Source: a virus
Virus record (IMG/VR): IMGVR_UViG_3300030103_005573
Location: 1-64,000 of that record
Direction: 5' to 3' (one strand)
DNA: 64,000 bases
In this document: positions 1 through 64,000 of the stretch, in pieces
Numbering within the stretch: position 1 is the stretch's first letter
Layout of the letters: the number at the start of each line of letters is the position of its first letter
The notes under the pieces: generated by a model
The model's input: the letters and a program-made list of their open reading frames with translations, nothing else
What the model was told of the DNA's origin: nothing
The model's database searches: none
Program-made: the position numbers and the translations under genes

Positions 1-424
1 AAAGAATATCTTTTTCTGTTACGCCACGTTTGCGGAGGTAGTTAAAAACCATCCGTGATGAGGGTGGGTGGGAACGACCAGTAAGCGTTTGGAATTCATT
101 TGGAAGGTCGATTCGCTGTTTTATTTCCTCTTCCTTCGCAAAGAGGTTGTCTAGGTCGCCTAGCTCAACGTCGGCGTCAAAATCCTTCCATCTATTGATG
201 TGAGAAATGTCGCCCCAACGACGCACAAGTCGTCGTAAGTTTTTTGTTCGCCAATCACAAGTCCAGCACTTGGCAACATTCTTATCAAAGTTGACAGAAA
301 GTTTCTTCTTGTGGTGATCACAACACCGTGAAAGATACAGGTATTCTTTGCCCTGGCGATGTGGTCTGCCAAGGATCTCGTCAAGAATCCTTTTCTTCTT
401 GGTTGAGTTGGGATCGTTAAACAA
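1..424 (-). CDS. DNA primase, N-terminal part (Zn-binding domain); runs off the window start
   Basis: Not in the ORF track. Manual translation from TTG at 424 is open to position 1: MFNDPNSTKKKRILDEILG...SRCCDHHKKKLSVNFDKNVAKCWTCDW...DLPNEFQTL...FNYLRKRGVTEKDIL. The C-x-HH..CxxC Zn motif and YLxxRG match phage DnaG-type primases. Confidence 0.75.
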   Translation of the reverse strand, partial: MFNDPNSTKKKRILDEILGRPHRQGKEYLYLSRCCDHHKKKLSVNFDKNVAKCWTCDWRTKNLRRLVRRWGDISHINRWKDFDADVELGDLDNLFAKEEEIKQRIDLPNEFQTLTGRSHPPSSRMVFNYLRKRGVTEKDIL

Positions 425-1030
425 TCAGAGTCCTAATTCTTTAAGTTGTCTAATCGTATTATCCACGTCATCTGGATTATGTTTAATAGCGATACCGCCA
501 CCCTCACGGAACTCGTTGATGTATTTGTCACGATCATCAATCAGAAGTCCTTGTTTTCCGTTCCAAACTCCGTAGGGCTTCTTGCTGTCAGAAAGATTAA
601 CTTTTTCTACTGGGACACCCAGTTCACGCTCGACCCACATCCGCTTGCCAATCTTGGAGCCTTCAGCCATCGGAGCAGACAAAATTTCTAACCCTGGAAT
701 ATCCTTGATGTAATCCCAAAGTTCTTTGCCGCCACGTTCCCAGCCGAGATTAGCCCAGAGGTCAACGTTGTCTTCTACGAGCCGATACATAAAGTCACGA
801 ACACGGTAGTTGCGAGGCAAGCTCGTCTCCTGGTCAGACCGAGCAATATGCCACTTACTGATCTCAACATCCCAGCCGCCAAGCTCTTTGGCTGCCGATC
901 GGGCAAGCTTATGATCAGGATGGCCTAGTTGGTCTTTCAACTCCTGAAAACGTTTGTTCATGTATTCCAGTACGCCTTGCTCAAAGTTTACAAGGACGCC
1001 ATCCATATCGCTAAAGACTTGGTACTTCAT
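425..1030 (-). CDS. HAD-superfamily 5'(3')-deoxyribonucleotidase
   Basis: Motifs DMDGVL (HAD motif I), ILSAP, K..W and LLIDDR..N...F...GG..I. The start was moved from 1051 to ATG 1030, which follows the SD GGGAGG (1038-1043). Confidence 0.85.
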   Translation of the reverse strand: MKYQVFSDMDGVLVNFEQGVLEYMNKRFQELKDQLGHPDHKLARSAAKELGGWDVEISKWHIARSDQETSLPRNYRVRDFMYRLVEDNVDLWANLGWERGGKELWDYIKDIPGLEILSAPMAEGSKIGKRMWVERELGVPVEKVNLSDSKKPYGVWNGKQGLLIDDRDKYINEFREGGGIAIKHNPDDVDNTIRQLKELGL

Positions 1031-1277
1031 AGGAGCACCTCCCTTCAACATTATAATACCATATGTAATTCTTAATTACACCAATATAGTCAGCCACCTT
1101 AGTCATCTTACTTTGGAGCCAAGCTGGATAATTATCGCCGGGTTGGATCATTTGTAATATTTGGGAAGCATCTCGTGCCGTCTTATACATCTGACGCTTA
1201 GCCATATCGCCCTCATGGTCGTGAGAGTCAATGGCTTCTTTGATCATTTTACGGATAATGTCTTTTGTTAGGCGCAT
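1011..1277 (-). CDS. Small hypothetical protein, probable internal head protein
   Basis: 88 aa. The N-terminus MRLTKDIIRKMIKEA resembles I/L-x-E propeptides of large-phage head proteins. The late motif lies 4 nt before the ATG. Confidence 0.6.
   Translation of the reverse strand: MRLTKDIIRKMIKEAIDSHDHEGDMAKRQMYKTARDASQILQMIQPGDNYPAWLQSKMTKVADYIGVIKNYIWYYNVEGRCSYEVPSL
1050..1055 (-). promoter_or_regulatory. Putative sigma70 -10 box (TATAAT) for the nucleotidase-primase operon
   Basis: Perfect TATAAT just upstream of SD GGGAGG and ATG 1030; no clear -35 box. Confidence 0.45.
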
Positions 1278-1281
1278 ACAG

Positions 1282-1288
1282 TAAATAG
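1282..1288 (-). promoter_or_regulatory. Putative late promoter motif CTATTTA
   Basis: AACTATTTA-CTGT-ATG; one of about 13 copies upstream of genes. Confidence 0.65.
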
Positions 1289-1292
1289 TTTG

Positions 1293-1868
1293 TCAATCCA
1301 TTAATGTAATTTTATCCGTCAAATATCCTCTATTGTTTTCATTTTTCAGAAGAAACTCTCCGGCTCTAACAATAACTACTGCGTCAGCACGGTCGTCGGT
1401 TCCCTTTTTATAGTTTTTCCCGCCACGAGCCATTTCAAAAGTGAAGGCTGTTTTTTCTTTTTCTTTTACTGCCTCAATAACCATTTTCTTTCTTTGGGGT
1501 CCCTTTGTCCCCCGTGGAAAAGACAAGCCATAAAGTGTTCTGGCAGTATTCACGTTAATAAATGTAGGAGCTTCGCCAAAGGTATCAAAACAAAGCCAGG
1601 AAACAATCCCGTTAAACTTGGCTAGCTTTATGATAGTGTCGGCTCTGGACTTACCTGGGAAGAACTTCTTGAGGGCAGTCTCTATGAAAACCTTCTCAAT
1701 CTTATATTCTGTTTTTAGTTCCCATAAAAGTGAGCCGACCATTTCAGCTTTCTCGAACAAAGTCTCCTGTTTGGAGATGTCCCAGTGATCGCTGACTATT
1801 AACTTACTCTCATCGTCAATAAGAGCAACTCCAATAATAGTGGTAGATATGTCTAGTCCTAGTATCAT
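1293..1868 (-). CDS. RuvC-like Holliday junction resolvase
   Basis: MILGLDISTT.IGVA, VFIE and DDRADAVVI give the RuvC/RNase H-fold catalytic D..E..D..D pattern. Confidence 0.85.
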   Translation of the reverse strand: MILGLDISTTIIGVALIDDESKLIVSDHWDISKQETLFEKAEMVGSLLWELKTEYKIEKVFIETALKKFFPGKSRADTIIKLAKFNGIVSWLCFDTFGEAPTFINVNTARTLYGLSFPRGTKGPQRKKMVIEAVKEKEKTAFTFEMARGGKNYKKGTDDRADAVVIVRAGEFLLKNENNRGYLTDKITLMD

Positions 1869-1881
1869 CCAGGACAGTATA

Positions 1882-3057
1882 CTACATGTCTAGCTTTAGT
1901 TTAAATGTATAATTGTCCGCTTCTTTTTTCTGGACAGGGTTTGCTAGCTTAGCAACACCAATAAGATTTTTATCTTTATCAAAGATCCCAATCTCGGTTA
2001 TAAAGGTTTGCTTCTGGAACTCGTCCTCGTAATTACAATATCGACTATTAATAGTATTCTTAATCTTCGTTTCATCAGGCTCTTTATAATTTACCTCTGC
2101 AACAGAAGTATTGTCTCTCCAGTTAGAGTTGGAAGAAGATACAAATGTAGGATTTTGAGAATTATTCAAGTCCCCTGGTTGAGCCGTGGCAAACATAGTC
2201 ATTGTTGGTATCTTCTGAGTTCCCTCAAAACTTATGGAAAATAAACTAGCTGAAGATAACCCCGAGGCATATGCTCCAAAATATTGCCAACTGGCTCTTT
2301 CATTGCTGGCACCTGTTGTGTACTTGTCTGTGTTGGAGCTTATATCTACCGAAGAGGTTAGTAAAACAAACCCCTCATTGTAAAGCACGACTCCGACTAC
2401 AGAACCACTAGCTCCGCCCATAGTGGATATAAGTTGTCCATTTTTTCGTGAATCGACAGCCTCATCAATTAAAGATCCGGTGTAATAAAATTTTAGACTT
2501 ACTGTTCCCTTTTTAATTTCTTCACCAAACATTATAGAAGGGATCTGAAGCATATTGACTGTTCCAGATATATAACTGCCATTATAGGCGAAACTATTAC
2601 TCAGGTAACGGTAATAATTCATTGTATTCTGAAGTGATATTAGTTCTTTGCGATTTGTTACATATGTATCTTTTGCAGTAGGAGTGCCAGAAGGAAAAGG
2701 ATAAGTTGTTGAATTAAAGTATTGTCGAACTACCGATGAAGTTAAAGGATATGAACCTGTTATGGTTGTAACAGATGGATCTAAAGAATTATATTGTTCT
2801 CTTGTTAGATTATTAGTTCTAAATACAAGTCCTGTATTTCTTGTCACATAGGGTCGAATTAACTGTTGAGACACACCATCTCTGTCAACATTGTACTCAA
2901 ATAAATTTATTGTACCAGTTGTAATGTTTGCTCCGAGAGTGTCTCCATTATTGTTAATATATGCAGAACCACTATACATCACAAAGTCAAACTTTGGACG
3001 TGTGATAATCCTATTCTGAAGAATATCGTTCGGACCAAAAGTATGGAGGTAAGGCAT
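1882..3057 (-). CDS. Virion (baseplate/tail) protein with C-terminal tail-collar-like motif
   Basis: C-terminus TFITEIGIFDKDKNLIGVAKLANPVQK..TFKLKLDM; paralogous to the C-terminus of 3071..4132; S/T/G-rich. Confidence 0.7.
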   Translation of the reverse strand: MPYLHTFGPNDILQNRIITRPKFDFVMYSGSAYINNNGDTLGANITTGTINLFEYNVDRDGVSQQLIRPYVTRNTGLVFRTNNLTREQYNSLDPSVTTITGSYPLTSSVVRQYFNSTTYPFPSGTPTAKDTYVTNRKELISLQNTMNYYRYLSNSFAYNGSYISGTVNMLQIPSIMFGEEIKKGTVSLKFYYTGSLIDEAVDSRKNGQLISTMGGASGSVVGVVLYNEGFVLLTSSVDISSNTDKYTTGASNERASWQYFGAYASGLSSASLFSISFEGTQKIPTMTMFATAQPGDLNNSQNPTFVSSSNSNWRDNTSVAEVNYKEPDETKIKNTINSRYCNYEDEFQKQTFITEIGIFDKDKNLIGVAKLANPVQKKEADNYTFKLKLDM

Positions 3058-3070
3058 TTTTACCTCCCAA

Positions 3071-4132
3071 CTAGTAGTCTAATCTTACCCGCAAGGTTGC
3101 TTCGTTGTCTGGCGTCTTCCTCAAAGGTTCGCTTAGTTTAGCGACAGCCAACAAAGCATTGTCCTCGCTGTAAAGACCGACAGTAGTTATATATGATACA
3201 GGCGTATCAGTTGGGTCGATTTTTACCCTTATTTGACTAGAACTCAAATAAGTTGGATTACTACTGTAGTTGAAATCTGTATTGTTTGCTCGGCAAAAAT
3301 AAATTGTCGAATTAAGCTCTGTTGTGTTATTAAAACTAATATTTTGAACTCGGTGACGCATGGCTGTACAAGAACCACTAATAGAGCCAGATACTAGCAA
3401 ATTATTTATTCTTGCCGAGGTGGTGTCCATATTACAATCTTCTACAAATTTATCGGCAAAGACTGAAGCTGTTACAACAGCCACGCCGGCTTGATAAAAT
3501 AGTAACCCACATGGCCTCTCTGAAGATGCTGCAAATCCCGAGCCGGTAGCATACAAAATATTGAAGTCTCCCGATGGTGAGTTTGTCTTTGCATTGATGC
3601 CGTCTTTATCATATACTGTAAGAGTTTTGCCAAAAGGATTAGCAAATGAAGAACTAACACCTAAAATAAGATTAAAACCACCACCTGTTTGTTTTTGAAT
3701 TTCATCTTTTGTTAATAATCTTGAAAAATTAAATAACAAGACTTCATTCATCTTATCAGCAGCAGTTGTGCTTCCAAAGTTACCACTAACATCCAATTTA
3801 TTAATACTACCGGTAGTATCATAACCAGATAACATTTGAGATAGTTCATTATAAATGTCATTCTTTTTGTTTCGTAAAGTTACACCAGCAGCACCAGACA
3901 AAGATGAGTCAGTAGCCCAAGCAACACTTAGGTCAAGTATATGGTTTGCGGAAGAACTTAGAAACGGATAATCATAAACACTCTGAAACATTCCATGAGC
4001 ATAGTTTTTAATATTGTTATCGTTATAAGTTCCTGACAGGATTGTGCCTGTAAGAGGAATCGCCTCGTGCAATTTTGTGCGGGCACGAGTCATATCATTA
4101 TTGTTAAGTGCCTTGAAACTAGATGCTGACAT
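3071..4132 (-). CDS. Virion (baseplate/tail) protein with C-terminal tail-collar-like motif
   Basis: C-terminus SYITTVGLYSEDNALLAVAKLSEPLRK..TLRVRLDY; located in the structural operon. Confidence 0.7.
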   Translation of the reverse strand: MSASSFKALNNNDMTRARTKLHEAIPLTGTILSGTYNDNNIKNYAHGMFQSVYDYPFLSSSANHILDLSVAWATDSSLSGAAGVTLRNKKNDIYNELSQMLSGYDTTGSINKLDVSGNFGSTTAADKMNEVLLFNFSRLLTKDEIQKQTGGGFNLILGVSSSFANPFGKTLTVYDKDGINAKTNSPSGDFNILYATGSGFAASSERPCGLLFYQAGVAVVTASVFADKFVEDCNMDTTSARINNLLVSGSISGSCTAMRHRVQNISFNNTTELNSTIYFCRANNTDFNYSSNPTYLSSSQIRVKIDPTDTPVSYITTVGLYSEDNALLAVAKLSEPLRKTPDNEATLRVRLDY

Positions 4133-4142
4133 ATTTTTTATC

Positions 4143-5168
4143 CTATGAAGTATATTTTAAGAGTTTTAGTGGTACTTCTACCCGATAGCCTGTGCTAAAT
4201 CCTGTAACTCTCATTACAGTGTTGATAACACTGAACGTATCACCTGCGCCGATATTAATTGTTTGTGTGCCGCCCAACCTAGTGAATAGTTCTGTGCTAT
4301 TCTGAAGATTGAGTGACGATCTAAGGAGAAATACAAGGCGAGAACCAAGTCTACCGGTTGTAGATGTTGGTCCAATAACAGAGTTCTCTACAGTTTGTCG
4401 TTGACCACCAGGGTCGATCGAGAAAGATGGTTGTGCCGAGCCGCCGTTTCCTCCTGTTTGTTGTGCAAAATACGGAGAGTTATTAGAAACAGGAAAATAA
4501 TACGAGGCGATATTATCGTCATCGATAAATCTAGGAGTTGCGACCTGACCTTGATCACCGGCTGGGGTTGCAACAGACAATAGGCGACTATCCAACTCTA
4601 CCATATAAGCTGTTTCGTATATATTCTCGTCTAACCCATCACTTCCTCCCCATAAATATCCAAGTGATAATGCTTGAGTATCTACGCCTTGATCTAAGAT
4701 TATTCTTGATTCGTCAATTGCTGATTGCGGGTTAGCAAATCTACACCCATCAGAAATAGCTGCGTTTGCACTTAACTGTCTTAATCTTACTGTTGTATCT
4801 TGATCAACGGAAACATAATAACCACCAACTGGCGCAGAGGTTCCTATTGCGGTTGGGGTGAATAAATTGTTTAACTTTATAACTGGAAGATATAGTAAGT
4901 TATTGTTTCTGTAAGACAATAACTTATTTTTTAGGGAAGTTGTATTATTTGTGAAAGCCTCAAAGACTGGTAGCTGTAGAATTCTTGTGTCCTGATACCC
5001 AGACCCACTAGCAGGAGAGACATCATATAATGAGTAATCTACCTCATCATCTCCGAGAGCAAATTTTGTAATCCTAAAACTACCATCACCCATTGCTAAT
5101 CGACGACGACCCTCGTCAGTCAAAACAGCATCTAGTATGAGATCACCACTATTATCTAAAAAAGCCAT
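4143..5168 (-). CDS. Virion (baseplate/tail) protein with N-terminal tail-collar-like motif
   Basis: N-terminus DAVLTDEGRRRLAMG..FRITKFALGDDEVDY resembles the LT..G...LA...ITxFA.GD start of tail-collar fibre domains; SD AGAGGA. Confidence 0.7.
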   Translation of the reverse strand: MAFLDNSGDLILDAVLTDEGRRRLAMGDGSFRITKFALGDDEVDYSLYDVSPASGSGYQDTRILQLPVFEAFTNNTTSLKNKLLSYRNNNLLYLPVIKLNNLFTPTAIGTSAPVGGYYVSVDQDTTVRLRQLSANAAISDGCRFANPQSAIDESRIILDQGVDTQALSLGYLWGGSDGLDENIYETAYMVELDSRLLSVATPAGDQGQVATPRFIDDDNIASYYFPVSNNSPYFAQQTGGNGGSAQPSFSIDPGGQRQTVENSVIGPTSTTGRLGSRLVFLLRSSLNLQNSTELFTRLGGTQTINIGAGDTFSVINTVMRVTGFSTGYRVEVPLKLLKYTS

Positions 5169-5211
5169 AACGTTTCCTCTTATCGAACCATTCTGTAATA
5201 TTAGTTCCTAA

Positions 5212-5218
5212 TAAATAG
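5212..5218 (-). promoter_or_regulatory. Putative late promoter motif CTATTTA
   Basis: AACTATTTAT, intergenic, upstream of the SD and ATG 5168. Confidence 0.6.
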
Positions 5219-5251
5219 TTCGTATTAATCAATTTTGTTTTTTTATGTTCC

Positions 5252-8200
5252 TTAGTTAATTGGACTGTCGTTAATCCTAACTGTAAAATTTAGCTTTAAG
5301 TCAAATTTTCGACCCGTGTCCTTTGAAGTCAGCCGAACAACAAAGGATTTATTTTCAATTGAGTCTGACAGAAAACTTCCCATACTCCGGTTTGGCAAAG
5401 GCTCATTATTTACTTCTGAAACAACAGGAACTGTTTGGATATCAGAGGCTTGTATTTTAATAAACTCTGTTAAATTTTTACTAGGAACTTTTTTCTCTAA
5501 CTTGTTCATTTTAACTAAAGTTATTTCTGGAACAAGCAGCCCCTTATCAAATAATAACCTAACACGAAAAATACTACTTGGGTTAGAAGGATTTCCATGA
5601 ATGTCCTCCACTACAGATGTATAAAAATACTCAATATTTGGCGAGATTGTATCATATACGTCGTAAGAATTTAAGAATTCAGCAGTATTTAAATCCTCTG
5701 GATAATCTCTTAATAGAGTATAATTCCTGGCTACTACTGATGAATTTACAGAGGGATTAAAAGACTTATAAATGTCACTATACTTTTCTACATTTGTATT
5801 AATTTCTGTGGCTCTATATAAGATAACATTTCTTATCTCTGCAAGACCCTCGCTTCTGTACTCTAAAAAGTTTGGCTCTAAAAATATGTTCTTAAAATTA
5901 TCTTGATAGTCCTTGAGGGTGTTAATCCTATCACTGCGGTCGCCAATACTTACAATTTCCACTGCGTCTTCGCCCAAAAGAGACCCGTCACCTATAGTTG
6001 AATTAACAACAACCTGGGTTGGGTTCCCAAGAAGTGGGAAGATATTTATCTCTGGAGGTAGAGGCGGGTAGTCTAGTACTTTTGCAAGTGGATACCTAAT
6101 AGAATTAATATTTTCTACTACCTCGAAACTCTGGTCGAGTTGTAGTCTAACTCCTGTGTCTAGACTGAGCCCGTTACCTAACTCAAGATTACCTTGCTGC
6201 TGACTGCCAGGAGTCTCTACATATGGCATAACTTCATAAGAATATTCACTATCATATATTGGTATTTCTAAAACTCTTGGATATTGAGTTGTCTCAAACC
6301 AGCATCTAAATGATATATTTGGACGATCTTCGATAAGTTGCCTCTGAGTTAATCTTGTCCTAATTCCCAAATAATATTCCATTAACCAAAGAGGAACACT
6401 AAGATTATAATTTGAGTCTAGAGCAAATACATTGAAGGAATATTTTGTTCCGTATATTAGACGATATTCATGCAGGCTGTATGAATACTCTTTACCATAA
6501 TGTATCTGGGAGTCATTATATGTAATATTATCTGCACCATCACCTGTTCCAATGTAAAAACTTTGTGTATTATTGTCAGCATCTTTTTTAGAAATTTTAT
6601 ACCCAAGTACTTCACTAACTGAATCATTAGCGTTTATTATTCTTGGTGGGCTGTTTCTGGTAACAGAGTTTGATATTGACAACAACCCATCCTTGATAAG
6701 TTGCAATGAAATAAAACTAGACTGTCCTGTTTCTCCAACATTTAACATTGAAGGTTCTGTTCGTAATGGCTCCAAGATACTGTTGATAGTAAATTCTGGG
6801 AATGTTTTTTCAAAGTAATCACTCTCTACCTCATTGTAGTTTAATTGTGCCGATGATCCTGCTAAAAATTCTGTCGAATACAAAGTTGTAACCTGTGGGG
6901 TTTGATTTTCCATCATGTTAATATTCTCAAACATTGTATCCCTAAAATCAAGAACCCCCAGTGTTGATATTAAATTGTCTATTGTAGGCGCTGATTCTCT
7001 ACTGAACTTGACGCCGATAGCCATTGGGGAGTTTTCGGCGATTATATCACTTGTACTAACAGATCCTGATTCTAAAATTATATTACTTTGCCTTATGCTT
7101 AAAGTTTGCGAGTTAGTTTCAGAAATACCCTCTAATCCTTTAGCATACAAGTTATAAAAAGTTGGCTTATCAAAATTTATATATTCTAGGGAATTAGGGG
7201 CTGCACCATACAAACTCAAATATGTGGACATCTCATTAAATTTAAAACTTTCTTGAGTATTATCTTCTATATCTCGTCGAGAAAGATCAGAGTATTTTTG
7301 CTTGACATATAGATTTGGTAATAAGGTCTCTGGTATGTCTAAAGATAAGTCTTCATATGTTTTTGAGTAGTAATTATAGTTACTATTAATTGTAGATATA
7401 GCATTATTTTGAACGCCATCATTTAAGAAATTATATGTTTTTCTATTTGTTATGTACGGGGTATCAAACTCAACATGCTGATGGGTGTACTCCCTACTGA
7501 TAACATCTCTTAGCCCGACAATAGCTGAGGGTAATACCCTAATCATAGTCTGTACTATAACATATCTTGTTAGCTGTTTTTCAGAATCACGACTAATTTG
7601 ATCATCATCTACTATAACTAAAAGATCATATATTATTTGAGCAAAACTCACATTCTGACCGCTTTCAGACACCCGTTGCCTTAAGGACATCCTATACCGA
7701 TTAACAGCTTGTCCAAAATCCTCCCCGTTGCCAAAGTTTAAATCTCTGCCTAGATTCTCTAACCTAGCTAAGAAGAATCTTATTTCACCATCTTCTTCTG
7801 CAAAAGCAGCGGGTGGATTTCTCTGTTCTCTATATCTAACCTGAATATCGTCTAAATCCTGTTGTAACGGGATCTGACCGCCGCCTATATTAAATAAAGA
7901 TAATATAGATAAAACATCTTCAGATGTCTGTAGGGTAGCACCGAGCATTTCTGCGGAAAGACTATGATAAGTTGGAGGATTTCCATCAACTGATTTTCTC
8001 ACATAAATATAAGGGTTTCCACTATAAAATAATGCCTTATAATATTCTTGAAAATTTTGATTATTCCTTGATGGTGGTCTTATCGCCGCAACAAAAGCTT
8101 GCAATTCTACTGTACTTACCTGCTCTGACATTCTGCCATTTTGATCAAAAGGAGCAAGACTCCATTCAGCCTGTGGATTAAGACTTACTTCTGCGTCGTA

Positions 8201-8785
8201 TGGATTAGAATCAAAAAAATACTTTAAGTTTCTAGAGTTATCAATAGGGTTTATAAACCTAATACCATCTTTGTTCCCGTACTTTGCTCGTGAAAAATAC
8301 CAAGAACTTAGTGGATCTAAGAAATTTCTAGATACAGTTATTTTTCTCTTTTTGTCTGACTGATTTCTATTTTCCCCGTTAATACCTGGGATTGGCTCCA
8401 CAACAGGGATTTGAAAATTAGGAAAGTTAAAACGTGGGATATCGTCATCCTGTTGATCATTTCCTGAACCCTCTAATTCAGGAGGTAGCAACCCTGTGCC
8501 TCGAAGATCTCCTGGCGTGCGCCTTAAATAATCATTAAGATTGACGTCTGATTGTCCTATATTGCCAAGCAAGTCTTGATTCTCTAACTCAGGGGGTAGC
8601 AATCCTGTACCTCGAAGGTCTCCTCGGTTACGTTCCTGGTCCTCTAGTTCTGGAGGTAGCAATCCTGTGCCCCGAAGGTCTCCTGGTTGTCTTGCCTCTT
8701 CTTCTTGTTGTCCCTCTGGTATTCTGGGAGCCTGAAAAGGCCGTGGTCTAAATCTTCTATTTAACCTATCTAACCAACTAGACAT
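5252..8785 (-). CDS. Large hypothetical virion protein (1177 aa) with N-terminal repeats and FN3-like C-terminal segments
   Basis: Long ORF in the structural block. YNDSQIHYGKEYSYSL and DTISPNIEYFYTSVVEDIHGNPSNPS are FN3-like strand patterns. Confidence 0.65.
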   Translation of the reverse strand: MSSWLDRLNRRFRPRPFQAPRIPEGQQEEEARQPGDLRGTGLLPPELEDQERNRGDLRGTGLLPPELENQDLLGNIGQSDVNLNDYLRRTPGDLRGTGLLPPELEGSGNDQQDDDIPRFNFPNFQIPVVEPIPGINGENRNQSDKKRKITVSRNFLDPLSSWYFSRAKYGNKDGIRFINPIDNSRNLKYFFDSNPYDAEVSLNPQAEWSLAPFDQNGRMSEQVSTVELQAFVAAIRPPSRNNQNFQEYYKALFYSGNPYIYVRKSVDGNPPTYHSLSAEMLGATLQTSEDVLSILSLFNIGGGQIPLQQDLDDIQVRYREQRNPPAAFAEEDGEIRFFLARLENLGRDLNFGNGEDFGQAVNRYRMSLRQRVSESGQNVSFAQIIYDLLVIVDDDQISRDSEKQLTRYVIVQTMIRVLPSAIVGLRDVISREYTHQHVEFDTPYITNRKTYNFLNDGVQNNAISTINSNYNYYSKTYEDLSLDIPETLLPNLYVKQKYSDLSRRDIEDNTQESFKFNEMSTYLSLYGAAPNSLEYINFDKPTFYNLYAKGLEGISETNSQTLSIRQSNIILESGSVSTSDIIAENSPMAIGVKFSRESAPTIDNLISTLGVLDFRDTMFENINMMENQTPQVTTLYSTEFLAGSSAQLNYNEVESDYFEKTFPEFTINSILEPLRTEPSMLNVGETGQSSFISLQLIKDGLLSISNSVTRNSPPRIINANDSVSEVLGYKISKKDADNNTQSFYIGTGDGADNITYNDSQIHYGKEYSYSLHEYRLIYGTKYSFNVFALDSNYNLSVPLWLMEYYLGIRTRLTQRQLIEDRPNISFRCWFETTQYPRVLEIPIYDSEYSYEVMPYVETPGSQQQGNLELGNGLSLDTGVRLQLDQSFEVVENINSIRYPLAKVLDYPPLPPEINIFPLLGNPTQVVVNSTIGDGSLLGEDAVEIVSIGDRSDRINTLKDYQDNFKNIFLEPNFLEYRSEGLAEIRNVILYRATEINTNVEKYSDIYKSFNPSVNSSVVARNYTLLRDYPEDLNTAEFLNSYDVYDTISPNIEYFYTSVVEDIHGNPSNPSSIFRVRLLFDKGLLVPEITLVKMNKLEKKVPSKNLTEFIKIQASDIQTVPVVSEVNNEPLPNRSMGSFLSDSIENKSFVVRLTSKDTGRKFDLKLNFTVRINDSPIN
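8471..8683 (-). repeat. Three 42-nt coding repeats (GDLRGTGLLPPELE x3)
   Basis: Copies at 8471-8512, 8582-8623 and 8642-8683; identical peptide with only synonymous nucleotide differences. Confidence 0.9.
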
Positions 8786-8786
8786 A

Positions 8787-11700
8787 TTAGTCTCCTCTCA
8801 AGTACGAACTTAAATTCCCACTGTTATTAGATAGATTAGAGACAGTATTTACACTACTACCTTCTTCCTCTTGTTGAATATAAAAATACTGATTGTATAA
8901 AGGAAGATTAAAAATCTGCTTTGCCTCGAAAAATTCTAGAAGAGCAGCCCGCTCGGCGTCAGTAAATACATTTTTAAACATTTTCACATACTCTACTGGC
9001 TCGATTGACCTGACTCTGCAAAGAATTTTTCCAGCCCCTAAATCTGGGTTATCAATTACTTTAGAATCTAATATGTTCCAATTATCTAACTTAAGCCTTT
9101 CTCGATTTGTTGACCTTCCCTCAATTGATGAGAAGCTATCAAGATATTCAACTACAGCTATCTGCCTATAATTCATCCAAAACGCTAAAAACTTAACATA
9201 TGATTTCATAGGGTCATCTGCTTCTGGGTATGGTGGGACATCTTTACTATCACTAAAAACGCTAACTGTATTTTCTGATGTAGCGGCTGGATCATTTATA
9301 AAAGGTCTTCTGGCTTTGTAGGTGTTTAAACTATCCAGAGATCCAATATTCGCTTCGCCTGAAACTGATGAAATCAATAACATGCTCTTTATCTGATTTG
9401 GAATTGATGCTAGTTCTTCAGACTCTATCTGATCTGCTATATTATCTGAAGTTAAACTTAGAATTTCCCTTAGTGAAACTAGTGAATTATAATACTGAAT
9501 TCCTGTGCTTGTAACTGATGTCTCTAATGTTTTTTCAAGCTCTAACTCGCCTAATAACATAAATGGAATTTTTATAGATCGATTTTTTGACACAGTATTT
9601 ATTACTGAATTTTCAGGGTCTTTTATTTTAGTATTCTTTATTTTTTTATCCACTTCGGATAAATAGCTACTGGCACTGTCACTAATAGAATTAGACCCAC
9701 CAATAACGCTTGCAATTAAGTCATCAGACTCACAAGGGGCAAAACCCTTCTTTTTTGTTGTATTATAAACTGTAGTTTTTACTTTCCCCTTTTGTACAAC
9801 AGGGCTAGAAAACTGAGGAGTTATTTCTGTCGAAATGTCTAGGGAATATTTGTCGCTAAGCGTATCTAGAACATTCAAGTATACCTGATTATTCTGTTGC
9901 TTTTCGTTTGTCTTATACTCTGGCAGATAAACATCGTAAATTCCCAAATCTTTGTTAAGATAATTTCTAGCGATAATATCTGAAAATATTTGTGCGTACT
10001 GGTTGTATGAATACTCTATTGCGCTATTCTTTATACTGTTTATATTTATCTGATTTATAGTATTTTTCTCGTGTGTTTTTACAGTCTTTGGAGTGAAATA
10101 AGACAAGGAAGAATTCCTGTATGACCCTCCAGGTATAGTTAAGTCGCCAGCCGCCTCAAAATATTTTGCAAATTCTTCTGCACCACGAGAACTAAATTCA
10201 TCTATAGTTAAAACATTAACACCCTTGTGTTGATCTTTGTTAAAAATATAATCATACCCGAGGGCTTTGTCTCTCCCTGTGTCTATGGGTAAAACATAAT
10301 CGTGGTTTGCTACAAGAACAAGACTATGATTTCCAGAGTTCGAGTTATTTCTTATGGGAGGGGCAGACACAGACGTTTTAGTTGTTAGCAGATTTGATCG
10401 ATTTGTTTTTTCTAGTTTTTGTAACAATGAAGTAATCTGATTGTCAAACAGTTTTTCAATCTCATCTAACAATGAAATTTTTACTCTGCTATTATTTCTT
10501 TTAAGGATTGTTGAGTACTCAGATGAAACTCTATCGCCTGAACTAGTCATCCCTAGGGCCAAACTTATATTATTGTACTCATCTAGTAATGCTTCTATTT
10601 CAGCTAAAACATTAACTGTTCTATCACCAATGCTAATATCTATAGAATCAATATTTTGCGCAAGACTGTCTGTCTTAAAATCATATATTTTTGTATTGTT
10701 TGTTCTGAGTGCAGTGATTATTTCATTTATGACCGATTTCCCTGTATAAAGAGCATTAGTTATATCCCTAATAAGATCAACTGAACTGTCCTGTACTGCG
10801 CAAGTTACCGAGTAGGAGTACCTTCCATTGTCTAGGTATTCTGACAAATTGTCATAACATTCATAAAAAACAAATTGTCCGTTTTGATTACCTCTTAAAA
10901 CATTAATATCAACTTCTTTAGCCGTCAAGATTCTCTTTTTAGGGTACTGACTTGTTGGCGTCATTTTAGACGAGTTCTCTACGGTTAACCCATTATTAGA
11001 AACATAAGATATTTCTTTTACATGATTCCTGTGGACTTCCACAGATAAGAGTTCTGCTTTTTTAGACGCCGGGAATAATCCATTTATCGCAGCATTAAAC
11101 AATGTGTCACTCTCGTAAACAAACGGATGAACAGAATTTTTAATTAAAAAAGATCGAATATCGAAAGCGAAGATAATTTTATTACTATTCTCAAGACCTC
11201 TGGATATCCATATATTAGAAAAGTTGTTCGTATCTTTTACTATTTTTGCAAACTCATATCTTTTTACAATACTTTGTTGTTCATTATTATCGGAGAGAAT
11301 AGCTTGATTTTCATTAGGAGAAGTCTTGTCTAGTGTTTGGAATATTTGTGAATCTGGTGATCTTACTGTTCGTTCTTCCTGTAGCCCTAAAAGCATCTTT
11401 TCTGGAGACGGGGAAACATATATGGTCCTCACTCCCAATGGAGTTCTTCTATCAACAAAATTCATCCCGGTATTTATAGAAAAATTGTCAACCGGGTTGG
11501 ATTCTGTTATTTTAGGAACTTTGTTATTATAAACAAAAGCATATACAGATAAATTACTAACATTACCTACCGAATTTGGTAATTCTAAATTCACTGTTTT
11601 AAGAATTGTGCTTCGGTCACTTTGCTCCTTAAACGCTTCCTCAAAAGGTATATCATATATTATAACATCCTTAAAAATACTTGATCCATTTCCATAATTT

Positions 11701-12080
11701 GAAACGTTTTTTTCTAAAACAATATCCCTCGTTATTAAATCAGTTGAGACTGGGGAGAAAGGAATCGAAGAGTCGAAAAGATAGCCTCTGTTCTGCACTG
11801 TTCTTTTTATGAAGTTGTTATAATCGTAAGTTGTAACATCCAGGCTGTTTAGACTAAGATATTCGTTATACCTCTGGGTAATAAAGTCAAGAATTTTTAT
11901 TGTTTCAGGATCAAGAGACAAAAACAGCCTTAGACTCATATTGCTAAACCTAGTCTCAGGAACTTGTCCCCTAACAGATAAATCTATAGACAAATTATTT
12001 GATTTTTTATTTGTGCCCTGGATTTCCGAAGTTTCATGAACTATCGAATCTATGACCAGCTTTGAGTTATTACTTAACAC
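8787..12080 (-). CDS. Large hypothetical virion protein (1097 aa)
   Basis: Long ORF tightly packed in the structural operon; no recognisable motif. Confidence 0.65.
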   Translation of the reverse strand: MLSNNSKLVIDSIVHETSEIQGTNKKSNNLSIDLSVRGQVPETRFSNMSLRLFLSLDPETIKILDFITQRYNEYLSLNSLDVTTYDYNNFIKRTVQNRGYLFDSSIPFSPVSTDLITRDIVLEKNVSNYGNGSSIFKDVIIYDIPFEEAFKEQSDRSTILKTVNLELPNSVGNVSNLSVYAFVYNNKVPKITESNPVDNFSINTGMNFVDRRTPLGVRTIYVSPSPEKMLLGLQEERTVRSPDSQIFQTLDKTSPNENQAILSDNNEQQSIVKRYEFAKIVKDTNNFSNIWISRGLENSNKIIFAFDIRSFLIKNSVHPFVYESDTLFNAAINGLFPASKKAELLSVEVHRNHVKEISYVSNNGLTVENSSKMTPTSQYPKKRILTAKEVDINVLRGNQNGQFVFYECYDNLSEYLDNGRYSYSVTCAVQDSSVDLIRDITNALYTGKSVINEIITALRTNNTKIYDFKTDSLAQNIDSIDISIGDRTVNVLAEIEALLDEYNNISLALGMTSSGDRVSSEYSTILKRNNSRVKISLLDEIEKLFDNQITSLLQKLEKTNRSNLLTTKTSVSAPPIRNNSNSGNHSLVLVANHDYVLPIDTGRDKALGYDYIFNKDQHKGVNVLTIDEFSSRGAEEFAKYFEAAGDLTIPGGSYRNSSLSYFTPKTVKTHEKNTINQININSIKNSAIEYSYNQYAQIFSDIIARNYLNKDLGIYDVYLPEYKTNEKQQNNQVYLNVLDTLSDKYSLDISTEITPQFSSPVVQKGKVKTTVYNTTKKKGFAPCESDDLIASVIGGSNSISDSASSYLSEVDKKIKNTKIKDPENSVINTVSKNRSIKIPFMLLGELELEKTLETSVTSTGIQYYNSLVSLREILSLTSDNIADQIESEELASIPNQIKSMLLISSVSGEANIGSLDSLNTYKARRPFINDPAATSENTVSVFSDSKDVPPYPEADDPMKSYVKFLAFWMNYRQIAVVEYLDSFSSIEGRSTNRERLKLDNWNILDSKVIDNPDLGAGKILCRVRSIEPVEYVKMFKNVFTDAERAALLEFFEAKQIFNLPLYNQYFYIQQEEEGSSVNTVSNLSNNSGNLSSYLRGD

Positions 12081-12083
12081 TTG

Positions 12084-12977
12084 CTATACCTCAGATCCAT
12101 CATCGCAGATGTCAACAGGAGATGAAATATCATCCCTATTATAAGTTGGAGAAACATCACCAGAAGAAAACGATGTTGATATTTCTCGATCAGTCTCAAT
12201 ATCTAAAAAGAACTCAACATATTCCCCGTCAAGAACAGGAAAAAATGAATTTATTTCATCACTTGTGCCGTTGATGGTGCTAAGTAAATTTTGAGGAATT
12301 TGTTGCTCTTGTAAGGTATTTAAGTTTTCTAAATTATTATTTATAAACCCCAAAGGAACAAACCCTTGTTGTTCTGATGATGATACAAATACCTCTATAT
12401 CAAAATTCCCATTTTCTTTAAATACAGTATTCAGTTCTTGAACGCTAAATACCACGGAATCGTTACCTGCAAGCACAAAACTTGTCAATCCTGTTTCGGG
12501 GTCTTCTTCTGTTACATAATTAATATTAAGAGTTGCACTCATTTGAGGAATTATGTTTTCAGACATATATTCCACGCCCCTATCAAACGCAGCATCGCCA
12601 ATATCAAGAACACGGATATTCCAGCTTGGATAGTATTCTGAATTTGGGTCACTTGATCCCAGGACCCTATGGAATCTTGAGTTCCAAACATTTTCTTGAA
12701 TGCTATCGTCCGAATATGTCAACGAAGATAAAGAAACAGTAGATTGATTACCTGATTCAAACCTAGTTCTTGGTAAAAGTCTGGGTGTTTCTTGAGTAAT
12801 TCTATTTTCTATTTGATTTTGTGTCTCTTGTATGTCTCCATACTCACCATCATAGAGAATTCCAGTATCATAAAAAGCATAATAAAATGGCATAAATTCA
12901 CCTTTGGCAAATTTATTTTTACCATAAGGAGTAAGCTCAATAGCCAAGACTTCTTCTTTTTGGTTAAAAAATCTCAT
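12084..12977 (-). CDS. Virion/baseplate protein with N-terminal tail-collar-like motif
   Basis: MRFFNQKEEVLAIELTPYGKNKFAKGEF.P.YYAFYDTGILYD parallels the N-terminus of 4143..5168. Confidence 0.65.
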   Translation of the reverse strand: MRFFNQKEEVLAIELTPYGKNKFAKGEFMPFYYAFYDTGILYDGEYGDIQETQNQIENRITQETPRLLPRTRFESGNQSTVSLSSLTYSDDSIQENVWNSRFHRVLGSSDPNSEYYPSWNIRVLDIGDAAFDRGVEYMSENIIPQMSATLNINYVTEEDPETGLTSFVLAGNDSVVFSVQELNTVFKENGNFDIEVFVSSSEQQGFVPLGFINNNLENLNTLQEQQIPQNLLSTINGTSDEINSFFPVLDGEYVEFFLDIETDREISTSFSSGDVSPTYNRDDISSPVDICDDGSEV

Positions 12978-12981
12978 ACTT

Positions 12982-12988
12982 TAAATAT
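12982..12988 (-). promoter_or_regulatory. Putative late promoter motif ATATTTA
   Basis: TAATATTTA-AAGT-ATG; no SD. Confidence 0.6.
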
Positions 12989-12996
12989 TACCGTGC

Positions 12997-15900
12997 TCAA
13001 TTATTATTGTTTGTTGTTTTTGATGATGCAGTTGATTGTACTAGACTCTCTGTAGATTCCTCATACTCTTTACTAAGATCAGGTCGGAAACCAACTTTAG
13101 AATTAATCTTTACTGATTCTATCAAAGAACAGTAATCATATGGCCAATTATAAGTTGGACTTGACAAGGAGTGTTTAGAAATATAAGTATTCTTAGCAAA
13201 TTCATCTCGGTCGCCAAGAATCCTCTCAACTTGATCTTCTGGGAGCCCTTGTAAAGTCATAAATTCTTTTGCATTATCATATCCAAGAGCGTTTGGACCA
13301 TCAACTTCTTCAATAATCATTTCAGCATAAGTTGAATACCCTTTTTGTTTCACCTTAAACACTAACCATCGGATTTCAGGGAAGAATCCCTGCTTACAGG
13401 CTTTTTCTGCTATATCCAAAAGATCATAACGAGGATGTCCATCTCTGATCTTTGCATTAATATTTAATTGTTCTTTTAGCACTTCTGGGAATTGTGTTAT
13501 CTTATCCTCTACGTTGTCGCCGGGCATATAATGATCAATTGCAGAAAAACTAAACTTCATTTTTCTTGCTAGATCGGGCATAATACCCTGCCAAATATCA
13601 GATAAATCTTGCTTATTTAATTCGGCAGTATGTTCCATGAGATAAACAACAGGTATTTGCTTTATATCTTCTCCTGAAAGTATTTCATCGTATTCATCCC
13701 CGCCAAATGGGTTGATTGTATCGGCGATTGTTGGGTATCCCTTCGGAACAAGACCTAGAAGTTTTTGTGCAAGAACTGGTGGTAATGAATATTTGGTAAA
13801 GTTCTTGCGGAACTCTTTAATTTTTGGTCCCAATTCTCTTGGTGAAGCCTGGAGTGTGATAAGTTTTGAATCTCCTGATTCATCTACATAAAATGGCAAA
13901 GCAACAATTGCTTCTGATATTGTGTTTTCTTTATTGTCCGCAAGCTCGCCAAGCCTTTTGGCTTTTTTAGGGTCGAAACCTTTTCTTATAATTTCATCAG
14001 AATCAAATCCACAAAGATCCGCAAGAGAAGTCACAGATCTACTAGAGTCAATTACAAATTTTGGAACCTTTCGTACATATCGATAACTTCCAACTGTACC
14101 TACCATCCCGCCAATAAATCTCAAATTAGCCACAAGATCATATTCTTCATCTGCACCTGTTGGCACATCTTTAATATACATATAAACACCCTCACCCTCA
14201 TCAGGTGTTGAGCCATATTGGTGCCACATACCTTGAGCAGAACTTGTGAATTCTGATGGATTTACAGAAGAAGAGAAGTCATAATCTACCGCTATACTTG
14301 CTGGCGTTGAGGGAGAGGCATCTACACCTCCAGCAAAATCAGTTGTATTTATAATAGCTGAAGATTTTGCTGTACCAGTTATGACCTTGGTATTCATAGC
14401 GGTACCATTGACACTAGACACTATTCCAATTATTGCGCTTAGGCTACTGGGTCTAGACGCTATTACATCAATTTCTCCGTTAGAGGTGCAAAGCTGAATC
14501 GCATCCTCAATACGTGACGCTAGAACTGCGTTGCTACCCAATGAATTGATACCAACAACATAATTTGTCGCTGAAGCCCTTGAGGGAGAAGAGGTACTAT
14601 TGTCAAACTCAAAAGTAACTGCTGTTGTATTTGTTGTAATTATAATAGTCATACCAGAAGCAGCGGAACCATGATCTATTGCTGTAATAGTTGCGGATGC
14701 AGCAGCGGCGGATACGGCTTCTGCGGCAGGTGTTCTTATGATATTTGGGAAATCAAGGATTGGGCTTTCCCACTTGGGCATTATTGTCCACTTGTTTGGG
14801 TCTGCTGACCTGTAAGAAGATCCTGCCGAGGTTGGAAACTCGTTGCCTATATTTATAGAGGCGTCGATATCCATTCTATTAAGCCAAGCACGATTCCACT
14901 TATAGGTAGGAGTTGTATTTGTTTCTATCGTATTTCCGTAAGAGTCAATAAAGGAACCCGATGTCGCATCGTAATAACTACCGCTCTCATTCAAGAAGTC
15001 TACAAAAACCTCGCCACGGTCATTATTTAAAATTTCTTCTAGCGTATATTCTTGTTTGTCCCCAGTAGGCATAAATGTAATGCGAGCCAAAGAGGGTCCG
15101 TAATAATATGGCGGTGTAAACGGTGCAAATTCACCACGATGCTTGGGCCATGATGATCCAGATGGTGTCCAAGACCCAGACCCAGCAGCAATCTCCCAAG
15201 GTTGTAATATATAACTTGTATTAGTTGCTGGGCCAAAGGCTGCTGGGTTACTGTACATGTTAAACTGGTTTGTTTTCATTAATCCAATCTCCATCATGTA
15301 CGCTTTTGATGAATCAACAGTTACCGTGCGAGCAGCGGCTGTAACCTCTTGAGAACCCTTCGAAGGGCTACCAAATTGAGATACAAACTTTGTAAGTTTT
15401 CCAGGCGAGCCAAATTTATTTTGTTTTGTTTTTAAGAAAAATTGTGGAACATTGGCAAGGAAATTGGATACTGCCTTCTTATAAAGATTGTTAGAATCTA
15501 CCTGACCTTCTGTAAAAGATGCCGTAACATCTAGATGAAGAAAACTATTAATATCAGACATAACCGTTGCTAACGACCCGGTTGTTGTATCTAAATCAGC
15601 AGTTAGGTAATCCTCTGGAGCTAGAATAGATTCAAAAGGTAATCTATCCGCCCAGAAAAGAGCGTTGACGTCTGGGTCTGTCCAATCAAAATTCTCTCTG
15701 TTTCTTCTAGAGTTTCCTGGTATTGTACCTGAAACATTGGCTGTTCCTGTTAATTCGCCATACAGACCCCCAAACAATGGATAACCTATTTTATATCCTG
15801 GAAACGTGCCATCACCAGCGGCTGATGTTGATTCCTTCTTGTCGTATTGTCCAGTGTTTCTTGTTACTCGACGAATTGGAAAATCAACTGCCACACCTGA

Positions 15901-18900
15901 CTTAATAGAGTTATACATGATGCCTGGGGCGAAATATGGTCGTAACATAGTTCGCCACTGGCTAGCTTGCCCGGCTCCCGAGCCTGCAAATTTTGTGACT
16001 GTTCCATATGATTGGGAGAAAAGTGTTGATATCTCAAGAGTTCTATTCATTGGATAAAAACTATCATAAGGCAATATCTTCATAATTACATCAGAACTTA
16101 TCTCAAAATGTCGAGGGTAATCATTGAAAATATAATTAACATCTCCCTTATCATAGGACATGAAATCAGACAAAAATTCTATGTTATCCGTAGTAGCATA
16201 TCTTGTATAGAAGTCTGTATTTGTTCCATCAAAATTATTTACATTTGCTCCCGTTATCTCTAACGAAGATGAAATTGCAGTAAATAAAGTTCGATTAGTT
16301 TTAAATTCAGAAATATGTTCACTTATACGGTATTCTGGGATAATTGTATGTGCCTTGCCTTTAAGCCTTAACTCACTTACCCACTCGTCATAATTATTAT
16401 AAAATGGGTAAACCCTTTCAGCAAGACCGCCCTTGTTTTGTCCATCCACGAATATACGCTCAGAAGCAGCAGTCCATGCAGGGCGAGAAAAAGCTCCACC
16501 AGGAATGCGTGGCTCACAATTCGTATTGGTAGAAGCAACTGTACCAGTTTCAAAAGCAATACTATAAACATATTGTGAACTTACTATTGATGTAGAATCA
16601 TAAGAACTTGTTCCGGCGTTATTAGATGGTGTAGAATCTGTAACAGAATCAATTACTGTACCATAATGAACGCTCATTAACTCACCACAAGCAGTAGTAG
16701 ACTGTCCAGCAAGAATAACAGACGCAGATAATGATCCTGTTTCAAAAGTTGACTGAGCATAGGTATTAGATAAGTCAGACCATAGATAAGAATCCATAGG
16801 CCATATAGAAGCAGACCCTGGTCCTGTTAACTTTGGAGTGAAAGCGTTTTTTAGATTGTACGGTGTTTGGTCGCCAAGTTGGACTACAAATCCTTGTGAG
16901 TTCGTAAAAGGAGATCTCAATCTTGGAACCTGCCTATTATCCCTATCCCTAATTGTTGGTACATAAAAAAGAGTATCAAAATTAGGATAGAAAGTTGTTA
17001 CGGTTTCAATATCCGCATCATTTTTCCAAAATGAATTTGCAAAAGATAGACGAGCACGACTCCCTGAAAGATAGGTATTTATCTCTTTTGGGAAAATTGT
17101 TTCACCATAAGCAAACATTTTTATTATGTTAACACCATTTAGAGCACGAGATGTGTCACTATTTAGTTGTTCTCGTAATACCTCATATGGTCGCTTAACT
17201 TTATTATGAGACGCTTTAATATTGCCAATAAGTTGCCTGTTAAGTTCTCGGTTAGCAAAACCCATCAAAGAGTTTCCATAACTGTACTGTAAATTTAGTG
17301 TCGTTTTGTTACTTGAGTCTTTTGCTGGAGTTCCAACAATTGTTTCAATTTGATGTACTAACGGAATATAACGAGATGTTACTGGGGGCTCTGTAAATCT
17401 CTGAGAGTAATAGTTTATTATTGTATTACCTGCTTGATCAGTAGATGTGCGACTTTGCGTTGCAACATCATTATCAACACCATTCCTAGTTAGGCGCTCT
17501 TCCGGGAGTAATTCATAGATATTATTATTTCTTAAATAAGTTGCCCCATTTTGATACCTTGATTGAAGTTGTGCCCATGGAGCTGTGTATGGATTTGAGG
17601 ACCAAACATAATATTGATTACCATCAATCCAGGTAAAATCGCCCGTTCCCGCATTAAAGGAACTGGGAATACCTGTGCTAAGATTTGTTTTTGATAGAAT
17701 AATATTCTCTGGGTATCTTGACCTTGCAAGTACATAATTGTTATATGTTTTTGAGTCAGAGCCGGAAAGAGCAAAAAACCACTGCGTACTATCTCCTGCT
17801 GGTATTGGTCTTGTTACAAAGTAGGCATCATATATTGTCCCTGTTATAAATGTATTATTTGAGGGTATCACTCGTTGAGTTTGATTTCTCTGTGTTTTAT
17901 TTACTGATGCTATTGTTGTACTACCTGATACAAAACCTCCGAATTCTGTGTGTGTAGACAATCTCTTGATAAATGGGTTGCGAACAGGTAAATTCCTAAA
18001 AGGGAGAGCACTGTTAGATGAGAACTGATCAGAAGTTACATCACGAAACTGTTGCTTAGAGTCAACCTTAGCGCCCGGTGATGAAAAACGATTTACAATA
18101 ATAGTCTCATTTGTTTTCCTCGAAGCTATTTGTCGAGGTGATGGGAAATCTGCTGACCCTGTTAATCCTAGTGCTCTGCGAGAGGGAGTTGTTAAAAAAG
18201 CACTTGGCGTTTGATAATTATAATTTTCAGTATTGAATGCCAGGTCCATGTTAGTTGCAGACCTGTCTGAAGTCTGAACTATTTCATATCTCTTCTGAAA
18301 ATTACCTACCACACGAACGCTGTTAGATATAAATAAAGTTTGTATATTATCAATATTTACAGGGGCTTTAGCTGCTTGACCTCGCAAATAATGACCCCTT
18401 GGATTATTTCCAGAAACTTTATTAATGGCAGCAGAAGGTGATTTACCGCCAGCAAAAGCAGAAGTAGACCCAAAAGAACTAGCGATAAGACTTCCTGCAA
18501 ATAAAACCCCATTCACTGAAGGTCCTGGAATTGTAGTAGTAACAACAATCACTGCGCCAAGATTGTAAGCAGTAACACGTAGATTCTGATCGGTAGCACT
18601 GGCGTTTATACTTGTTACCAAAGAAGATGCCACATCTGTAACACTAGCAGCATCTTTTACGCCCGTAACACTATCAGTACTCTCATCCATATCGGCAGTA
18701 TTATCTAAGTCAGTCTCAAAATTAACACCACCCAAACTCAAAGTTACGTTTTTACCGTTATAATTTGAGGTGGCAAAGGATCCACCACCGATGCTAATTG
18801 TTATTGTGGCTATGGCAAAACCTCCATCCAATGATAAAGAAAATTGCTCTTTTCTCTCATTAGTTTGTAATAAGGCATTGTGTCGAGACTGGATTCCTCC

Positions 18901-19557
18901 AACATACCTCTGCGTGAAAGGACCTTGCATTGGTACCTCACCGCCGTAAGGCTGTATTTTATCATCATGTAAATTTGCAAAATCTAAATTTGGAAAACCG
19001 AAAGATGTTAATTTTGCTTGATATCCTGAACTCACACTGGAACTAAAGGCACTAAAAGGCAGTACTTGTTCTCCAGTAAAAGTTTTGCCGTCAAGAACTG
19101 CTTTAACTGTAGCACGTTTTTTAATCCCTGGAAATAACTCATCATTTATATCGAGATATTCCTCAAATTCACTAAAGACAATATTGTTGGCAAACCTTTT
19201 CTTGTTTAAAGGTTGATTACTCCCACCTTTAATGGAATTATCCATCTCAAGATTAAAAGAAGAAATTCTTTCCCTATCTAAATTTCTTTGTACTTGCACC
19301 TTTACAGATTGGTTAGTATAAAGATTATTAATGTTAAAGGATGAAGATAAAGGGGAATCATATCTGTTTGCGGAATTCTTCCACCAATTATAATTGTTTT
19401 TTTGATTCAGTCCGATCGGCGCATGATTATGCTTCCATCCCTTTGATCCCTGGAGTCTTTGCTGTAGAGTACTTCTTTGATTTGACCCTCCAATAATTCT
19501 TTTAGAACTCTGTGGGGGAGCCGTATCTACAGTTATTTTATTTGCGTTTCTAACCAT
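12997..19557 (-). CDS. Very large baseplate/tail structural protein (2186 aa)
   Basis: Long S/T/G-rich ORF within the baseplate block, with two related ~125-140 aa beta-rich inserts ending in FAGG. Confidence 0.7.
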   Translation of the reverse strand: MVRNANKITVDTAPPQSSKRIIGGSNQRSTLQQRLQGSKGWKHNHAPIGLNQKNNYNWWKNSANRYDSPLSSSFNINNLYTNQSVKVQVQRNLDRERISSFNLEMDNSIKGGSNQPLNKKRFANNIVFSEFEEYLDINDELFPGIKKRATVKAVLDGKTFTGEQVLPFSAFSSSVSSGYQAKLTSFGFPNLDFANLHDDKIQPYGGEVPMQGPFTQRYVGGIQSRHNALLQTNERKEQFSLSLDGGFAIATITISIGGGSFATSNYNGKNVTLSLGGVNFETDLDNTADMDESTDSVTGVKDAASVTDVASSLVTSINASATDQNLRVTAYNLGAVIVVTTTIPGPSVNGVLFAGSLIASSFGSTSAFAGGKSPSAAINKVSGNNPRGHYLRGQAAKAPVNIDNIQTLFISNSVRVVGNFQKRYEIVQTSDRSATNMDLAFNTENYNYQTPSAFLTTPSRRALGLTGSADFPSPRQIASRKTNETIIVNRFSSPGAKVDSKQQFRDVTSDQFSSNSALPFRNLPVRNPFIKRLSTHTEFGGFVSGSTTIASVNKTQRNQTQRVIPSNNTFITGTIYDAYFVTRPIPAGDSTQWFFALSGSDSKTYNNYVLARSRYPENIILSKTNLSTGIPSSFNAGTGDFTWIDGNQYYVWSSNPYTAPWAQLQSRYQNGATYLRNNNIYELLPEERLTRNGVDNDVATQSRTSTDQAGNTIINYYSQRFTEPPVTSRYIPLVHQIETIVGTPAKDSSNKTTLNLQYSYGNSLMGFANRELNRQLIGNIKASHNKVKRPYEVLREQLNSDTSRALNGVNIIKMFAYGETIFPKEINTYLSGSRARLSFANSFWKNDADIETVTTFYPNFDTLFYVPTIRDRDNRQVPRLRSPFTNSQGFVVQLGDQTPYNLKNAFTPKLTGPGSASIWPMDSYLWSDLSNTYAQSTFETGSLSASVILAGQSTTACGELMSVHYGTVIDSVTDSTPSNNAGTSSYDSTSIVSSQYVYSIAFETGTVASTNTNCEPRIPGGAFSRPAWTAASERIFVDGQNKGGLAERVYPFYNNYDEWVSELRLKGKAHTIIPEYRISEHISEFKTNRTLFTAISSSLEITGANVNNFDGTNTDFYTRYATTDNIEFLSDFMSYDKGDVNYIFNDYPRHFEISSDVIMKILPYDSFYPMNRTLEISTLFSQSYGTVTKFAGSGAGQASQWRTMLRPYFAPGIMYNSIKSGVAVDFPIRRVTRNTGQYDKKESTSAAGDGTFPGYKIGYPLFGGLYGELTGTANVSGTIPGNSRRNRENFDWTDPDVNALFWADRLPFESILAPEDYLTADLDTTTGSLATVMSDINSFLHLDVTASFTEGQVDSNNLYKKAVSNFLANVPQFFLKTKQNKFGSPGKLTKFVSQFGSPSKGSQEVTAAARTVTVDSSKAYMMEIGLMKTNQFNMYSNPAAFGPATNTSYILQPWEIAAGSGSWTPSGSSWPKHRGEFAPFTPPYYYGPSLARITFMPTGDKQEYTLEEILNNDRGEVFVDFLNESGSYYDATSGSFIDSYGNTIETNTTPTYKWNRAWLNRMDIDASINIGNEFPTSAGSSYRSADPNKWTIMPKWESPILDFPNIIRTPAAEAVSAAAASATITAIDHGSAASGMTIIITTNTTAVTFEFDNSTSSPSRASATNYVVGINSLGSNAVLASRIEDAIQLCTSNGEIDVIASRPSSLSAIIGIVSSVNGTAMNTKVITGTAKSSAIINTTDFAGGVDASPSTPASIAVDYDFSSSVNPSEFTSSAQGMWHQYGSTPDEGEGVYMYIKDVPTGADEEYDLVANLRFIGGMVGTVGSYRYVRKVPKFVIDSSRSVTSLADLCGFDSDEIIRKGFDPKKAKRLGELADNKENTISEAIVALPFYVDESGDSKLITLQASPRELGPKIKEFRKNFTKYSLPPVLAQKLLGLVPKGYPTIADTINPFGGDEYDEILSGEDIKQIPVVYLMEHTAELNKQDLSDIWQGIMPDLARKMKFSFSAIDHYMPGDNVEDKITQFPEVLKEQLNINAKIRDGHPRYDLLDIAEKACKQGFFPEIRWLVFKVKQKGYSTYAEMIIEEVDGPNALGYDNAKEFMTLQGLPEDQVERILGDRDEFAKNTYISKHSLSSPTYNWPYDYCSLIESVKINSKVGFRPDLSKEYEESTESLVQSTASSKTTNNNN

Positions 19558-19561
19558 TTAA

Positions 19562-19568
19562 TAATTAG
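19562..19568 (-). promoter_or_regulatory. Putative late promoter motif CTAATTA
   Basis: GACTAATTA-TTAA-ATG; no SD. Confidence 0.6.
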
Positions 19569-19582
19569 TCTCTTTTAATCAA

Positions 19583-29900: not shown

Positions 29901-32887
29901 TTTAACATCTGTTGAATTCTAAGCTCCATTCCTTGAAATCCTCTCAAGAAATCACAAAGAAAGTTAATTTTGTCTATTTTTGCACTTACAGTTTGTTGAT
30001 ATTGTTCTGCTAAAGCATCAATTTCAATATTTTTGTACCCAAGGTTTCTTATAACTCCATCTTCGAAGTTGACATTAGCGCAGTAAACCGATAGTGGTGA
30101 ACTTTTTACTACGTCCATCCTTCCAAAGTCAAGACTTTCACCAAGCATATAAAAGAAATCTGCAATATTTTCTGTTGTAAAATCAATCGTATTATAATTC
30201 TCAGGTCTTATATTAAAATTTGGTATTGATTCCTCACCAGAAACTGTCTCCACAATGTGCTGGATTAAATCATAGTCAGCATCACCATCAAGAAGTTGTT
30301 GTAACTCAATAGGGGTACACATTTTAGACACATCATTTATTAATGCTGTTAACTGTTGCAAGGTTGGTACTCGCTTTATTGTTATTGCTTCACCTTCCTC
30401 AGTTTCCTCAGTGGAAACATTATGAAGAGGTGTCTTTCTTGCTATACGAACTAAATCAACAAAGCCAATTAAATCTTCTAAATTAGCACTTCCAAATGCT
30501 AAAGAAGTTAAAGCACTACTTAAATCTGACTTAGAATTCCTTACCTTTGATTTAGGTCCGCAGCCGAATAAAGCATTAACTATATCTTTTACTACACCAG
30601 CAACTAGAGATTTAATGAAGTTCTCTATTATTGTTTCAACAGCTTTTCTATAAATGTCTGACTGTTTTACTTTTAAAGATACCATCTTGGTTTTTTTAAG
30701 CTCAACAGTTGGAGTAAACTGATCAATTGTTTTAGATGTTAAGTATTTTGCTTCTGGTGGGAGTCCTAAGGGATCTAGAAAATTATCTTCTATAAAGTCT
30801 CCTAAAACATCTAAGGAACAAAAGATTTGATCATTTATGAATTTTTCAGCCGTAACATAAAGTAAATCTTGGTTAGCTTCCGGGTCATCTGCCTCTGATG
30901 ACCTATTGTTGTAATATAATTCGGAATCTGTCAATACTCTTCTTAGGAATTCATCCTCTATCACTTCCTGCTTTAGGATCAATATTGTCTCTTTTATTAG
31001 AGATGACATTTTAGTTTTACCAGTGACTGCTTGATAGAATTTTAATGCATATTTAGCAAATTGAGCCTGGGCGGTGTTACAATCCATTGTCGATATGGCT
31101 GTAGATATTCTGAACTTTCTCTTTGATCCTGAAAATAGTTTTTCATATTCTTGTGGACTTACGGAAGTTATCTCCGATAATTTTGTAAAAAGAGTATTCC
31201 TTCTCTTGTTTGTTAGGCTAGAGGAATTGCGAGAGTTAAGTCTCTTTACCTGTGTTGGGTTTAAGTCTGGTGTTGGGTAAATATATTTTTTTACAAAATT
31301 AACAGGATCATCAATTATTGGTGAACTATCAGTTGTGTCCTTATATATTCTCTGAGCGTTTCTTAGAATAGAAAAAGTTGTTGGAGTAAATAAACTAAAA
31401 GCATTTACAATTACACTATTGTCTGGACTAAGGTAAGGATTGATACCAAACCCACTCGAATAAAATAATCCATTTACAACTATATGATCAATCTTATATC
31501 TTGATGTAAAGAATAGTTGGATCTCGTCTGTATCTTCTAAAGAAAATCTGTTATGATTTGCAAAAAGACCAAACAACTCAAAAAAGTTCTCTAGTTTACT
31601 TGCTTCTTGTTCTAAGTTTACACCCTTGATACTTTCTTCGGATATGCCTTGCTTATCTAACAAAAAACTAACCCTACGAAGTGTCTGCCTAACACTGAGT
31701 AGATACCTTAACATGTCTTGGACTGAGAAAGTCAAGCTTTGGGTTGACTTATTAGAATTACTAATAAGCTTTTTTGCCTTTTCTAAGGCAGTTAAATCAA
31801 ACTCTCTCTGTGAAGGTTCTGATGAATCAACAACTTCTCTTAATTGTGCTATCTGTTCTGATGGGATTTTAAGACAATACATCCATCTAGACCCTGGTCG
31901 TACCCCCTTGTATGTCAAAAGAGGAAAACAATCAACAGACTTTTCTCTTCTATTGACATTATTGTAAGAATCGGGTGGCACAAAATTTCTTTTTAGAAGA
32001 TTAAAATTCTGTTCAGAATTTCTTTCTGTTAATTTTAATATTTCTTTAACTGCATTCTCTACTGATGAATTATATAATTCTCTTTTAGATTCTTCTAATC
32101 TTCTCCAGATCCCGACTGCTGACTCAACGCTTTCTTTTTTGATTCTTGTTCTTAGACTATTTGCAAATGAGAAAACACTGTTGTCCACTATATCTGTTCT
32201 TTTTACATAATAGTAATTTTTATCAACAGGATTATAATATACCTTATCACCATCGCCCCCTGGCAATCCATTTTGAGTCCAATCATACAAGTCAACATTT
32301 GAATCAGAACTAATATAGACAGCCATTTCTGGCTCAAGCTCCAACTGTTCCAGACCTTGATTATCAGCATACTGAATATCCGGTAGTTCGAGTGACCTTC
32401 TTAAGTTGTTTCTATATTCTTTTGAGTGATCTGGTGCTATAGCTACTAAGTTTGCTAGATTTTGTTTAGTTTCTCCAGTCTCTGACCCATCGGAGCGGAA
32501 CTCTGGGAGATAAGTTAACTCTGTTGTATTTGATACATATTTATCAATAACATTATTTTGTTGTAAATTTTCTACAACTACCTGTAATATAGCTTTTGAT
32601 TCTTGAGCACTTATACTCTCTGGTTGTCCATTTACAAGTTTTCCATTTTGAGGGTAAAGGGCGAAATAAGCAAGGTAATCTCTTTCGGATATTACTAATT
32701 CACTGCTTATTAACCGAGTACCCACCAAAGGAAAACTGTAAAAATAAAGATACTGCTCATGAATAGCATCTAAGATGTACTTATTTTCTTGCAGATCATA
32801 CTGGTACCCCACTCCACGGCGACTGTCCGAGTCTAGTGTTTGAGCATATGGATTAATGATGTTTTTTTGTCGTTCAGTTAGTTGCAT
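26957..32887 (-). CDS. Very large, mostly helical hypothetical virion protein (1976 aa)
   Basis: Long ORF between the gp5-like genes and gp25; no recognisable motif. Confidence 0.65.
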   Translation of the reverse strand: MQLTERQKNIINPYAQTLDSDSRRGVGYQYDLQENKYILDAIHEQYLYFYSFPLVGTRLISSELVISERDYLAYFALYPQNGKLVNGQPESISAQESKAILQVVVENLQQNNVIDKYVSNTTELTYLPEFRSDGSETGETKQNLANLVAIAPDHSKEYRNNLRRSLELPDIQYADNQGLEQLELEPEMAVYISSDSNVDLYDWTQNGLPGGDGDKVYYNPVDKNYYYVKRTDIVDNSVFSFANSLRTRIKKESVESAVGIWRRLEESKRELYNSSVENAVKEILKLTERNSEQNFNLLKRNFVPPDSYNNVNRREKSVDCFPLLTYKGVRPGSRWMYCLKIPSEQIAQLREVVDSSEPSQREFDLTALEKAKKLISNSNKSTQSLTFSVQDMLRYLLSVRQTLRRVSFLLDKQGISEESIKGVNLEQEASKLENFFELFGLFANHNRFSLEDTDEIQLFFTSRYKIDHIVVNGLFYSSGFGINPYLSPDNSVIVNAFSLFTPTTFSILRNAQRIYKDTTDSSPIIDDPVNFVKKYIYPTPDLNPTQVKRLNSRNSSSLTNKRRNTLFTKLSEITSVSPQEYEKLFSGSKRKFRISTAISTMDCNTAQAQFAKYALKFYQAVTGKTKMSSLIKETILILKQEVIEDEFLRRVLTDSELYYNNRSSEADDPEANQDLLYVTAEKFINDQIFCSLDVLGDFIEDNFLDPLGLPPEAKYLTSKTIDQFTPTVELKKTKMVSLKVKQSDIYRKAVETIIENFIKSLVAGVVKDIVNALFGCGPKSKVRNSKSDLSSALTSLAFGSANLEDLIGFVDLVRIARKTPLHNVSTEETEEGEAITIKRVPTLQQLTALINDVSKMCTPIELQQLLDGDADYDLIQHIVETVSGEESIPNFNIRPENYNTIDFTTENIADFFYMLGESLDFGRMDVVKSSPLSVYCANVNFEDGVIRNLGYKNIEIDALAEQYQQTVSAKIDKINFLCDFLRGFQGMELRIQQMLNLVPDLQWYDDFLKVIAFASNAITAFFTNSLMSLFDKSEDRFIRAKGEYNLYSSKVGSELFYQIFFSLRELLINQVYSYNREIGFLTPSSWSPTRQRFRIRTSPNGEVSYEGNYQARNNEQLDEIVYYYIWSDYRANYDEYQEFLADSDPGDLPPPGTVSRIPNAPRLDIPQFLEKPQKQYEPYDASYYAIKTAPPSLEGKLKRFLTTERMRNLGATLTSQDGTRSRGDRALLTLVSSEVRKYLLAVELGSPYTGWTGASYLTLGNPSINISFFTEPNEDSLQRVCSFNPDEFNCNEVSDDIYKAGTRGTFEQINYQIFKGLESDEYNIRLDRNNNFEFLNVDGVMMPPIGSPAFRTYYNRLSIGKGPGTQVGLYSRNTKAAFLQNYTRRIDTQINDSVIAKDGPQNMSRYIQSISRFPFTQLDDECITAQDISKASIAVETIQNHMFHFFLNIMPMTTVYPHWGSVGTIKLISDYLSQKITQELSYDNMLGPFESQVGVIQKVYPRIASDEKMINNPLISDVNSPSQNFKNIIESMYISMLSNIAKNQVFSGINKSIFNEDTMQNYKEVLLDLYRTITDPQTSLRDYGIVDANMAEQTKQKVREFYTETDITELGMLVSPYFIPAAPQIASYMIYHDKGIKFSERYEDTFTRYLSTVADSYDGLLTSIKGQSVYQFTNAQTKFPTYVSTWDTNLPIRYFRTREVQIRFNTIENQYINFNTTAEGYGIFSLFDLDDITIANNEIMSYLDRVTSLSILEGNPLDRSVRIRGDIRAFAREEVDTIFRNWSAPDNQRRELTQNESIRVALLENSIQSLRMQLIIANEEQAAVLNEQLSAALTSLQTIGLKPFNFNRTIDTARQRLNSGQLTEIERSADELWVIILENDWLNKDLDPLTPQSYYSTISEYFSLWGDYTKERFEEAKRLYEEENPGQPGLPPELSGLELAGRFISHLSGIYEIAPTLSARILQEKTLLENLLITND

Positions 32888-32894
32888 AAATTAG

Positions 32895-34124
32895 TTAGTT
32901 TACATTATTAAATCTACTATCAAATCTCCAAGCACCCCATGGATTTTTTTGACTATAGTTTATTTTATGTTTGATAAAGTTTTTCTCTTGTTCTTTTAGA
33001 TTTTTTATTTCCAAAGGTAATCTTGCCATTAAGGTTTTAAGTTTTAGTTGAGATTTTCCGGTAATATCTACAAAAGTCAACATAACTGTTACCAAAAGCT
33101 CATATAAGAATGCTGTAGATGCCTGAGAGTCTGCTAATAATTCTAGTAAATTGTCCAAAACCTTTGTTAGACTATCAGCTTTAGTCATTGGTTGAAGCCC
33201 ATAATCATTGTTGCCAGCAATTATGTCTACACCCTGTACACCTAAACCAATATAGTATCCAAGTCCATTAAAAGCATCACCACTAGTAACAAGTTTTATA
33301 CCCTCGTTTCCAACAAGCCTAACAGAATCTGCTTTGATCATAATAGCAGAATTGTTTTTTCTGTACCCTACCTTACCAGCGGCAAGATTAAAATATTCTT
33401 CACTATCTATATCTTCTGCATTTTGAGTGATGTATATCCTAGCAGCATCGAGTTCAGGACTCTTGTTTGTATATACTTTATTGCCATCTTTATCGACCTC
33501 TCTTGCCAAGGGTCCCGAAAGTCCTGCTACAATATCAATACAACCATTCCTTGTTCTTGCGCCGCTGCCTGTGCCAGAATCGGGACCTCTTGGTCTGTCA
33601 CGTCCTTGGATTATAACTGTGTTGTGTTTTCCCTGGATTACATCTTCTGCTTCAGTAGCGTAATATATTGGGTTTGGTTCTAGGATCTTACTGTTAAAGA
33701 ATCCAGAAAATTCTGCTGCCACTCTTTCTGGGAAGTTTTGTGAAATATTTTCTTTACTGTCATCCATTAGTCCCGGCCTAATAGAATCAACAGTAGGCCC
33801 ATTACCAGGCGGTCTTTCTGGAATATTTGTGGTATCGTCTGGTTCTGTTTGATTTAGAATATCTAATGATTCTCTTAAATCCTTTTCATTTTCCTCAATT
33901 ACAGTCGTTAAATCGTCAAGTGCTTCTTGGGTCTGCTCATCATCTGACTGGATAAAGGATATACTTGATCTAAAAAAATCAGTGTTTGCAGCTTCCTGTT
34001 CAGATGTTATTATTATATCTCCAGTATCTGTATTAACATACCTATTAGATCCTGGCTCACTTATTAATTTAAAATTAGAGCCTTCATCTCGAAGCCTTTG
34101 TATATCTGATTCTGTTGTGCTCAT
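32895..34124 (-). CDS. Baseplate hub/spike protein, gp5 C-terminal beta-helix-like
   Basis: EDVIQGKHNTVIIQGRDRP, IDIVAG, DAARIYITQ and SAIMIKADSVRLVGNEGIKL are repetitive beta strands typical of gp5/VgrG spikes; position upstream of gp25/gp6. Confidence 0.6.
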   Translation of the reverse strand: MSTTESDIQRLRDEGSNFKLISEPGSNRYVNTDTGDIIITSEQEAANTDFFRSSISFIQSDDEQTQEALDDLTTVIEENEKDLRESLDILNQTEPDDTTNIPERPPGNGPTVDSIRPGLMDDSKENISQNFPERVAAEFSGFFNSKILEPNPIYYATEAEDVIQGKHNTVIIQGRDRPRGPDSGTGSGARTRNGCIDIVAGLSGPLAREVDKDGNKVYTNKSPELDAARIYITQNAEDIDSEEYFNLAAGKVGYRKNNSAIMIKADSVRLVGNEGIKLVTSGDAFNGLGYYIGLGVQGVDIIAGNNDYGLQPMTKADSLTKVLDNLLELLADSQASTAFLYELLVTVMLTFVDITGKSQLKLKTLMARLPLEIKNLKEQEKNFIKHKINYSQKNPWGAWRFDSRFNNVN

Positions 34125-34126
34125 TG

Positions 34127-35350
34127 TTATGTCCTACAACCAATTTTTCCATCTCTATTGACAAATTGAAATGGATAGTTTGTTATATATGCAACAACAT
34201 CTGCTCTTGTTACATACCCTCTTTGCGCACCACCAAAGACAGGGTTTTGCTTGGCAAAAATCCTATGAGCATCTGGCGAATTGCTTTTCTCAGTCCCTAA
34301 TCTATAATCATCTGGCTTATTACGGGCTCTGGGGAATAACACCAATAGATATAATTCTCCGATAGTTAGCGGGCGTCTTATACTTTTAATCCCTTTTCTT
34401 ATAAAGTAGTCTCTTGCCAAATAAACTTGTTGGGGACCGTCTAATCTTTTTATATCTAGTGGATTAAGAGAAGCTCCACGCCTTTTAAAATTTCCTGTAA
34501 TATATCTTTCACCTTTTGGTGTCTTTAATTTTCTCCATTCAAATGCTCCGCCTCTAAAAATACCTCGATTTTCATCATATTCACACTCAAGTCCATTGGT
34601 AGTGAACTGTATAAGCCCTGTAGGAAACTGTCTTCTGGTCTTGGGATTAAATGCCCTAGGGTCAATCTGTGATTCAAACTCAAATATTCTAACTAAATCT
34701 GCCTTACTAACATTTAAATCTGATGAGACTTCGTCTAGTGCTATATTAAAGCTAGAATCATTAAGTAAATTTTGTCCACGCAAATAGTTAGCTGCATCTG
34801 GTTTACATAAACTAGTTCTCTTTCTGTAACTACCGCCTCCTAGACTTGGAGCTAAATCAACAATTGAGGTCACTGTAGCAACATCAGAAGCGCTTGAAAA
34901 TTGATGTTTCTGATTGTCATACGTGAGAGCTACTACAGACCCTACTGGTATTTCTCCCTTGTCCCAGCGAGCATAAGGATATAGTTGTAAATATGGATCA
35001 CTAGCATCACCAAGCTTTGGTTCAGGGAGCCAAAAATGACGGTCATCACTGATTACTTTTATTCTTACTAGCACATAATTTGCAGTTCCGGGTTTTTCAC
35101 CCTTTGCAGCTACATCGTAATTTGTTGGATTAATTATTTCTGAACTTAATACTAAGGCATATGGGTTTGTTTTTGATAGTGTAGTATCAGGAGTATAAAA
35201 ATCCCTGATCATTTGTTTTAAAGCACCCATGGGTGATGATCTGTCTAAACCCCACTGCCGCTGCCCTATATCAACACCTAATTGATTTTCTCTTTGTACA
35301 AGATATTGCTTCTCATCGTCTGATATTTTTTTATTACTATAAATTGACAT
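34127..35350 (-). CDS. gp5-like hub N-terminal (OB-fold-like) domain fused to a lytic transglycosylase/lysozyme-like domain
   Basis: VRIKV...IPVGSVVALTY (OB-like). FESQIDPRAFNP...GLIQFT...QQVYLARDYF...LYLLVLFP has the ES..NP and GLxQ motifs of lysozyme-superfamily SLT enzymes. Confidence 0.7.
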   Translation of the reverse strand: MSIYSNKKISDDEKQYLVQRENQLGVDIGQRQWGLDRSSPMGALKQMIRDFYTPDTTLSKTNPYALVLSSEIINPTNYDVAAKGEKPGTANYVLVRIKVISDDRHFWLPEPKLGDASDPYLQLYPYARWDKGEIPVGSVVALTYDNQKHQFSSASDVATVTSIVDLAPSLGGGSYRKRTSLCKPDAANYLRGQNLLNDSSFNIALDEVSSDLNVSKADLVRIFEFESQIDPRAFNPKTRRQFPTGLIQFTTNGLECEYDENRGIFRGGAFEWRKLKTPKGERYITGNFKRRGASLNPLDIKRLDGPQQVYLARDYFIRKGIKSIRRPLTIGELYLLVLFPRARNKPDDYRLGTEKSNSPDAHRIFAKQNPVFGGAQRGYVTRADVVAYITNYPFQFVNRDGKIGCRT

Positions 35351-35351
35351 T

Positions 35352-35642
35352 CTATTCCTCCTTTAGAATGTCAAACAACTGATTTTTATCATCATCCGTA
35401 AGTCCTGCCTGATTAGAGGATTGATCCTTCTTGTAAACTAGAGTCGCTAATTTAACTAATTGTTCGTTACTTCTTTGTAGTGTTTCTACAAACTTGGCAG
35501 CAGTGGGTCCAGAGTCCGAATAACGATCGTTAGAAACGCTCATGTACTCCTTTAAATTATCTAGGAGCATTTCTGTTTCTTGCCTGTCCCTATTAATATT
35601 TTCTAGGGCTTGTTCGATTAAGGAGTTGAGATCTTTCTTCAT
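35352..35642 (-). CDS. Small helical hypothetical protein
   Basis: 96 aa, coiled-coil character; first gene after a late motif. Confidence 0.7.
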   Translation of the reverse strand: MKKDLNSLIEQALENINRDRQETEMLLDNLKEYMSVSNDRYSDSGPTAAKFVETLQRSNEQLVKLATLVYKKDQSSNQAGLTDDDKNQLFDILKEE

Positions 35643-35646
35643 ACAA

Positions 35647-35653
35647 TAAATAG
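35647..35653 (-). promoter_or_regulatory. Putative late promoter motif CTATTTA heading the baseplate operon
   Basis: TTCTATTTA-TTGT-ATG; no SD. Confidence 0.65.
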
Positions 35654-35657
35654 AATG

Positions 35658-36344
35658 TTAAGAAATTTCTCCTTCATTCCACTTCTTTTTAAAGGTTCGG
35701 TATCTTTCCCGCATTTTGTTAAGGGCGCTCACAATTTGTTTTGTATTGAGACCCGTAATCTCTCGCATATACAAATATACTGCTTTCTTATTGAAAATTT
35801 CTATTTGCTCTATGTTTTCCATTAAAGTTATAACAGCGTTAAGTACCTTCTCTTCGTTAGGTTTAAGTGTGAGGTTTTGCCAACTGTTGATTTCGCTGAG
35901 AAGTGAAAGCCAAAATTCCTTATCCTCGATATCAGTCATCAGATCGCCCTCAACTCCTGAGACTGCTTCTACCTCTCTAACCATTTCGTCATAATTAACT
36001 TCACGGCGGTTCTTCTTTGTTTGTTTTTTAGCTTTGTGCGTAAACCAATTCTTTGTTACAACCGAAAAGTAGGAGAATGCTTTTTTATTTTTAGAGGGGT
36101 CAAATTTCCCTAGAATAGTTGTAAGCCAAATTTTACAGTCATCCTTGTGGTACTCAATATTCTCAAGGGACGTAAATTTATAAGTGTAAACAATTTTATC
36201 CACAAGCTCATCAAAAGCAGGCTGTATATGTTCGACATAGAGCTTAGTTCTCATTGACAAACTGTCTGTATTACAATAATCTACTATTGCCTTTTCTGTT
36301 ATTTCTGTAAAATAATAATTATTCTTTTTCTTTTTTCTAGGCAT
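35658..36344 (-). CDS. Phage sigma factor, T4 gp55-like (late transcription)
   Basis: KFDPSKNKKAFSYFSVVTKNWF matches the sigma region-2 FDP.K...F.YF motif of gp55-like factors; C-terminal HTH-like KKAVYLYMREITGL.TKQI. Confidence 0.75.
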   Translation of the reverse strand: MPRKKKKNNYYFTEITEKAIVDYCNTDSLSMRTKLYVEHIQPAFDELVDKIVYTYKFTSLENIEYHKDDCKIWLTTILGKFDPSKNKKAFSYFSVVTKNWFTHKAKKQTKKNRREVNYDEMVREVEAVSGVEGDLMTDIEDKEFWLSLLSEINSWQNLTLKPNEEKVLNAVITLMENIEQIEIFNKKAVYLYMREITGLNTKQIVSALNKMRERYRTFKKKWNEGEIS

Positions 36345-36645
36345 TCTCAGTCTCTACTTCTTTCCTGGTAAGCTCTTCGTTGGCTTTAAGATATTCCTGA
36401 ACCTCATCAGCGAGGTTCCCTGTATGCATCAAAAGCTTTTCTAATGTGGAGTCACCATAAAAAAGTTCACGACCATAGACATCAGTTAAATGTGTTTCGT
36501 ATTCAGCAATTGACTCCAGAACAACTCTTGTATCTTCGTTTGTCATCTCTAAATAATTTAGTAGTTTTCTAGTGTACCAAACAAAAATAACATTAATAGC
36601 CATAGAAGATATCAAAGCAATTGTTAAAAGTGTTGTAGTAATCAT
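36337..36645 (-). CDS. Small membrane-anchored hypothetical protein
   Basis: N-terminal hydrophobic helix LLTIALISSMAINVIFVWY, then an acidic helical tail. Confidence 0.7.
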   Translation of the reverse strand: MITTTLLTIALISSMAINVIFVWYTRKLLNYLEMTNEDTRVVLESIAEYETHLTDVYGRELFYGDSTLEKLLMHTGNLADEVQEYLKANEELTRKEVETENA

Positions 36646-36905
36646 TTTTTCCTATAAATTTTATTAGATTGTTTTTTCTTGTAATCTTCTAACTCTTGCT
36701 TTCCCTCTTGGATTGCTTTTTCTACTTGACTTCCTGTTTTCTCTTTGGTATTATAACATTTTTTTGTTACTTGTAAAACGTTAGATAAATTTTTCTGTAA
36801 ATTCTGTGAATTACATTTAGTACAGGTTATACCCTTAGCGCTATAAGAGTGTCTTATCTTTACTTGCTTTTTACAATTTAAGCAATCATAAACGTAGAGA
36901 GGCAT
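36642..36905 (-). CDS. FmdB-family zinc-ribbon protein
   Basis: MPLYVYDCLNC...CTKC, i.e. MPxYxYxCxxC...CxxC. Confidence 0.8.
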   Translation of the reverse strand: MPLYVYDCLNCKKQVKIRHSYSAKGITCTKCNSQNLQKNLSNVLQVTKKCYNTKEKTGSQVEKAIQEGKQELEDYKKKQSNKIYRKK

Positions 36906-37069
36906 TACTCAGAGGCTGTCTTAAATGAGGGCGGATTAGTTACAACAATTTCTTCATCCTGGATCTCTAAGTTCCAGTCTGACAAAAGCTCTGTGATATC
37001 TGTTTGTTCTGTTAGGCACTTTTGTAATGTCATTAAAAGTGCGCCGACTGCTTGGTTTGAAAATTTCAT
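36905..37069 (-). CDS. Small hypothetical protein (54 aa, below the ORF-track cutoff)
   Basis: MKFSNQAVGALLMTLQKCLTEQTDITELLSDWNLEIQDEEIVVTNPPSFKTASE*; SD GGAG; TAATG overlap with the next gene; fills the gap exactly. Confidence 0.75.
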   Translation of the reverse strand: MKFSNQAVGALLMTLQKCLTEQTDITELLSDWNLEIQDEEIVVTNPPSFKTASE

Positions 37070-37070
37070 T

Positions 37071-38045
37071 TTATTTCTCCTTTATAATTTTATTAGTTAT
37101 GGAACATATCTCTAATATGTCTTTTTCTTCAAGATAGGGATCTACTGGTAGATATCCTACATTTTGCGATTTTTTATAAGATAAAAATTCTTTATAATTA
37201 ATATCTTTCTTAAACAAAGGCATCATTGACATGGGTTTAAAGCTATGACGGGCAGCATACCCACAAGAATTTAAAGTTGATACTATTTTATCTTTCACTG
37301 GTGAGAAAAAATCATATACCCACACTGCATCTCTATCTGGCATTTTAATGCTATCAGGCAAGAGGGTGTTATATATTTCCTCATTTACTCTTCTCTTATT
37401 ATGATTATCATGATAATTTAAAAGGCTGTCAATTGCTAGAGATGCTTGAGAGTTTGTCATACGATAATTAAAACCTATTTGTTTATGGTAATAATTATGA
37501 TCTTCTCCAAAAGACATGCTCTTCATATCCCTTACCACTCTTAGAAGATCAGTATCATCCGAGGCAACAATACCGCCTTCTTCAGCACAGATTATTTTGT
37601 TTCTGTAAAGAGAGAAACACCCAATATCAAAAGACCCAACAGCTTTACCATCCCAATAAGCACCCTGAGCTTCGCAAGCATCCTCAATAACTCTTAAGTT
37701 GTGTTTTTCGGCTATTTCTATTACTCGATTCATATCGACAACTCGACCATATATGTGAGTAACCATAAGAACTTTTGTATTTTCGTCTATAACTTCCTCT
37801 ACCTTATCTAGGTCAATTAATAGTCGGTCATCACAGTCAACAAATACTGGTGTAAGGCGAGCATAGTGTACAGCTAAACCAGAAGCATACATGGTAAACT
37901 CTGGAACTATTACTTTACTACCCTCTGGGAGTCTTAGTGCTTCTAACGCAACATGTAAAGCTGCTGTCCCTGTATTAACAGCGACTGCTGACTCAACACC
38001 CAAATGTTCTGCATACTTTTGTTCTAAAATCTCAAACTTTTGCAT
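37071..38045 (-). CDS. DegT/DnrJ/EryC1/StrS PLP-dependent NDP-sugar aminotransferase
   Basis: NTGTAALHVAL, PVFVD, THIYG, IEDACEAQG, FSLYRNKII..EEGG (PLP lysine) and GFNYRMT. Confidence 0.93.
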   Translation of the reverse strand: MQKFEILEQKYAEHLGVESAVAVNTGTAALHVALEALRLPEGSKVIVPEFTMYASGLAVHYARLTPVFVDCDDRLLIDLDKVEEVIDENTKVLMVTHIYGRVVDMNRVIEIAEKHNLRVIEDACEAQGAYWDGKAVGSFDIGCFSLYRNKIICAEEGGIVASDDTDLLRVVRDMKSMSFGEDHNYYHKQIGFNYRMTNSQASLAIDSLLNYHDNHNKRRVNEEIYNTLLPDSIKMPDRDAVWVYDFFSPVKDKIVSTLNSCGYAARHSFKPMSMMPLFKKDINYKEFLSYKKSQNVGYLPVDPYLEEKDILEICSITNKIIKEK

Positions 38046-38054
38046 TACAAATTC

Positions 38055-38558
38055 TCATCGTCTAATGATTTCATAATCACTACTATAACTTGGCCAGATT
38101 ATAGCACCGTTGGCAATACGGAGGAACTCTTTTTCTATAGTGTCCCAACGCCCTTCTTCTATTAGTCCGTTCTCCTCTGATTCTAAAATTCCATATTTGA
38201 CGCAAGAACAAACAATCCAATCAAAACTATTATCTTCGAATGGCAAGTCTTGTAGTGTTGATTCTACAAGTTTTATCCCAGGGTATAATTCCCTTCCATA
38301 TTCGATAAGGGCTGGTGTTTGATCTACACCGGTATATTCGTTTTTAACAAATTGAGATAACCAACCAAATCCACACCCAGCGTCAAGTAGTTTATCTTCT
38401 TCTTTGACCTCTTGATTAATTACAGATAGTCTGCTATTTATTATTCTTTTCCATTCTGTAGGTCCCGACCTATAAACAGAGTAATAGGGATCTCCAACTG
38501 ATTTTGCTTGCGCAACTCTAGTTACCCAAAACTCTTTGTTATCATATAGGTTTTTCAT
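38055..38558 (-). CDS. Class I SAM-dependent methyltransferase
   Basis: LLDAGCGFG, YTGVD and LPFEDNSFDWIV. Confidence 0.88.
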   Translation of the reverse strand: MKNLYDNKEFWVTRVAQAKSVGDPYYSVYRSGPTEWKRIINSRLSVINQEVKEEDKLLDAGCGFGWLSQFVKNEYTGVDQTPALIEYGRELYPGIKLVESTLQDLPFEDNSFDWIVCSCVKYGILESEENGLIEEGRWDTIEKEFLRIANGAIIWPSYSSDYEIIRR

Positions 38559-39142
38559 CTATTTGACCTGGTTCCTGTAAATATAAAAGTTCTATCATGT
38601 GGAAGGAATTGTATATTTAAGTTATCAATATATTCGCCATATCGATCTGATATTTGTTCTTGTGATACAAACCATCTAACATGACCAGGGTCATCAAAGA
38701 TTGGAACTGTAAATACTAAATTAACACCCTCTGGAATAGCTTGAAGAAACTCAACATCTTTATGTACATGTTCTAAAAATTCTGTGGATATTACTGTAGT
38801 ATCTTTAGGATTTGTTTCTATAAAGCTACCAACATCCATTGCTGTGATATCATTAACAAAAAATGAAGCGCTAGGTGCAGTTGCGTTTCTTTGCTGTGCT
38901 TTTTCAATAGCTACAGTGGAAAAATCGATACCGTTATATGTTCCTTCAAATCCATCACGGTACATAACTTGACACACATGCCCAGGACCACATCCAAAAT
39001 CATATATGGTGCTACCCAATGTTGACATAGCAGTATGTGCAATAGTTTCCCAAAGATTTCCTACTGGTGGGTTTGGATCATTGTATGCAACTGATGTTGC
39101 AAAAATGTCATCATAATATTTAGCTGGCTGTTCTATACCCAT
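38555..39142 (-). CDS. Class I SAM-dependent methyltransferase
   Basis: YDFGCGPG, YNGIDFS and EFLEHV. The start was moved to ATG 39142 after SD GAGG to avoid a long overlap. Confidence 0.88.
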   Translation of the reverse strand: MGIEQPAKYYDDIFATSVAYNDPNPPVGNLWETIAHTAMSTLGSTIYDFGCGPGHVCQVMYRDGFEGTYNGIDFSTVAIEKAQQRNATAPSASFFVNDITAMDVGSFIETNPKDTTVISTEFLEHVHKDVEFLQAIPEGVNLVFTVPIFDDPGHVRWFVSQEQISDRYGEYIDNLNIQFLPHDRTFIFTGTRSNR

Positions 39143-39152
39143 TTTATTACCT

Positions 39153-40106
39153 CTACCAATCCCAATGGTTATTATTTTGTTTAAAATATTCAATAGTCCT
39201 CTTTAGCGACTCCTCAAGATTAACCTCTGGTCGGGACTCAATTACATTATAAAGTTTTGTATTATCTGATTGTAAGTGCCAAATCTCCCACGGGCGGACA
39301 CGAGCCTGTTCAGTAATAATATTAACTTTTTTATGACCCATTAATTTACCAATCAAATGAGCTAAGTCATAAATTTGTATACCATCTTCACTGCCCATAT
39401 TGTAAACCTCACCAAATTCTCCGAACTCTAGCAACTCAACTGCCATTCTAACTGCGTCACCAGCATACTGAAAATCTCTAAAAGAATTATTGCCTAGGTT
39501 TACATTGTGACTTCTGTCAAGTTGTTCAATGATCTCTGGAATAACATATTCATGTGTTTCTCTTTCTCCAACACAATTAAACTGACGCATAGCAATCGCT
39601 GGGACTTTTGCCTCTCTCCAGCGGACCTGTACAAGACCATCAGCAGCTAACTTTGATACACCATAAGTTGAGTGAGGAGTTACAGGATCAGTTTCTTTAA
39701 TCTTACCCTTCATGTCACCATAAATTTCAGCAGACGAAACTTGTAGCAAACCTTGGATATTAGCTTTTTGACAAGCATTTAAGACCTTCAAGACTGCCGT
39801 TGCATTAATATCAAAAAAGTGCATTGGTCTCTCAAAACACTCAGGGATATAAGGTTCGGCAGCATAATTAAAGACATACTTTATTTTGTTATCCAGAAAA
39901 ATCTTTGCTAGTTCATTCTCATCATCACGAATGTCAAACCACATAAAATCTGCTTTGTGATGAAGATGCTTTTTAAGCCCTGTTATCAAATTATCAAGAA
40001 CAAGAACTTTGCAATTCCTATCTTCTATCAAATGGTCAACAAGGTGGGAACCTAAAAAGCCAGCACCACCAATAACACACACGTTCTCATCTTTAATAGT
40101 TCTCAT
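39153..40106 (-). CDS. NAD-dependent NDP-sugar epimerase/4,6-dehydratase (extended SDR)
   Basis: GGAGFLG, SSAEIYG, YGVSK, RQFN.VG, RDFQY and VYNMGS. Confidence 0.92.
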   Translation of the reverse strand: MRTIKDENVCVIGGAGFLGSHLVDHLIEDRNCKVLVLDNLITGLKKHLHHKADFMWFDIRDDENELAKIFLDNKIKYVFNYAAEPYIPECFERPMHFFDINATAVLKVLNACQKANIQGLLQVSSAEIYGDMKGKIKETDPVTPHSTYGVSKLAADGLVQVRWREAKVPAIAMRQFNCVGERETHEYVIPEIIEQLDRSHNVNLGNNSFRDFQYAGDAVRMAVELLEFGEFGEVYNMGSEDGIQIYDLAHLIGKLMGHKKVNIITEQARVRPWEIWHLQSDNTKLYNVIESRPEVNLEESLKRTIEYFKQNNNHWDW

Positions 40107-40110
40107 AATT

Positions 40111-40734
40111 TTACTCCTCTATAAAATTAATATAAGTCTTTTTTCCTTTATTGTTAATATAATAAGAAGATTCTTTACCAGGAAAATGTAAAGCTCTAAT
40201 ATATTTTGTTAAATTTTTTACTCTATCTAAATCATTTCTGTAATAAGTTTTGGCATTTTCCGAGGGTTGTGGTACGGCAACAAAGTTTTCCTCAAGTAGA
40301 TCGACAAACCAATCTTTAAACATCTTGAAAATTAAAACATTACCTCTTTCATTAAGAGAATAAGCTGTATCAGTTTCAGATACAATAAATTCTCTTATTT
40401 CTATTATATCACCAGTATCAATCCCTTTATCAATCAAATGAAGAGTAATACCTGATTTCTTATCCTCGTTAATGAGTGTCCAACTATATGCTCCTGCTCC
40501 TCTGTATTCCGGTAAAATTCCAGGATGAAAATTGTAGCATTTTTTACCTTCCATAACGGAAGATGTTAATATAGTATCATATAGGACTGATATTACAATA
40601 CTCGCATCGTTTATCTCATCTACTAGCTCATATCCTGTAGGGATATTTTTACTAGCCCACTCTTTACAAATATTTCCTACATACCTTGATGTGGCTATAC
40701 AAACTTTCTTACGAGAGTTACAAGCTTCACTCAC
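40111..40734 (-). CDS. Formyltransferase (likely NDP-aminosugar N-formyltransferase)
   Basis: NFHPGILPEYRG and GITLHLIDKGIDTGDII give the N/H/D catalytic set of the 10-formyl-THF transferase family. It is short, lacks the Fmt C-terminal domain and sits inside a sugar cluster. Confidence 0.85.
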   Translation of the reverse strand: MSEACNSRKKVCIATSRYVGNICKEWASKNIPTGYELVDEINDASIVISVLYDTILTSSVMEGKKCYNFHPGILPEYRGAGAYSWTLINEDKKSGITLHLIDKGIDTGDIIEIREFIVSETDTAYSLNERGNVLIFKMFKDWFVDLLEENFVAVPQPSENAKTYYRNDLDRVKNLTKYIRALHFPGKESSYYINNKGKKTYINFIEE

Positions 40735-41587
40735 TTTTTAGCTCCAGTAACCTATTATACATTTCTGTAACCATGTTGTTTAGTTTATACTGGTTTGTAA
40801 ATTCTATACACTCGTTTCTATCGAGTTTAGGGGTATTGTCCCAAGTTTCTTTTAATGTTTTTTTAAAATCCTCATAACTATTGTCATTAAAATATATTGC
40901 TCGATCACCAAAATAATCTCTCGCACCCATATACTTTGAGTCACTAACCATAACAGGCTTTCCTAATCTGTGAGCTTCAATCAGTGTAAGTCCACCCGTT
41001 GATGCTTCGTGATATTCTGTAACGAGAAAACTACACTCGGCAATCACTTTGTGAAAATCTTGTTCCGATAATTTATGCAGTGATTCATACAAAGGAATTT
41101 CTAGTTCTGAACATGCCTGCTTTAGCCATCCTATATTTTTATCTTTATGATAGTATCGCATAGCCTGGTAAACATATCTACCATCTTTTATTTCCCCGTC
41201 ATAATCAAAAAGTCTTGCGTATGATTTTATTATTCTACATTTGTGTCCAAGACCTAGAAATTCTTCAGTGCGAAGATTAACCTCTTCAGAGGGAGTCCAA
41301 ATTTCTAAAGATTTATTTAATAACTCTCCGTAACCAGGCCAGTTATAACCAGCATTACTTTGCATATCCACCCAGCCATAAAAGTCCCAGTTATAATTTA
41401 TCATAGGTACCTGGGGGTTGTGCTCGTTGATTGATTTAATCTTTGGTAATTGAGAATGTGATAATCCAATCAAAAAATCACAGTCCTCTGTACAATGATT
41501 CTTTATCACTTCTACACCAAACTCTCGAAACTCATCAGCAATTTTATGAGAAAATTCATCTGGAGGTAGTACAAAACTAATCTTCAT
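40727..41587 (-). CDS. Glycosyltransferase (GT-B, GT4-like)
   Basis: EASTGGLTLIEAHRLGKPVMVSD is an E-x-GL..IEA..G.PV..SD-like motif. Confidence 0.75.
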   Translation of the reverse strand: MKISFVLPPDEFSHKIADEFREFGVEVIKNHCTEDCDFLIGLSHSQLPKIKSINEHNPQVPMINYNWDFYGWVDMQSNAGYNWPGYGELLNKSLEIWTPSEEVNLRTEEFLGLGHKCRIIKSYARLFDYDGEIKDGRYVYQAMRYYHKDKNIGWLKQACSELEIPLYESLHKLSEQDFHKVIAECSFLVTEYHEASTGGLTLIEAHRLGKPVMVSDSKYMGARDYFGDRAIYFNDNSYEDFKKTLKETWDNTPKLDRNECIEFTNQYKLNNMVTEMYNRLLELKSE

Positions 41588-42642
41588 TGTGATAGACCCT
41601 CTTTAATAACTTGTATGTATTTGGGCAGCATATTTTCCCAAGAATGTTGCTCTCCCCATAGTTTACCTTGATTTGAGTATTTTGTTATATCTTTTTTATA
41701 CCATAAGTCTATAGTATTTGCTATATTAATAGGGTCAATGGTTGCCCTATGGAAAGGAACATTTACAATTCTATCCTCAACATATCCTGATACTGGTATA
41801 AGAGGTTCGTTTGGGAGCCACAAAGTATTAGGAAACCTATCTGTTGTCATAACCAACATACCGCTGGCGTATGCCTCTTGTAGAGGTAATGACAATCCAT
41901 TAAATTTCTCTGGAAATAGAAAAACGTCACCTTCTAGGAACAGCTTATCATACTCAACTGTTCCAATACGAACATCTACTCTGCTATCACTTACATTAAT
42001 ATCTAATGGTTTCTGAGAGCGGATAATCATTTCTATCGGAGATTTTATGTGCTGTAATGATTCTATAACCTCTCTTGTCCCATTTCTATCATTTGTCCCT
42101 CCATTGCCAGCATTATAAACAAAAGTATTAGCCTGCGTTCTTTGTTTCCACGAAACATCAACCGGGATCGTTACTTGTCTTATGCTTGCCTCAGGATACA
42201 TTTTTCTGTACACTTCGTAATCTAATTTAGAAGGACAAAGATACAAATCTGCTTCCATAGGGTATGGAGTGCATTCATACATTGGCATGAGCACTGTTTT
42301 AACGCCTAATCTTTTAGCGTCTTTTAAAATATCATACCCGACTGTTCTACCATCGCTTGTCTGAATGGTAAAATAAAAAGGTATCTCAAATACAAGCAAA
42401 ACATCTATTTTTGATAAAAAATTAGTAATTACAAGTCGCTCATCAACTCCTGGGTGTTTAGTTTGTGCAAAAGAATCAGAGGGGTTACCTATGAATGAAG
42501 AATGGTTAAACCACTCTGGGTGATTTTTTAACGTTCCATGCTCTTTTATTAAAACCTCATGTACGAGCCCACTATCATAAAAAGACTTTGCAAGAACACC
42601 CAACCCTTGATTAGTTGATAAAACTATAGAACCTATTTTCAT
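41584..42642 (-). CDS. Glycosyltransferase (GT-B, GT4-like)
   Basis: DVFLFPEKFNGLSLPLQEAYASGMLVMTTD. Confidence 0.8.
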   Translation of the reverse strand: MKIGSIVLSTNQGLGVLAKSFYDSGLVHEVLIKEHGTLKNHPEWFNHSSFIGNPSDSFAQTKHPGVDERLVITNFLSKIDVLLVFEIPFYFTIQTSDGRTVGYDILKDAKRLGVKTVLMPMYECTPYPMEADLYLCPSKLDYEVYRKMYPEASIRQVTIPVDVSWKQRTQANTFVYNAGNGGTNDRNGTREVIESLQHIKSPIEMIIRSQKPLDINVSDSRVDVRIGTVEYDKLFLEGDVFLFPEKFNGLSLPLQEAYASGMLVMTTDRFPNTLWLPNEPLIPVSGYVEDRIVNVPFHRATIDPINIANTIDLWYKKDITKYSNQGKLWGEQHSWENMLPKYIQVIKEGLSQ

Positions 42643-42647
42643 TTTTA

Positions 42648-44468
42648 TTACCTATCAATTATATCTACAATGTACGATACACGATTGTCTAATGTGTGGT
42701 TTTCCTTTGTATGCTTAATACCATTTAAGATTATTTCCTCTCTATCTTTTGGGTTATCTAAAAAGAAATCAATCTTTTGTTTGAGGATATTAAAATTATT
42801 TCGCTCGAAAGTAATAAAATGTTGACCATCTGTATAATGATCTTCTATACCCTCAACATATGGGTGAATAATTAAACCACCACGACCAATTGTTTCATAA
42901 AGGCGATTTGACCAAAGGTTTTTAGATTCTACACAATCACCAATAATAACTTTAGCGGATCTAATCAATTCTGTTAATTTATCTTCTCTATACTCATCAG
43001 TATTGTTTTTCCCTGCCCAGAAAAACTTATCTCCATAGGTATTTTGTAGAAAATTAAGAAGTTTGTATCGATTCTGACCATGAAAATTCATGTCTAAGCC
43101 GCCCACAAATAAGACATCAATACTCTTCTTAGAATTTTTTACCTGCCTCTCTGTTACGCAGTTTGCTGGAAATATGGCATCCTTTAGCGGATAATGATTA
43201 ATACCACTTTCAGCAAATAAGTGCTGGTTTCCACCATCTGTAGAGAAAACATAATCTGCCTGAAACATCGGATGTTTTTGTCTTACTTCGTTTTCTCTTG
43301 GGGTGCCAAAATATAAATCAGGTACCCAGCAGACTGTCTTTATACAGTTTTTCTTTAGAGTGTCCATAAATTGACTCTGATTAGGTATTCTTAACTTGGC
43401 ATAAAAAACATAATCAGGGTTAGATCTGATCAATATATCTTGATTATTTAAATCCTCGGATAGATTAAAAGTGTCTTCATCAAATCTTAAAACTTCATAT
43501 CCACTTTTTTCTAATGATAGGGCTTTTCCTTCTTCATCATAAAGTTTTCTAAATTTTCCTATAAATGCTATTTTCTTTTTATAGTTTTTATCAATAGGCT
43601 TCTCAATGGTATCGACAAAAAGATCTATCGCCGATTTGATTCGTTTGCGTGTCTCTTTGATTAATTCATTTCCATTTAAAGAGATATGTTTCTCGCTTGC
43701 TGCTCCAATAAGTGATGAAATCGTCTTAACTTGACAATTCATCATCTTAGCCTCAACTATTAAACGGCAGAATGTTTCTAAAACTTTTGGAATAAATACC
43801 AAAGTCTCGTATGTTGCCATGGTTTTTAAGAAATCATTTGGTGGAAGTCCCCCGACAAGATCAAAATCTATCCCCTTTGATTGACAATAAGAAACACCCG
43901 CAGTCATATTCTTAGTAGGATTATCAGATTTAACAACCATAGTGCCATTGGTCTTATTAGTTGTACTTAATTGCTCAATCATATCTAACCGTGAATCAGA
44001 CCACAGACTGGTACCAATACTAAGCACATTATTAATGTTGAGAGTTCTCTCCATAACTTCTTTGCAGATTTTACTAAGACATATTACTGATTTTGCTTTT
44101 GCATAAAATCTTGAGTTAATTACATTATCAGTTGGTATTATAACCTCATTAATTGTTACTTGATTTTCACAAAAAATAGATGGGTCTCTTGTATCTAGAA
44201 ATTTATGATCATGTTCATATATTACATACTCGATATTATCGGACATATATTTTTTACAATCATAATTTAAACCAACAAAATTAGATACGATGTAAAGGAT
44301 TTTATTATTTTCTCTCAAGAACTCTAACGTTATTTTAGAGCTACTAATTTTACTAATGTTATAGCCCCTGTCTGATAACTTATTGATCAAGACATCATCA
44401 TTGAGTTCTGCTCCTCCAACAACCTGATCGCTAAAGAAGTCTGATATGAAAAACAATTCTTTATTCAT
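42648..44468 (-). CDS. Two-domain glycosyltransferase (GT-B-like N-half plus CgeB-like C-half)
   Basis: N-half VGGAE...ETFCRLIVEAKMMNC; C-half DVLFVG...R..LL..L...WSNRLYETIGRGG...HF.TF. Confidence 0.75.
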   Translation of the reverse strand: MNKELFFISDFFSDQVVGGAELNDDVLINKLSDRGYNISKISSSKITLEFLRENNKILYIVSNFVGLNYDCKKYMSDNIEYVIYEHDHKFLDTRDPSIFCENQVTINEVIIPTDNVINSRFYAKAKSVICLSKICKEVMERTLNINNVLSIGTSLWSDSRLDMIEQLSTTNKTNGTMVVKSDNPTKNMTAGVSYCQSKGIDFDLVGGLPPNDFLKTMATYETLVFIPKVLETFCRLIVEAKMMNCQVKTISSLIGAASEKHISLNGNELIKETRKRIKSAIDLFVDTIEKPIDKNYKKKIAFIGKFRKLYDEEGKALSLEKSGYEVLRFDEDTFNLSEDLNNQDILIRSNPDYVFYAKLRIPNQSQFMDTLKKNCIKTVCWVPDLYFGTPRENEVRQKHPMFQADYVFSTDGGNQHLFAESGINHYPLKDAIFPANCVTERQVKNSKKSIDVLFVGGLDMNFHGQNRYKLLNFLQNTYGDKFFWAGKNNTDEYREDKLTELIRSAKVIIGDCVESKNLWSNRLYETIGRGGLIIHPYVEGIEDHYTDGQHFITFERNNFNILKQKIDFFLDNPKDREEIILNGIKHTKENHTLDNRVSYIVDIIDR

Positions 44469-45742
44469 AGCGTGTCTAATTCCGATATATCATTATAAGT
44501 TTTGGTTTTTATTGTACCCATATGTTCCTGGTGGAATTCTTTATACTTTTGTTTAATTTTTTCAATGTCATATTTATCCAACAAATGTGTAGACAAAGAA
44601 TGAGCTTCCTCCAAAAACGAACCTTTGTTATTACTAATAAATCTTAAGTTCTTTTTAAATGAGGTTTCGTCTGGGTACGCCCACTCGCAACCCTCTACAA
44701 TAAGTCCTGGCATTATGTGTTGTGATTGGACCTTGTCTAATTTATAATCAACCTTTAGAAAATGACTTTGTAATTTAACTTTCCCGGTCTTTGATTTGAC
44801 AGGTGCTCGAAGAAAATCTAAATGACCAGACCAATTTGTTGCAATTACTGGTATTTTGTTACACGCAGCATTAAATATTGGGATACCAAACCCTTCCCCG
44901 TGAGTTGTCGTAACATAACAATCAATATATTCTGGATTATACAAAGAAGCCATTTCTTGCTCGGAAAAATTACCATGAACAAAATATATCTTACACTTCC
45001 TGTTCGGGCTAATTGTATCCAACAATCCTTTTATTATTGTTTTACTCGAATGAAAATCCAAAGTACTATTATTTTGCATATGAGCTTTGACTACTAATCC
45101 AACTTTATCATTATCTTTAAACTCTTCAACAAACCACTTAAGCATATTTTCGAAGTTTTTCCTTGGAGCTAATTGGAGAACTGTAAGAAAATTAAATTCT
45201 GTGGTTATCTCCATATCCTTATAAATATCAACCTTCTCTACGGTGGAATCATAACCAAATGGAATTACAGTTATTGGAGTAGATATCCCAACTCCATTTT
45301 GATCTTTTGTTTTCTTGAGATTTTTTTTAGCATGCTCAGATACAACAAGAATATTCTTCATCAGATTACATTTAGAAACCCATTCTGGTGGGGCAAAGGT
45401 AGTTTCCAACGCTGCTGTTACACCTATATCATTTTCTGACATTTGCTGAAATTCATTAGGTGGTCTAACTTGATATGTACAGTCAAACAATCCTGCGATG
45501 TTAACCCTTCCTTCTTGGTCAACTCTGCTTTGAAATAAATTATTTGTCTTATTAATAAGATTCTTGTACTTATTGTAATACTTTAAACTATGAGTTGCAG
45601 CAGCCCACTGGGTATCTTGAACATACACATCAAATACATCTTGCATCTCTACAAAAGAATCAAGTAAAGTACGTGCATGCTCACTGTAACCTGAGATATT
45701 ACAAACAGGTCCTACTATTAGTACTCTTGGTTTATTATTCAT
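44465..45742 (-). CDS. Glycosyltransferase family 4
   Basis: SGYSEHAR, RKNFE and DCYVTTTHGEGFGIPIFNAACNKIPVIATNWSGHLDF. Confidence 0.88.
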   Translation of the reverse strand: MNNKPRVLIVGPVCNISGYSEHARTLLDSFVEMQDVFDVYVQDTQWAAATHSLKYYNKYKNLINKTNNLFQSRVDQEGRVNIAGLFDCTYQVRPPNEFQQMSENDIGVTAALETTFAPPEWVSKCNLMKNILVVSEHAKKNLKKTKDQNGVGISTPITVIPFGYDSTVEKVDIYKDMEITTEFNFLTVLQLAPRKNFENMLKWFVEEFKDNDKVGLVVKAHMQNNSTLDFHSSKTIIKGLLDTISPNRKCKIYFVHGNFSEQEMASLYNPEYIDCYVTTTHGEGFGIPIFNAACNKIPVIATNWSGHLDFLRAPVKSKTGKVKLQSHFLKVDYKLDKVQSQHIMPGLIVEGCEWAYPDETSFKKNLRFISNNKGSFLEEAHSLSTHLLDKYDIEKIKQKYKEFHQEHMGTIKTKTYNDISELDTL

Positions 45743-46998
45743 AGTTTTTCTACCCTAATATTTTTATAATTTTTTCGTGTTTCAAATGAGCCATATTTGT
45801 CATGTATATTGGTCATTAGGTTCACCCATCGCTCATTGAACATATCAAAATTATAGTTATCCTGAACATGTTGTTTGCCTAATTTTCCTAACTCTTGTAG
45901 CTCTTCGTCTGATTTATTATACATCTCCAATAAAGCGTTTAGAAAATCTTCTTTAGAAATACGGTCCTCGTAAATATATGGAACCTGCTGTGATCCAATA
46001 ACTGCTTTAGACGCAGGTTCGATACCTACACCAAACCATCGTTCGCCGTCTGTCACCTGCTCTTGTAATCCACCCGTCATAGTAACAATAATTGGAGTCT
46101 CACAAGATAATGACTCTAGGGTTGCCAACCCAAAACCTTCAGCATCAGAAACGTTAACTGTACAGTCGGCAATATTGTATAATAAACTCATTTGCTCTGC
46201 TGGGAGTTTGGCTTTTGATATTACAACCTCTCCCTCTTTAAACCCTAATTCATTGACAAGGTATTCGAGAGGTTGACCGTGAGGGTCATTTGGATCGGTA
46301 TGCATAAATAAACATACTTTATCTCTATCAACACTTTCCATTTCCAGGAATTCACTAAACCAATACACAAGGGAACCAGACTGCTTTCGTCTTGCATTTC
46401 TATTATTCCAGAAAAATACAAACCTATCTTTCAAAGGAGGATTATTTTCTAGTATTTTATCTATTTCGTCTTGTGGTTTCTTAGAAAAGATGTTACTATT
46501 AACTGCATGAGGAATATAATGCTCCTCAACCTCAGGTGCTACAGTACGAACAATATCGCTCGTAACCTTTGAGATACTAGCGATAACATCATTAGATTCA
46601 TAATACCTTTGATTATACTTTGGATAAGGATAGTTATCCCAGACATGATAATATATCATCGGGATATTTTCTCGGATTGAATCATCAACAGACCACAGCC
46701 ATTCATAAAAACGAGGATCTGTCATAAAATATAGAATATCTGGCTTTCTTTCATTGATAAAAGTTTTTACAATCTTAGCATCGCCATAAGAATCTACTGG
46801 GAAGATCTCCCAAGTACCAGGAAATCCGTCAACTCTTTTAGGAGTATAGTCTTGATGCTTAAGCGCCCCACCTAATGAAATAACATTAAACTTCCCACTA
46901 CGGAGAAGTGCCTCTATAACATACCTTGTTTGGGTACCAACCCCAGACGGCAACAGTGGATGATCACTAATTGTTAGAACGGTAATTTTTTTATCCAA
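45739..46998 (-). CDS. Glycosyltransferase family 4
   Basis: SDHP..PSGVG, IPHAV, NRNARRK and LYNIADCTVNVSDAEGFGLATLESLSCETPII. Confidence 0.9.
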   Translation of the reverse strand: MDKKITVLTISDHPLLPSGVGTQTRYVIEALLRSGKFNVISLGGALKHQDYTPKRVDGFPGTWEIFPVDSYGDAKIVKTFINERKPDILYFMTDPRFYEWLWSVDDSIRENIPMIYYHVWDNYPYPKYNQRYYESNDVIASISKVTSDIVRTVAPEVEEHYIPHAVNSNIFSKKPQDEIDKILENNPPLKDRFVFFWNNRNARRKQSGSLVYWFSEFLEMESVDRDKVCLFMHTDPNDPHGQPLEYLVNELGFKEGEVVISKAKLPAEQMSLLYNIADCTVNVSDAEGFGLATLESLSCETPIIVTMTGGLQEQVTDGERWFGVGIEPASKAVIGSQQVPYIYEDRISKEDFLNALLEMYNKSDEELQELGKLGKQHVQDNYNFDMFNERWVNLMTNIHDKYGSFETRKNYKNIRVEKL

Positions 46999-47007
46999 TT
47001 TTGTACC

Positions 47008-47847
47008 TCATTTACAATGTTCGGTCCTGTAAAATTCACAGACACCTGGACGGTGTTTGCAACTCGTACAAGAATTTCTGTTTTTAATATATCTCTCTTT
47101 TGTTATATTGTAAAGGGCAGTTGTTAAAGATTTTAATGCATCTGTTGTTCTTTTTTTAGCCGCAGTGATCCTAACAAACTCAACCTTTTTACCAGGCTTC
47201 GCAGTCCGCTTTAATAAAACGAAGTGACAGTCAATATCTTTTGGATCTACTTCATATTTTTGAGCATAAAAATGTTTATACATAACAAGCTGGTAGGCCA
47301 TGACTTTATCGCTCTTTTTTTCACGCCGCCAACCCCAAGAACAAGTCTTCCAGTCAATCAGGTGAACTTTTTCATCCTTTTTAGAATAAACAACAAGATC
47401 AATAAACCCTTTAAATTTTTTCTCAGCATCCTTAAATTCTGTAATAGGTTCGTACAAAAACTCTTCAGCAGCCAATACGTGCCAATCCTCGCCAAGCTTC
47501 CCAAATTTTTCTACTAGAGAGCGGTAAAGGTCGGGAATAATCTCAATACCGTGAGACATCCACAAAGGCAGGTCAAACTCATTAGCCGCCCTCTGTTGTT
47601 CACCAGCCGGCAGGGCTTTCAGTTCTTTTACAAACTGTTCCTTGAGTAGGGTAGTGATCTTTTCCTGAGACCTGTATTGCTCAGTCTTTGTGAGAGTTTC
47701 CTCACACAGGGTATGTAAAGCTTTTCCAAAGGCAGTGTAGATATTACCCTCAAACTTATTGATCTTGTCAATGTAGGTAAGTTTATGATAATGCGGGCAA
47801 ATGAGCCAATTCTTCCACTCTGAATAAGAGATGTGTTTTCCAGCCAA
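47008..47847 (-). CDS. PD-(D/E)XK nuclease, Cas4/RecB/AddB-like, with probable Fe-S cysteines
   Basis: ISYS....ICP, FG.ALH, AEE, GFIDLV, LIDWKT, YQL..Y and C-terminal CTSC.....C. Confidence 0.85.
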   Translation of the reverse strand: MAGKHISYSEWKNWLICPHYHKLTYIDKINKFEGNIYTAFGKALHTLCEETLTKTEQYRSQEKITTLLKEQFVKELKALPAGEQQRAANEFDLPLWMSHGIEIIPDLYRSLVEKFGKLGEDWHVLAAEEFLYEPITEFKDAEKKFKGFIDLVVYSKKDEKVHLIDWKTCSWGWRREKKSDKVMAYQLVMYKHFYAQKYEVDPKDIDCHFVLLKRTAKPGKKVEFVRITAAKKRTTDALKSLTTALYNITKERYIKNRNSCTSCKHRPGVCEFYRTEHCK

Positions 47848-47862
47848 AGTTTTGTCACTTTC

Positions 47863-48519
47863 TTAGTTGCTTATTTCTTCTATTTTATTATAAACTTCCG
47901 GGCTTATTCTTTTTACTTTTTCTTTATTCCCTAGAAAGTACTGCTCAAATCCTGTTGCAAAATATTCACGGAGAGACATGGATGCATAAGGGCGGACAAA
48001 TATACCAGAAGTAACCAACTTTAGCATATTCTTTCCAACTCGTTTATATAGAAATTTGTCAAAATCCTGATCATATTTTAGATTTGAGAAATCATATTCC
48101 TTTGTCCAATAACCCTCTGATCTTAGTTCGAATTCTAATTGTGCTCTTTTTTTTAAGAATTCTTTCTTAATTTTTTGATCGCCATAAATTTCTTCTGGGT
48201 AGAGCATCTCAGCATGATGAGCGAATTCATGAATAATATCGTCAATTAAATCTTCGGCATTATCTTGCTCGTGTGTAATATAAAAAACACCATCTTTATA
48301 AATAGCATTAGCGTCACGGTCGTCAAATACCTTCTGGTGTCCTATCTCGACTCCCTTTAGGTCCTGGAAGAATTTAGGAGGAATTACATCCTCAATGGAT
48401 CGAAAAACTGCTTGTCCATCTACATTGTTTGTTAATTCGTCTTTCTGTACAACAGGAACGTTACCAAACCTAAAGTGTCGTGTAGTATCTTTAGTTTTCT
48501 CAAAAATGTAATCTTTCAC
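47863..48519 (-). CDS. Putative zincin metallopeptidase (HExxH)
   Basis: IIHEFAHH plus downstream YASMSLREYFATGFE and ..SPEVY..I, an anthrax-LF/Pro-Pro-endopeptidase-like arrangement. Confidence 0.7.
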   Translation of the reverse strand: MKDYIFEKTKDTTRHFRFGNVPVVQKDELTNNVDGQAVFRSIEDVIPPKFFQDLKGVEIGHQKVFDDRDANAIYKDGVFYITHEQDNAEDLIDDIIHEFAHHAEMLYPEEIYGDQKIKKEFLKKRAQLEFELRSEGYWTKEYDFSNLKYDQDFDKFLYKRVGKNMLKLVTSGIFVRPYASMSLREYFATGFEQYFLGNKEKVKRISPEVYNKIEEISN

Positions 48520-49820
48520 AATATCTCCGAAGCTAATGTTGCTAGTTGTGATCTTTCGCCTTTAGTAAGTGTAATATGTCCAGCTATGTCATGCTCTTTA
48601 AATTTCTCAACAGCGTGAGTCAGTCCGTTAGAAACTGAATCCACGTATGAGTTGTCAATCTGTTGAACATCTCCTGTTAGTACAAGCTTAGTTCCATGAC
48701 CTACCCTAGTTATTATAGTCTTTAATTCGTGTGCTGTCAAGTTTTGTGCTTCATCAACAATCAAAAAAGCGTTTGCAATAGAACGACCACGGATATAAGT
48801 CATCGCCTCAATTTCAATAGTTCCCTGTTCCACATGCATATCTAAAGCTGTTCTATCACCAAATAGGTGCTCCAGATTATCACGAATAGGGGCAATCCAC
48901 GGCAACATTTTCTCTTCCAGGGTTCCAGGTAAGAATCCAATATCTCTACCCATAGGCTGAACAGGTCTTGTTATGATTAATTTATCGTACCCTCCACTGG
49001 CTCCTGTAGTATTTATTACCTGCTCAAGAGCGCAAGCTGTAGCTAATAATGTTTTACCAGTACCCGCTGGACCTGTCAAGGAAATGACATGTATATCTCT
49101 ATCGAACAATAGATCCATAGCATATTGCTGTTCTTTATTCTTTGCGGAAAGTCCCCAAATATTCTTAAATTTATTTACTTTTCGAAGAGGCTTATTATAG
49201 CCCTCAAATTTGCAAATAGCTGACTTGTTAGTAGCTTCATTTTTAAGAGTTAGGTACTGGTTTGGGTATAGTTTAACTTTTTGCTCCTCCAACATGAATG
49301 GTTCGCCTGTATAGAATCTGTCGATATTACTGAACTCTACCTCCAGTTCTTGTGTGCCTGTAAAAAGGTTTTCTACCGAGTTGATTACTTTTTGTGGCTG
49401 ATAATCAGAACATTCTATCCCGTGGGCATCACATTTAACTCTCATATTAAGATCACGAGATACAACAATTATTTCATATCCCCTTTCCTTAAGGCGGAGA
49501 GCTATGGCAATAATTTTATTATCTGAGTCATTTTGATCCATTCCAGGTGGCATATATTTAGCATCAAAATGAGCAGCAAATACTTTACCTTTACCTCTAC
49601 CTAGAGCAACACCATCCATGAGGCTGCCTTTTTTTCTTAACGAATCAAGCACCCTATTCATTGTGCGAGCATTTAAACCTGCTGTATCTTGTCGATGTTT
49701 GTGCTTGTCTATCTCATCAAGAACAATTGTTGGGATTGCTATATTGTTTTTACCAAATGCCAATATAGAACTGGCTTCCGTAAGATACACGTTGGTATCT
49801 AAAATTATAGTTTTCTTCAT
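48516..49820 (-). CDS. phoH: PIN-domain + PhoH-family ATPase (PhoH2/YlaK-like)
   Basis: PIN: ILDTNV, VLDEID, D.KII, VSRDLNMR. PhoH: GPAGTGKT, IGFLPG, RGRS, VDEAQN, TGDVQQID. Confidence 0.93.
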   Translation of the reverse strand: MKKTIILDTNVYLTEASSILAFGKNNIAIPTIVLDEIDKHKHRQDTAGLNARTMNRVLDSLRKKGSLMDGVALGRGKGKVFAAHFDAKYMPPGMDQNDSDNKIIAIALRLKERGYEIIVVSRDLNMRVKCDAHGIECSDYQPQKVINSVENLFTGTQELEVEFSNIDRFYTGEPFMLEEQKVKLYPNQYLTLKNEATNKSAICKFEGYNKPLRKVNKFKNIWGLSAKNKEQQYAMDLLFDRDIHVISLTGPAGTGKTLLATACALEQVINTTGASGGYDKLIITRPVQPMGRDIGFLPGTLEEKMLPWIAPIRDNLEHLFGDRTALDMHVEQGTIEIEAMTYIRGRSIANAFLIVDEAQNLTAHELKTIITRVGHGTKLVLTGDVQQIDNSYVDSVSNGLTHAVEKFKEHDIAGHITLTKGERSQLATLASEIL

Positions 49821-49847
49821 TTTTTCCCCGTAAAAAGTGGGTTTATA

Positions 49848-49854
49848 TAATTAG
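49848..49854 (-). promoter_or_regulatory. Putative late promoter motif CTAATTA heading the phoH-to-glycan operon
   Basis: AACTAATTAT just past the tmRNA terminator, upstream of SD GGGGA and ATG 49820. Confidence 0.6.
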
Positions 49855-49879
49855 TTCACAGATTAAACTTAAAGGTAAT

Positions 49880-49902
49880 AAAAAAGCCGCCCGAAGGCGG
49901 CT
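49880..49902 (-). terminator. Rho-independent terminator of ssrA
   Basis: AGCCGCC-TTCG-GGCGGCT followed by a T run; cUUCGg tetraloop; abuts the CCA end. Confidence 0.9.
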
Positions 49903-50225
49903 GGTGGAGGTAGGGAGAATCGAACTCCCGTCTTGTCTATTTCCATAAAAAGGTCGTTCACAAGGTTAGGTCTGTTTTTATCGTCGGACAGCCCACATGA
50001 CTATATTGTTTTATTATGGCTAAAATAATCAAAAGCACTTAGGATCGCAAATACGACTTTCTGTTTTTTGGCTGTCGTCGCCTCAAGTCTAAACAGGTTA
50101 TTAAGCTGCTAGTGCTAGTTCTGCGTTATTGTTTGCAGTTAAAATTTTAAGCGTTTTTACTGAGCCACGCTTCCCTCACCCTTGCACCTACTTTACTTCC
50201 CTATCAATCGATACCGTTTACCCCC
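49902..50225 (-). ncRNA. ssrA: tmRNA, 324 nt, tag (A)ANNNAELALAA*
   Basis: 5' GGGGGTA pairs with 3' TACCTCC-A-CCA, including G3:U70. T-arm GGGAG-TTCGATT-CTCCC. PK1 TGAG/CTCA plus AAGCGT/ACGCTT (50149-50178). Resume codon after TTAACT; tag ORF 50136-50101 ends LALAA with a double TAA. Confidence 0.96.
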
Positions 50226-50236
50226 ATTCATTTAAT

Positions 50237-50265
50237 GTTATATAACATAACGAAGAACTTGTCAA
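50237..50265 (-). promoter_or_regulatory. sigma70-type promoter of ssrA
   Basis: TTGACA (50265-50260), 17-nt spacer, TATAAC (50242-50237), ending 11 nt before the mature 5' end. Confidence 0.85.
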
Positions 50266-50411
50266 TTTATTTATACTTCTATATATGCTAGCAAGCTATC
50301 AAGCTGAGATAAAGCTAGAATAAGTAAGAAAAGTAGAAAAGAGTTTTTTTGCTGTTTAACAGCTTGCAGCTATTATAACTAAGTCTGATAAAGTGTTAAG
50401 AATAAAAATGA

Positions 50412-51191
50412 TTAAAAATCTAAACCTAGATCCATTTCACCTTCACTAGAATCTCCAAGGTCTTCTTTTTCCTCTTCATATTCTGGCGTAGAAACATCTG
50501 GAAGTGTGTTAGCTAATTCATCTTCGAATTTATCAAAATAGAGAAGCAAGTTTGTGACAAGATAATCATAGAAAATGTTCTGGTCTGTATCATCTGCTAA
50601 CATGTCGTAGGCATCAACAATTTGTTTTTCTACTTTTTTAAAGGTAACAGCAGCAAAATTACGACCTGTTTCATTCTGATCATCTAATTGTACAAAATCA
50701 TCAGCATCTGAATCGCCATCGCCATCAATGTCAATGAATTCACCTTCTACAGATTGTTCTTCTTTCCCGTCATCTTGTGGGTCTAGGTCAATTGATATTT
50801 TCTCTAGGAGAGTATTTCTATCGATTTCATATTCTATATTTTCTTCTACTTGTTCTTCGCCTTGAGTTGCTGCCTCAATTGGACGAAGGGCATTCTCAAC
50901 GGCATGAACAATATGGTTCTTAAAAGAATCTCTCTGCTCTTTATCGCTGGTTAGCATCTTGTAATCGTTTTCAATAGTTGGAATAATCTTTTCCAGCAAA
51001 TCAGCTAGAACATTGATACCAGTGCTACGACTAGCTTCTTCTGTTCCTGTCTCAGCTTCAATTAATTGACGAATAACTTTTCTTATTTTTTCCTCAGCAA
51101 GTCTCTGCTGATCTAGCTTTGTAGTTATTCTTTTACGGATGTGCTCTCTGATAAGTTCTTCAGCAATCATTTGATTTCGGTCAATAGTCAT
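50412..51191 (-). CDS. Acidic hypothetical protein, probable head/internal protein
   Basis: Start moved to ATG 51191 (MTIDRNQ...) to avoid an 80-nt overlap. Contains EELIREHI and KIRKVIRQLIEAE; D/E-rich; late motif GATAATTA at 51199-51205. Confidence 0.7.
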   Translation of the reverse strand: MTIDRNQMIAEELIREHIRKRITTKLDQQRLAEEKIRKVIRQLIEAETGTEEASRSTGINVLADLLEKIIPTIENDYKMLTSDKEQRDSFKNHIVHAVENALRPIEAATQGEEQVEENIEYEIDRNTLLEKISIDLDPQDDGKEEQSVEGEFIDIDGDGDSDADDFVQLDDQNETGRNFAAVTFKKVEKQIVDAYDMLADDTDQNIFYDYLVTNLLLYFDKFEDELANTLPDVSTPEYEEEKEDLGDSSEGEMDLGLDF

Positions 51192-51201
51192 AGTGTTATA
51201 A

Positions 51202-53169
51202 TTATCTCCGTCTTTGACGTTTAGCTCTTCTAACTTTAGGTTTCTCTCTTTTAGGTCGTTTCCTGATATTAACAGTTCCACCTATAGGTGCAGCAGGTCC
51301 AGCTACCGCTCCACCAGCCATGGCTGCCATCTCATCAATAGTGTCATCTATGATTGAGTTTAATCTCTCAGTTTGAGTAGTCAAAGAATTCCAAAGAGCA
51401 TTGCCATCAATTGAAGGGGGAGCATAAGATAAGAAAGTTTCTTTATCTCCATCAGCAAGAGCTTTTCTCATATCACGAGCACTATAAACAACACCATCCT
51501 TAGACTGGACAGGATCTTCAACGATATCCTCTACATTTACACCGGGGTTGTGACGCTCAGCATACGATTGCGCACGATCAAAGCGAGTATCCCCTACATC
51601 CTTACTGCTCTTAACTAAAAGAATTGTATCTCCATCTCTGGAGGAGACGGGATCAGCAACAAATTCATAGACTGCCTGGACTGGGCTACGATAGTCAGCG
51701 ATCTTAGCTGTGATGTTTGGTTCACCGTTCTCAAGATATTCTTCCCAGATCCGCAAACTTTGCGCATTGCTTACTTCTGGATAATCAACGGGAGAAATTA
51801 AAACAATTACCTCATCAACATCAGATCGTTTAGCAATCTTATTCACATAATCAAAGTGACCACGATGTGGCGGCTTAAACTTACCTGGGAACAGTGCTAT
51901 TCTCTTACCGTCCTTCTCTGTAATAACTTGAGCATTACGATTGAGAGATTCTTTTGTACTTCTTTTCAGGTTCCCGTAGCGGAACATCCCAAGTATCTGA
52001 TTTAGCGGAGCAAAGTTGCCAGCAAACTTGTATGTGTGTCCATTATAATCAAAGACCACCGCCTCAACTGGAGTAGTGATCGTAGAGAAATCCTTGATTT
52101 TATTGAGGTGTCGCTGCATGATCGCCATTGATTCAGGGTTCTCAGCACCAACGGCTGTGATTTCTCTAACAGCAGTTGCTAATTCATTTTTAAGTCGCAT
52201 GACTTCTTTTTGATTATCAGCTATAAAAACACTTTCCAAGCCTTTGAGAAGATCTACTGTAAAATCATGGATAGCAAGCTCTAGCGGCTCAATAGATTGC
52301 TGTAGAAGTGATTTACTTGTTGCTATTACAGTATTTAAATCTTGTAGATCTTGTGGATTAAGTCCTTTTTTTAAAGCTCTTAAACCAATATTTCCCTGAA
52401 GCTTAAGAATATAATATATGATTTCTTCTCGTAGGTTTGGTGGTAGATCACTATCTATACCATTCATTAGTCTTTTAAACATATAATCTACAACTGTAGA
52501 ATCATTATTTAGACCCTCTTTTCTCATTTCATTATTGATCTTAGAGATTGCTTTATTTAGCGCTGCGCCATCATCCTCAATCTTTTTGATATCAACCATA
52601 GCACGACGAGCAAGTCTAAAATCGTCTTTATGGAGCTTCTTCTCCATTCTTTCCATAGCATTATCTAGAGTTTCTAGTGTGCCTTCTGGTATTGGTGATT
52701 TTTCTCCGCTTTCACGGTCAAAAATAAAGTGACCAACATCATGGATTTTCAGGGTCTTGTCATCATATAAAATAACGTTGGCATTACCTGGGTCCATAAC
52801 CTCGGCATTATACCAGATATTTGTATTAGCTCCAAATATTCTATCTTTTTCTTGATCTGATAATGCCTCAACAGCTTTTTCAAAAGTATTAAATCCACCA
52901 GTAAAAGCTTTTTCTAAATTACCTCTACCAGCAAACTTCTGAGCAAGCTCAGTGGCATCTAATCCGCCTGATTTGAGGTTGCCTTTATTTCTAGCCCCTT
53001 TAGCTTTTCCCTCTGGGATAGAGTAAGAAAGAAACAAGTTTTGACCATCTACTTTTTCCTCAGCAGTCAGTTCGCCATTAGCAGCAGCCTCAAGGATCTC
53101 CTTCATTTCACCAAATGTTAAATCCCTATTTTCATAGAGGTGATCCATGTGACCAGCTACGCCACCCAT
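51202..53169 (-). CDS. Fusion of a KxDG nucleotidyltransferase/ligase-like domain and an HxGH cytidylyltransferase-like domain
   Basis: N-part EEKVDGQN...ARNKG...NAEVM...EAVVF...YKFAG; C-part ALFPGKFKPPHRGH...SARDMRKAL. Confidence 0.7.
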   Translation of the reverse strand: MGGVAGHMDHLYENRDLTFGEMKEILEAAANGELTAEEKVDGQNLFLSYSIPEGKAKGARNKGNLKSGGLDATELAQKFAGRGNLEKAFTGGFNTFEKAVEALSDQEKDRIFGANTNIWYNAEVMDPGNANVILYDDKTLKIHDVGHFIFDRESGEKSPIPEGTLETLDNAMERMEKKLHKDDFRLARRAMVDIKKIEDDGAALNKAISKINNEMRKEGLNNDSTVVDYMFKRLMNGIDSDLPPNLREEIIYYILKLQGNIGLRALKKGLNPQDLQDLNTVIATSKSLLQQSIEPLELAIHDFTVDLLKGLESVFIADNQKEVMRLKNELATAVREITAVGAENPESMAIMQRHLNKIKDFSTITTPVEAVVFDYNGHTYKFAGNFAPLNQILGMFRYGNLKRSTKESLNRNAQVITEKDGKRIALFPGKFKPPHRGHFDYVNKIAKRSDVDEVIVLISPVDYPEVSNAQSLRIWEEYLENGEPNITAKIADYRSPVQAVYEFVADPVSSRDGDTILLVKSSKDVGDTRFDRAQSYAERHNPGVNVEDIVEDPVQSKDGVVYSARDMRKALADGDKETFLSYAPPSIDGNALWNSLTTQTERLNSIIDDTIDEMAAMAGGAVAGPAAPIGGTVNIRKRPKREKPKVRRAKRQRRR

Positions 53170-53409
53170 TTACTTATCCTCTGTGAGTATCTTTAGTTCT
53201 TCCTCTAGTGAATCAATTCTTTCATTTAAGGACCGCAAGTGTCTCTTTATACCACGAATATGTTCTTTTGCCAAGGAGATTCTACTATTATCCCTTTTAT
53301 TTGTAACTCTTATACTTGTTACAATATCATAGAGAGCTTGAACAGAAGCTCCAGCATCAACCTTAAAATCTTCGTTGAGAAGAAATTTTTTAGTTAGTCT
53401 ATTGAACAC
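53170..53409 (-). CDS. Small coiled-coil hypothetical protein
   Basis: 79 aa, abutting genes on both sides; GTG start. Confidence 0.65.
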   Translation of the reverse strand: MFNRLTKKFLLNEDFKVDAGASVQALYDIVTSIRVTNKRDNSRISLAKEHIRGIKRHLRSLNERIDSLEEELKILTEDK

Positions 53410-53634
53410 TTATTTTTTTGCTTTCTTTGGGGCTTTTTTAGCAGACTTTTTTGGAGTTTTTTCTTCGACATGTGTTTCACAGTCTTCTGTCTCACATGGG
53501 TCTTGCTCACAAGCTTCCTCAATTACTGGTTCTGCAACTGGTGCGCTGACAATAGGAGCAGGCGCAATTACAGTATTTGCTGCTCTTGCACGACGAGCGG
53601 CTCTTCTTTTTCTTCTTAGACGTGGACTAGCCAT
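53410..53634 (-). CDS. Small basic-acidic-basic low-complexity protein
   Basis: RLRRKRRAARRARAA ... EEACEQDPCETEDCE ... PKKSAKKAPKKAKK; strong SD GGAGG; late motif at 53681-53687. Confidence 0.7.
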   Translation of the reverse strand: MASPRLRRKRRAARRARAANTVIAPAPIVSAPVAEPVIEEACEQDPCETEDCETHVEEKTPKKSAKKAPKKAKK

Positions 53635-53680
53635 TATTATTATCCTCCAAATATGTTAAAAAACATAAACTTTAATAGTA

Positions 53681-53687
53681 TAAATAG
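53681..53687 (-). promoter_or_regulatory. Putative late promoter motif CTATTTA
   Basis: TACTATTTAT, intergenic, upstream of SD GGAGG and ATG 53634. Confidence 0.6.
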
Positions 53688-53694
53688 TATTTAC

Positions 53695-54600
53695 TTAATT
53701 GATTGACCCGGTTTGTTCTATGATTACTTCACCATCTACAATATCGAAGTAATATATTGCATACTCGCCATTTTCATCTGTACCGTTAAGATATAAATAA
53801 TTGTTCGAACCAGACACATAAATATCTGCATGTGTTAATAAGGTATCGCCGTCAAATTTAAACCATGGGTCATCCACCTCTTCCCCAAAGTCAGAATGAG
53901 GCACTTCCTTAATAACAGTTTTCCCACCAGTGATAGAAAATTCATATTTTGCCGGTAGTCCTTGTTCATTAGTGCCATGTAGATATAGGTTATTACCTGA
54001 TCCTGAAATATAAACAGCAGCATCCGTCATTAGGGTGTCGCCGTTAAAATATAGTTCAGCATCATTTGGAATATTTACGTTTAGATTACCTCCTGGTCCT
54101 ATACTGGCACTCAAGAGAGCAAAACTAGAACTTAAGCTAGCCAAGCTAGAACTTAAAGAAGATATCTCAAGGTTAGAGGCGTATATGTCCGAACTTAACG
54201 CTGAAACGCTGGAAGATATGCTAGAACTAAGAATATTAACATCCGTAATTACAGTAGTCAATTCGTCATTGATAGTAATAATATCTTGATCATTGGAGGC
54301 CACATTTTCTGCAACATTAGATACTCCAATATCTAAAGAAATAACAGCGTCTGCATTTGATATCACCTCAGAATTTAGATTATGAATCTTTATAGTATTA
54401 ATATCCACGGAGGAACTTACATCAGTAATTCTAGAATGAAGTACTGAAGTTTCATCTTCTATTACATCTAATCTATATTCCCATACAGAAGTAACTTCTG
54501 GGAGAGAACCTGTTATATCGTTGTCATCTATAAATTTAACAACAGCAGATTTCATCGCATGATGAGCAGAAATATGACCTAAATTACGTCTTTTAGCCAT
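53695..54600 (-). CDS. Short fibre-like virion protein (Ser-rich coiled coil plus duplicated C-terminal beta module)
   Basis: Heptad I/L/V pattern with SSS runs; two ~52-aa repeats F.GDTL.T.A..Y.SGS.N.LYL.GT.E.G. Confidence 0.65.
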   Translation of the reverse strand: MAKRRNLGHISAHHAMKSAVVKFIDDNDITGSLPEVTSVWEYRLDVIEDETSVLHSRITDVSSSVDINTIKIHNLNSEVISNADAVISLDIGVSNVAENVASNDQDIITINDELTTVITDVNILSSSISSSVSALSSDIYASNLEISSLSSSLASLSSSFALLSASIGPGGNLNVNIPNDAELYFNGDTLMTDAAVYISGSGNNLYLHGTNEQGLPAKYEFSITGGKTVIKEVPHSDFGEEVDDPWFKFDGDTLLTHADIYVSGSNNYLYLNGTDENGEYAIYYFDIVDGEVIIEQTGSIN

Positions 54601-54615
54601 TATAAAGTACCATTA

Positions 54616-55071
54616 TTATTGAGAATTAGCATCATACCCAAGTGATTCATCAGTAATACTTAGGCGATAATGCCTATCAACATAACCAAATAAATTAAGA
54701 GCACTATTTTGGTCGGCTTTGGCATAAATTGCTACGTCTTTGTGAGGAATGCCAGGGTAGACCTGGATTAAACCCACTTCCTTATCAACATCTATAACAA
54801 TTGTCTTAGAAGCATCTGTAAAATCCCCAGTTCCACCTATCTCTAAAGTCAAGATTCTATCGTTAGAACTACTATAATTTGATACCCATAAAAACACTTC
54901 ATCATAGGCATAATTAGCTGCCTGGTGCACTAAAACCCCACCAGTAGTTAAGACAAGAGGAGAGGTATCAGAATCCCCCGATAATCCTATTCTAGCGACT
55001 CTGGTTGGGCTTTGTTTATATGCAGTACCCGATATTGTTGGTGCGGGTGGTTGTTTTCCTAATCTAGTCAT
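54616..55071 (-). CDS. Hypothetical beta-rich virion accessory protein
   Basis: 151 aa; SD AGGAG; late motif GATATTTA at 55093-55100. Confidence 0.65.
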   Translation of the reverse strand: MTRLGKQPPAPTISGTAYKQSPTRVARIGLSGDSDTSPLVLTTGGVLVHQAANYAYDEVFLWVSNYSSSNDRILTLEIGGTGDFTDASKTIVIDVDKEVGLIQVYPGIPHKDVAIYAKADQNSALNLFGYVDRHYRLSITDESLGYDANSQ

Positions 55072-55107
55072 AGAAATCTCCTGGAGCTTCTATAAATATC
55101 TTATGAA

Positions 55108-55287
55108 TTATATTTTTTCATCTCCGTAGATGTTTAATGTAATGACACCTCTAGGTGATTCGGGTTGAGGATATGCTTGACTAGGCTCTGGATAGATTTC
55201 TAGAGGTAATTCTAAACTCCTCTCTGAAAGGGGTTTTTGTTTTGGTTTTTTTATAACAACAATTACAGGCTTATAATGTCCCGGCAT
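55108..55287 (-). CDS. Small Pro-rich hypothetical protein
   Basis: MPGHYKPVIVVIKKPKQKPLSERSLELPLEIYPEP...PRGVITLNIYG; start moved to ATG 55287 after SD GGAGAG. Confidence 0.6.
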   Translation of the reverse strand: MPGHYKPVIVVIKKPKQKPLSERSLELPLEIYPEPSQAYPQPESPRGVITLNIYGDEKI

Positions 55288-55303
55288 CGTGTCTCTCCAA
55301 AAA

Positions 55304-56236
55304 TTATCTAGGAGAAAAAACATCTCCCATATTTTTAACGCTCTGAATATGGAAATATTCACTCATTTTTTTATGTAGTTTTTGACTCATTTCTAACATT
55401 TGTACATCTGTTTTGTCCACATTCTTATTCATTCTAGCCCACACTTTCATTTCTGCTTGGGCGATGGAATTTTTAAGGAAAACTTTAATAGCCATCAATG
55501 GAGATGCTACACCAATATTCTCCATAGATCTATATCCAGCAAAGATGTTTCCGATCAATTCATTATTGATATTCATGATAGGAGAACCGCTGCTTCCGGG
55601 CTTAGTTGGCATACTATACATGGCATACCCTTCTGGCGAATACCCTGTAAAGTATCCATCAAAAGTTAATACCATCCTGGGAAATACAATTCCATGAGGT
55701 GCGGCCATATTGTAAGCTAACTCTCCACGCTTGGGGGATGATTTAGCAACTTTAAGAACAGGAGGCTTTACTAGTACTGACCCTACCTCTAACAAACAGA
55801 GATCAAATCTTTTATCTATAGCTACCACAGAAGCTTGATGTCTAAAGCCATTATAATCAATTACAGTAAATTTTTGACCAAGGTGAGTTACTACCACACC
55901 ATCAATTTTTCTCTCGGGAACAAATGTACTTCTACAAGAATGTCCAGCGGTAAGAGCGTAACTTACACCAGTGTCAACCTCACTATGTTTGATAAATGAC
56001 CCAGAAGAAACGGCTCTTGAGGTAGCATTTTGACATTTAATCTTATTATTTTTATCTAATTCACAACCTTTCCAATGTGTATCACTGCGTAATTGTATAA
56101 ATGATTGTACCGGAAAATTATGTCTTATTGGCTTTACATGATTAGGTGTAGCGCAGGCAGAAGAGCAACTTGTGACCATAATATACAACAGGGTGATTGA
56201 ACACACTCGCAGGGCATCGGTAAATATACGCATCAT
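55304..56236 (-). CDS. Exported trypsin-like (S1) serine protease
   Basis: Catalytic triad motifs LTAGHSC, FDLCLL and PGSSGSP; hydrophobic N-terminal signal containing Cys. Confidence 0.9.
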   Translation of the reverse strand: MMRIFTDALRVCSITLLYIMVTSCSSACATPNHVKPIRHNFPVQSFIQLRSDTHWKGCELDKNNKIKCQNATSRAVSSGSFIKHSEVDTGVSYALTAGHSCRSTFVPERKIDGVVVTHLGQKFTVIDYNGFRHQASVVAIDKRFDLCLLEVGSVLVKPPVLKVAKSSPKRGELAYNMAAPHGIVFPRMVLTFDGYFTGYSPEGYAMYSMPTKPGSSGSPIMNINNELIGNIFAGYRSMENIGVASPLMAIKVFLKNSIAQAEMKVWARMNKNVDKTDVQMLEMSQKLHKKMSEYFHIQSVKNMGDVFSPR

Positions 56237-56240
56237 AAAA

Positions 56241-56247
56241 TAACTAT
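56241..56247 (-). promoter_or_regulatory. Putative late promoter motif variant ATAGTTA
   Basis: ATAGTTA-TTTT-ATG; same 4-nt spacing as the other copies; no SD. Confidence 0.5.
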
Positions 56248-56277
56248 TTCCGAATTGGGACTTTCTGTCTATATAAG

Positions 56278-56305
56278 TTGTATTATTTTAATACTATCCT
56301 ATAAT
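56278..56305 (+). promoter_or_regulatory. Putative sigma70 promoter for the plus-strand island
   Basis: TTGTAT, 16-nt spacer, TATAAT, then AAGGT and ATG 56323. Confidence 0.5.
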
Positions 56306-56322
56306 AAAGAAGGTATAACAAG

Positions 56323-56622
56323 ATGTTGTTACAAATGAAATCCCTCTTCAAGTCAGTCGCTATCATATTAGCGGCTTTAGTTTTATTTACCCAAAATGCT
56401 TATGGCAACGATGAGCAAACAACCATTAAACCAGTCTGGGAAAAAATAAATGGGGAGTGGAAATTTAACAATGAAACTAAAAACTCGTACCAAAGTTTAG
56501 TCTATGTTATTACAACAACTAAGAATAATTCAACAAAAAACATACTTACTAAAGAGATGGTCAAACTTCCGTTCGTTTTAATTCTAGATGGACACAAAAA
56601 AGAAGGACTATCATTACACTAA
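56323..56622 (+). CDS. Small secreted hypothetical protein
   Basis: Sec signal MKSLFKSVAIILAALVLFTQNAYG/ND. Confidence 0.7.
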   Translation: MLLQMKSLFKSVAIILAALVLFTQNAYGNDEQTTIKPVWEKINGEWKFNNETKNSYQSLVYVITTTKNNSTKNILTKEMVKLPFVLILDGHKKEGLSLH

Positions 56623-56639
56623 AATATTGGGAGTAGAAA

Positions 56640-57125
56640 ATGATAAGAGTATTAACACGTAAAAGGGTACTCTTATTTATTCTAGGAATTGTCTCCCTTT
56701 TAGCTGCCTCTCTGATATATTATAACAGTATTAAGCCCGAACTTGTTCTATCGGGGGATGTCACATATTATCTCCCAGGACAAAGAAGCAATTGCCAGTG
56801 GGTCATGCAGGCAGATCACAACTTATATAACACACCTGGTGAGACTACCGAGATTCGCATAGGAATTCCCTCTGCTCAAAAAATGGGGTTTATCAGTGGA
56901 AGAGTAGAGGTCGGACCTCACAATACCTTAATCTTAGCTTTTATACCACCTGGAAAATCTAAAGATAAGATTCCTGTAGTATTGACTGCTGATTACTCAG
57001 AAAAAACATTGCCTATTGATTTTGTTCGTTTCAGATGGGCACAAAGTAGTGCCATAACTATACTTTTATTTTCTAGTAAAAATAAATGTTTATCGTCAAT
57101 TCCAGCTAGCGGTTTAACAAAATGA
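56640..57125 (+). CDS. Membrane-anchored hypothetical protein
   Basis: RKR followed by TM helix VLLFILGIVSLLAASLIYY; SD GGGAG; ATGA overlap with the next gene. Confidence 0.7.
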   Translation: MIRVLTRKRVLLFILGIVSLLAASLIYYNSIKPELVLSGDVTYYLPGQRSNCQWVMQADHNLYNTPGETTEIRIGIPSAQKMGFISGRVEVGPHNTLILAFIPPGKSKDKIPVVLTADYSEKTLPIDFVRFRWAQSSAITILLFSSKNKCLSSIPASGLTK

Positions 57126-58369
57126 GATTAATTAAAATCCTACCTGCACTACTATTGTTTTTTGCATGTGAGGAGGATCGCCTAGTAAAATTAGAATGTG
57201 TACCTGGTGAAAAACTTGTGTGCGATGAACATGGGCAGGATTTTCCTGCGGCGGACCCTGTTGATATTGCAAAACGAGCAGGTCAATGTTCTTATGGTAT
57301 AAAAACATGCACGGTAAGAGGATGGTCAGAATGCATAGGAGCACAAGGACCTACTGATGAAATATGTGATGGAATAGATAACGACTGTGATGCCATAATT
57401 GATGAAACTTATCCAGAAGAACACCAACTTTGTGGATTTGAAGAGAATATAGATTATGGAGTTGGTATATGTAAACCAGGAGTTATGAGTTGTTATAATG
57501 GAGTTTTATATTGTGGTGGACATGTCGGACCTACTGATGAAATTTGTGATGGTGTTGATAATAATTGTGATGGCACTATAGATGAAGGCATTGCTAACTC
57601 CACAGCAATCGTATGTTATGAAGGTCCAGATGGAACTCTGGGTGTTGGAGAATGCAGGGCAGGAATTAGATATTGTACAGATGGATCTTTTGGTGGACCA
57701 TGTGACAGTCAAATTTTGCCAGTATTAGAACGATGTGATAATTTAGATAATGATTGTGATGGAGAAGTTGATGAGGGATTTGACACCCGTGGTGTAGATT
57801 TAGTTTTTGTTATTGATATCTCCGGTTCGTTTAGGGATGAGATAGACTCAATGGTACAAGGTATTACTCCCCTTTTAGACGACCCGATAACGAGCACATT
57901 TCGCTTTGGACTCGTTGTCGTAGGTGCTAGGGCAGGTGACGACCTAAGACCCGCATATCACCTCGCAAGAATGGTGTCTGATTTTGTTCCCGCTGATGAG
58001 TTTTTGGCTGTAATAGAAGCTGGAAGAATGGTTCCAAGTGCTGGACAAGAGCCAACAGTAGATACAATGTATTGGTCAATGAATGAATATCCATTTTCAT
58101 GGAGGACAGGTGCACAAAAAGTTATTATAACAATGACGGACGAAGAAGCTCAAACAACATTCTCACACCCAAGGACTTGTTTTGAGGTAGCAGAGCACGC
58201 AGATAATCTTGGATTTGAATTATTTGTTTTCGCTCTCCAACAACACCACAATACATTTATAAATTGTGTTAGGGGCAGGAGAGATAGGTTATATACTCCT
58301 ACAGCAAATTCAGAAACTGTATTTCTACAGATCAGAGCTATTTTTGAGGATCTTTGTATGGGAGGGTAA
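57122..58369 (+). CDS. Lipoprotein with Cys-rich EICDGxDNxCDG (myxobacterial-type putative metal-binding) repeats and a C-terminal vWA domain
   Basis: Lipobox-like LLLFFAC; three repeats DEICDGIDNDCD, DEICDGVDNNCDG and ERCDNLDNDCDG; vWA MIDAS DLVFVIDISGS...GQEP...IITMTDEE. Confidence 0.85.
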   Translation: MRLIKILPALLLFFACEEDRLVKLECVPGEKLVCDEHGQDFPAADPVDIAKRAGQCSYGIKTCTVRGWSECIGAQGPTDEICDGIDNDCDAIIDETYPEEHQLCGFEENIDYGVGICKPGVMSCYNGVLYCGGHVGPTDEICDGVDNNCDGTIDEGIANSTAIVCYEGPDGTLGVGECRAGIRYCTDGSFGGPCDSQILPVLERCDNLDNDCDGEVDEGFDTRGVDLVFVIDISGSFRDEIDSMVQGITPLLDDPITSTFRFGLVVVGARAGDDLRPAYHLARMVSDFVPADEFLAVIEAGRMVPSAGQEPTVDTMYWSMNEYPFSWRTGAQKVIITMTDEEAQTTFSHPRTCFEVAEHADNLGFELFVFALQQHHNTFINCVRGRRDRLYTPTANSETVFLQIRAIFEDLCMGG

Positions 58370-58756
58370 TTACTCTTCTTTTTTATCTTCCCCGAAAGAC
58401 ATTTCTACAGTCTCTTTACCTTTCTCAAAGGCAAAACCCATGTTGCCATTCGGCGTTATGAATGATGTACCTTTCCCATCTTCATCATTTTCTAATTCTG
58501 AATACATATAGGTTTCTACGTTTTTTCGTAGTTGTTTGGTTTTTAAATACATATCTTTAAAAAGGTCTTCAAGTTCTTTAGATTTTTGTAAAGATTTCTT
58601 AGGGTCCCCATGCTTTAGACTTGCAAGAAGAAGTGGTATGACATCTGGGTGTCTTCTCTCAAAAGCCTCAATAGAATCTAGTGCCAATAGATGAAGAAAT
58701 TTACCAGCTTTATAGTTTTTAATGTTTAACTTAAGTTCTATGTCTTTAACTTTCAT
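58370..58756 (-). CDS. Hypothetical protein
   Basis: 128 aa; SD GGGAG; late motif at 58781-58787. Confidence 0.7.
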   Translation of the reverse strand: MKVKDIELKLNIKNYKAGKFLHLLALDSIEAFERRHPDVIPLLLASLKHGDPKKSLQKSKELEDLFKDMYLKTKQLRKNVETYMYSELENDEDGKGTSFITPNGNMGFAFEKGKETVEMSFGEDKKEE

Positions 58757-58783
58757 TTAATTCTCCCTGTAGGGTTTTTCTAA

Positions 58784-59332
58784 TTAGTAATTATCTTCCA
58801 CATGTTTCTTAATTTGTGCTCTTATAGCTTCTTTTTCTTCCTCTGTTTCCGCATTTGCCCAGCCCCATGCCAACGTAGCTCTCATATTGTCTGATTTATG
58901 CGATCCATCTTTAATATAGTTTTCTAACTCTCCTGAGATCTCATCTGCATCTATATCATCTGTTTTGATTTTTAGAGTAGATGCGATAACAAACAGTGTA
59001 GCCATATCACATTCTTCATAAGCTTCAGAAGCCTGAGAGAAGTACTCTGTTAAAACTTCTGAGTCTACTTTATCTGGGTGTGTAGCTTTTGAGATTCTTC
59101 TGTATAACTTTTTCATATCTCTGGTAGGCGTTGGTTTTTTCTTTTCTGTTTCTTCCAACGATGACGGAGCAGTATTCTTTTTTGCAGACTCTATCATTCT
59201 TTTATATTCTTCTGGAAAATCTTTATAGAACTGTTCTTTAAACTTCATGAAGAGATCTGTGGTTTCCTCCAAATCCTCAGAGACATATTGTGCCTTAAAT
59301 ACTAACTTTTTAATGTTTGGCTTTTTTGGCAT
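58784..59332 (-). CDS. J-domain (DnaJ-like) protein
   Basis: MKKLYRRISKATHPDK....EYFSQASEAYE has J-domain helix II, the HPD motif and helix III. Confidence 0.8.
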   Translation of the reverse strand: MPKKPNIKKLVFKAQYVSEDLEETTDLFMKFKEQFYKDFPEEYKRMIESAKKNTAPSSLEETEKKKPTPTRDMKKLYRRISKATHPDKVDSEVLTEYFSQASEAYEECDMATLFVIASTLKIKTDDIDADEISGELENYIKDGSHKSDNMRATLAWGWANAETEEEKEAIRAQIKKHVEDNY

Positions 59333-59336
59333 ATAA

Positions 59337-59343
59337 TAAATAT
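59337..59343 (-). promoter_or_regulatory. Putative late promoter motif ATATTTA
   Basis: GGATATTTA-TTAT-ATG immediately after the terminator; no SD. Confidence 0.65.
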
Positions 59344-59348
59344 CCTTT

Positions 59349-59383
59349 AAAAAAAGAAAGGGGCAGCCGAAGCCGCCCCTTTC
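59349..59383 (-). terminator. Rho-independent terminator after the fibre genes
   Basis: GAAAGGGGCGGC-TTCG-GCTGCCCCTTTC followed by T7; cUUCGg loop. Confidence 0.92.
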
Positions 59384-59423
59384 AAATAAAACTATAGACT
59401 GTCTAGATGAAGTTAAACTTCAA

Positions 59424-60947
59424 TTAGCCAGGCTGAACTTCTAGTTGCATGACGTTCTCAGCACCAGATGTATTGTATTCAAAGACCAAGTGGACTTTAT
59501 CAACACCATCTTCAAGTTTGAGAGTACCGCCATCAGAGCCGTCACCGTCAAACTTAAACTTAGCAGCAAACGCATCAATGTTACCTTGTAGTGCATTATC
59601 AGCAGCAAGACGGTCACCTTCTTCAATCCCAATGCTAGTAGCAATACCACTATCAGCGACTTGACGAATGTTAGTCTGATTTGCTTCAGCAGTACCACGA
59701 GCAGCAGTTTCTGCATCAATCTCAGCCTGAATACCATTGTCACCAGAGATGCGTAGTGCTTCTTCACTGTCAACAGCAAGAGAGCGAACACCTTCTTCTG
59801 CGGTGTTTGCTGCAATTGCAGCAGCCTTAGCAGAGGACATGCCAGCTTCTTCAGTAGAAACGTCGGCAGAGCGGTTGGCTGATTCTGTTGCTATAGCAGC
59901 CATCAAAACACCATTAGCATTTAGACGAGCAACTTTTTCTGAAGACATCGCTGCTTCCATGGTAGAAATTTCAGATGAAAGAGCACCAGAAAGAACTACA
60001 TCGCCCGAAAGCATAGAAGAGTTCTCAGCAGCAACAGCAGCGGCACGATCACCAGCTTCAGAAGCTACGTTACCAGCGATGACTGCATCAGCAGCTTCAT
60101 AAGCTGCCTTCTCAACAGAAAGAGCATCTTTACGATCAAGAGTTTCTTGACCAACGAGAACACCGATAGAAGAATCAGCATCACCACGAGCAGTAGCTTC
60201 AGCAGCTACGCCTGCAATTCTTGCAGCTTCTTGTGTATCAATATCACCCTGGATTGCAGCATCACCAGCAGCACGAGCAGTAGCTTCGGCAGTGACAGCA
60301 GCAGCACGAGCTACTTCAGCGTCATCAATGTCACCAGAGATGCCGGCATCAGCAGTAAGACGTGCAGCTTTTTCAGTTGACGAAGCAGCGGCACGAGCAG
60401 TTTCTTGTGCGTCAATTTGACCACTTAGAGTAGCATCATCAGCAGCACGCTTGGATGCTTGAGCAGTTACCTCAGAAGCACGATTAGTAGCTTCATCAGC
60501 AATACGTGTCTCCATGGAAAGGTCAGCAGCAGAGCGCAAAGCAGCTTCAGCAGCTAGATCAGCGATACGTTCTGCTACCGCACTAGACAAGTCGCCAGAC
60601 AAGGACGAATCCATTGCTTCACGAGCAGCTTTTTCTACGGACAATGCAGAAGACTGATCACCAGCTTCAGAGTCAATGTTACCCTGAATAACTGTATCAG
60701 CATCACCACGGGATGTAACTTCACTAGCGAGAGCAGAGTTTTCATCACCCTCTTCTGTGGCTAGATTAGCAGAAAGAACGTTACGTGCAGCCAATTCAGC
60801 AGTAAACGCATCATTCAAGGAGTGATCTCCACCTGCGGGGTTAGCAACCTGTAAGACTTCTGCTAGTTCACCAGCAGATTCAATCATCTTTTTCTGAAGG
60901 ACTAATCCGCTACCGGATGAATCCTCAATATATACATTTTTTGGCAT
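59424..60947 (-). CDS. Ala-rich coiled-coil fibre protein, paralog 3 (507 aa)
   Basis: 29-aa repeats such as EATARAAGDAAIQGDIDTQEAARIAGVAA; N-terminal SGLVLQKKM shared with paralog 2; SD AAGGAG. Confidence 0.8.
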   Translation of the reverse strand: MPKNVYIEDSSGSGLVLQKKMIESAGELAEVLQVANPAGGDHSLNDAFTAELAARNVLSANLATEEGDENSALASEVTSRGDADTVIQGNIDSEAGDQSSALSVEKAAREAMDSSLSGDLSSAVAERIADLAAEAALRSAADLSMETRIADEATNRASEVTAQASKRAADDATLSGQIDAQETARAAASSTEKAARLTADAGISGDIDDAEVARAAAVTAEATARAAGDAAIQGDIDTQEAARIAGVAAEATARGDADSSIGVLVGQETLDRKDALSVEKAAYEAADAVIAGNVASEAGDRAAAVAAENSSMLSGDVVLSGALSSEISTMEAAMSSEKVARLNANGVLMAAIATESANRSADVSTEEAGMSSAKAAAIAANTAEEGVRSLAVDSEEALRISGDNGIQAEIDAETAARGTAEANQTNIRQVADSGIATSIGIEEGDRLAADNALQGNIDAFAAKFKFDGDGSDGGTLKLEDGVDKVHLVFEYNTSGAENVMQLEVQPG

Positions 60948-60992
60948 TTTATTTTTATCTCCTTATAAAATGTTTTTGTTAATTGCTATCCC

Positions 60993-62522
60993 TTATGCAC
61001 CCTTGTGGAGTTCTAAGAGAACAACACCGCTAACAGTCTTGTAATTCATACGAACAACATCACTACCATCGGTGAGAGTTAGGTTAGAACCAGCACCAAC
61101 TGCTGGAGCACCACTGTAGCCAAACTTGTTATCAAGTGAAGTAATTGAGTCACCCATTGCAGTATCACCTGCAACACGAGCAGCTATAGCATCATCAAGA
61201 TCACTTTGTAGTGAAAGATCAGCAGATCCACGAGCAGCAGACTCAGTAGTAATGTATGCAGCCATTGCTGTGTTTTCAGCAGCAATGTTATCACTTAGAG
61301 TAACATCACCAGCAGCACGAGCAGTTTCTTCAGCAGCAACATCCGCTACACGAGCAGCGACCATTGCAGCAACATCAGCTTCTACATCAGCGACGTCGCC
61401 TGCACGGACAGTTGCAAGACTTGCAACAGCAGCAAGAGCAGCAGCCTCTTCGGTGTCAATGTCACCAGAGATACCAGCATCATCAGCAGCAGCACCAGCT
61501 TCTTCGGTAGATACCAAAGCTTCACGATCAACTACAGCACCAGAGATACTTGCAGATAGAGCCGCATCAGCAGCTTCACGAGCAGCCTTTTCTGTACTTA
61601 CAGCAGCGGAACGTGCAGCTTCTTCATCAGAGATGAGAGTAGCGACAGAAACGTCAGCAGCAGCACGATCAGATGCGTGACCAGTTACAGCAGACGCACG
61701 ATCAGACTCTTCACTATCAATACCAGCAGAAAGGTTGGCATCACCTAGTTCACGAGCAGCCTTTTCAGAAGAGATCGCACCAGAGCGAGCAGCAGCTTCG
61801 GCAGCAATATTAGCAGCCAAAGAGGCGTCGCCAGCAACACGAGCGTCTTTTTCTACAGAAAGAGCAGCAAGACGTGCAGTTTCTTCAGCATCAATTTCAC
61901 CCTGAAGGGCAAGATCAGCAGCCGCACGCTCAGAAGCTTCTAGAGCATGTTCAGCTACACGAGCTACTTTCTCAGAAGAGATCTGAGAAGCCATATCGTT
62001 GTCTTCGTTTCCACGAGAAAGAGCTTCAGCAGAAACAGCAGCACTACGTGCAGCGATTTCATCATCCTTAAGAGTAGCAACAGAGTTATCTGCGTTTGAC
62101 ATTGCATTAGCTTCAGCAGTTACAGCGTTAAAACGAGCATCGCTTTCATCACCAAGTAAAACAGTTTGAGCATCGTCAGCACTGTCCATAGCAGCTTTCT
62201 CAGAAGAGATTGCAGCACTTGCAGCAGCTTTCATTGTGCTCAAGTTAGCAGTAAGAGTTGCATCATCAGCAGCACGAGTTACTCTTTCTGCCGCAGCAGC
62301 AGCAGAACGCTCACCAGCTTGAGTGGAAATTGCAGAGTCAATCGCATCACGAAGATCTTTTTCAAGTGACAATTGTGCGTTGACGTCTTTATCATCAACG
62401 GCAGGTTCCGCAGCACCTGGCTCTAAAACCTTTAATAGAGAAGCTAGTTCGGATGAGTCCTGAACCATCTTCTTTTGTAGTACTAATCCGCTATCATCAG
62501 CGCCATTAATATATGTAGGCAT
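60993..62522 (-). CDS. Ala-rich coiled-coil fibre protein, paralog 2 (509 aa)
   Basis: Same 29-aa E..AR..AD..L...I..E..AR...V repeat; SD AAGGAGG. Confidence 0.8.
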   Translation of the reverse strand: MPTYINGADDSGLVLQKKMVQDSSELASLLKVLEPGAAEPAVDDKDVNAQLSLEKDLRDAIDSAISTQAGERSAAAAAERVTRAADDATLTANLSTMKAAASAAISSEKAAMDSADDAQTVLLGDESDARFNAVTAEANAMSNADNSVATLKDDEIAARSAAVSAEALSRGNEDNDMASQISSEKVARVAEHALEASERAAADLALQGEIDAEETARLAALSVEKDARVAGDASLAANIAAEAAARSGAISSEKAARELGDANLSAGIDSEESDRASAVTGHASDRAAADVSVATLISDEEAARSAAVSTEKAAREAADAALSASISGAVVDREALVSTEEAGAAADDAGISGDIDTEEAAALAAVASLATVRAGDVADVEADVAAMVAARVADVAAEETARAAGDVTLSDNIAAENTAMAAYITTESAARGSADLSLQSDLDDAIAARVAGDTAMGDSITSLDNKFGYSGAPAVGAGSNLTLTDGSDVVRMNYKTVSGVVLLELHKGA

Positions 62523-62584
62523 ATTATTTCCTCCTTAGAAAATAAATTATGTTATCATAAGAACCAATAAAAAGCTATCAGTTA

Positions 62585-64000
62585 TTAGCTGATGAACATT
62601 TTTACAACGTTTGTACCAGCAACTTTAACGAACTTAGCAGTTACGGCAACACCGGAACCAGCATCAGTCATTACAAAGTCACCACCACCTGCACCATCAC
62701 CAGAGAAGCCGAGTCTATCAGTAAGGACTTTTAGACTTGTGCTTACAGCAGCATCGCCAGTTTGACGATCAGCAATTTCACTAGTGATATTTGCGATCAA
62801 TGCATCATCACCAGCTTCCTTGGAAACTTTTTCTGAAGATATTTCGCTAGAACGCAATGCAGCTTGAGTAGACATAGCAGCAGAGTGTGTAGCATCATCA
62901 GCAGCACGCTTTGTAGCCAAAGAGGATACAGCAGCAGCACGATTACTTTCTTCATCGGAAAGCAAGTTAGCGATAGAAAGGAAATCAGCTTCACGAGCAG
63001 ATTCTTCGCTATCTACAGCAGTGATACGAGCGTTGATAGCAGCGTCTAATTCGTTGGACAAAGAAACGTCCATCGCACTACGAGCAGCTACAGCTACAGA
63101 AACATCAGCAGCACGAGCAACAGCTTCATCATCAATTTCACCCTGAAGAGCAGCATCAGCAGCAGCACGAAGTCCAGCTTCAGCAGCAACAGCAGTTTCA
63201 CGAGCTAAGACAGCACTTGAAAGACCGCTGGAGTTTGTTGCATCATCAGCTTCACGAGTAGCTTTTTCTGAAGATACAGCAGCAGAACGATCAGCGATAG
63301 CAACAGCTAGTTCACCTTCTAGGGCAACATCAACGGATTGCATTGCAGACTGCTCAGCAGCAATAGCAGAAACATATGCAGCTTCTTCGGAGTCAAGAGC
63401 AACAGACTGTGTTGCATCGCCAGCGAGACGATCAGTTTGTTTGTCAGCTACTTCTGCGGCCATAGCAGCTTCTTCAGCAGCTAGGTTTGTAGAAAGAGCA
63501 GCGTCACCAGCAACACGATCAGCGTTAATAGAAGCCAAAGAAGTATCTTCTTCGGACTCTTCTGTTGCCAAAAGTGCAGCTACAGAATTATCACCTGCTA
63601 ACATAGCAGCGGATTCAGCAGCAACAGCGGCTACACGAGCATCTTCCATATCACCGATATCGGTTGTAAGAGCTACATCACCTTCACCACGAGCAGTTGC
63701 TAAAGAAGCAACAGCAGCGTTCATAGTAACTAACTCAGCAGCGATAGCAGCACTTTGTGCAGAATCTTTGTTGCTACGAGAAAGTGTTGCTGCGGCTAGA
63801 TCATCGTCTAGTTCGCCAGCATCAGTAACAAGTTGACTGCTAACAGCAGCATCGCCAGCTTGACGCTCAGCAATTGTGAAATCCATATCAGAGATACGAG
63901 CAGAAACTTCTGCCGAAAGGGCAGTAGATAGAGAACCACGTTGAGTAGACGCTTCAGCGAATGCCTCATTGAGGTTTTTGTCCAGACCAGATTCTGGCTC
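62585..64000 (-). CDS. Ala-rich coiled-coil fibre protein, paralog 1 (5' truncated by the window end)
   Basis: The frame is open from 64000 (EPESGLDKNLNEAFAEASTQRGSLS...) through the track's Met at 63886. LNEAF aligns with LNDAF of paralog 3. Confidence 0.8.
   Translation of the reverse strand, partial: EPESGLDKNLNEAFAEASTQRGSLSTALSAEVSARISDMDFTIAERQAGDAAVSSQLVTDAGELDDDLAAATLSRSNKDSAQSAAIAAELVTMNAAVASLATARGEGDVALTTDIGDMEDARVAAVAAESAAMLAGDNSVAALLATEESEEDTSLASINADRVAGDAALSTNLAAEEAAMAAEVADKQTDRLAGDATQSVALDSEEAAYVSAIAAEQSAMQSVDVALEGELAVAIADRSAAVSSEKATREADDATNSSGLSSAVLARETAVAAEAGLRAAADAALQGEIDDEAVARAADVSVAVAARSAMDVSLSNELDAAINARITAVDSEESAREADFLSIANLLSDEESNRAAAVSSLATKRAADDATHSAAMSTQAALRSSEISSEKVSKEAGDDALIANITSEIADRQTGDAAVSTSLKVLTDRLGFSGDGAGGGDFVMTDAGSGVAVTAKFVKVAGTNVVKMFIS

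What the first reader, a model, noticed from the sequence alone, without database searches (positions are those of the whole stretch)
37071..46998. Complete phage-encoded pathway for a formylated/methylated amino-dideoxy-sugar glycan next to the baseplate genes
Seen: ten contiguous co-oriented genes, several with overlapping start/stop codons: 5 glycosyltransferases (one two-domain), a formyltransferase, an SDR dehydratase, 2 SAM methyltransferases and a DegT aminotransferase. Known: the series 4,6-dehydratase, DegT aminotransferase, N-formyltransferase makes NDP-4-formamido-4,6-dideoxyhexoses (N-formyl-perosamine/viosamine type) in O-antigens, and giant eukaryotic viruses use similar clusters to glycosylate their fibrils. 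The cluster has no flippase, polymerase or undecaprenyl-P transferase, and none of its enzymes has an obvious TM segment, so it does not look like a serotype-conversion cassette. No base hydroxymethylase for DNA hypermodification is visible in this window. Inference: these soluble enzymes build a multi-residue, capped glycan on virion proteins in the cytoplasm, in a transcript running from a late motif (49848) into the sigma gene beside the baseplate block.
Basis: partly seen in the sequence, partly recalled or inferred. Interest (0 to 1): 0.9.

Follow-up and report, generated by a model that had tools for sequence, protein, structure and literature searches.

The report
Swappable sugar-chain gene island in phage
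An uncultured marine tailed phage carries ten back-to-back genes for soluble enzymes that make a rare N-formylated amino sugar and build a sugar chain; this is one cassette of a gene island shared by hundreds of related phages, and it most likely decorates the phage's own tail proteins, but no chemistry shows this yet.

Summary
Window 37071-46998 (minus strand) holds ten tightly packed genes: six GT-B glycosyltransferase modules in five genes, a sugar N-formyltransferase with an intact Asn-His-Asp triad, an SDR 4,6-dehydratase-like enzyme, a perosamine-synthase-like DegT aminotransferase, and two SAM methyltransferases. None has a membrane segment.

It is not unique. At least 76 of 80 fetched IMG/VR loci keep PhoH, a 218-aa protein, a PD-(D/E)XK nuclease and three fixed glycosyltransferases, followed by a swappable cassette. 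The window carries the formyl-amino-sugar type; many relatives carry a heptose type. In near relatives the island ends at a conserved 54-aa ORF, a Zn-ribbon gene, a small membrane protein, a sigma-like gene and the baseplate block. Flavobacterium phage immuto is a cultured analogue.

DNA glycosylation is unlikely: two relatives rated complete or 94% complete lack ThyA-type and C5-methylase genes. Virion glycosylation is the leading but unproven reading. The tripeptide [ST]-G-S is 4-8 fold enriched only in distal tail proteins here, in two relatives and in immuto, but not in T4. Modification of the host envelope is not excluded.

The scan has noted this island type before on other DNA, and comparable islands are described in cyano- and pelagimyophages.

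The parts
45739..46998 (-). Core glycosyltransferase 1 (GT4, 419 aa), first gene of the island
   Evidence: Pfam Glycos_transf_1 2.4e-12 and GT4-conflict 1.5e-6. Homologue in 76 of 80 loci at 53-61% identity, always after the PD-(D/E)XK gene. 31% identical to the immuto glycosyltransferase.
44465..45742 (-). Core glycosyltransferase 2 (GT4, 425 aa)
   Evidence: Pfam Glycos_transf_1 2.9e-7. Homologue in 76 of 80 loci at about 36-42% identity. 28% identical to the second immuto GT.
43593..44468 (-). Core glycosyltransferase 3: N-terminal compact GT-B module (residues 1-292) of the 606-aa fusion protein, with the YEHDHK motif
   Evidence: AF2 pLDDT 95.7. GT-B/GT4 fold with Z 18.7-16.5. Stand-alone protein of about 283 aa in 46 loci and fused to a GT2 domain in 27.
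42648..43592 (-). Variable glycosyltransferase: C-terminal GT-B module of the 606-aa fusion
   Evidence: Pfam Glyco_trans_1_2 1.4e-15 at residues 478-601. A separate gene of 316-322 aa in L005 and L046.
41584..42642 (-). Probable GT-B glycosyltransferase (352 aa), variable
   Evidence: Pfam Glyco_trans_1_4 E 0.0028, below cut-off. Conserved FPEKFNGLSLPLQEAYASG motif. Atlas feature score 0.99 to viral GT1/GT4 clusters. Found in only 5 loci. PDB profile search and hhalign were not significant.
40727..41587 (-). Compact GT-B glycosyltransferase (286 aa) that travels with the formyltransferase
   Evidence: AF2 pLDDT 89. Foldseek E 1e-9, TM 0.6-0.76 to SenB, SdgB, GlgM and MshA. Immediately upstream of FT in L005, L011, L017 and L036.
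40111..40734 (-). Sugar N-formyltransferase (207 aa)
   Evidence: Formyl_trans_N 5.9e-17 plus N_formyltrans_C. The ten best PDB hits are all sugar N-formyltransferases (FdtF, QdtF, WbkC, PseJ, dTDP-Qui4N FT). Asn68, His70 and Asp106 align with their catalytic triad.
39153..40106 (-). SDR, probable NDP-hexose 4,6-dehydratase (317 aa)
   Evidence: TIGR01181 1.3e-44 and LegB 1.3e-42, both below cut-off. SSAEIYG and Y148-x3-K152 motifs. PDB neighbours include both GalE-type epimerases and RmlB. 75-82% identical across 9 loci.
38555..39193 (-). SAM methyltransferase 2 (212 aa), unique to this contig
   Evidence: Methyltransf_31, _25 and _23. No homologue in the 80 loci. No PDB hit.
38055..38558 (-). 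SAM methyltransferase 1 (167 aa)
   Evidence: Methyltransf_11 and _25. Homologues in 7 loci with the same cassette.
37071..38045 (-). DegT-type sugar aminotransferase (324 aa), closest to GDP-perosamine synthase
   Evidence: DegT 4.2e-71. PDB best hits 3bn1 and 3dr7, perosamine synthetase, E 5e-52. NCBIfam best model LegC.
36905..37069 (-). Conserved 54-aa ORF that marks the fixed right-hand border of the island
   Evidence: TAAaATG and TAATG junctions. Homologues at 42-65% identity in 11 relatives, just before the Zn-ribbon gene.
35658..36905 (-). Conserved downstream genes: Zn-ribbon (87 aa), small N-terminally anchored membrane protein (102 aa), sigma-like protein (228 aa)
   Evidence: Zn_ribbon_8. 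TM segment with KD 2.05. Region-2-like motif KFDPxKGxKAFSYFSVITKNWF. Sigma70_r2 E 0.017 in 2 of 8 homologues. Same order in G001, G003 and L002-L005.
47008..49820 (-). Conserved upstream genes: PhoH (434 aa), 218-aa protein, PD-(D/E)XK nuclease (279 aa)
   Evidence: phrog_2765 6e-110 and PDDEXK_1 8.7e-18. Present in 66-70 of 80 loci in this order.
49848..49902 (-). Terminator of the upstream tmRNA, then a CTAATTA motif 27 nt before the PhoH start: likely 5' limit of the transcription unit
   Evidence: Terminator-like stem of 7 pairs (6 GC) followed by a T run. Sequence read. Motif census.

Best explanation
The ten genes are the variable cassette plus the fixed anchor of a phage glycan-assembly island.

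Shown:
- Three glycosyltransferases are kept across a large lineage of marine myovirus-like phages: the 419-aa and 425-aa GT4 proteins and the N-terminal GT-B module of the 606-aa protein.
- The genes after them are swapped between relatives.

Inferred:
- In this phage the cassette takes a host NDP-hexose, most likely a GDP-linked one. It makes the 4-keto-6-deoxy sugar (SDR), then the 4-amino sugar (DegT) and N-formylates it (formyltransferase).
- The 286-aa GT-B enzyme that always accompanies the formyltransferase adds this sugar.
- The remaining GT modules extend the chain, and two SAM methyltransferases cap or decorate it.
- All steps take place in the cytoplasm.
- The acceptor is most likely the phage's own distal tail and fibre proteins, possibly at Ser/Thr of an [S/T]-G-S motif that follows beta-strands. 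The glycan would then coat the host-recognition end of the virion.
For: Enzyme identities.

Lineage-wide architecture, with fixed GTs and a swappable part:
- 238 IMG/VR matches to the GT606 family.
- Synteny in 76 of 80 fetched loci.
- Alternative cassettes with HAD phosphatase, PfkB kinase, cytidylyltransferase-like, cupin, transaldolase, UDP-GlcNAc 2-epimerase and GNAT genes.
- GTa286-FT-DH-AT recurs as one unit.

Position: the island sits between the PhoH/nuclease genes and the 54-aa ORF/Zn-ribbon/sigma-like/baseplate genes in this contig, in G001 (25 kb) and in G003 (16 kb). A gp25 baseplate wedge gene lies at 26560-26964.

No membrane machinery:
- No TM segment in the cluster.
- No ORF with 3 or more hydrophobic segments among 850 downstream ORFs of 76 loci.
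- In the complete relative, only a tape-measure-like protein is polytopic.

Candidate acceptor motif [ST]GS:
- 41 copies against 7.7 expected in six tail-region proteins of this contig.
- TGS and SGS are the two most over-represented of all tripeptides in those six proteins (z 8.7 and 6.8), while SGT, GSS and SSG are not enriched.
- The enrichment recurs in their homologues in G001 and G003, with some positions conserved.
- It recurs in eight consecutive tail, fibre and spike proteins of the cultured phage immuto (60 against 12.7 expected). Most of these have no BLAST similarity to the window's proteins.
- 23 T4 baseplate, tail, head and fibre proteins show none (8 against 12.6 expected).

Precedents: mycobacteriophage capsid and tail-tube glycans (as described in PMC12619734); clade-specific glycan clusters for Megavirinae fibrils (PMC10117803, PMC8456856).
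Against: - No chemistry exists; the acceptor is inferred only.
- [ST]GS could be a structural turn motif of this lineage's fibre folds. The six proteins were picked by their counts, and the negative control is a single phage.
- In immuto the island is about 20 kb from the baseplate block, so adjacency is not universal.
- The operon also carries PhoH, a nuclease and a putative sigma factor, so late co-expression with structural genes is not shown.
- Soluble GT4/GT2 enzymes are equally typical of lipid-linked O-antigen and capsule synthesis. The literature reads comparable islands as host-surface modification (PMC7029224, PMC12801897).
- The SDR could be an epimerase: its closest solved structures include GalE-type enzymes.
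- The nucleotide carrier is uncertain. The aminotransferase points to GDP sugars; the SDR's best model is the dTDP-glucose enzyme.
Confidence: 0.45

Rival explanations
1. Host envelope remodelling. The soluble phage enzymes make the rare sugar and extend a host lipid-linked (undecaprenyl-PP) or LPS-core acceptor at the inner face of the membrane. Host flippase, polymerase and ligase export the product. This changes the O-antigen, capsule or S-layer glycan of the infected cell, for example to block superinfection or to stop progeny adsorbing to debris.
For: - GT4/GT2 enzymes and N-formyl-amino-dideoxyhexoses are typical of O-antigens. The best structural relatives of the aminotransferase and formyltransferase include the perosamine enzymes PerA and WbkC.
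- The cassette swapping resembles that of serotype loci.
- This is the standard reading of similar islands in pelagimyophages and cyanomyophages (PMC7029224; PMC12801897).
- Peripheral GTs need no TM segment, so one search does not argue against it.
Against: - Three GTs are fixed across a lineage in which PhoH identity to the window ranges from 76% down to about 47%. Fixed acceptor-proximal enzymes are easier to reconcile with a phage-encoded acceptor than with varied host glycolipids (inference).
- No priming, flippase, polymerase or ligase gene is found in the complete relative G003.
- The island sits next to tail genes in close relatives.
- The [ST]GS enrichment in tail proteins has no role in this model.
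Confidence: 0.27
2. DNA hypermodification. The glycosyltransferases add a mono- to oligosaccharide to a hydroxylated base of the phage DNA, protecting it from restriction, as in T4, RB69 and the metavirome clusters of Pyle et al.
For: - The island directly follows a PD-(D/E)XK nuclease and PhoH in 66-70 of 80 loci.
- The compact GT-B module also resembles T4 alpha-glucosyltransferase among many other GT-B enzymes.
- DNA glycans with hexose, HexNAc and heptose, up to trisaccharides, are known (bioRxiv 10.1101/2023.12.21.572611; PMC13326640).
Against: - All known routes need a ThyA-family hydroxymethylase or hydroxylase, or a C5-methyltransferase plus a TET/JBP dioxygenase.
- None is found in this contig, in G001, or in the complete (G003) and 94%-complete (G004) relatives. 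The TET/JBP search had a silent control, so that one result is weaker.
- Six GT modules plus amino-sugar tailoring exceed any DNA glycan described in those papers.
Confidence: 0.06
3. Another cytoplasmic acceptor. The enzymes would glycosylate a host protein or a small molecule, for example a BshA/MshA-like thiol or a storage or compatible solute, to reprogramme metabolism. Alternatively the glycan is made free as a decoy.
For: The closest solved folds and families of the core GTs include small-molecule enzymes: BshA, MshA, SenB, sucrose-phosphate synthase and GlgM.
Against: - Six GT modules with capping methyltransferases point to an oligosaccharide rather than a single transfer.
- No transporter or matching metabolic genes lie nearby.
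- The cassette variability is hard to explain for a metabolite.
Confidence: 0.12

Closest known systems
'LPS / cell-wall modification' glycan gene islands of large marine myoviruses: the pelagimyophage host recognition cluster (PMC7029224) and cyanomyophages P-SSM2, S-SCSM1 and S-SCSM2R (PMC12801897)
   Same: Runs of soluble GTs plus nucleotide-sugar enzymes (heptose, deoxy and amino sugars) in a hypervariable region next to tail genes of big marine phages. No export genes. Target unproven.
   Different: This is a different phage lineage: there is no near DNA match and no tblastn hit of the 2186-aa tail protein in the phage collection. The only cultured relatives are immuto, Mel-JY01 and RM378, at 27-31% identity. 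Here three specific GT-B enzymes are fixed beside PhoH and a PD-(D/E)XK nuclease. An N-formyltransferase cassette was not mentioned in the one paper checked for that term.
Flavobacterium phage vB_FspM_immuto (MW353176) glycan locus, genes 87-101
   Same: PD-(D/E)XK nuclease followed by two homologous GT4 genes (31% and 28% identity), then aminotransferases, a methyltransferase, an epimerase and further GTs. It shares the gp6-like baseplate protein and the sigma-like protein. Its tail proteins show the same [ST]GS enrichment.
   Different: It has no formyltransferase; it has a PglD-like acetyltransferase and a GT2 instead. The island is not next to the baseplate genes. No homologue of the third core GT was detected by tblastn in the two stretches fetched (37-112 kb).
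Mycobacteriophage virion glycosylation (Freeman et al. 2023, cited through PMC12619734)
   Same: Phage-encoded soluble GTs placed near structural genes. Glycans sit on virion proteins.
   Different: That system uses one to a few GTs and no sugar-synthesis pathway. Its glycans sit at the C-termini of capsid and tail-tube subunits, and it is experimentally shown. Here there are six GT modules plus a sugar pathway, the putative acceptors are distal tail proteins, and nothing is shown.
Giant-virus glycan clusters (Megavirinae fibrils, PMC10117803 and PMC8456856; chlorovirus capsid glycans, PMC9614988)
   Same: Virus-encoded, membrane-independent synthesis of bacterial-type rare amino sugars. Clusters differ by clade. 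Methyl capping occurs.
   Different: Those viruses infect eukaryotes and are unrelated. Their acceptors are known (fibril or capsid proteins). Their enzymes are not orthologous to these.
Bacterial N-formyl amino-sugar pathways: GDP-perosamine PerA/WbkC of Brucella and Caulobacter, and dTDP-Qui4NFo and Fuc3NFo enzymes
   Same: The same three reaction types. The aminotransferase's best solved relative is perosamine synthase (E 5e-52). The formyltransferase has the Asn-His-Asp triad and the C-terminal dimerisation domain.
   Different: The first enzyme is not Gmd-like (gmd model E 2.6e-15, against 1.3e-44 for RmlB and 1.3e-42 for LegB). All scores are far below the equivalog cut-offs, so the exact sugar and nucleotide are open.

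Membership tests
Sugar N-formyltransferase (WlaRD / FdtF / WbkC / VioF type) | Formyl_trans_N core with catalytic Asn-x-His and a downstream Asp | tested here: met
   Asn68, His70 and Asp106 align to the NIH...IDTG residues of FdtF (5uij). The His-to-Asp spacing is 36 residues.
Sugar N-formyltransferase (WlaRD / FdtF / WbkC / VioF type) | Closer to sugar N-formyltransferases than to Fmt, PurN or ArnA | tested here: met
   The ten best PDB hits (E 1e-14 to 1e-12) are all sugar N-formyltransferases; Fmt comes at 5e-11 and PurN at 5e-8. A Pfam N_formyltrans_C hit at 5.4e-5 is just below its cut-off. The margin is modest.
Sugar N-formyltransferase (WlaRD / FdtF / WbkC / VioF type) | Formylation of an NDP-amino sugar with N10-formyl-THF | not testable with these tools
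   This needs an enzyme assay.
NDP-hexose 4,6-dehydratase (RmlB / Gmd / LegB) | Extended SDR with YxxxK, plus a Glu after the Ser/Thr of the S/T-x-E motif | tested here: met
   SSAEIYG (Glu present; the RmlB Asp is replaced by Ala) and Y148-GVS-K152.
NDP-hexose 4,6-dehydratase (RmlB / Gmd / LegB) | Score above the equivalog cut-off of a dehydratase model | tested here: not met
   TIGR01181 scores 152.6 bits against a cut-off of 365. LegB scores 146 against 475. The closest solved structures include GalE-type 4-epimerases. Its function as a dehydratase is inferred from context (FT-DH-AT linkage).
DegT/DnrJ/EryC1 sugar aminotransferase | Full-length match to the PLP fold-type I DegT family | tested here: met
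   PF01041 at 240 bits, covering residues 5-315. Perosamine synthetase E 5e-52. The N-terminus is about 30 residues shorter than in solved enzymes, as in the phage homologues.
GT-B (GT4-like) glycosyltransferases | Two Rossmann-like halves; C-terminal nucleotide-sugar-binding motif | tested here: met
   Met for the 419-aa and 425-aa proteins and the C-terminal module of the 606-aa protein by Pfam. Met for the N-terminal module of the 606-aa protein and the 286-aa protein by predicted fold. For the 352-aa protein the evidence is only the motif and feature neighbours, so it is inconclusive for that one.
Phage virion glycosylation system (mycobacteriophage type) | Glycan demonstrated on virion proteins | not testable with these tools
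   No chemistry is available. There is only indirect evidence from the [ST]GS enrichment in tail proteins.
Phage virion glycosylation system (mycobacteriophage type) | GT genes embedded in or adjacent to the structural module | tested here: inconclusive
   Adjacent to the baseplate block here and in G001, G003 and L002-L005. About 20 kb away in immuto. PhoH and a nuclease lie on the other side.
Phage DNA glycosylation (T4, RB69 and TET-dependent clusters) | Enzyme that creates a hydroxylated pyrimidine: a ThyA homologue, or a C5-MTase plus TET/JBP | tested here: not met
   No PF00303 or PF00145 hit in G000, G001, G003 (100% complete) or G004 (94% complete). PF12851 also found nothing, but its control was silent.
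Serotype-converting / O-antigen modification cassette | Membrane components: GtrA/B/C, Wzx, Wzy, or a priming phosphoglycosyl transferase | tested here: not met
   No TM protein in the cluster. No ORF with 3 or more hydrophobic segments in 850 flanking ORFs. Only a tape-measure-like polytopic protein in complete G003. Use of host components cannot be excluded.

The most novel reading that the evidence does not exclude
A whole lineage of marine myovirus-like phages, with more than 200 contigs in IMG/VR and the cultured Flavobacterium phage immuto as a distant analogue, has a cytoplasmic protein-glycosylation system of its own. Fixed GT-B enzymes (three in the IMG/VR lineage, two of them detected in immuto) would recognise an [S/T]-G-S sequon on distal tail, fibre and spike proteins. 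A serotype-like swappable cassette, here a methylated N-formyl-4-amino-4,6-dideoxyhexose glycan, would set the outer sugars. The host-recognition end of the virion would then carry a variable glycan coat.
Probability: 0.35. Interest if true: 0.8.

Novelty: new member of a known kind. Interest (0 to 1): 0.5.

Why it matters
Large ocean phages spend 5-15% of their genomes on sugar-building islands, and nobody has shown what those sugars are attached to. This contig gives a compact, cleanly delimited example: about 10 kb with fixed borders, three fixed transferases, and one recognisable sugar pathway with its own transferase.

The comparative work yields two concrete handles:
- a candidate acceptor motif, [ST]GS, found only in distal tail proteins of island-bearing phages;
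- a cultured phage-host pair (Flavobacterium phage immuto) that shares two of the three fixed transferases and the motif.

If the glycan is on the tail, it would add a sequon-directed, phage-encoded glycosylation system to tailed phages. It would bear on host range, adsorption, grazing and particle stickiness in the sea. If instead it remodels the host surface, it is a lytic-phage form of serotype conversion. Either outcome would settle a long-standing annotation guess.

Tried and rejected
Searches that gave nothing:
- Near-identity DNA search and tblastn of the 2186-aa tail protein against 50,697 phage records: no match. Single-protein scans of IMG/VR found nothing; an alignment-based scan was needed.
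- PHROGs and Pfam gave nothing for most structural proteins.
- PDB sequence-profile searches for the 286-aa, 352-aa and sigma-like proteins: nothing significant.
- hhalign of the 286-aa and 352-aa families against the core GT4 family: weak (probability 25% and 1.4%).
- PDB searches for the two methyltransferases gave only generic class-I hits or none, so their substrates cannot be inferred.

Tool problems:
- ARAGORN missed the tmRNA that Rfam finds.
- The Freeman 2023 paper is not held; it is cited only through another paper.

Lines of reasoning dropped:
- Host identification through the tmRNA tag (ANNNAELALAA) gave one irrelevant hit in 185,579 genomes. The host is unknown.
- Fold comparison cannot tell the acceptor. 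The GT-B modules match protein-, lipid-, DNA-, polymer- and small-molecule-glycosylating GT4 enzymes about equally.
- The 9-segment hydrophobic proteins of G001 and G003 were considered as GT-C, flippase or polymerase candidates and rejected. They are Ala/Gly-rich, have no Pfam hit, lie among large genes without Pfam or BLAST annotation that may be tail genes (not tested), and look like tape measures.

Not run:
- Complex prediction, because enzyme-substrate pairs are poor candidates for it.
- RNA or read mapping.

Full report
**What is there**

The window is the first 64 kb of a single 78,150-bp viral contig. CheckV rates it 41% complete, so the genome is probably about 190 kb. Nearly all genes lie on the minus strand.

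Pfam and NCBIfam identify:
- a DegT aminotransferase,
- two class-I SAM methyltransferases,
- an extended SDR,
- a formyltransferase that carries the C-terminal domain typical of sugar N-formyltransferases,
- two clear GT4 genes,
- a Glyco_trans_1_2 domain in the C-terminal half of a 606-aa protein.

Two further 'glycosyltransferases' (286 and 352 aa) score below the Pfam cut-offs.
- I folded the 286-aa protein with its 10 homologues (pLDDT 89). It is a compact GT-B enzyme (Foldseek E 1e-9; TM up to 0.76).
- The 352-aa protein has the classical GT-B C-terminal motif, and its nearest language-model neighbours are viral GT1/GT4 clusters. Sequence-profile tests failed.

The N-terminal 292 residues of the 606-aa protein fold with pLDDT 95.7 into a second complete GT-B module (Z 18.7-16.5 to many GT4 enzymes). 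The cluster therefore holds six GT modules in five genes. None of the ten proteins has a hydrophobic stretch that could span a membrane.

**The sugar pathway**

- *Formyltransferase.* Its ten best solved relatives are all sugar N-formyltransferases (FdtF, QdtF, WbkC, PseJ, dTDP-Qui4N formyltransferase). Asn68, His70 and Asp106 align with their catalytic triad.
- *Aminotransferase.* Its best solved relative is GDP-perosamine synthase (E 5e-52), and its best NCBIfam model is LegC. Both act on GDP-linked sugars.
- *SDR.* It has the SSAEIYG and YxxxK motifs. It scores best with dTDP-glucose 4,6-dehydratase and LegB, but far below their cut-offs, and its closest solved structures include GalE-type epimerases. 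Its role as a 4,6-dehydratase is therefore an inference. The inference is strengthened by linkage: wherever the sequence extends far enough, other contigs carry the string 286-aa GT, formyltransferase, SDR, aminotransferase as one unit.

No nucleotidyltransferase is present, so the pathway starts from a host NDP-hexose. My best guess is an NDP- (probably GDP-) 4-formamido-4,6-dideoxyhexose. The substrates of the two methyltransferases cannot be inferred.

**It is one cassette of a widespread island**

The 606-aa protein has 27 full-length relatives in metagenomes, including Tara Oceans. An alignment-based scan of IMG/VR found 238 related loci. Comparing the 80 loci that were fetched with all proteins of this contig shows a fixed backbone: trypsin-like protease, PhoH, a 218-aa protein, a PD-(D/E)XK nuclease, the 419-aa GT4 (53-61% identical), the 425-aa GT4, and the compact GT-B module.

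That compact module takes three forms:
- a stand-alone gene of about 283 aa in 46 loci,
- fused to a GT2 domain in 27 loci,
- fused to the second GT-B module only here and in three relatives (it is split in L005 and L046).

What follows the backbone is variable. The window's set occurs in few loci: formyltransferase in 8, the 352-aa GT in 5, methyltransferase 1 in 7, and methyltransferase 2 in none. Many others carry a heptose-type set (HAD phosphatase, PfkB kinase, cytidylyltransferase-like, cupin, transaldolase), a UDP-GlcNAc 2-epimerase, or GNAT acetyltransferases.

In the closest relatives, and in the two long relatives G001 and G003, the island always ends at the same genes: a 54-aa ORF (found here at 36905-37069, filling what looked like a gap), a Zn-ribbon protein, a small membrane-anchored protein, a sigma-like protein, and then the baseplate block. 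A gp25 gene lies at 26560-26964. The island measures 10 kb here, 16 kb in G003 and 25 kb in G001.

The only cultured relatives are distant. Flavobacterium phage immuto has the nuclease, both GT4 genes and its own tailoring cassette. Microcystis phage Mel-JY01 and Rhodothermus phage RM378 are weaker matches.

**Transcription unit**

Upstream of PhoH lies a one-piece tmRNA gene (49902-50225, Rfam 98.5 bits) with a strong terminator. The motif family is real: 11 of 56 minus-strand copies are intergenic against about 2 expected, and six lie exactly 4 nt before structural-gene starts. The PhoH copy, however, is 27 nt from its ATG. The unit it would drive also encodes the sigma-like protein, whose own assignment is weak. 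Co-transcription from PhoH to the sigma-like gene is therefore plausible, since there is no gap and no convincing internal terminator. Late timing is not shown.

**What is glycosylated?**

*DNA.* Every known route to glycosylated DNA needs a ThyA-family hydroxylase or hydroxymethylase, or a C5-methyltransferase with a TET/JBP dioxygenase (PMC13326640; bioRxiv 10.1101/2023.12.21.572611). None was found in this contig, in G001, or in the relatives rated 100% (G003) and 94% (G004) complete. The TET search had a silent control. I rate this reading at about 6%.

This is also how similar islands in pelagimyophages and cyanomyophages are read (PMC7029224; PMC12801897). What I can add is that the absence is general. 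No ORF with three or more hydrophobic segments occurs among 850 ORFs downstream of the core GTs in 76 loci. The only polytopic proteins in G001 and G003 are Ala/Gly-rich and tape-measure-like.

*Virion proteins.* I tested a lead from a neighbouring note of this scan.
- The tripeptide [ST]-G-S occurs 41 times against 7.7 expected in six proteins of the tail region and is not enriched elsewhere in the contig.
- TGS and SGS are the two most over-represented of all tripeptides in those six proteins, while SGT, GSS and SSG are not. The motif usually follows a hydrophobic strand.
- The enrichment recurs in the homologous proteins of G001 and G003, with some positions conserved and others turning over.
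- In the cultured phage immuto it recurs in eight consecutive tail, fibre and spike proteins (60 against 12.7 expected). Most of them have no detectable similarity to the window's proteins.
- Twenty-three T4 baseplate, tail, head and fibre proteins show none (8 against 12.6 expected).

This is circumstantial. The motif may be structural, the six proteins were chosen by their counts, and the control is one phage. Still, it is what a conserved acceptor-recognising enzyme would predict, and only this model uses it. I put virion (tail) glycosylation at about 45%, host-envelope remodelling at about 27%, another cytoplasmic acceptor at about 12%, and DNA at about 6%.

**Comparison and novelty**

As a gene island this belongs to a known kind: glycan clusters of large marine phages whose target is unknown. 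The same lineage-wide architecture (fixed GTs plus a swappable part) has already been noted several times by this scan on other DNA. I did not use those notes as evidence, but my independent synteny analysis agrees with them.

New here are:
- the formyl-amino-sugar cassette with its dedicated GT;
- the exact borders of the island;
- the fusion and split history of the third core GT;
- the extension of the [ST]GS test to a cultured phage, with a negative control.

Membership in 'virion glycosylation systems' cannot be claimed without chemistry. I file it as a new member of a known kind, interest 0.5. The sequon-directed tail-glycosylation reading is the more novel case (probability about 0.35).

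Noticed in passing
window 49902-50225 (-), terminator 49885-49902: A phage-encoded one-piece tmRNA (Rfam RF00023, 98.5 bits against a gathering score of 47). The predicted tag is ANNNAELALAA with a double stop, and a strong intrinsic terminator follows. ARAGORN did not report it. A genome-wide scan for the same tag gave no useful host lead.
   Followed up: partly
window 36905-37069 (-): A 54-aa ORF, translationally coupled on both sides (TAAaATG, TAATG), fills the apparent gap after the aminotransferase. It is 42-65% identical in 11 relatives, always just before the Zn-ribbon gene. Its function is unknown.
   Followed up: partly
window 1882-4132, 12997-24744 and 53695-54600; G001, G003; immuto (L103) record positions 84135-100775: [ST]-G-S is 4-8 fold enriched only in distal tail, fibre and spike proteins of island-bearing phages, including the cultured Flavobacterium phage immuto. 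It is not enriched in T4 structural proteins. The motif usually follows a hydrophobic beta-strand.
   Followed up: yes
window 35658-36344 (-): The 228-aa protein has a sigma-70 region-2-like motif (KFDPxKGxKAFSYFSVITKNWF) and a basic C-terminal helix. It is conserved at 47-72% identity in relatives and at 32% in immuto (gene 152). Pfam Sigma70_r2 reaches only E 0.017 in 2 of 8 homologues, and a PDB profile search found nothing.
   Followed up: partly
window 36337-36645 (-): A small 102-aa protein with a single N-terminal TM segment (KD 2.05) sits between the Zn-ribbon and sigma-like genes and is conserved in 9 loci. It is the only membrane protein near the island.
   Followed up: no
L001 5975-11419 (contig 69975-75419): PrkA, YeaH-like and SpoVR-like genes. 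PrkA is 85% identical in G001. Its nearest matches in cultured phages are Thermus phages and huge uncultured phages, at about 32-34% identity.
   Followed up: partly
G001 31632-34664; G003 171362-174013: Proteins of 883-1010 aa with nine Ala/Gly-rich hydrophobic segments and no Pfam hit, lying among large unannotated genes. They are probably tape-measure proteins, not glycan export enzymes.
   Followed up: partly
window 51202-53169 (-): A 655-aa protein with a weak cytidylyltransferase-like (HIGH-type nucleotidyltransferase) C-terminal domain (phrog_395 8e-7). Part of it is 29% identical to the immuto gene annotated NadR/NMN adenylyltransferase. It is probably NAD-related rather than a sugar nucleotidyltransferase.
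   Followed up: partly
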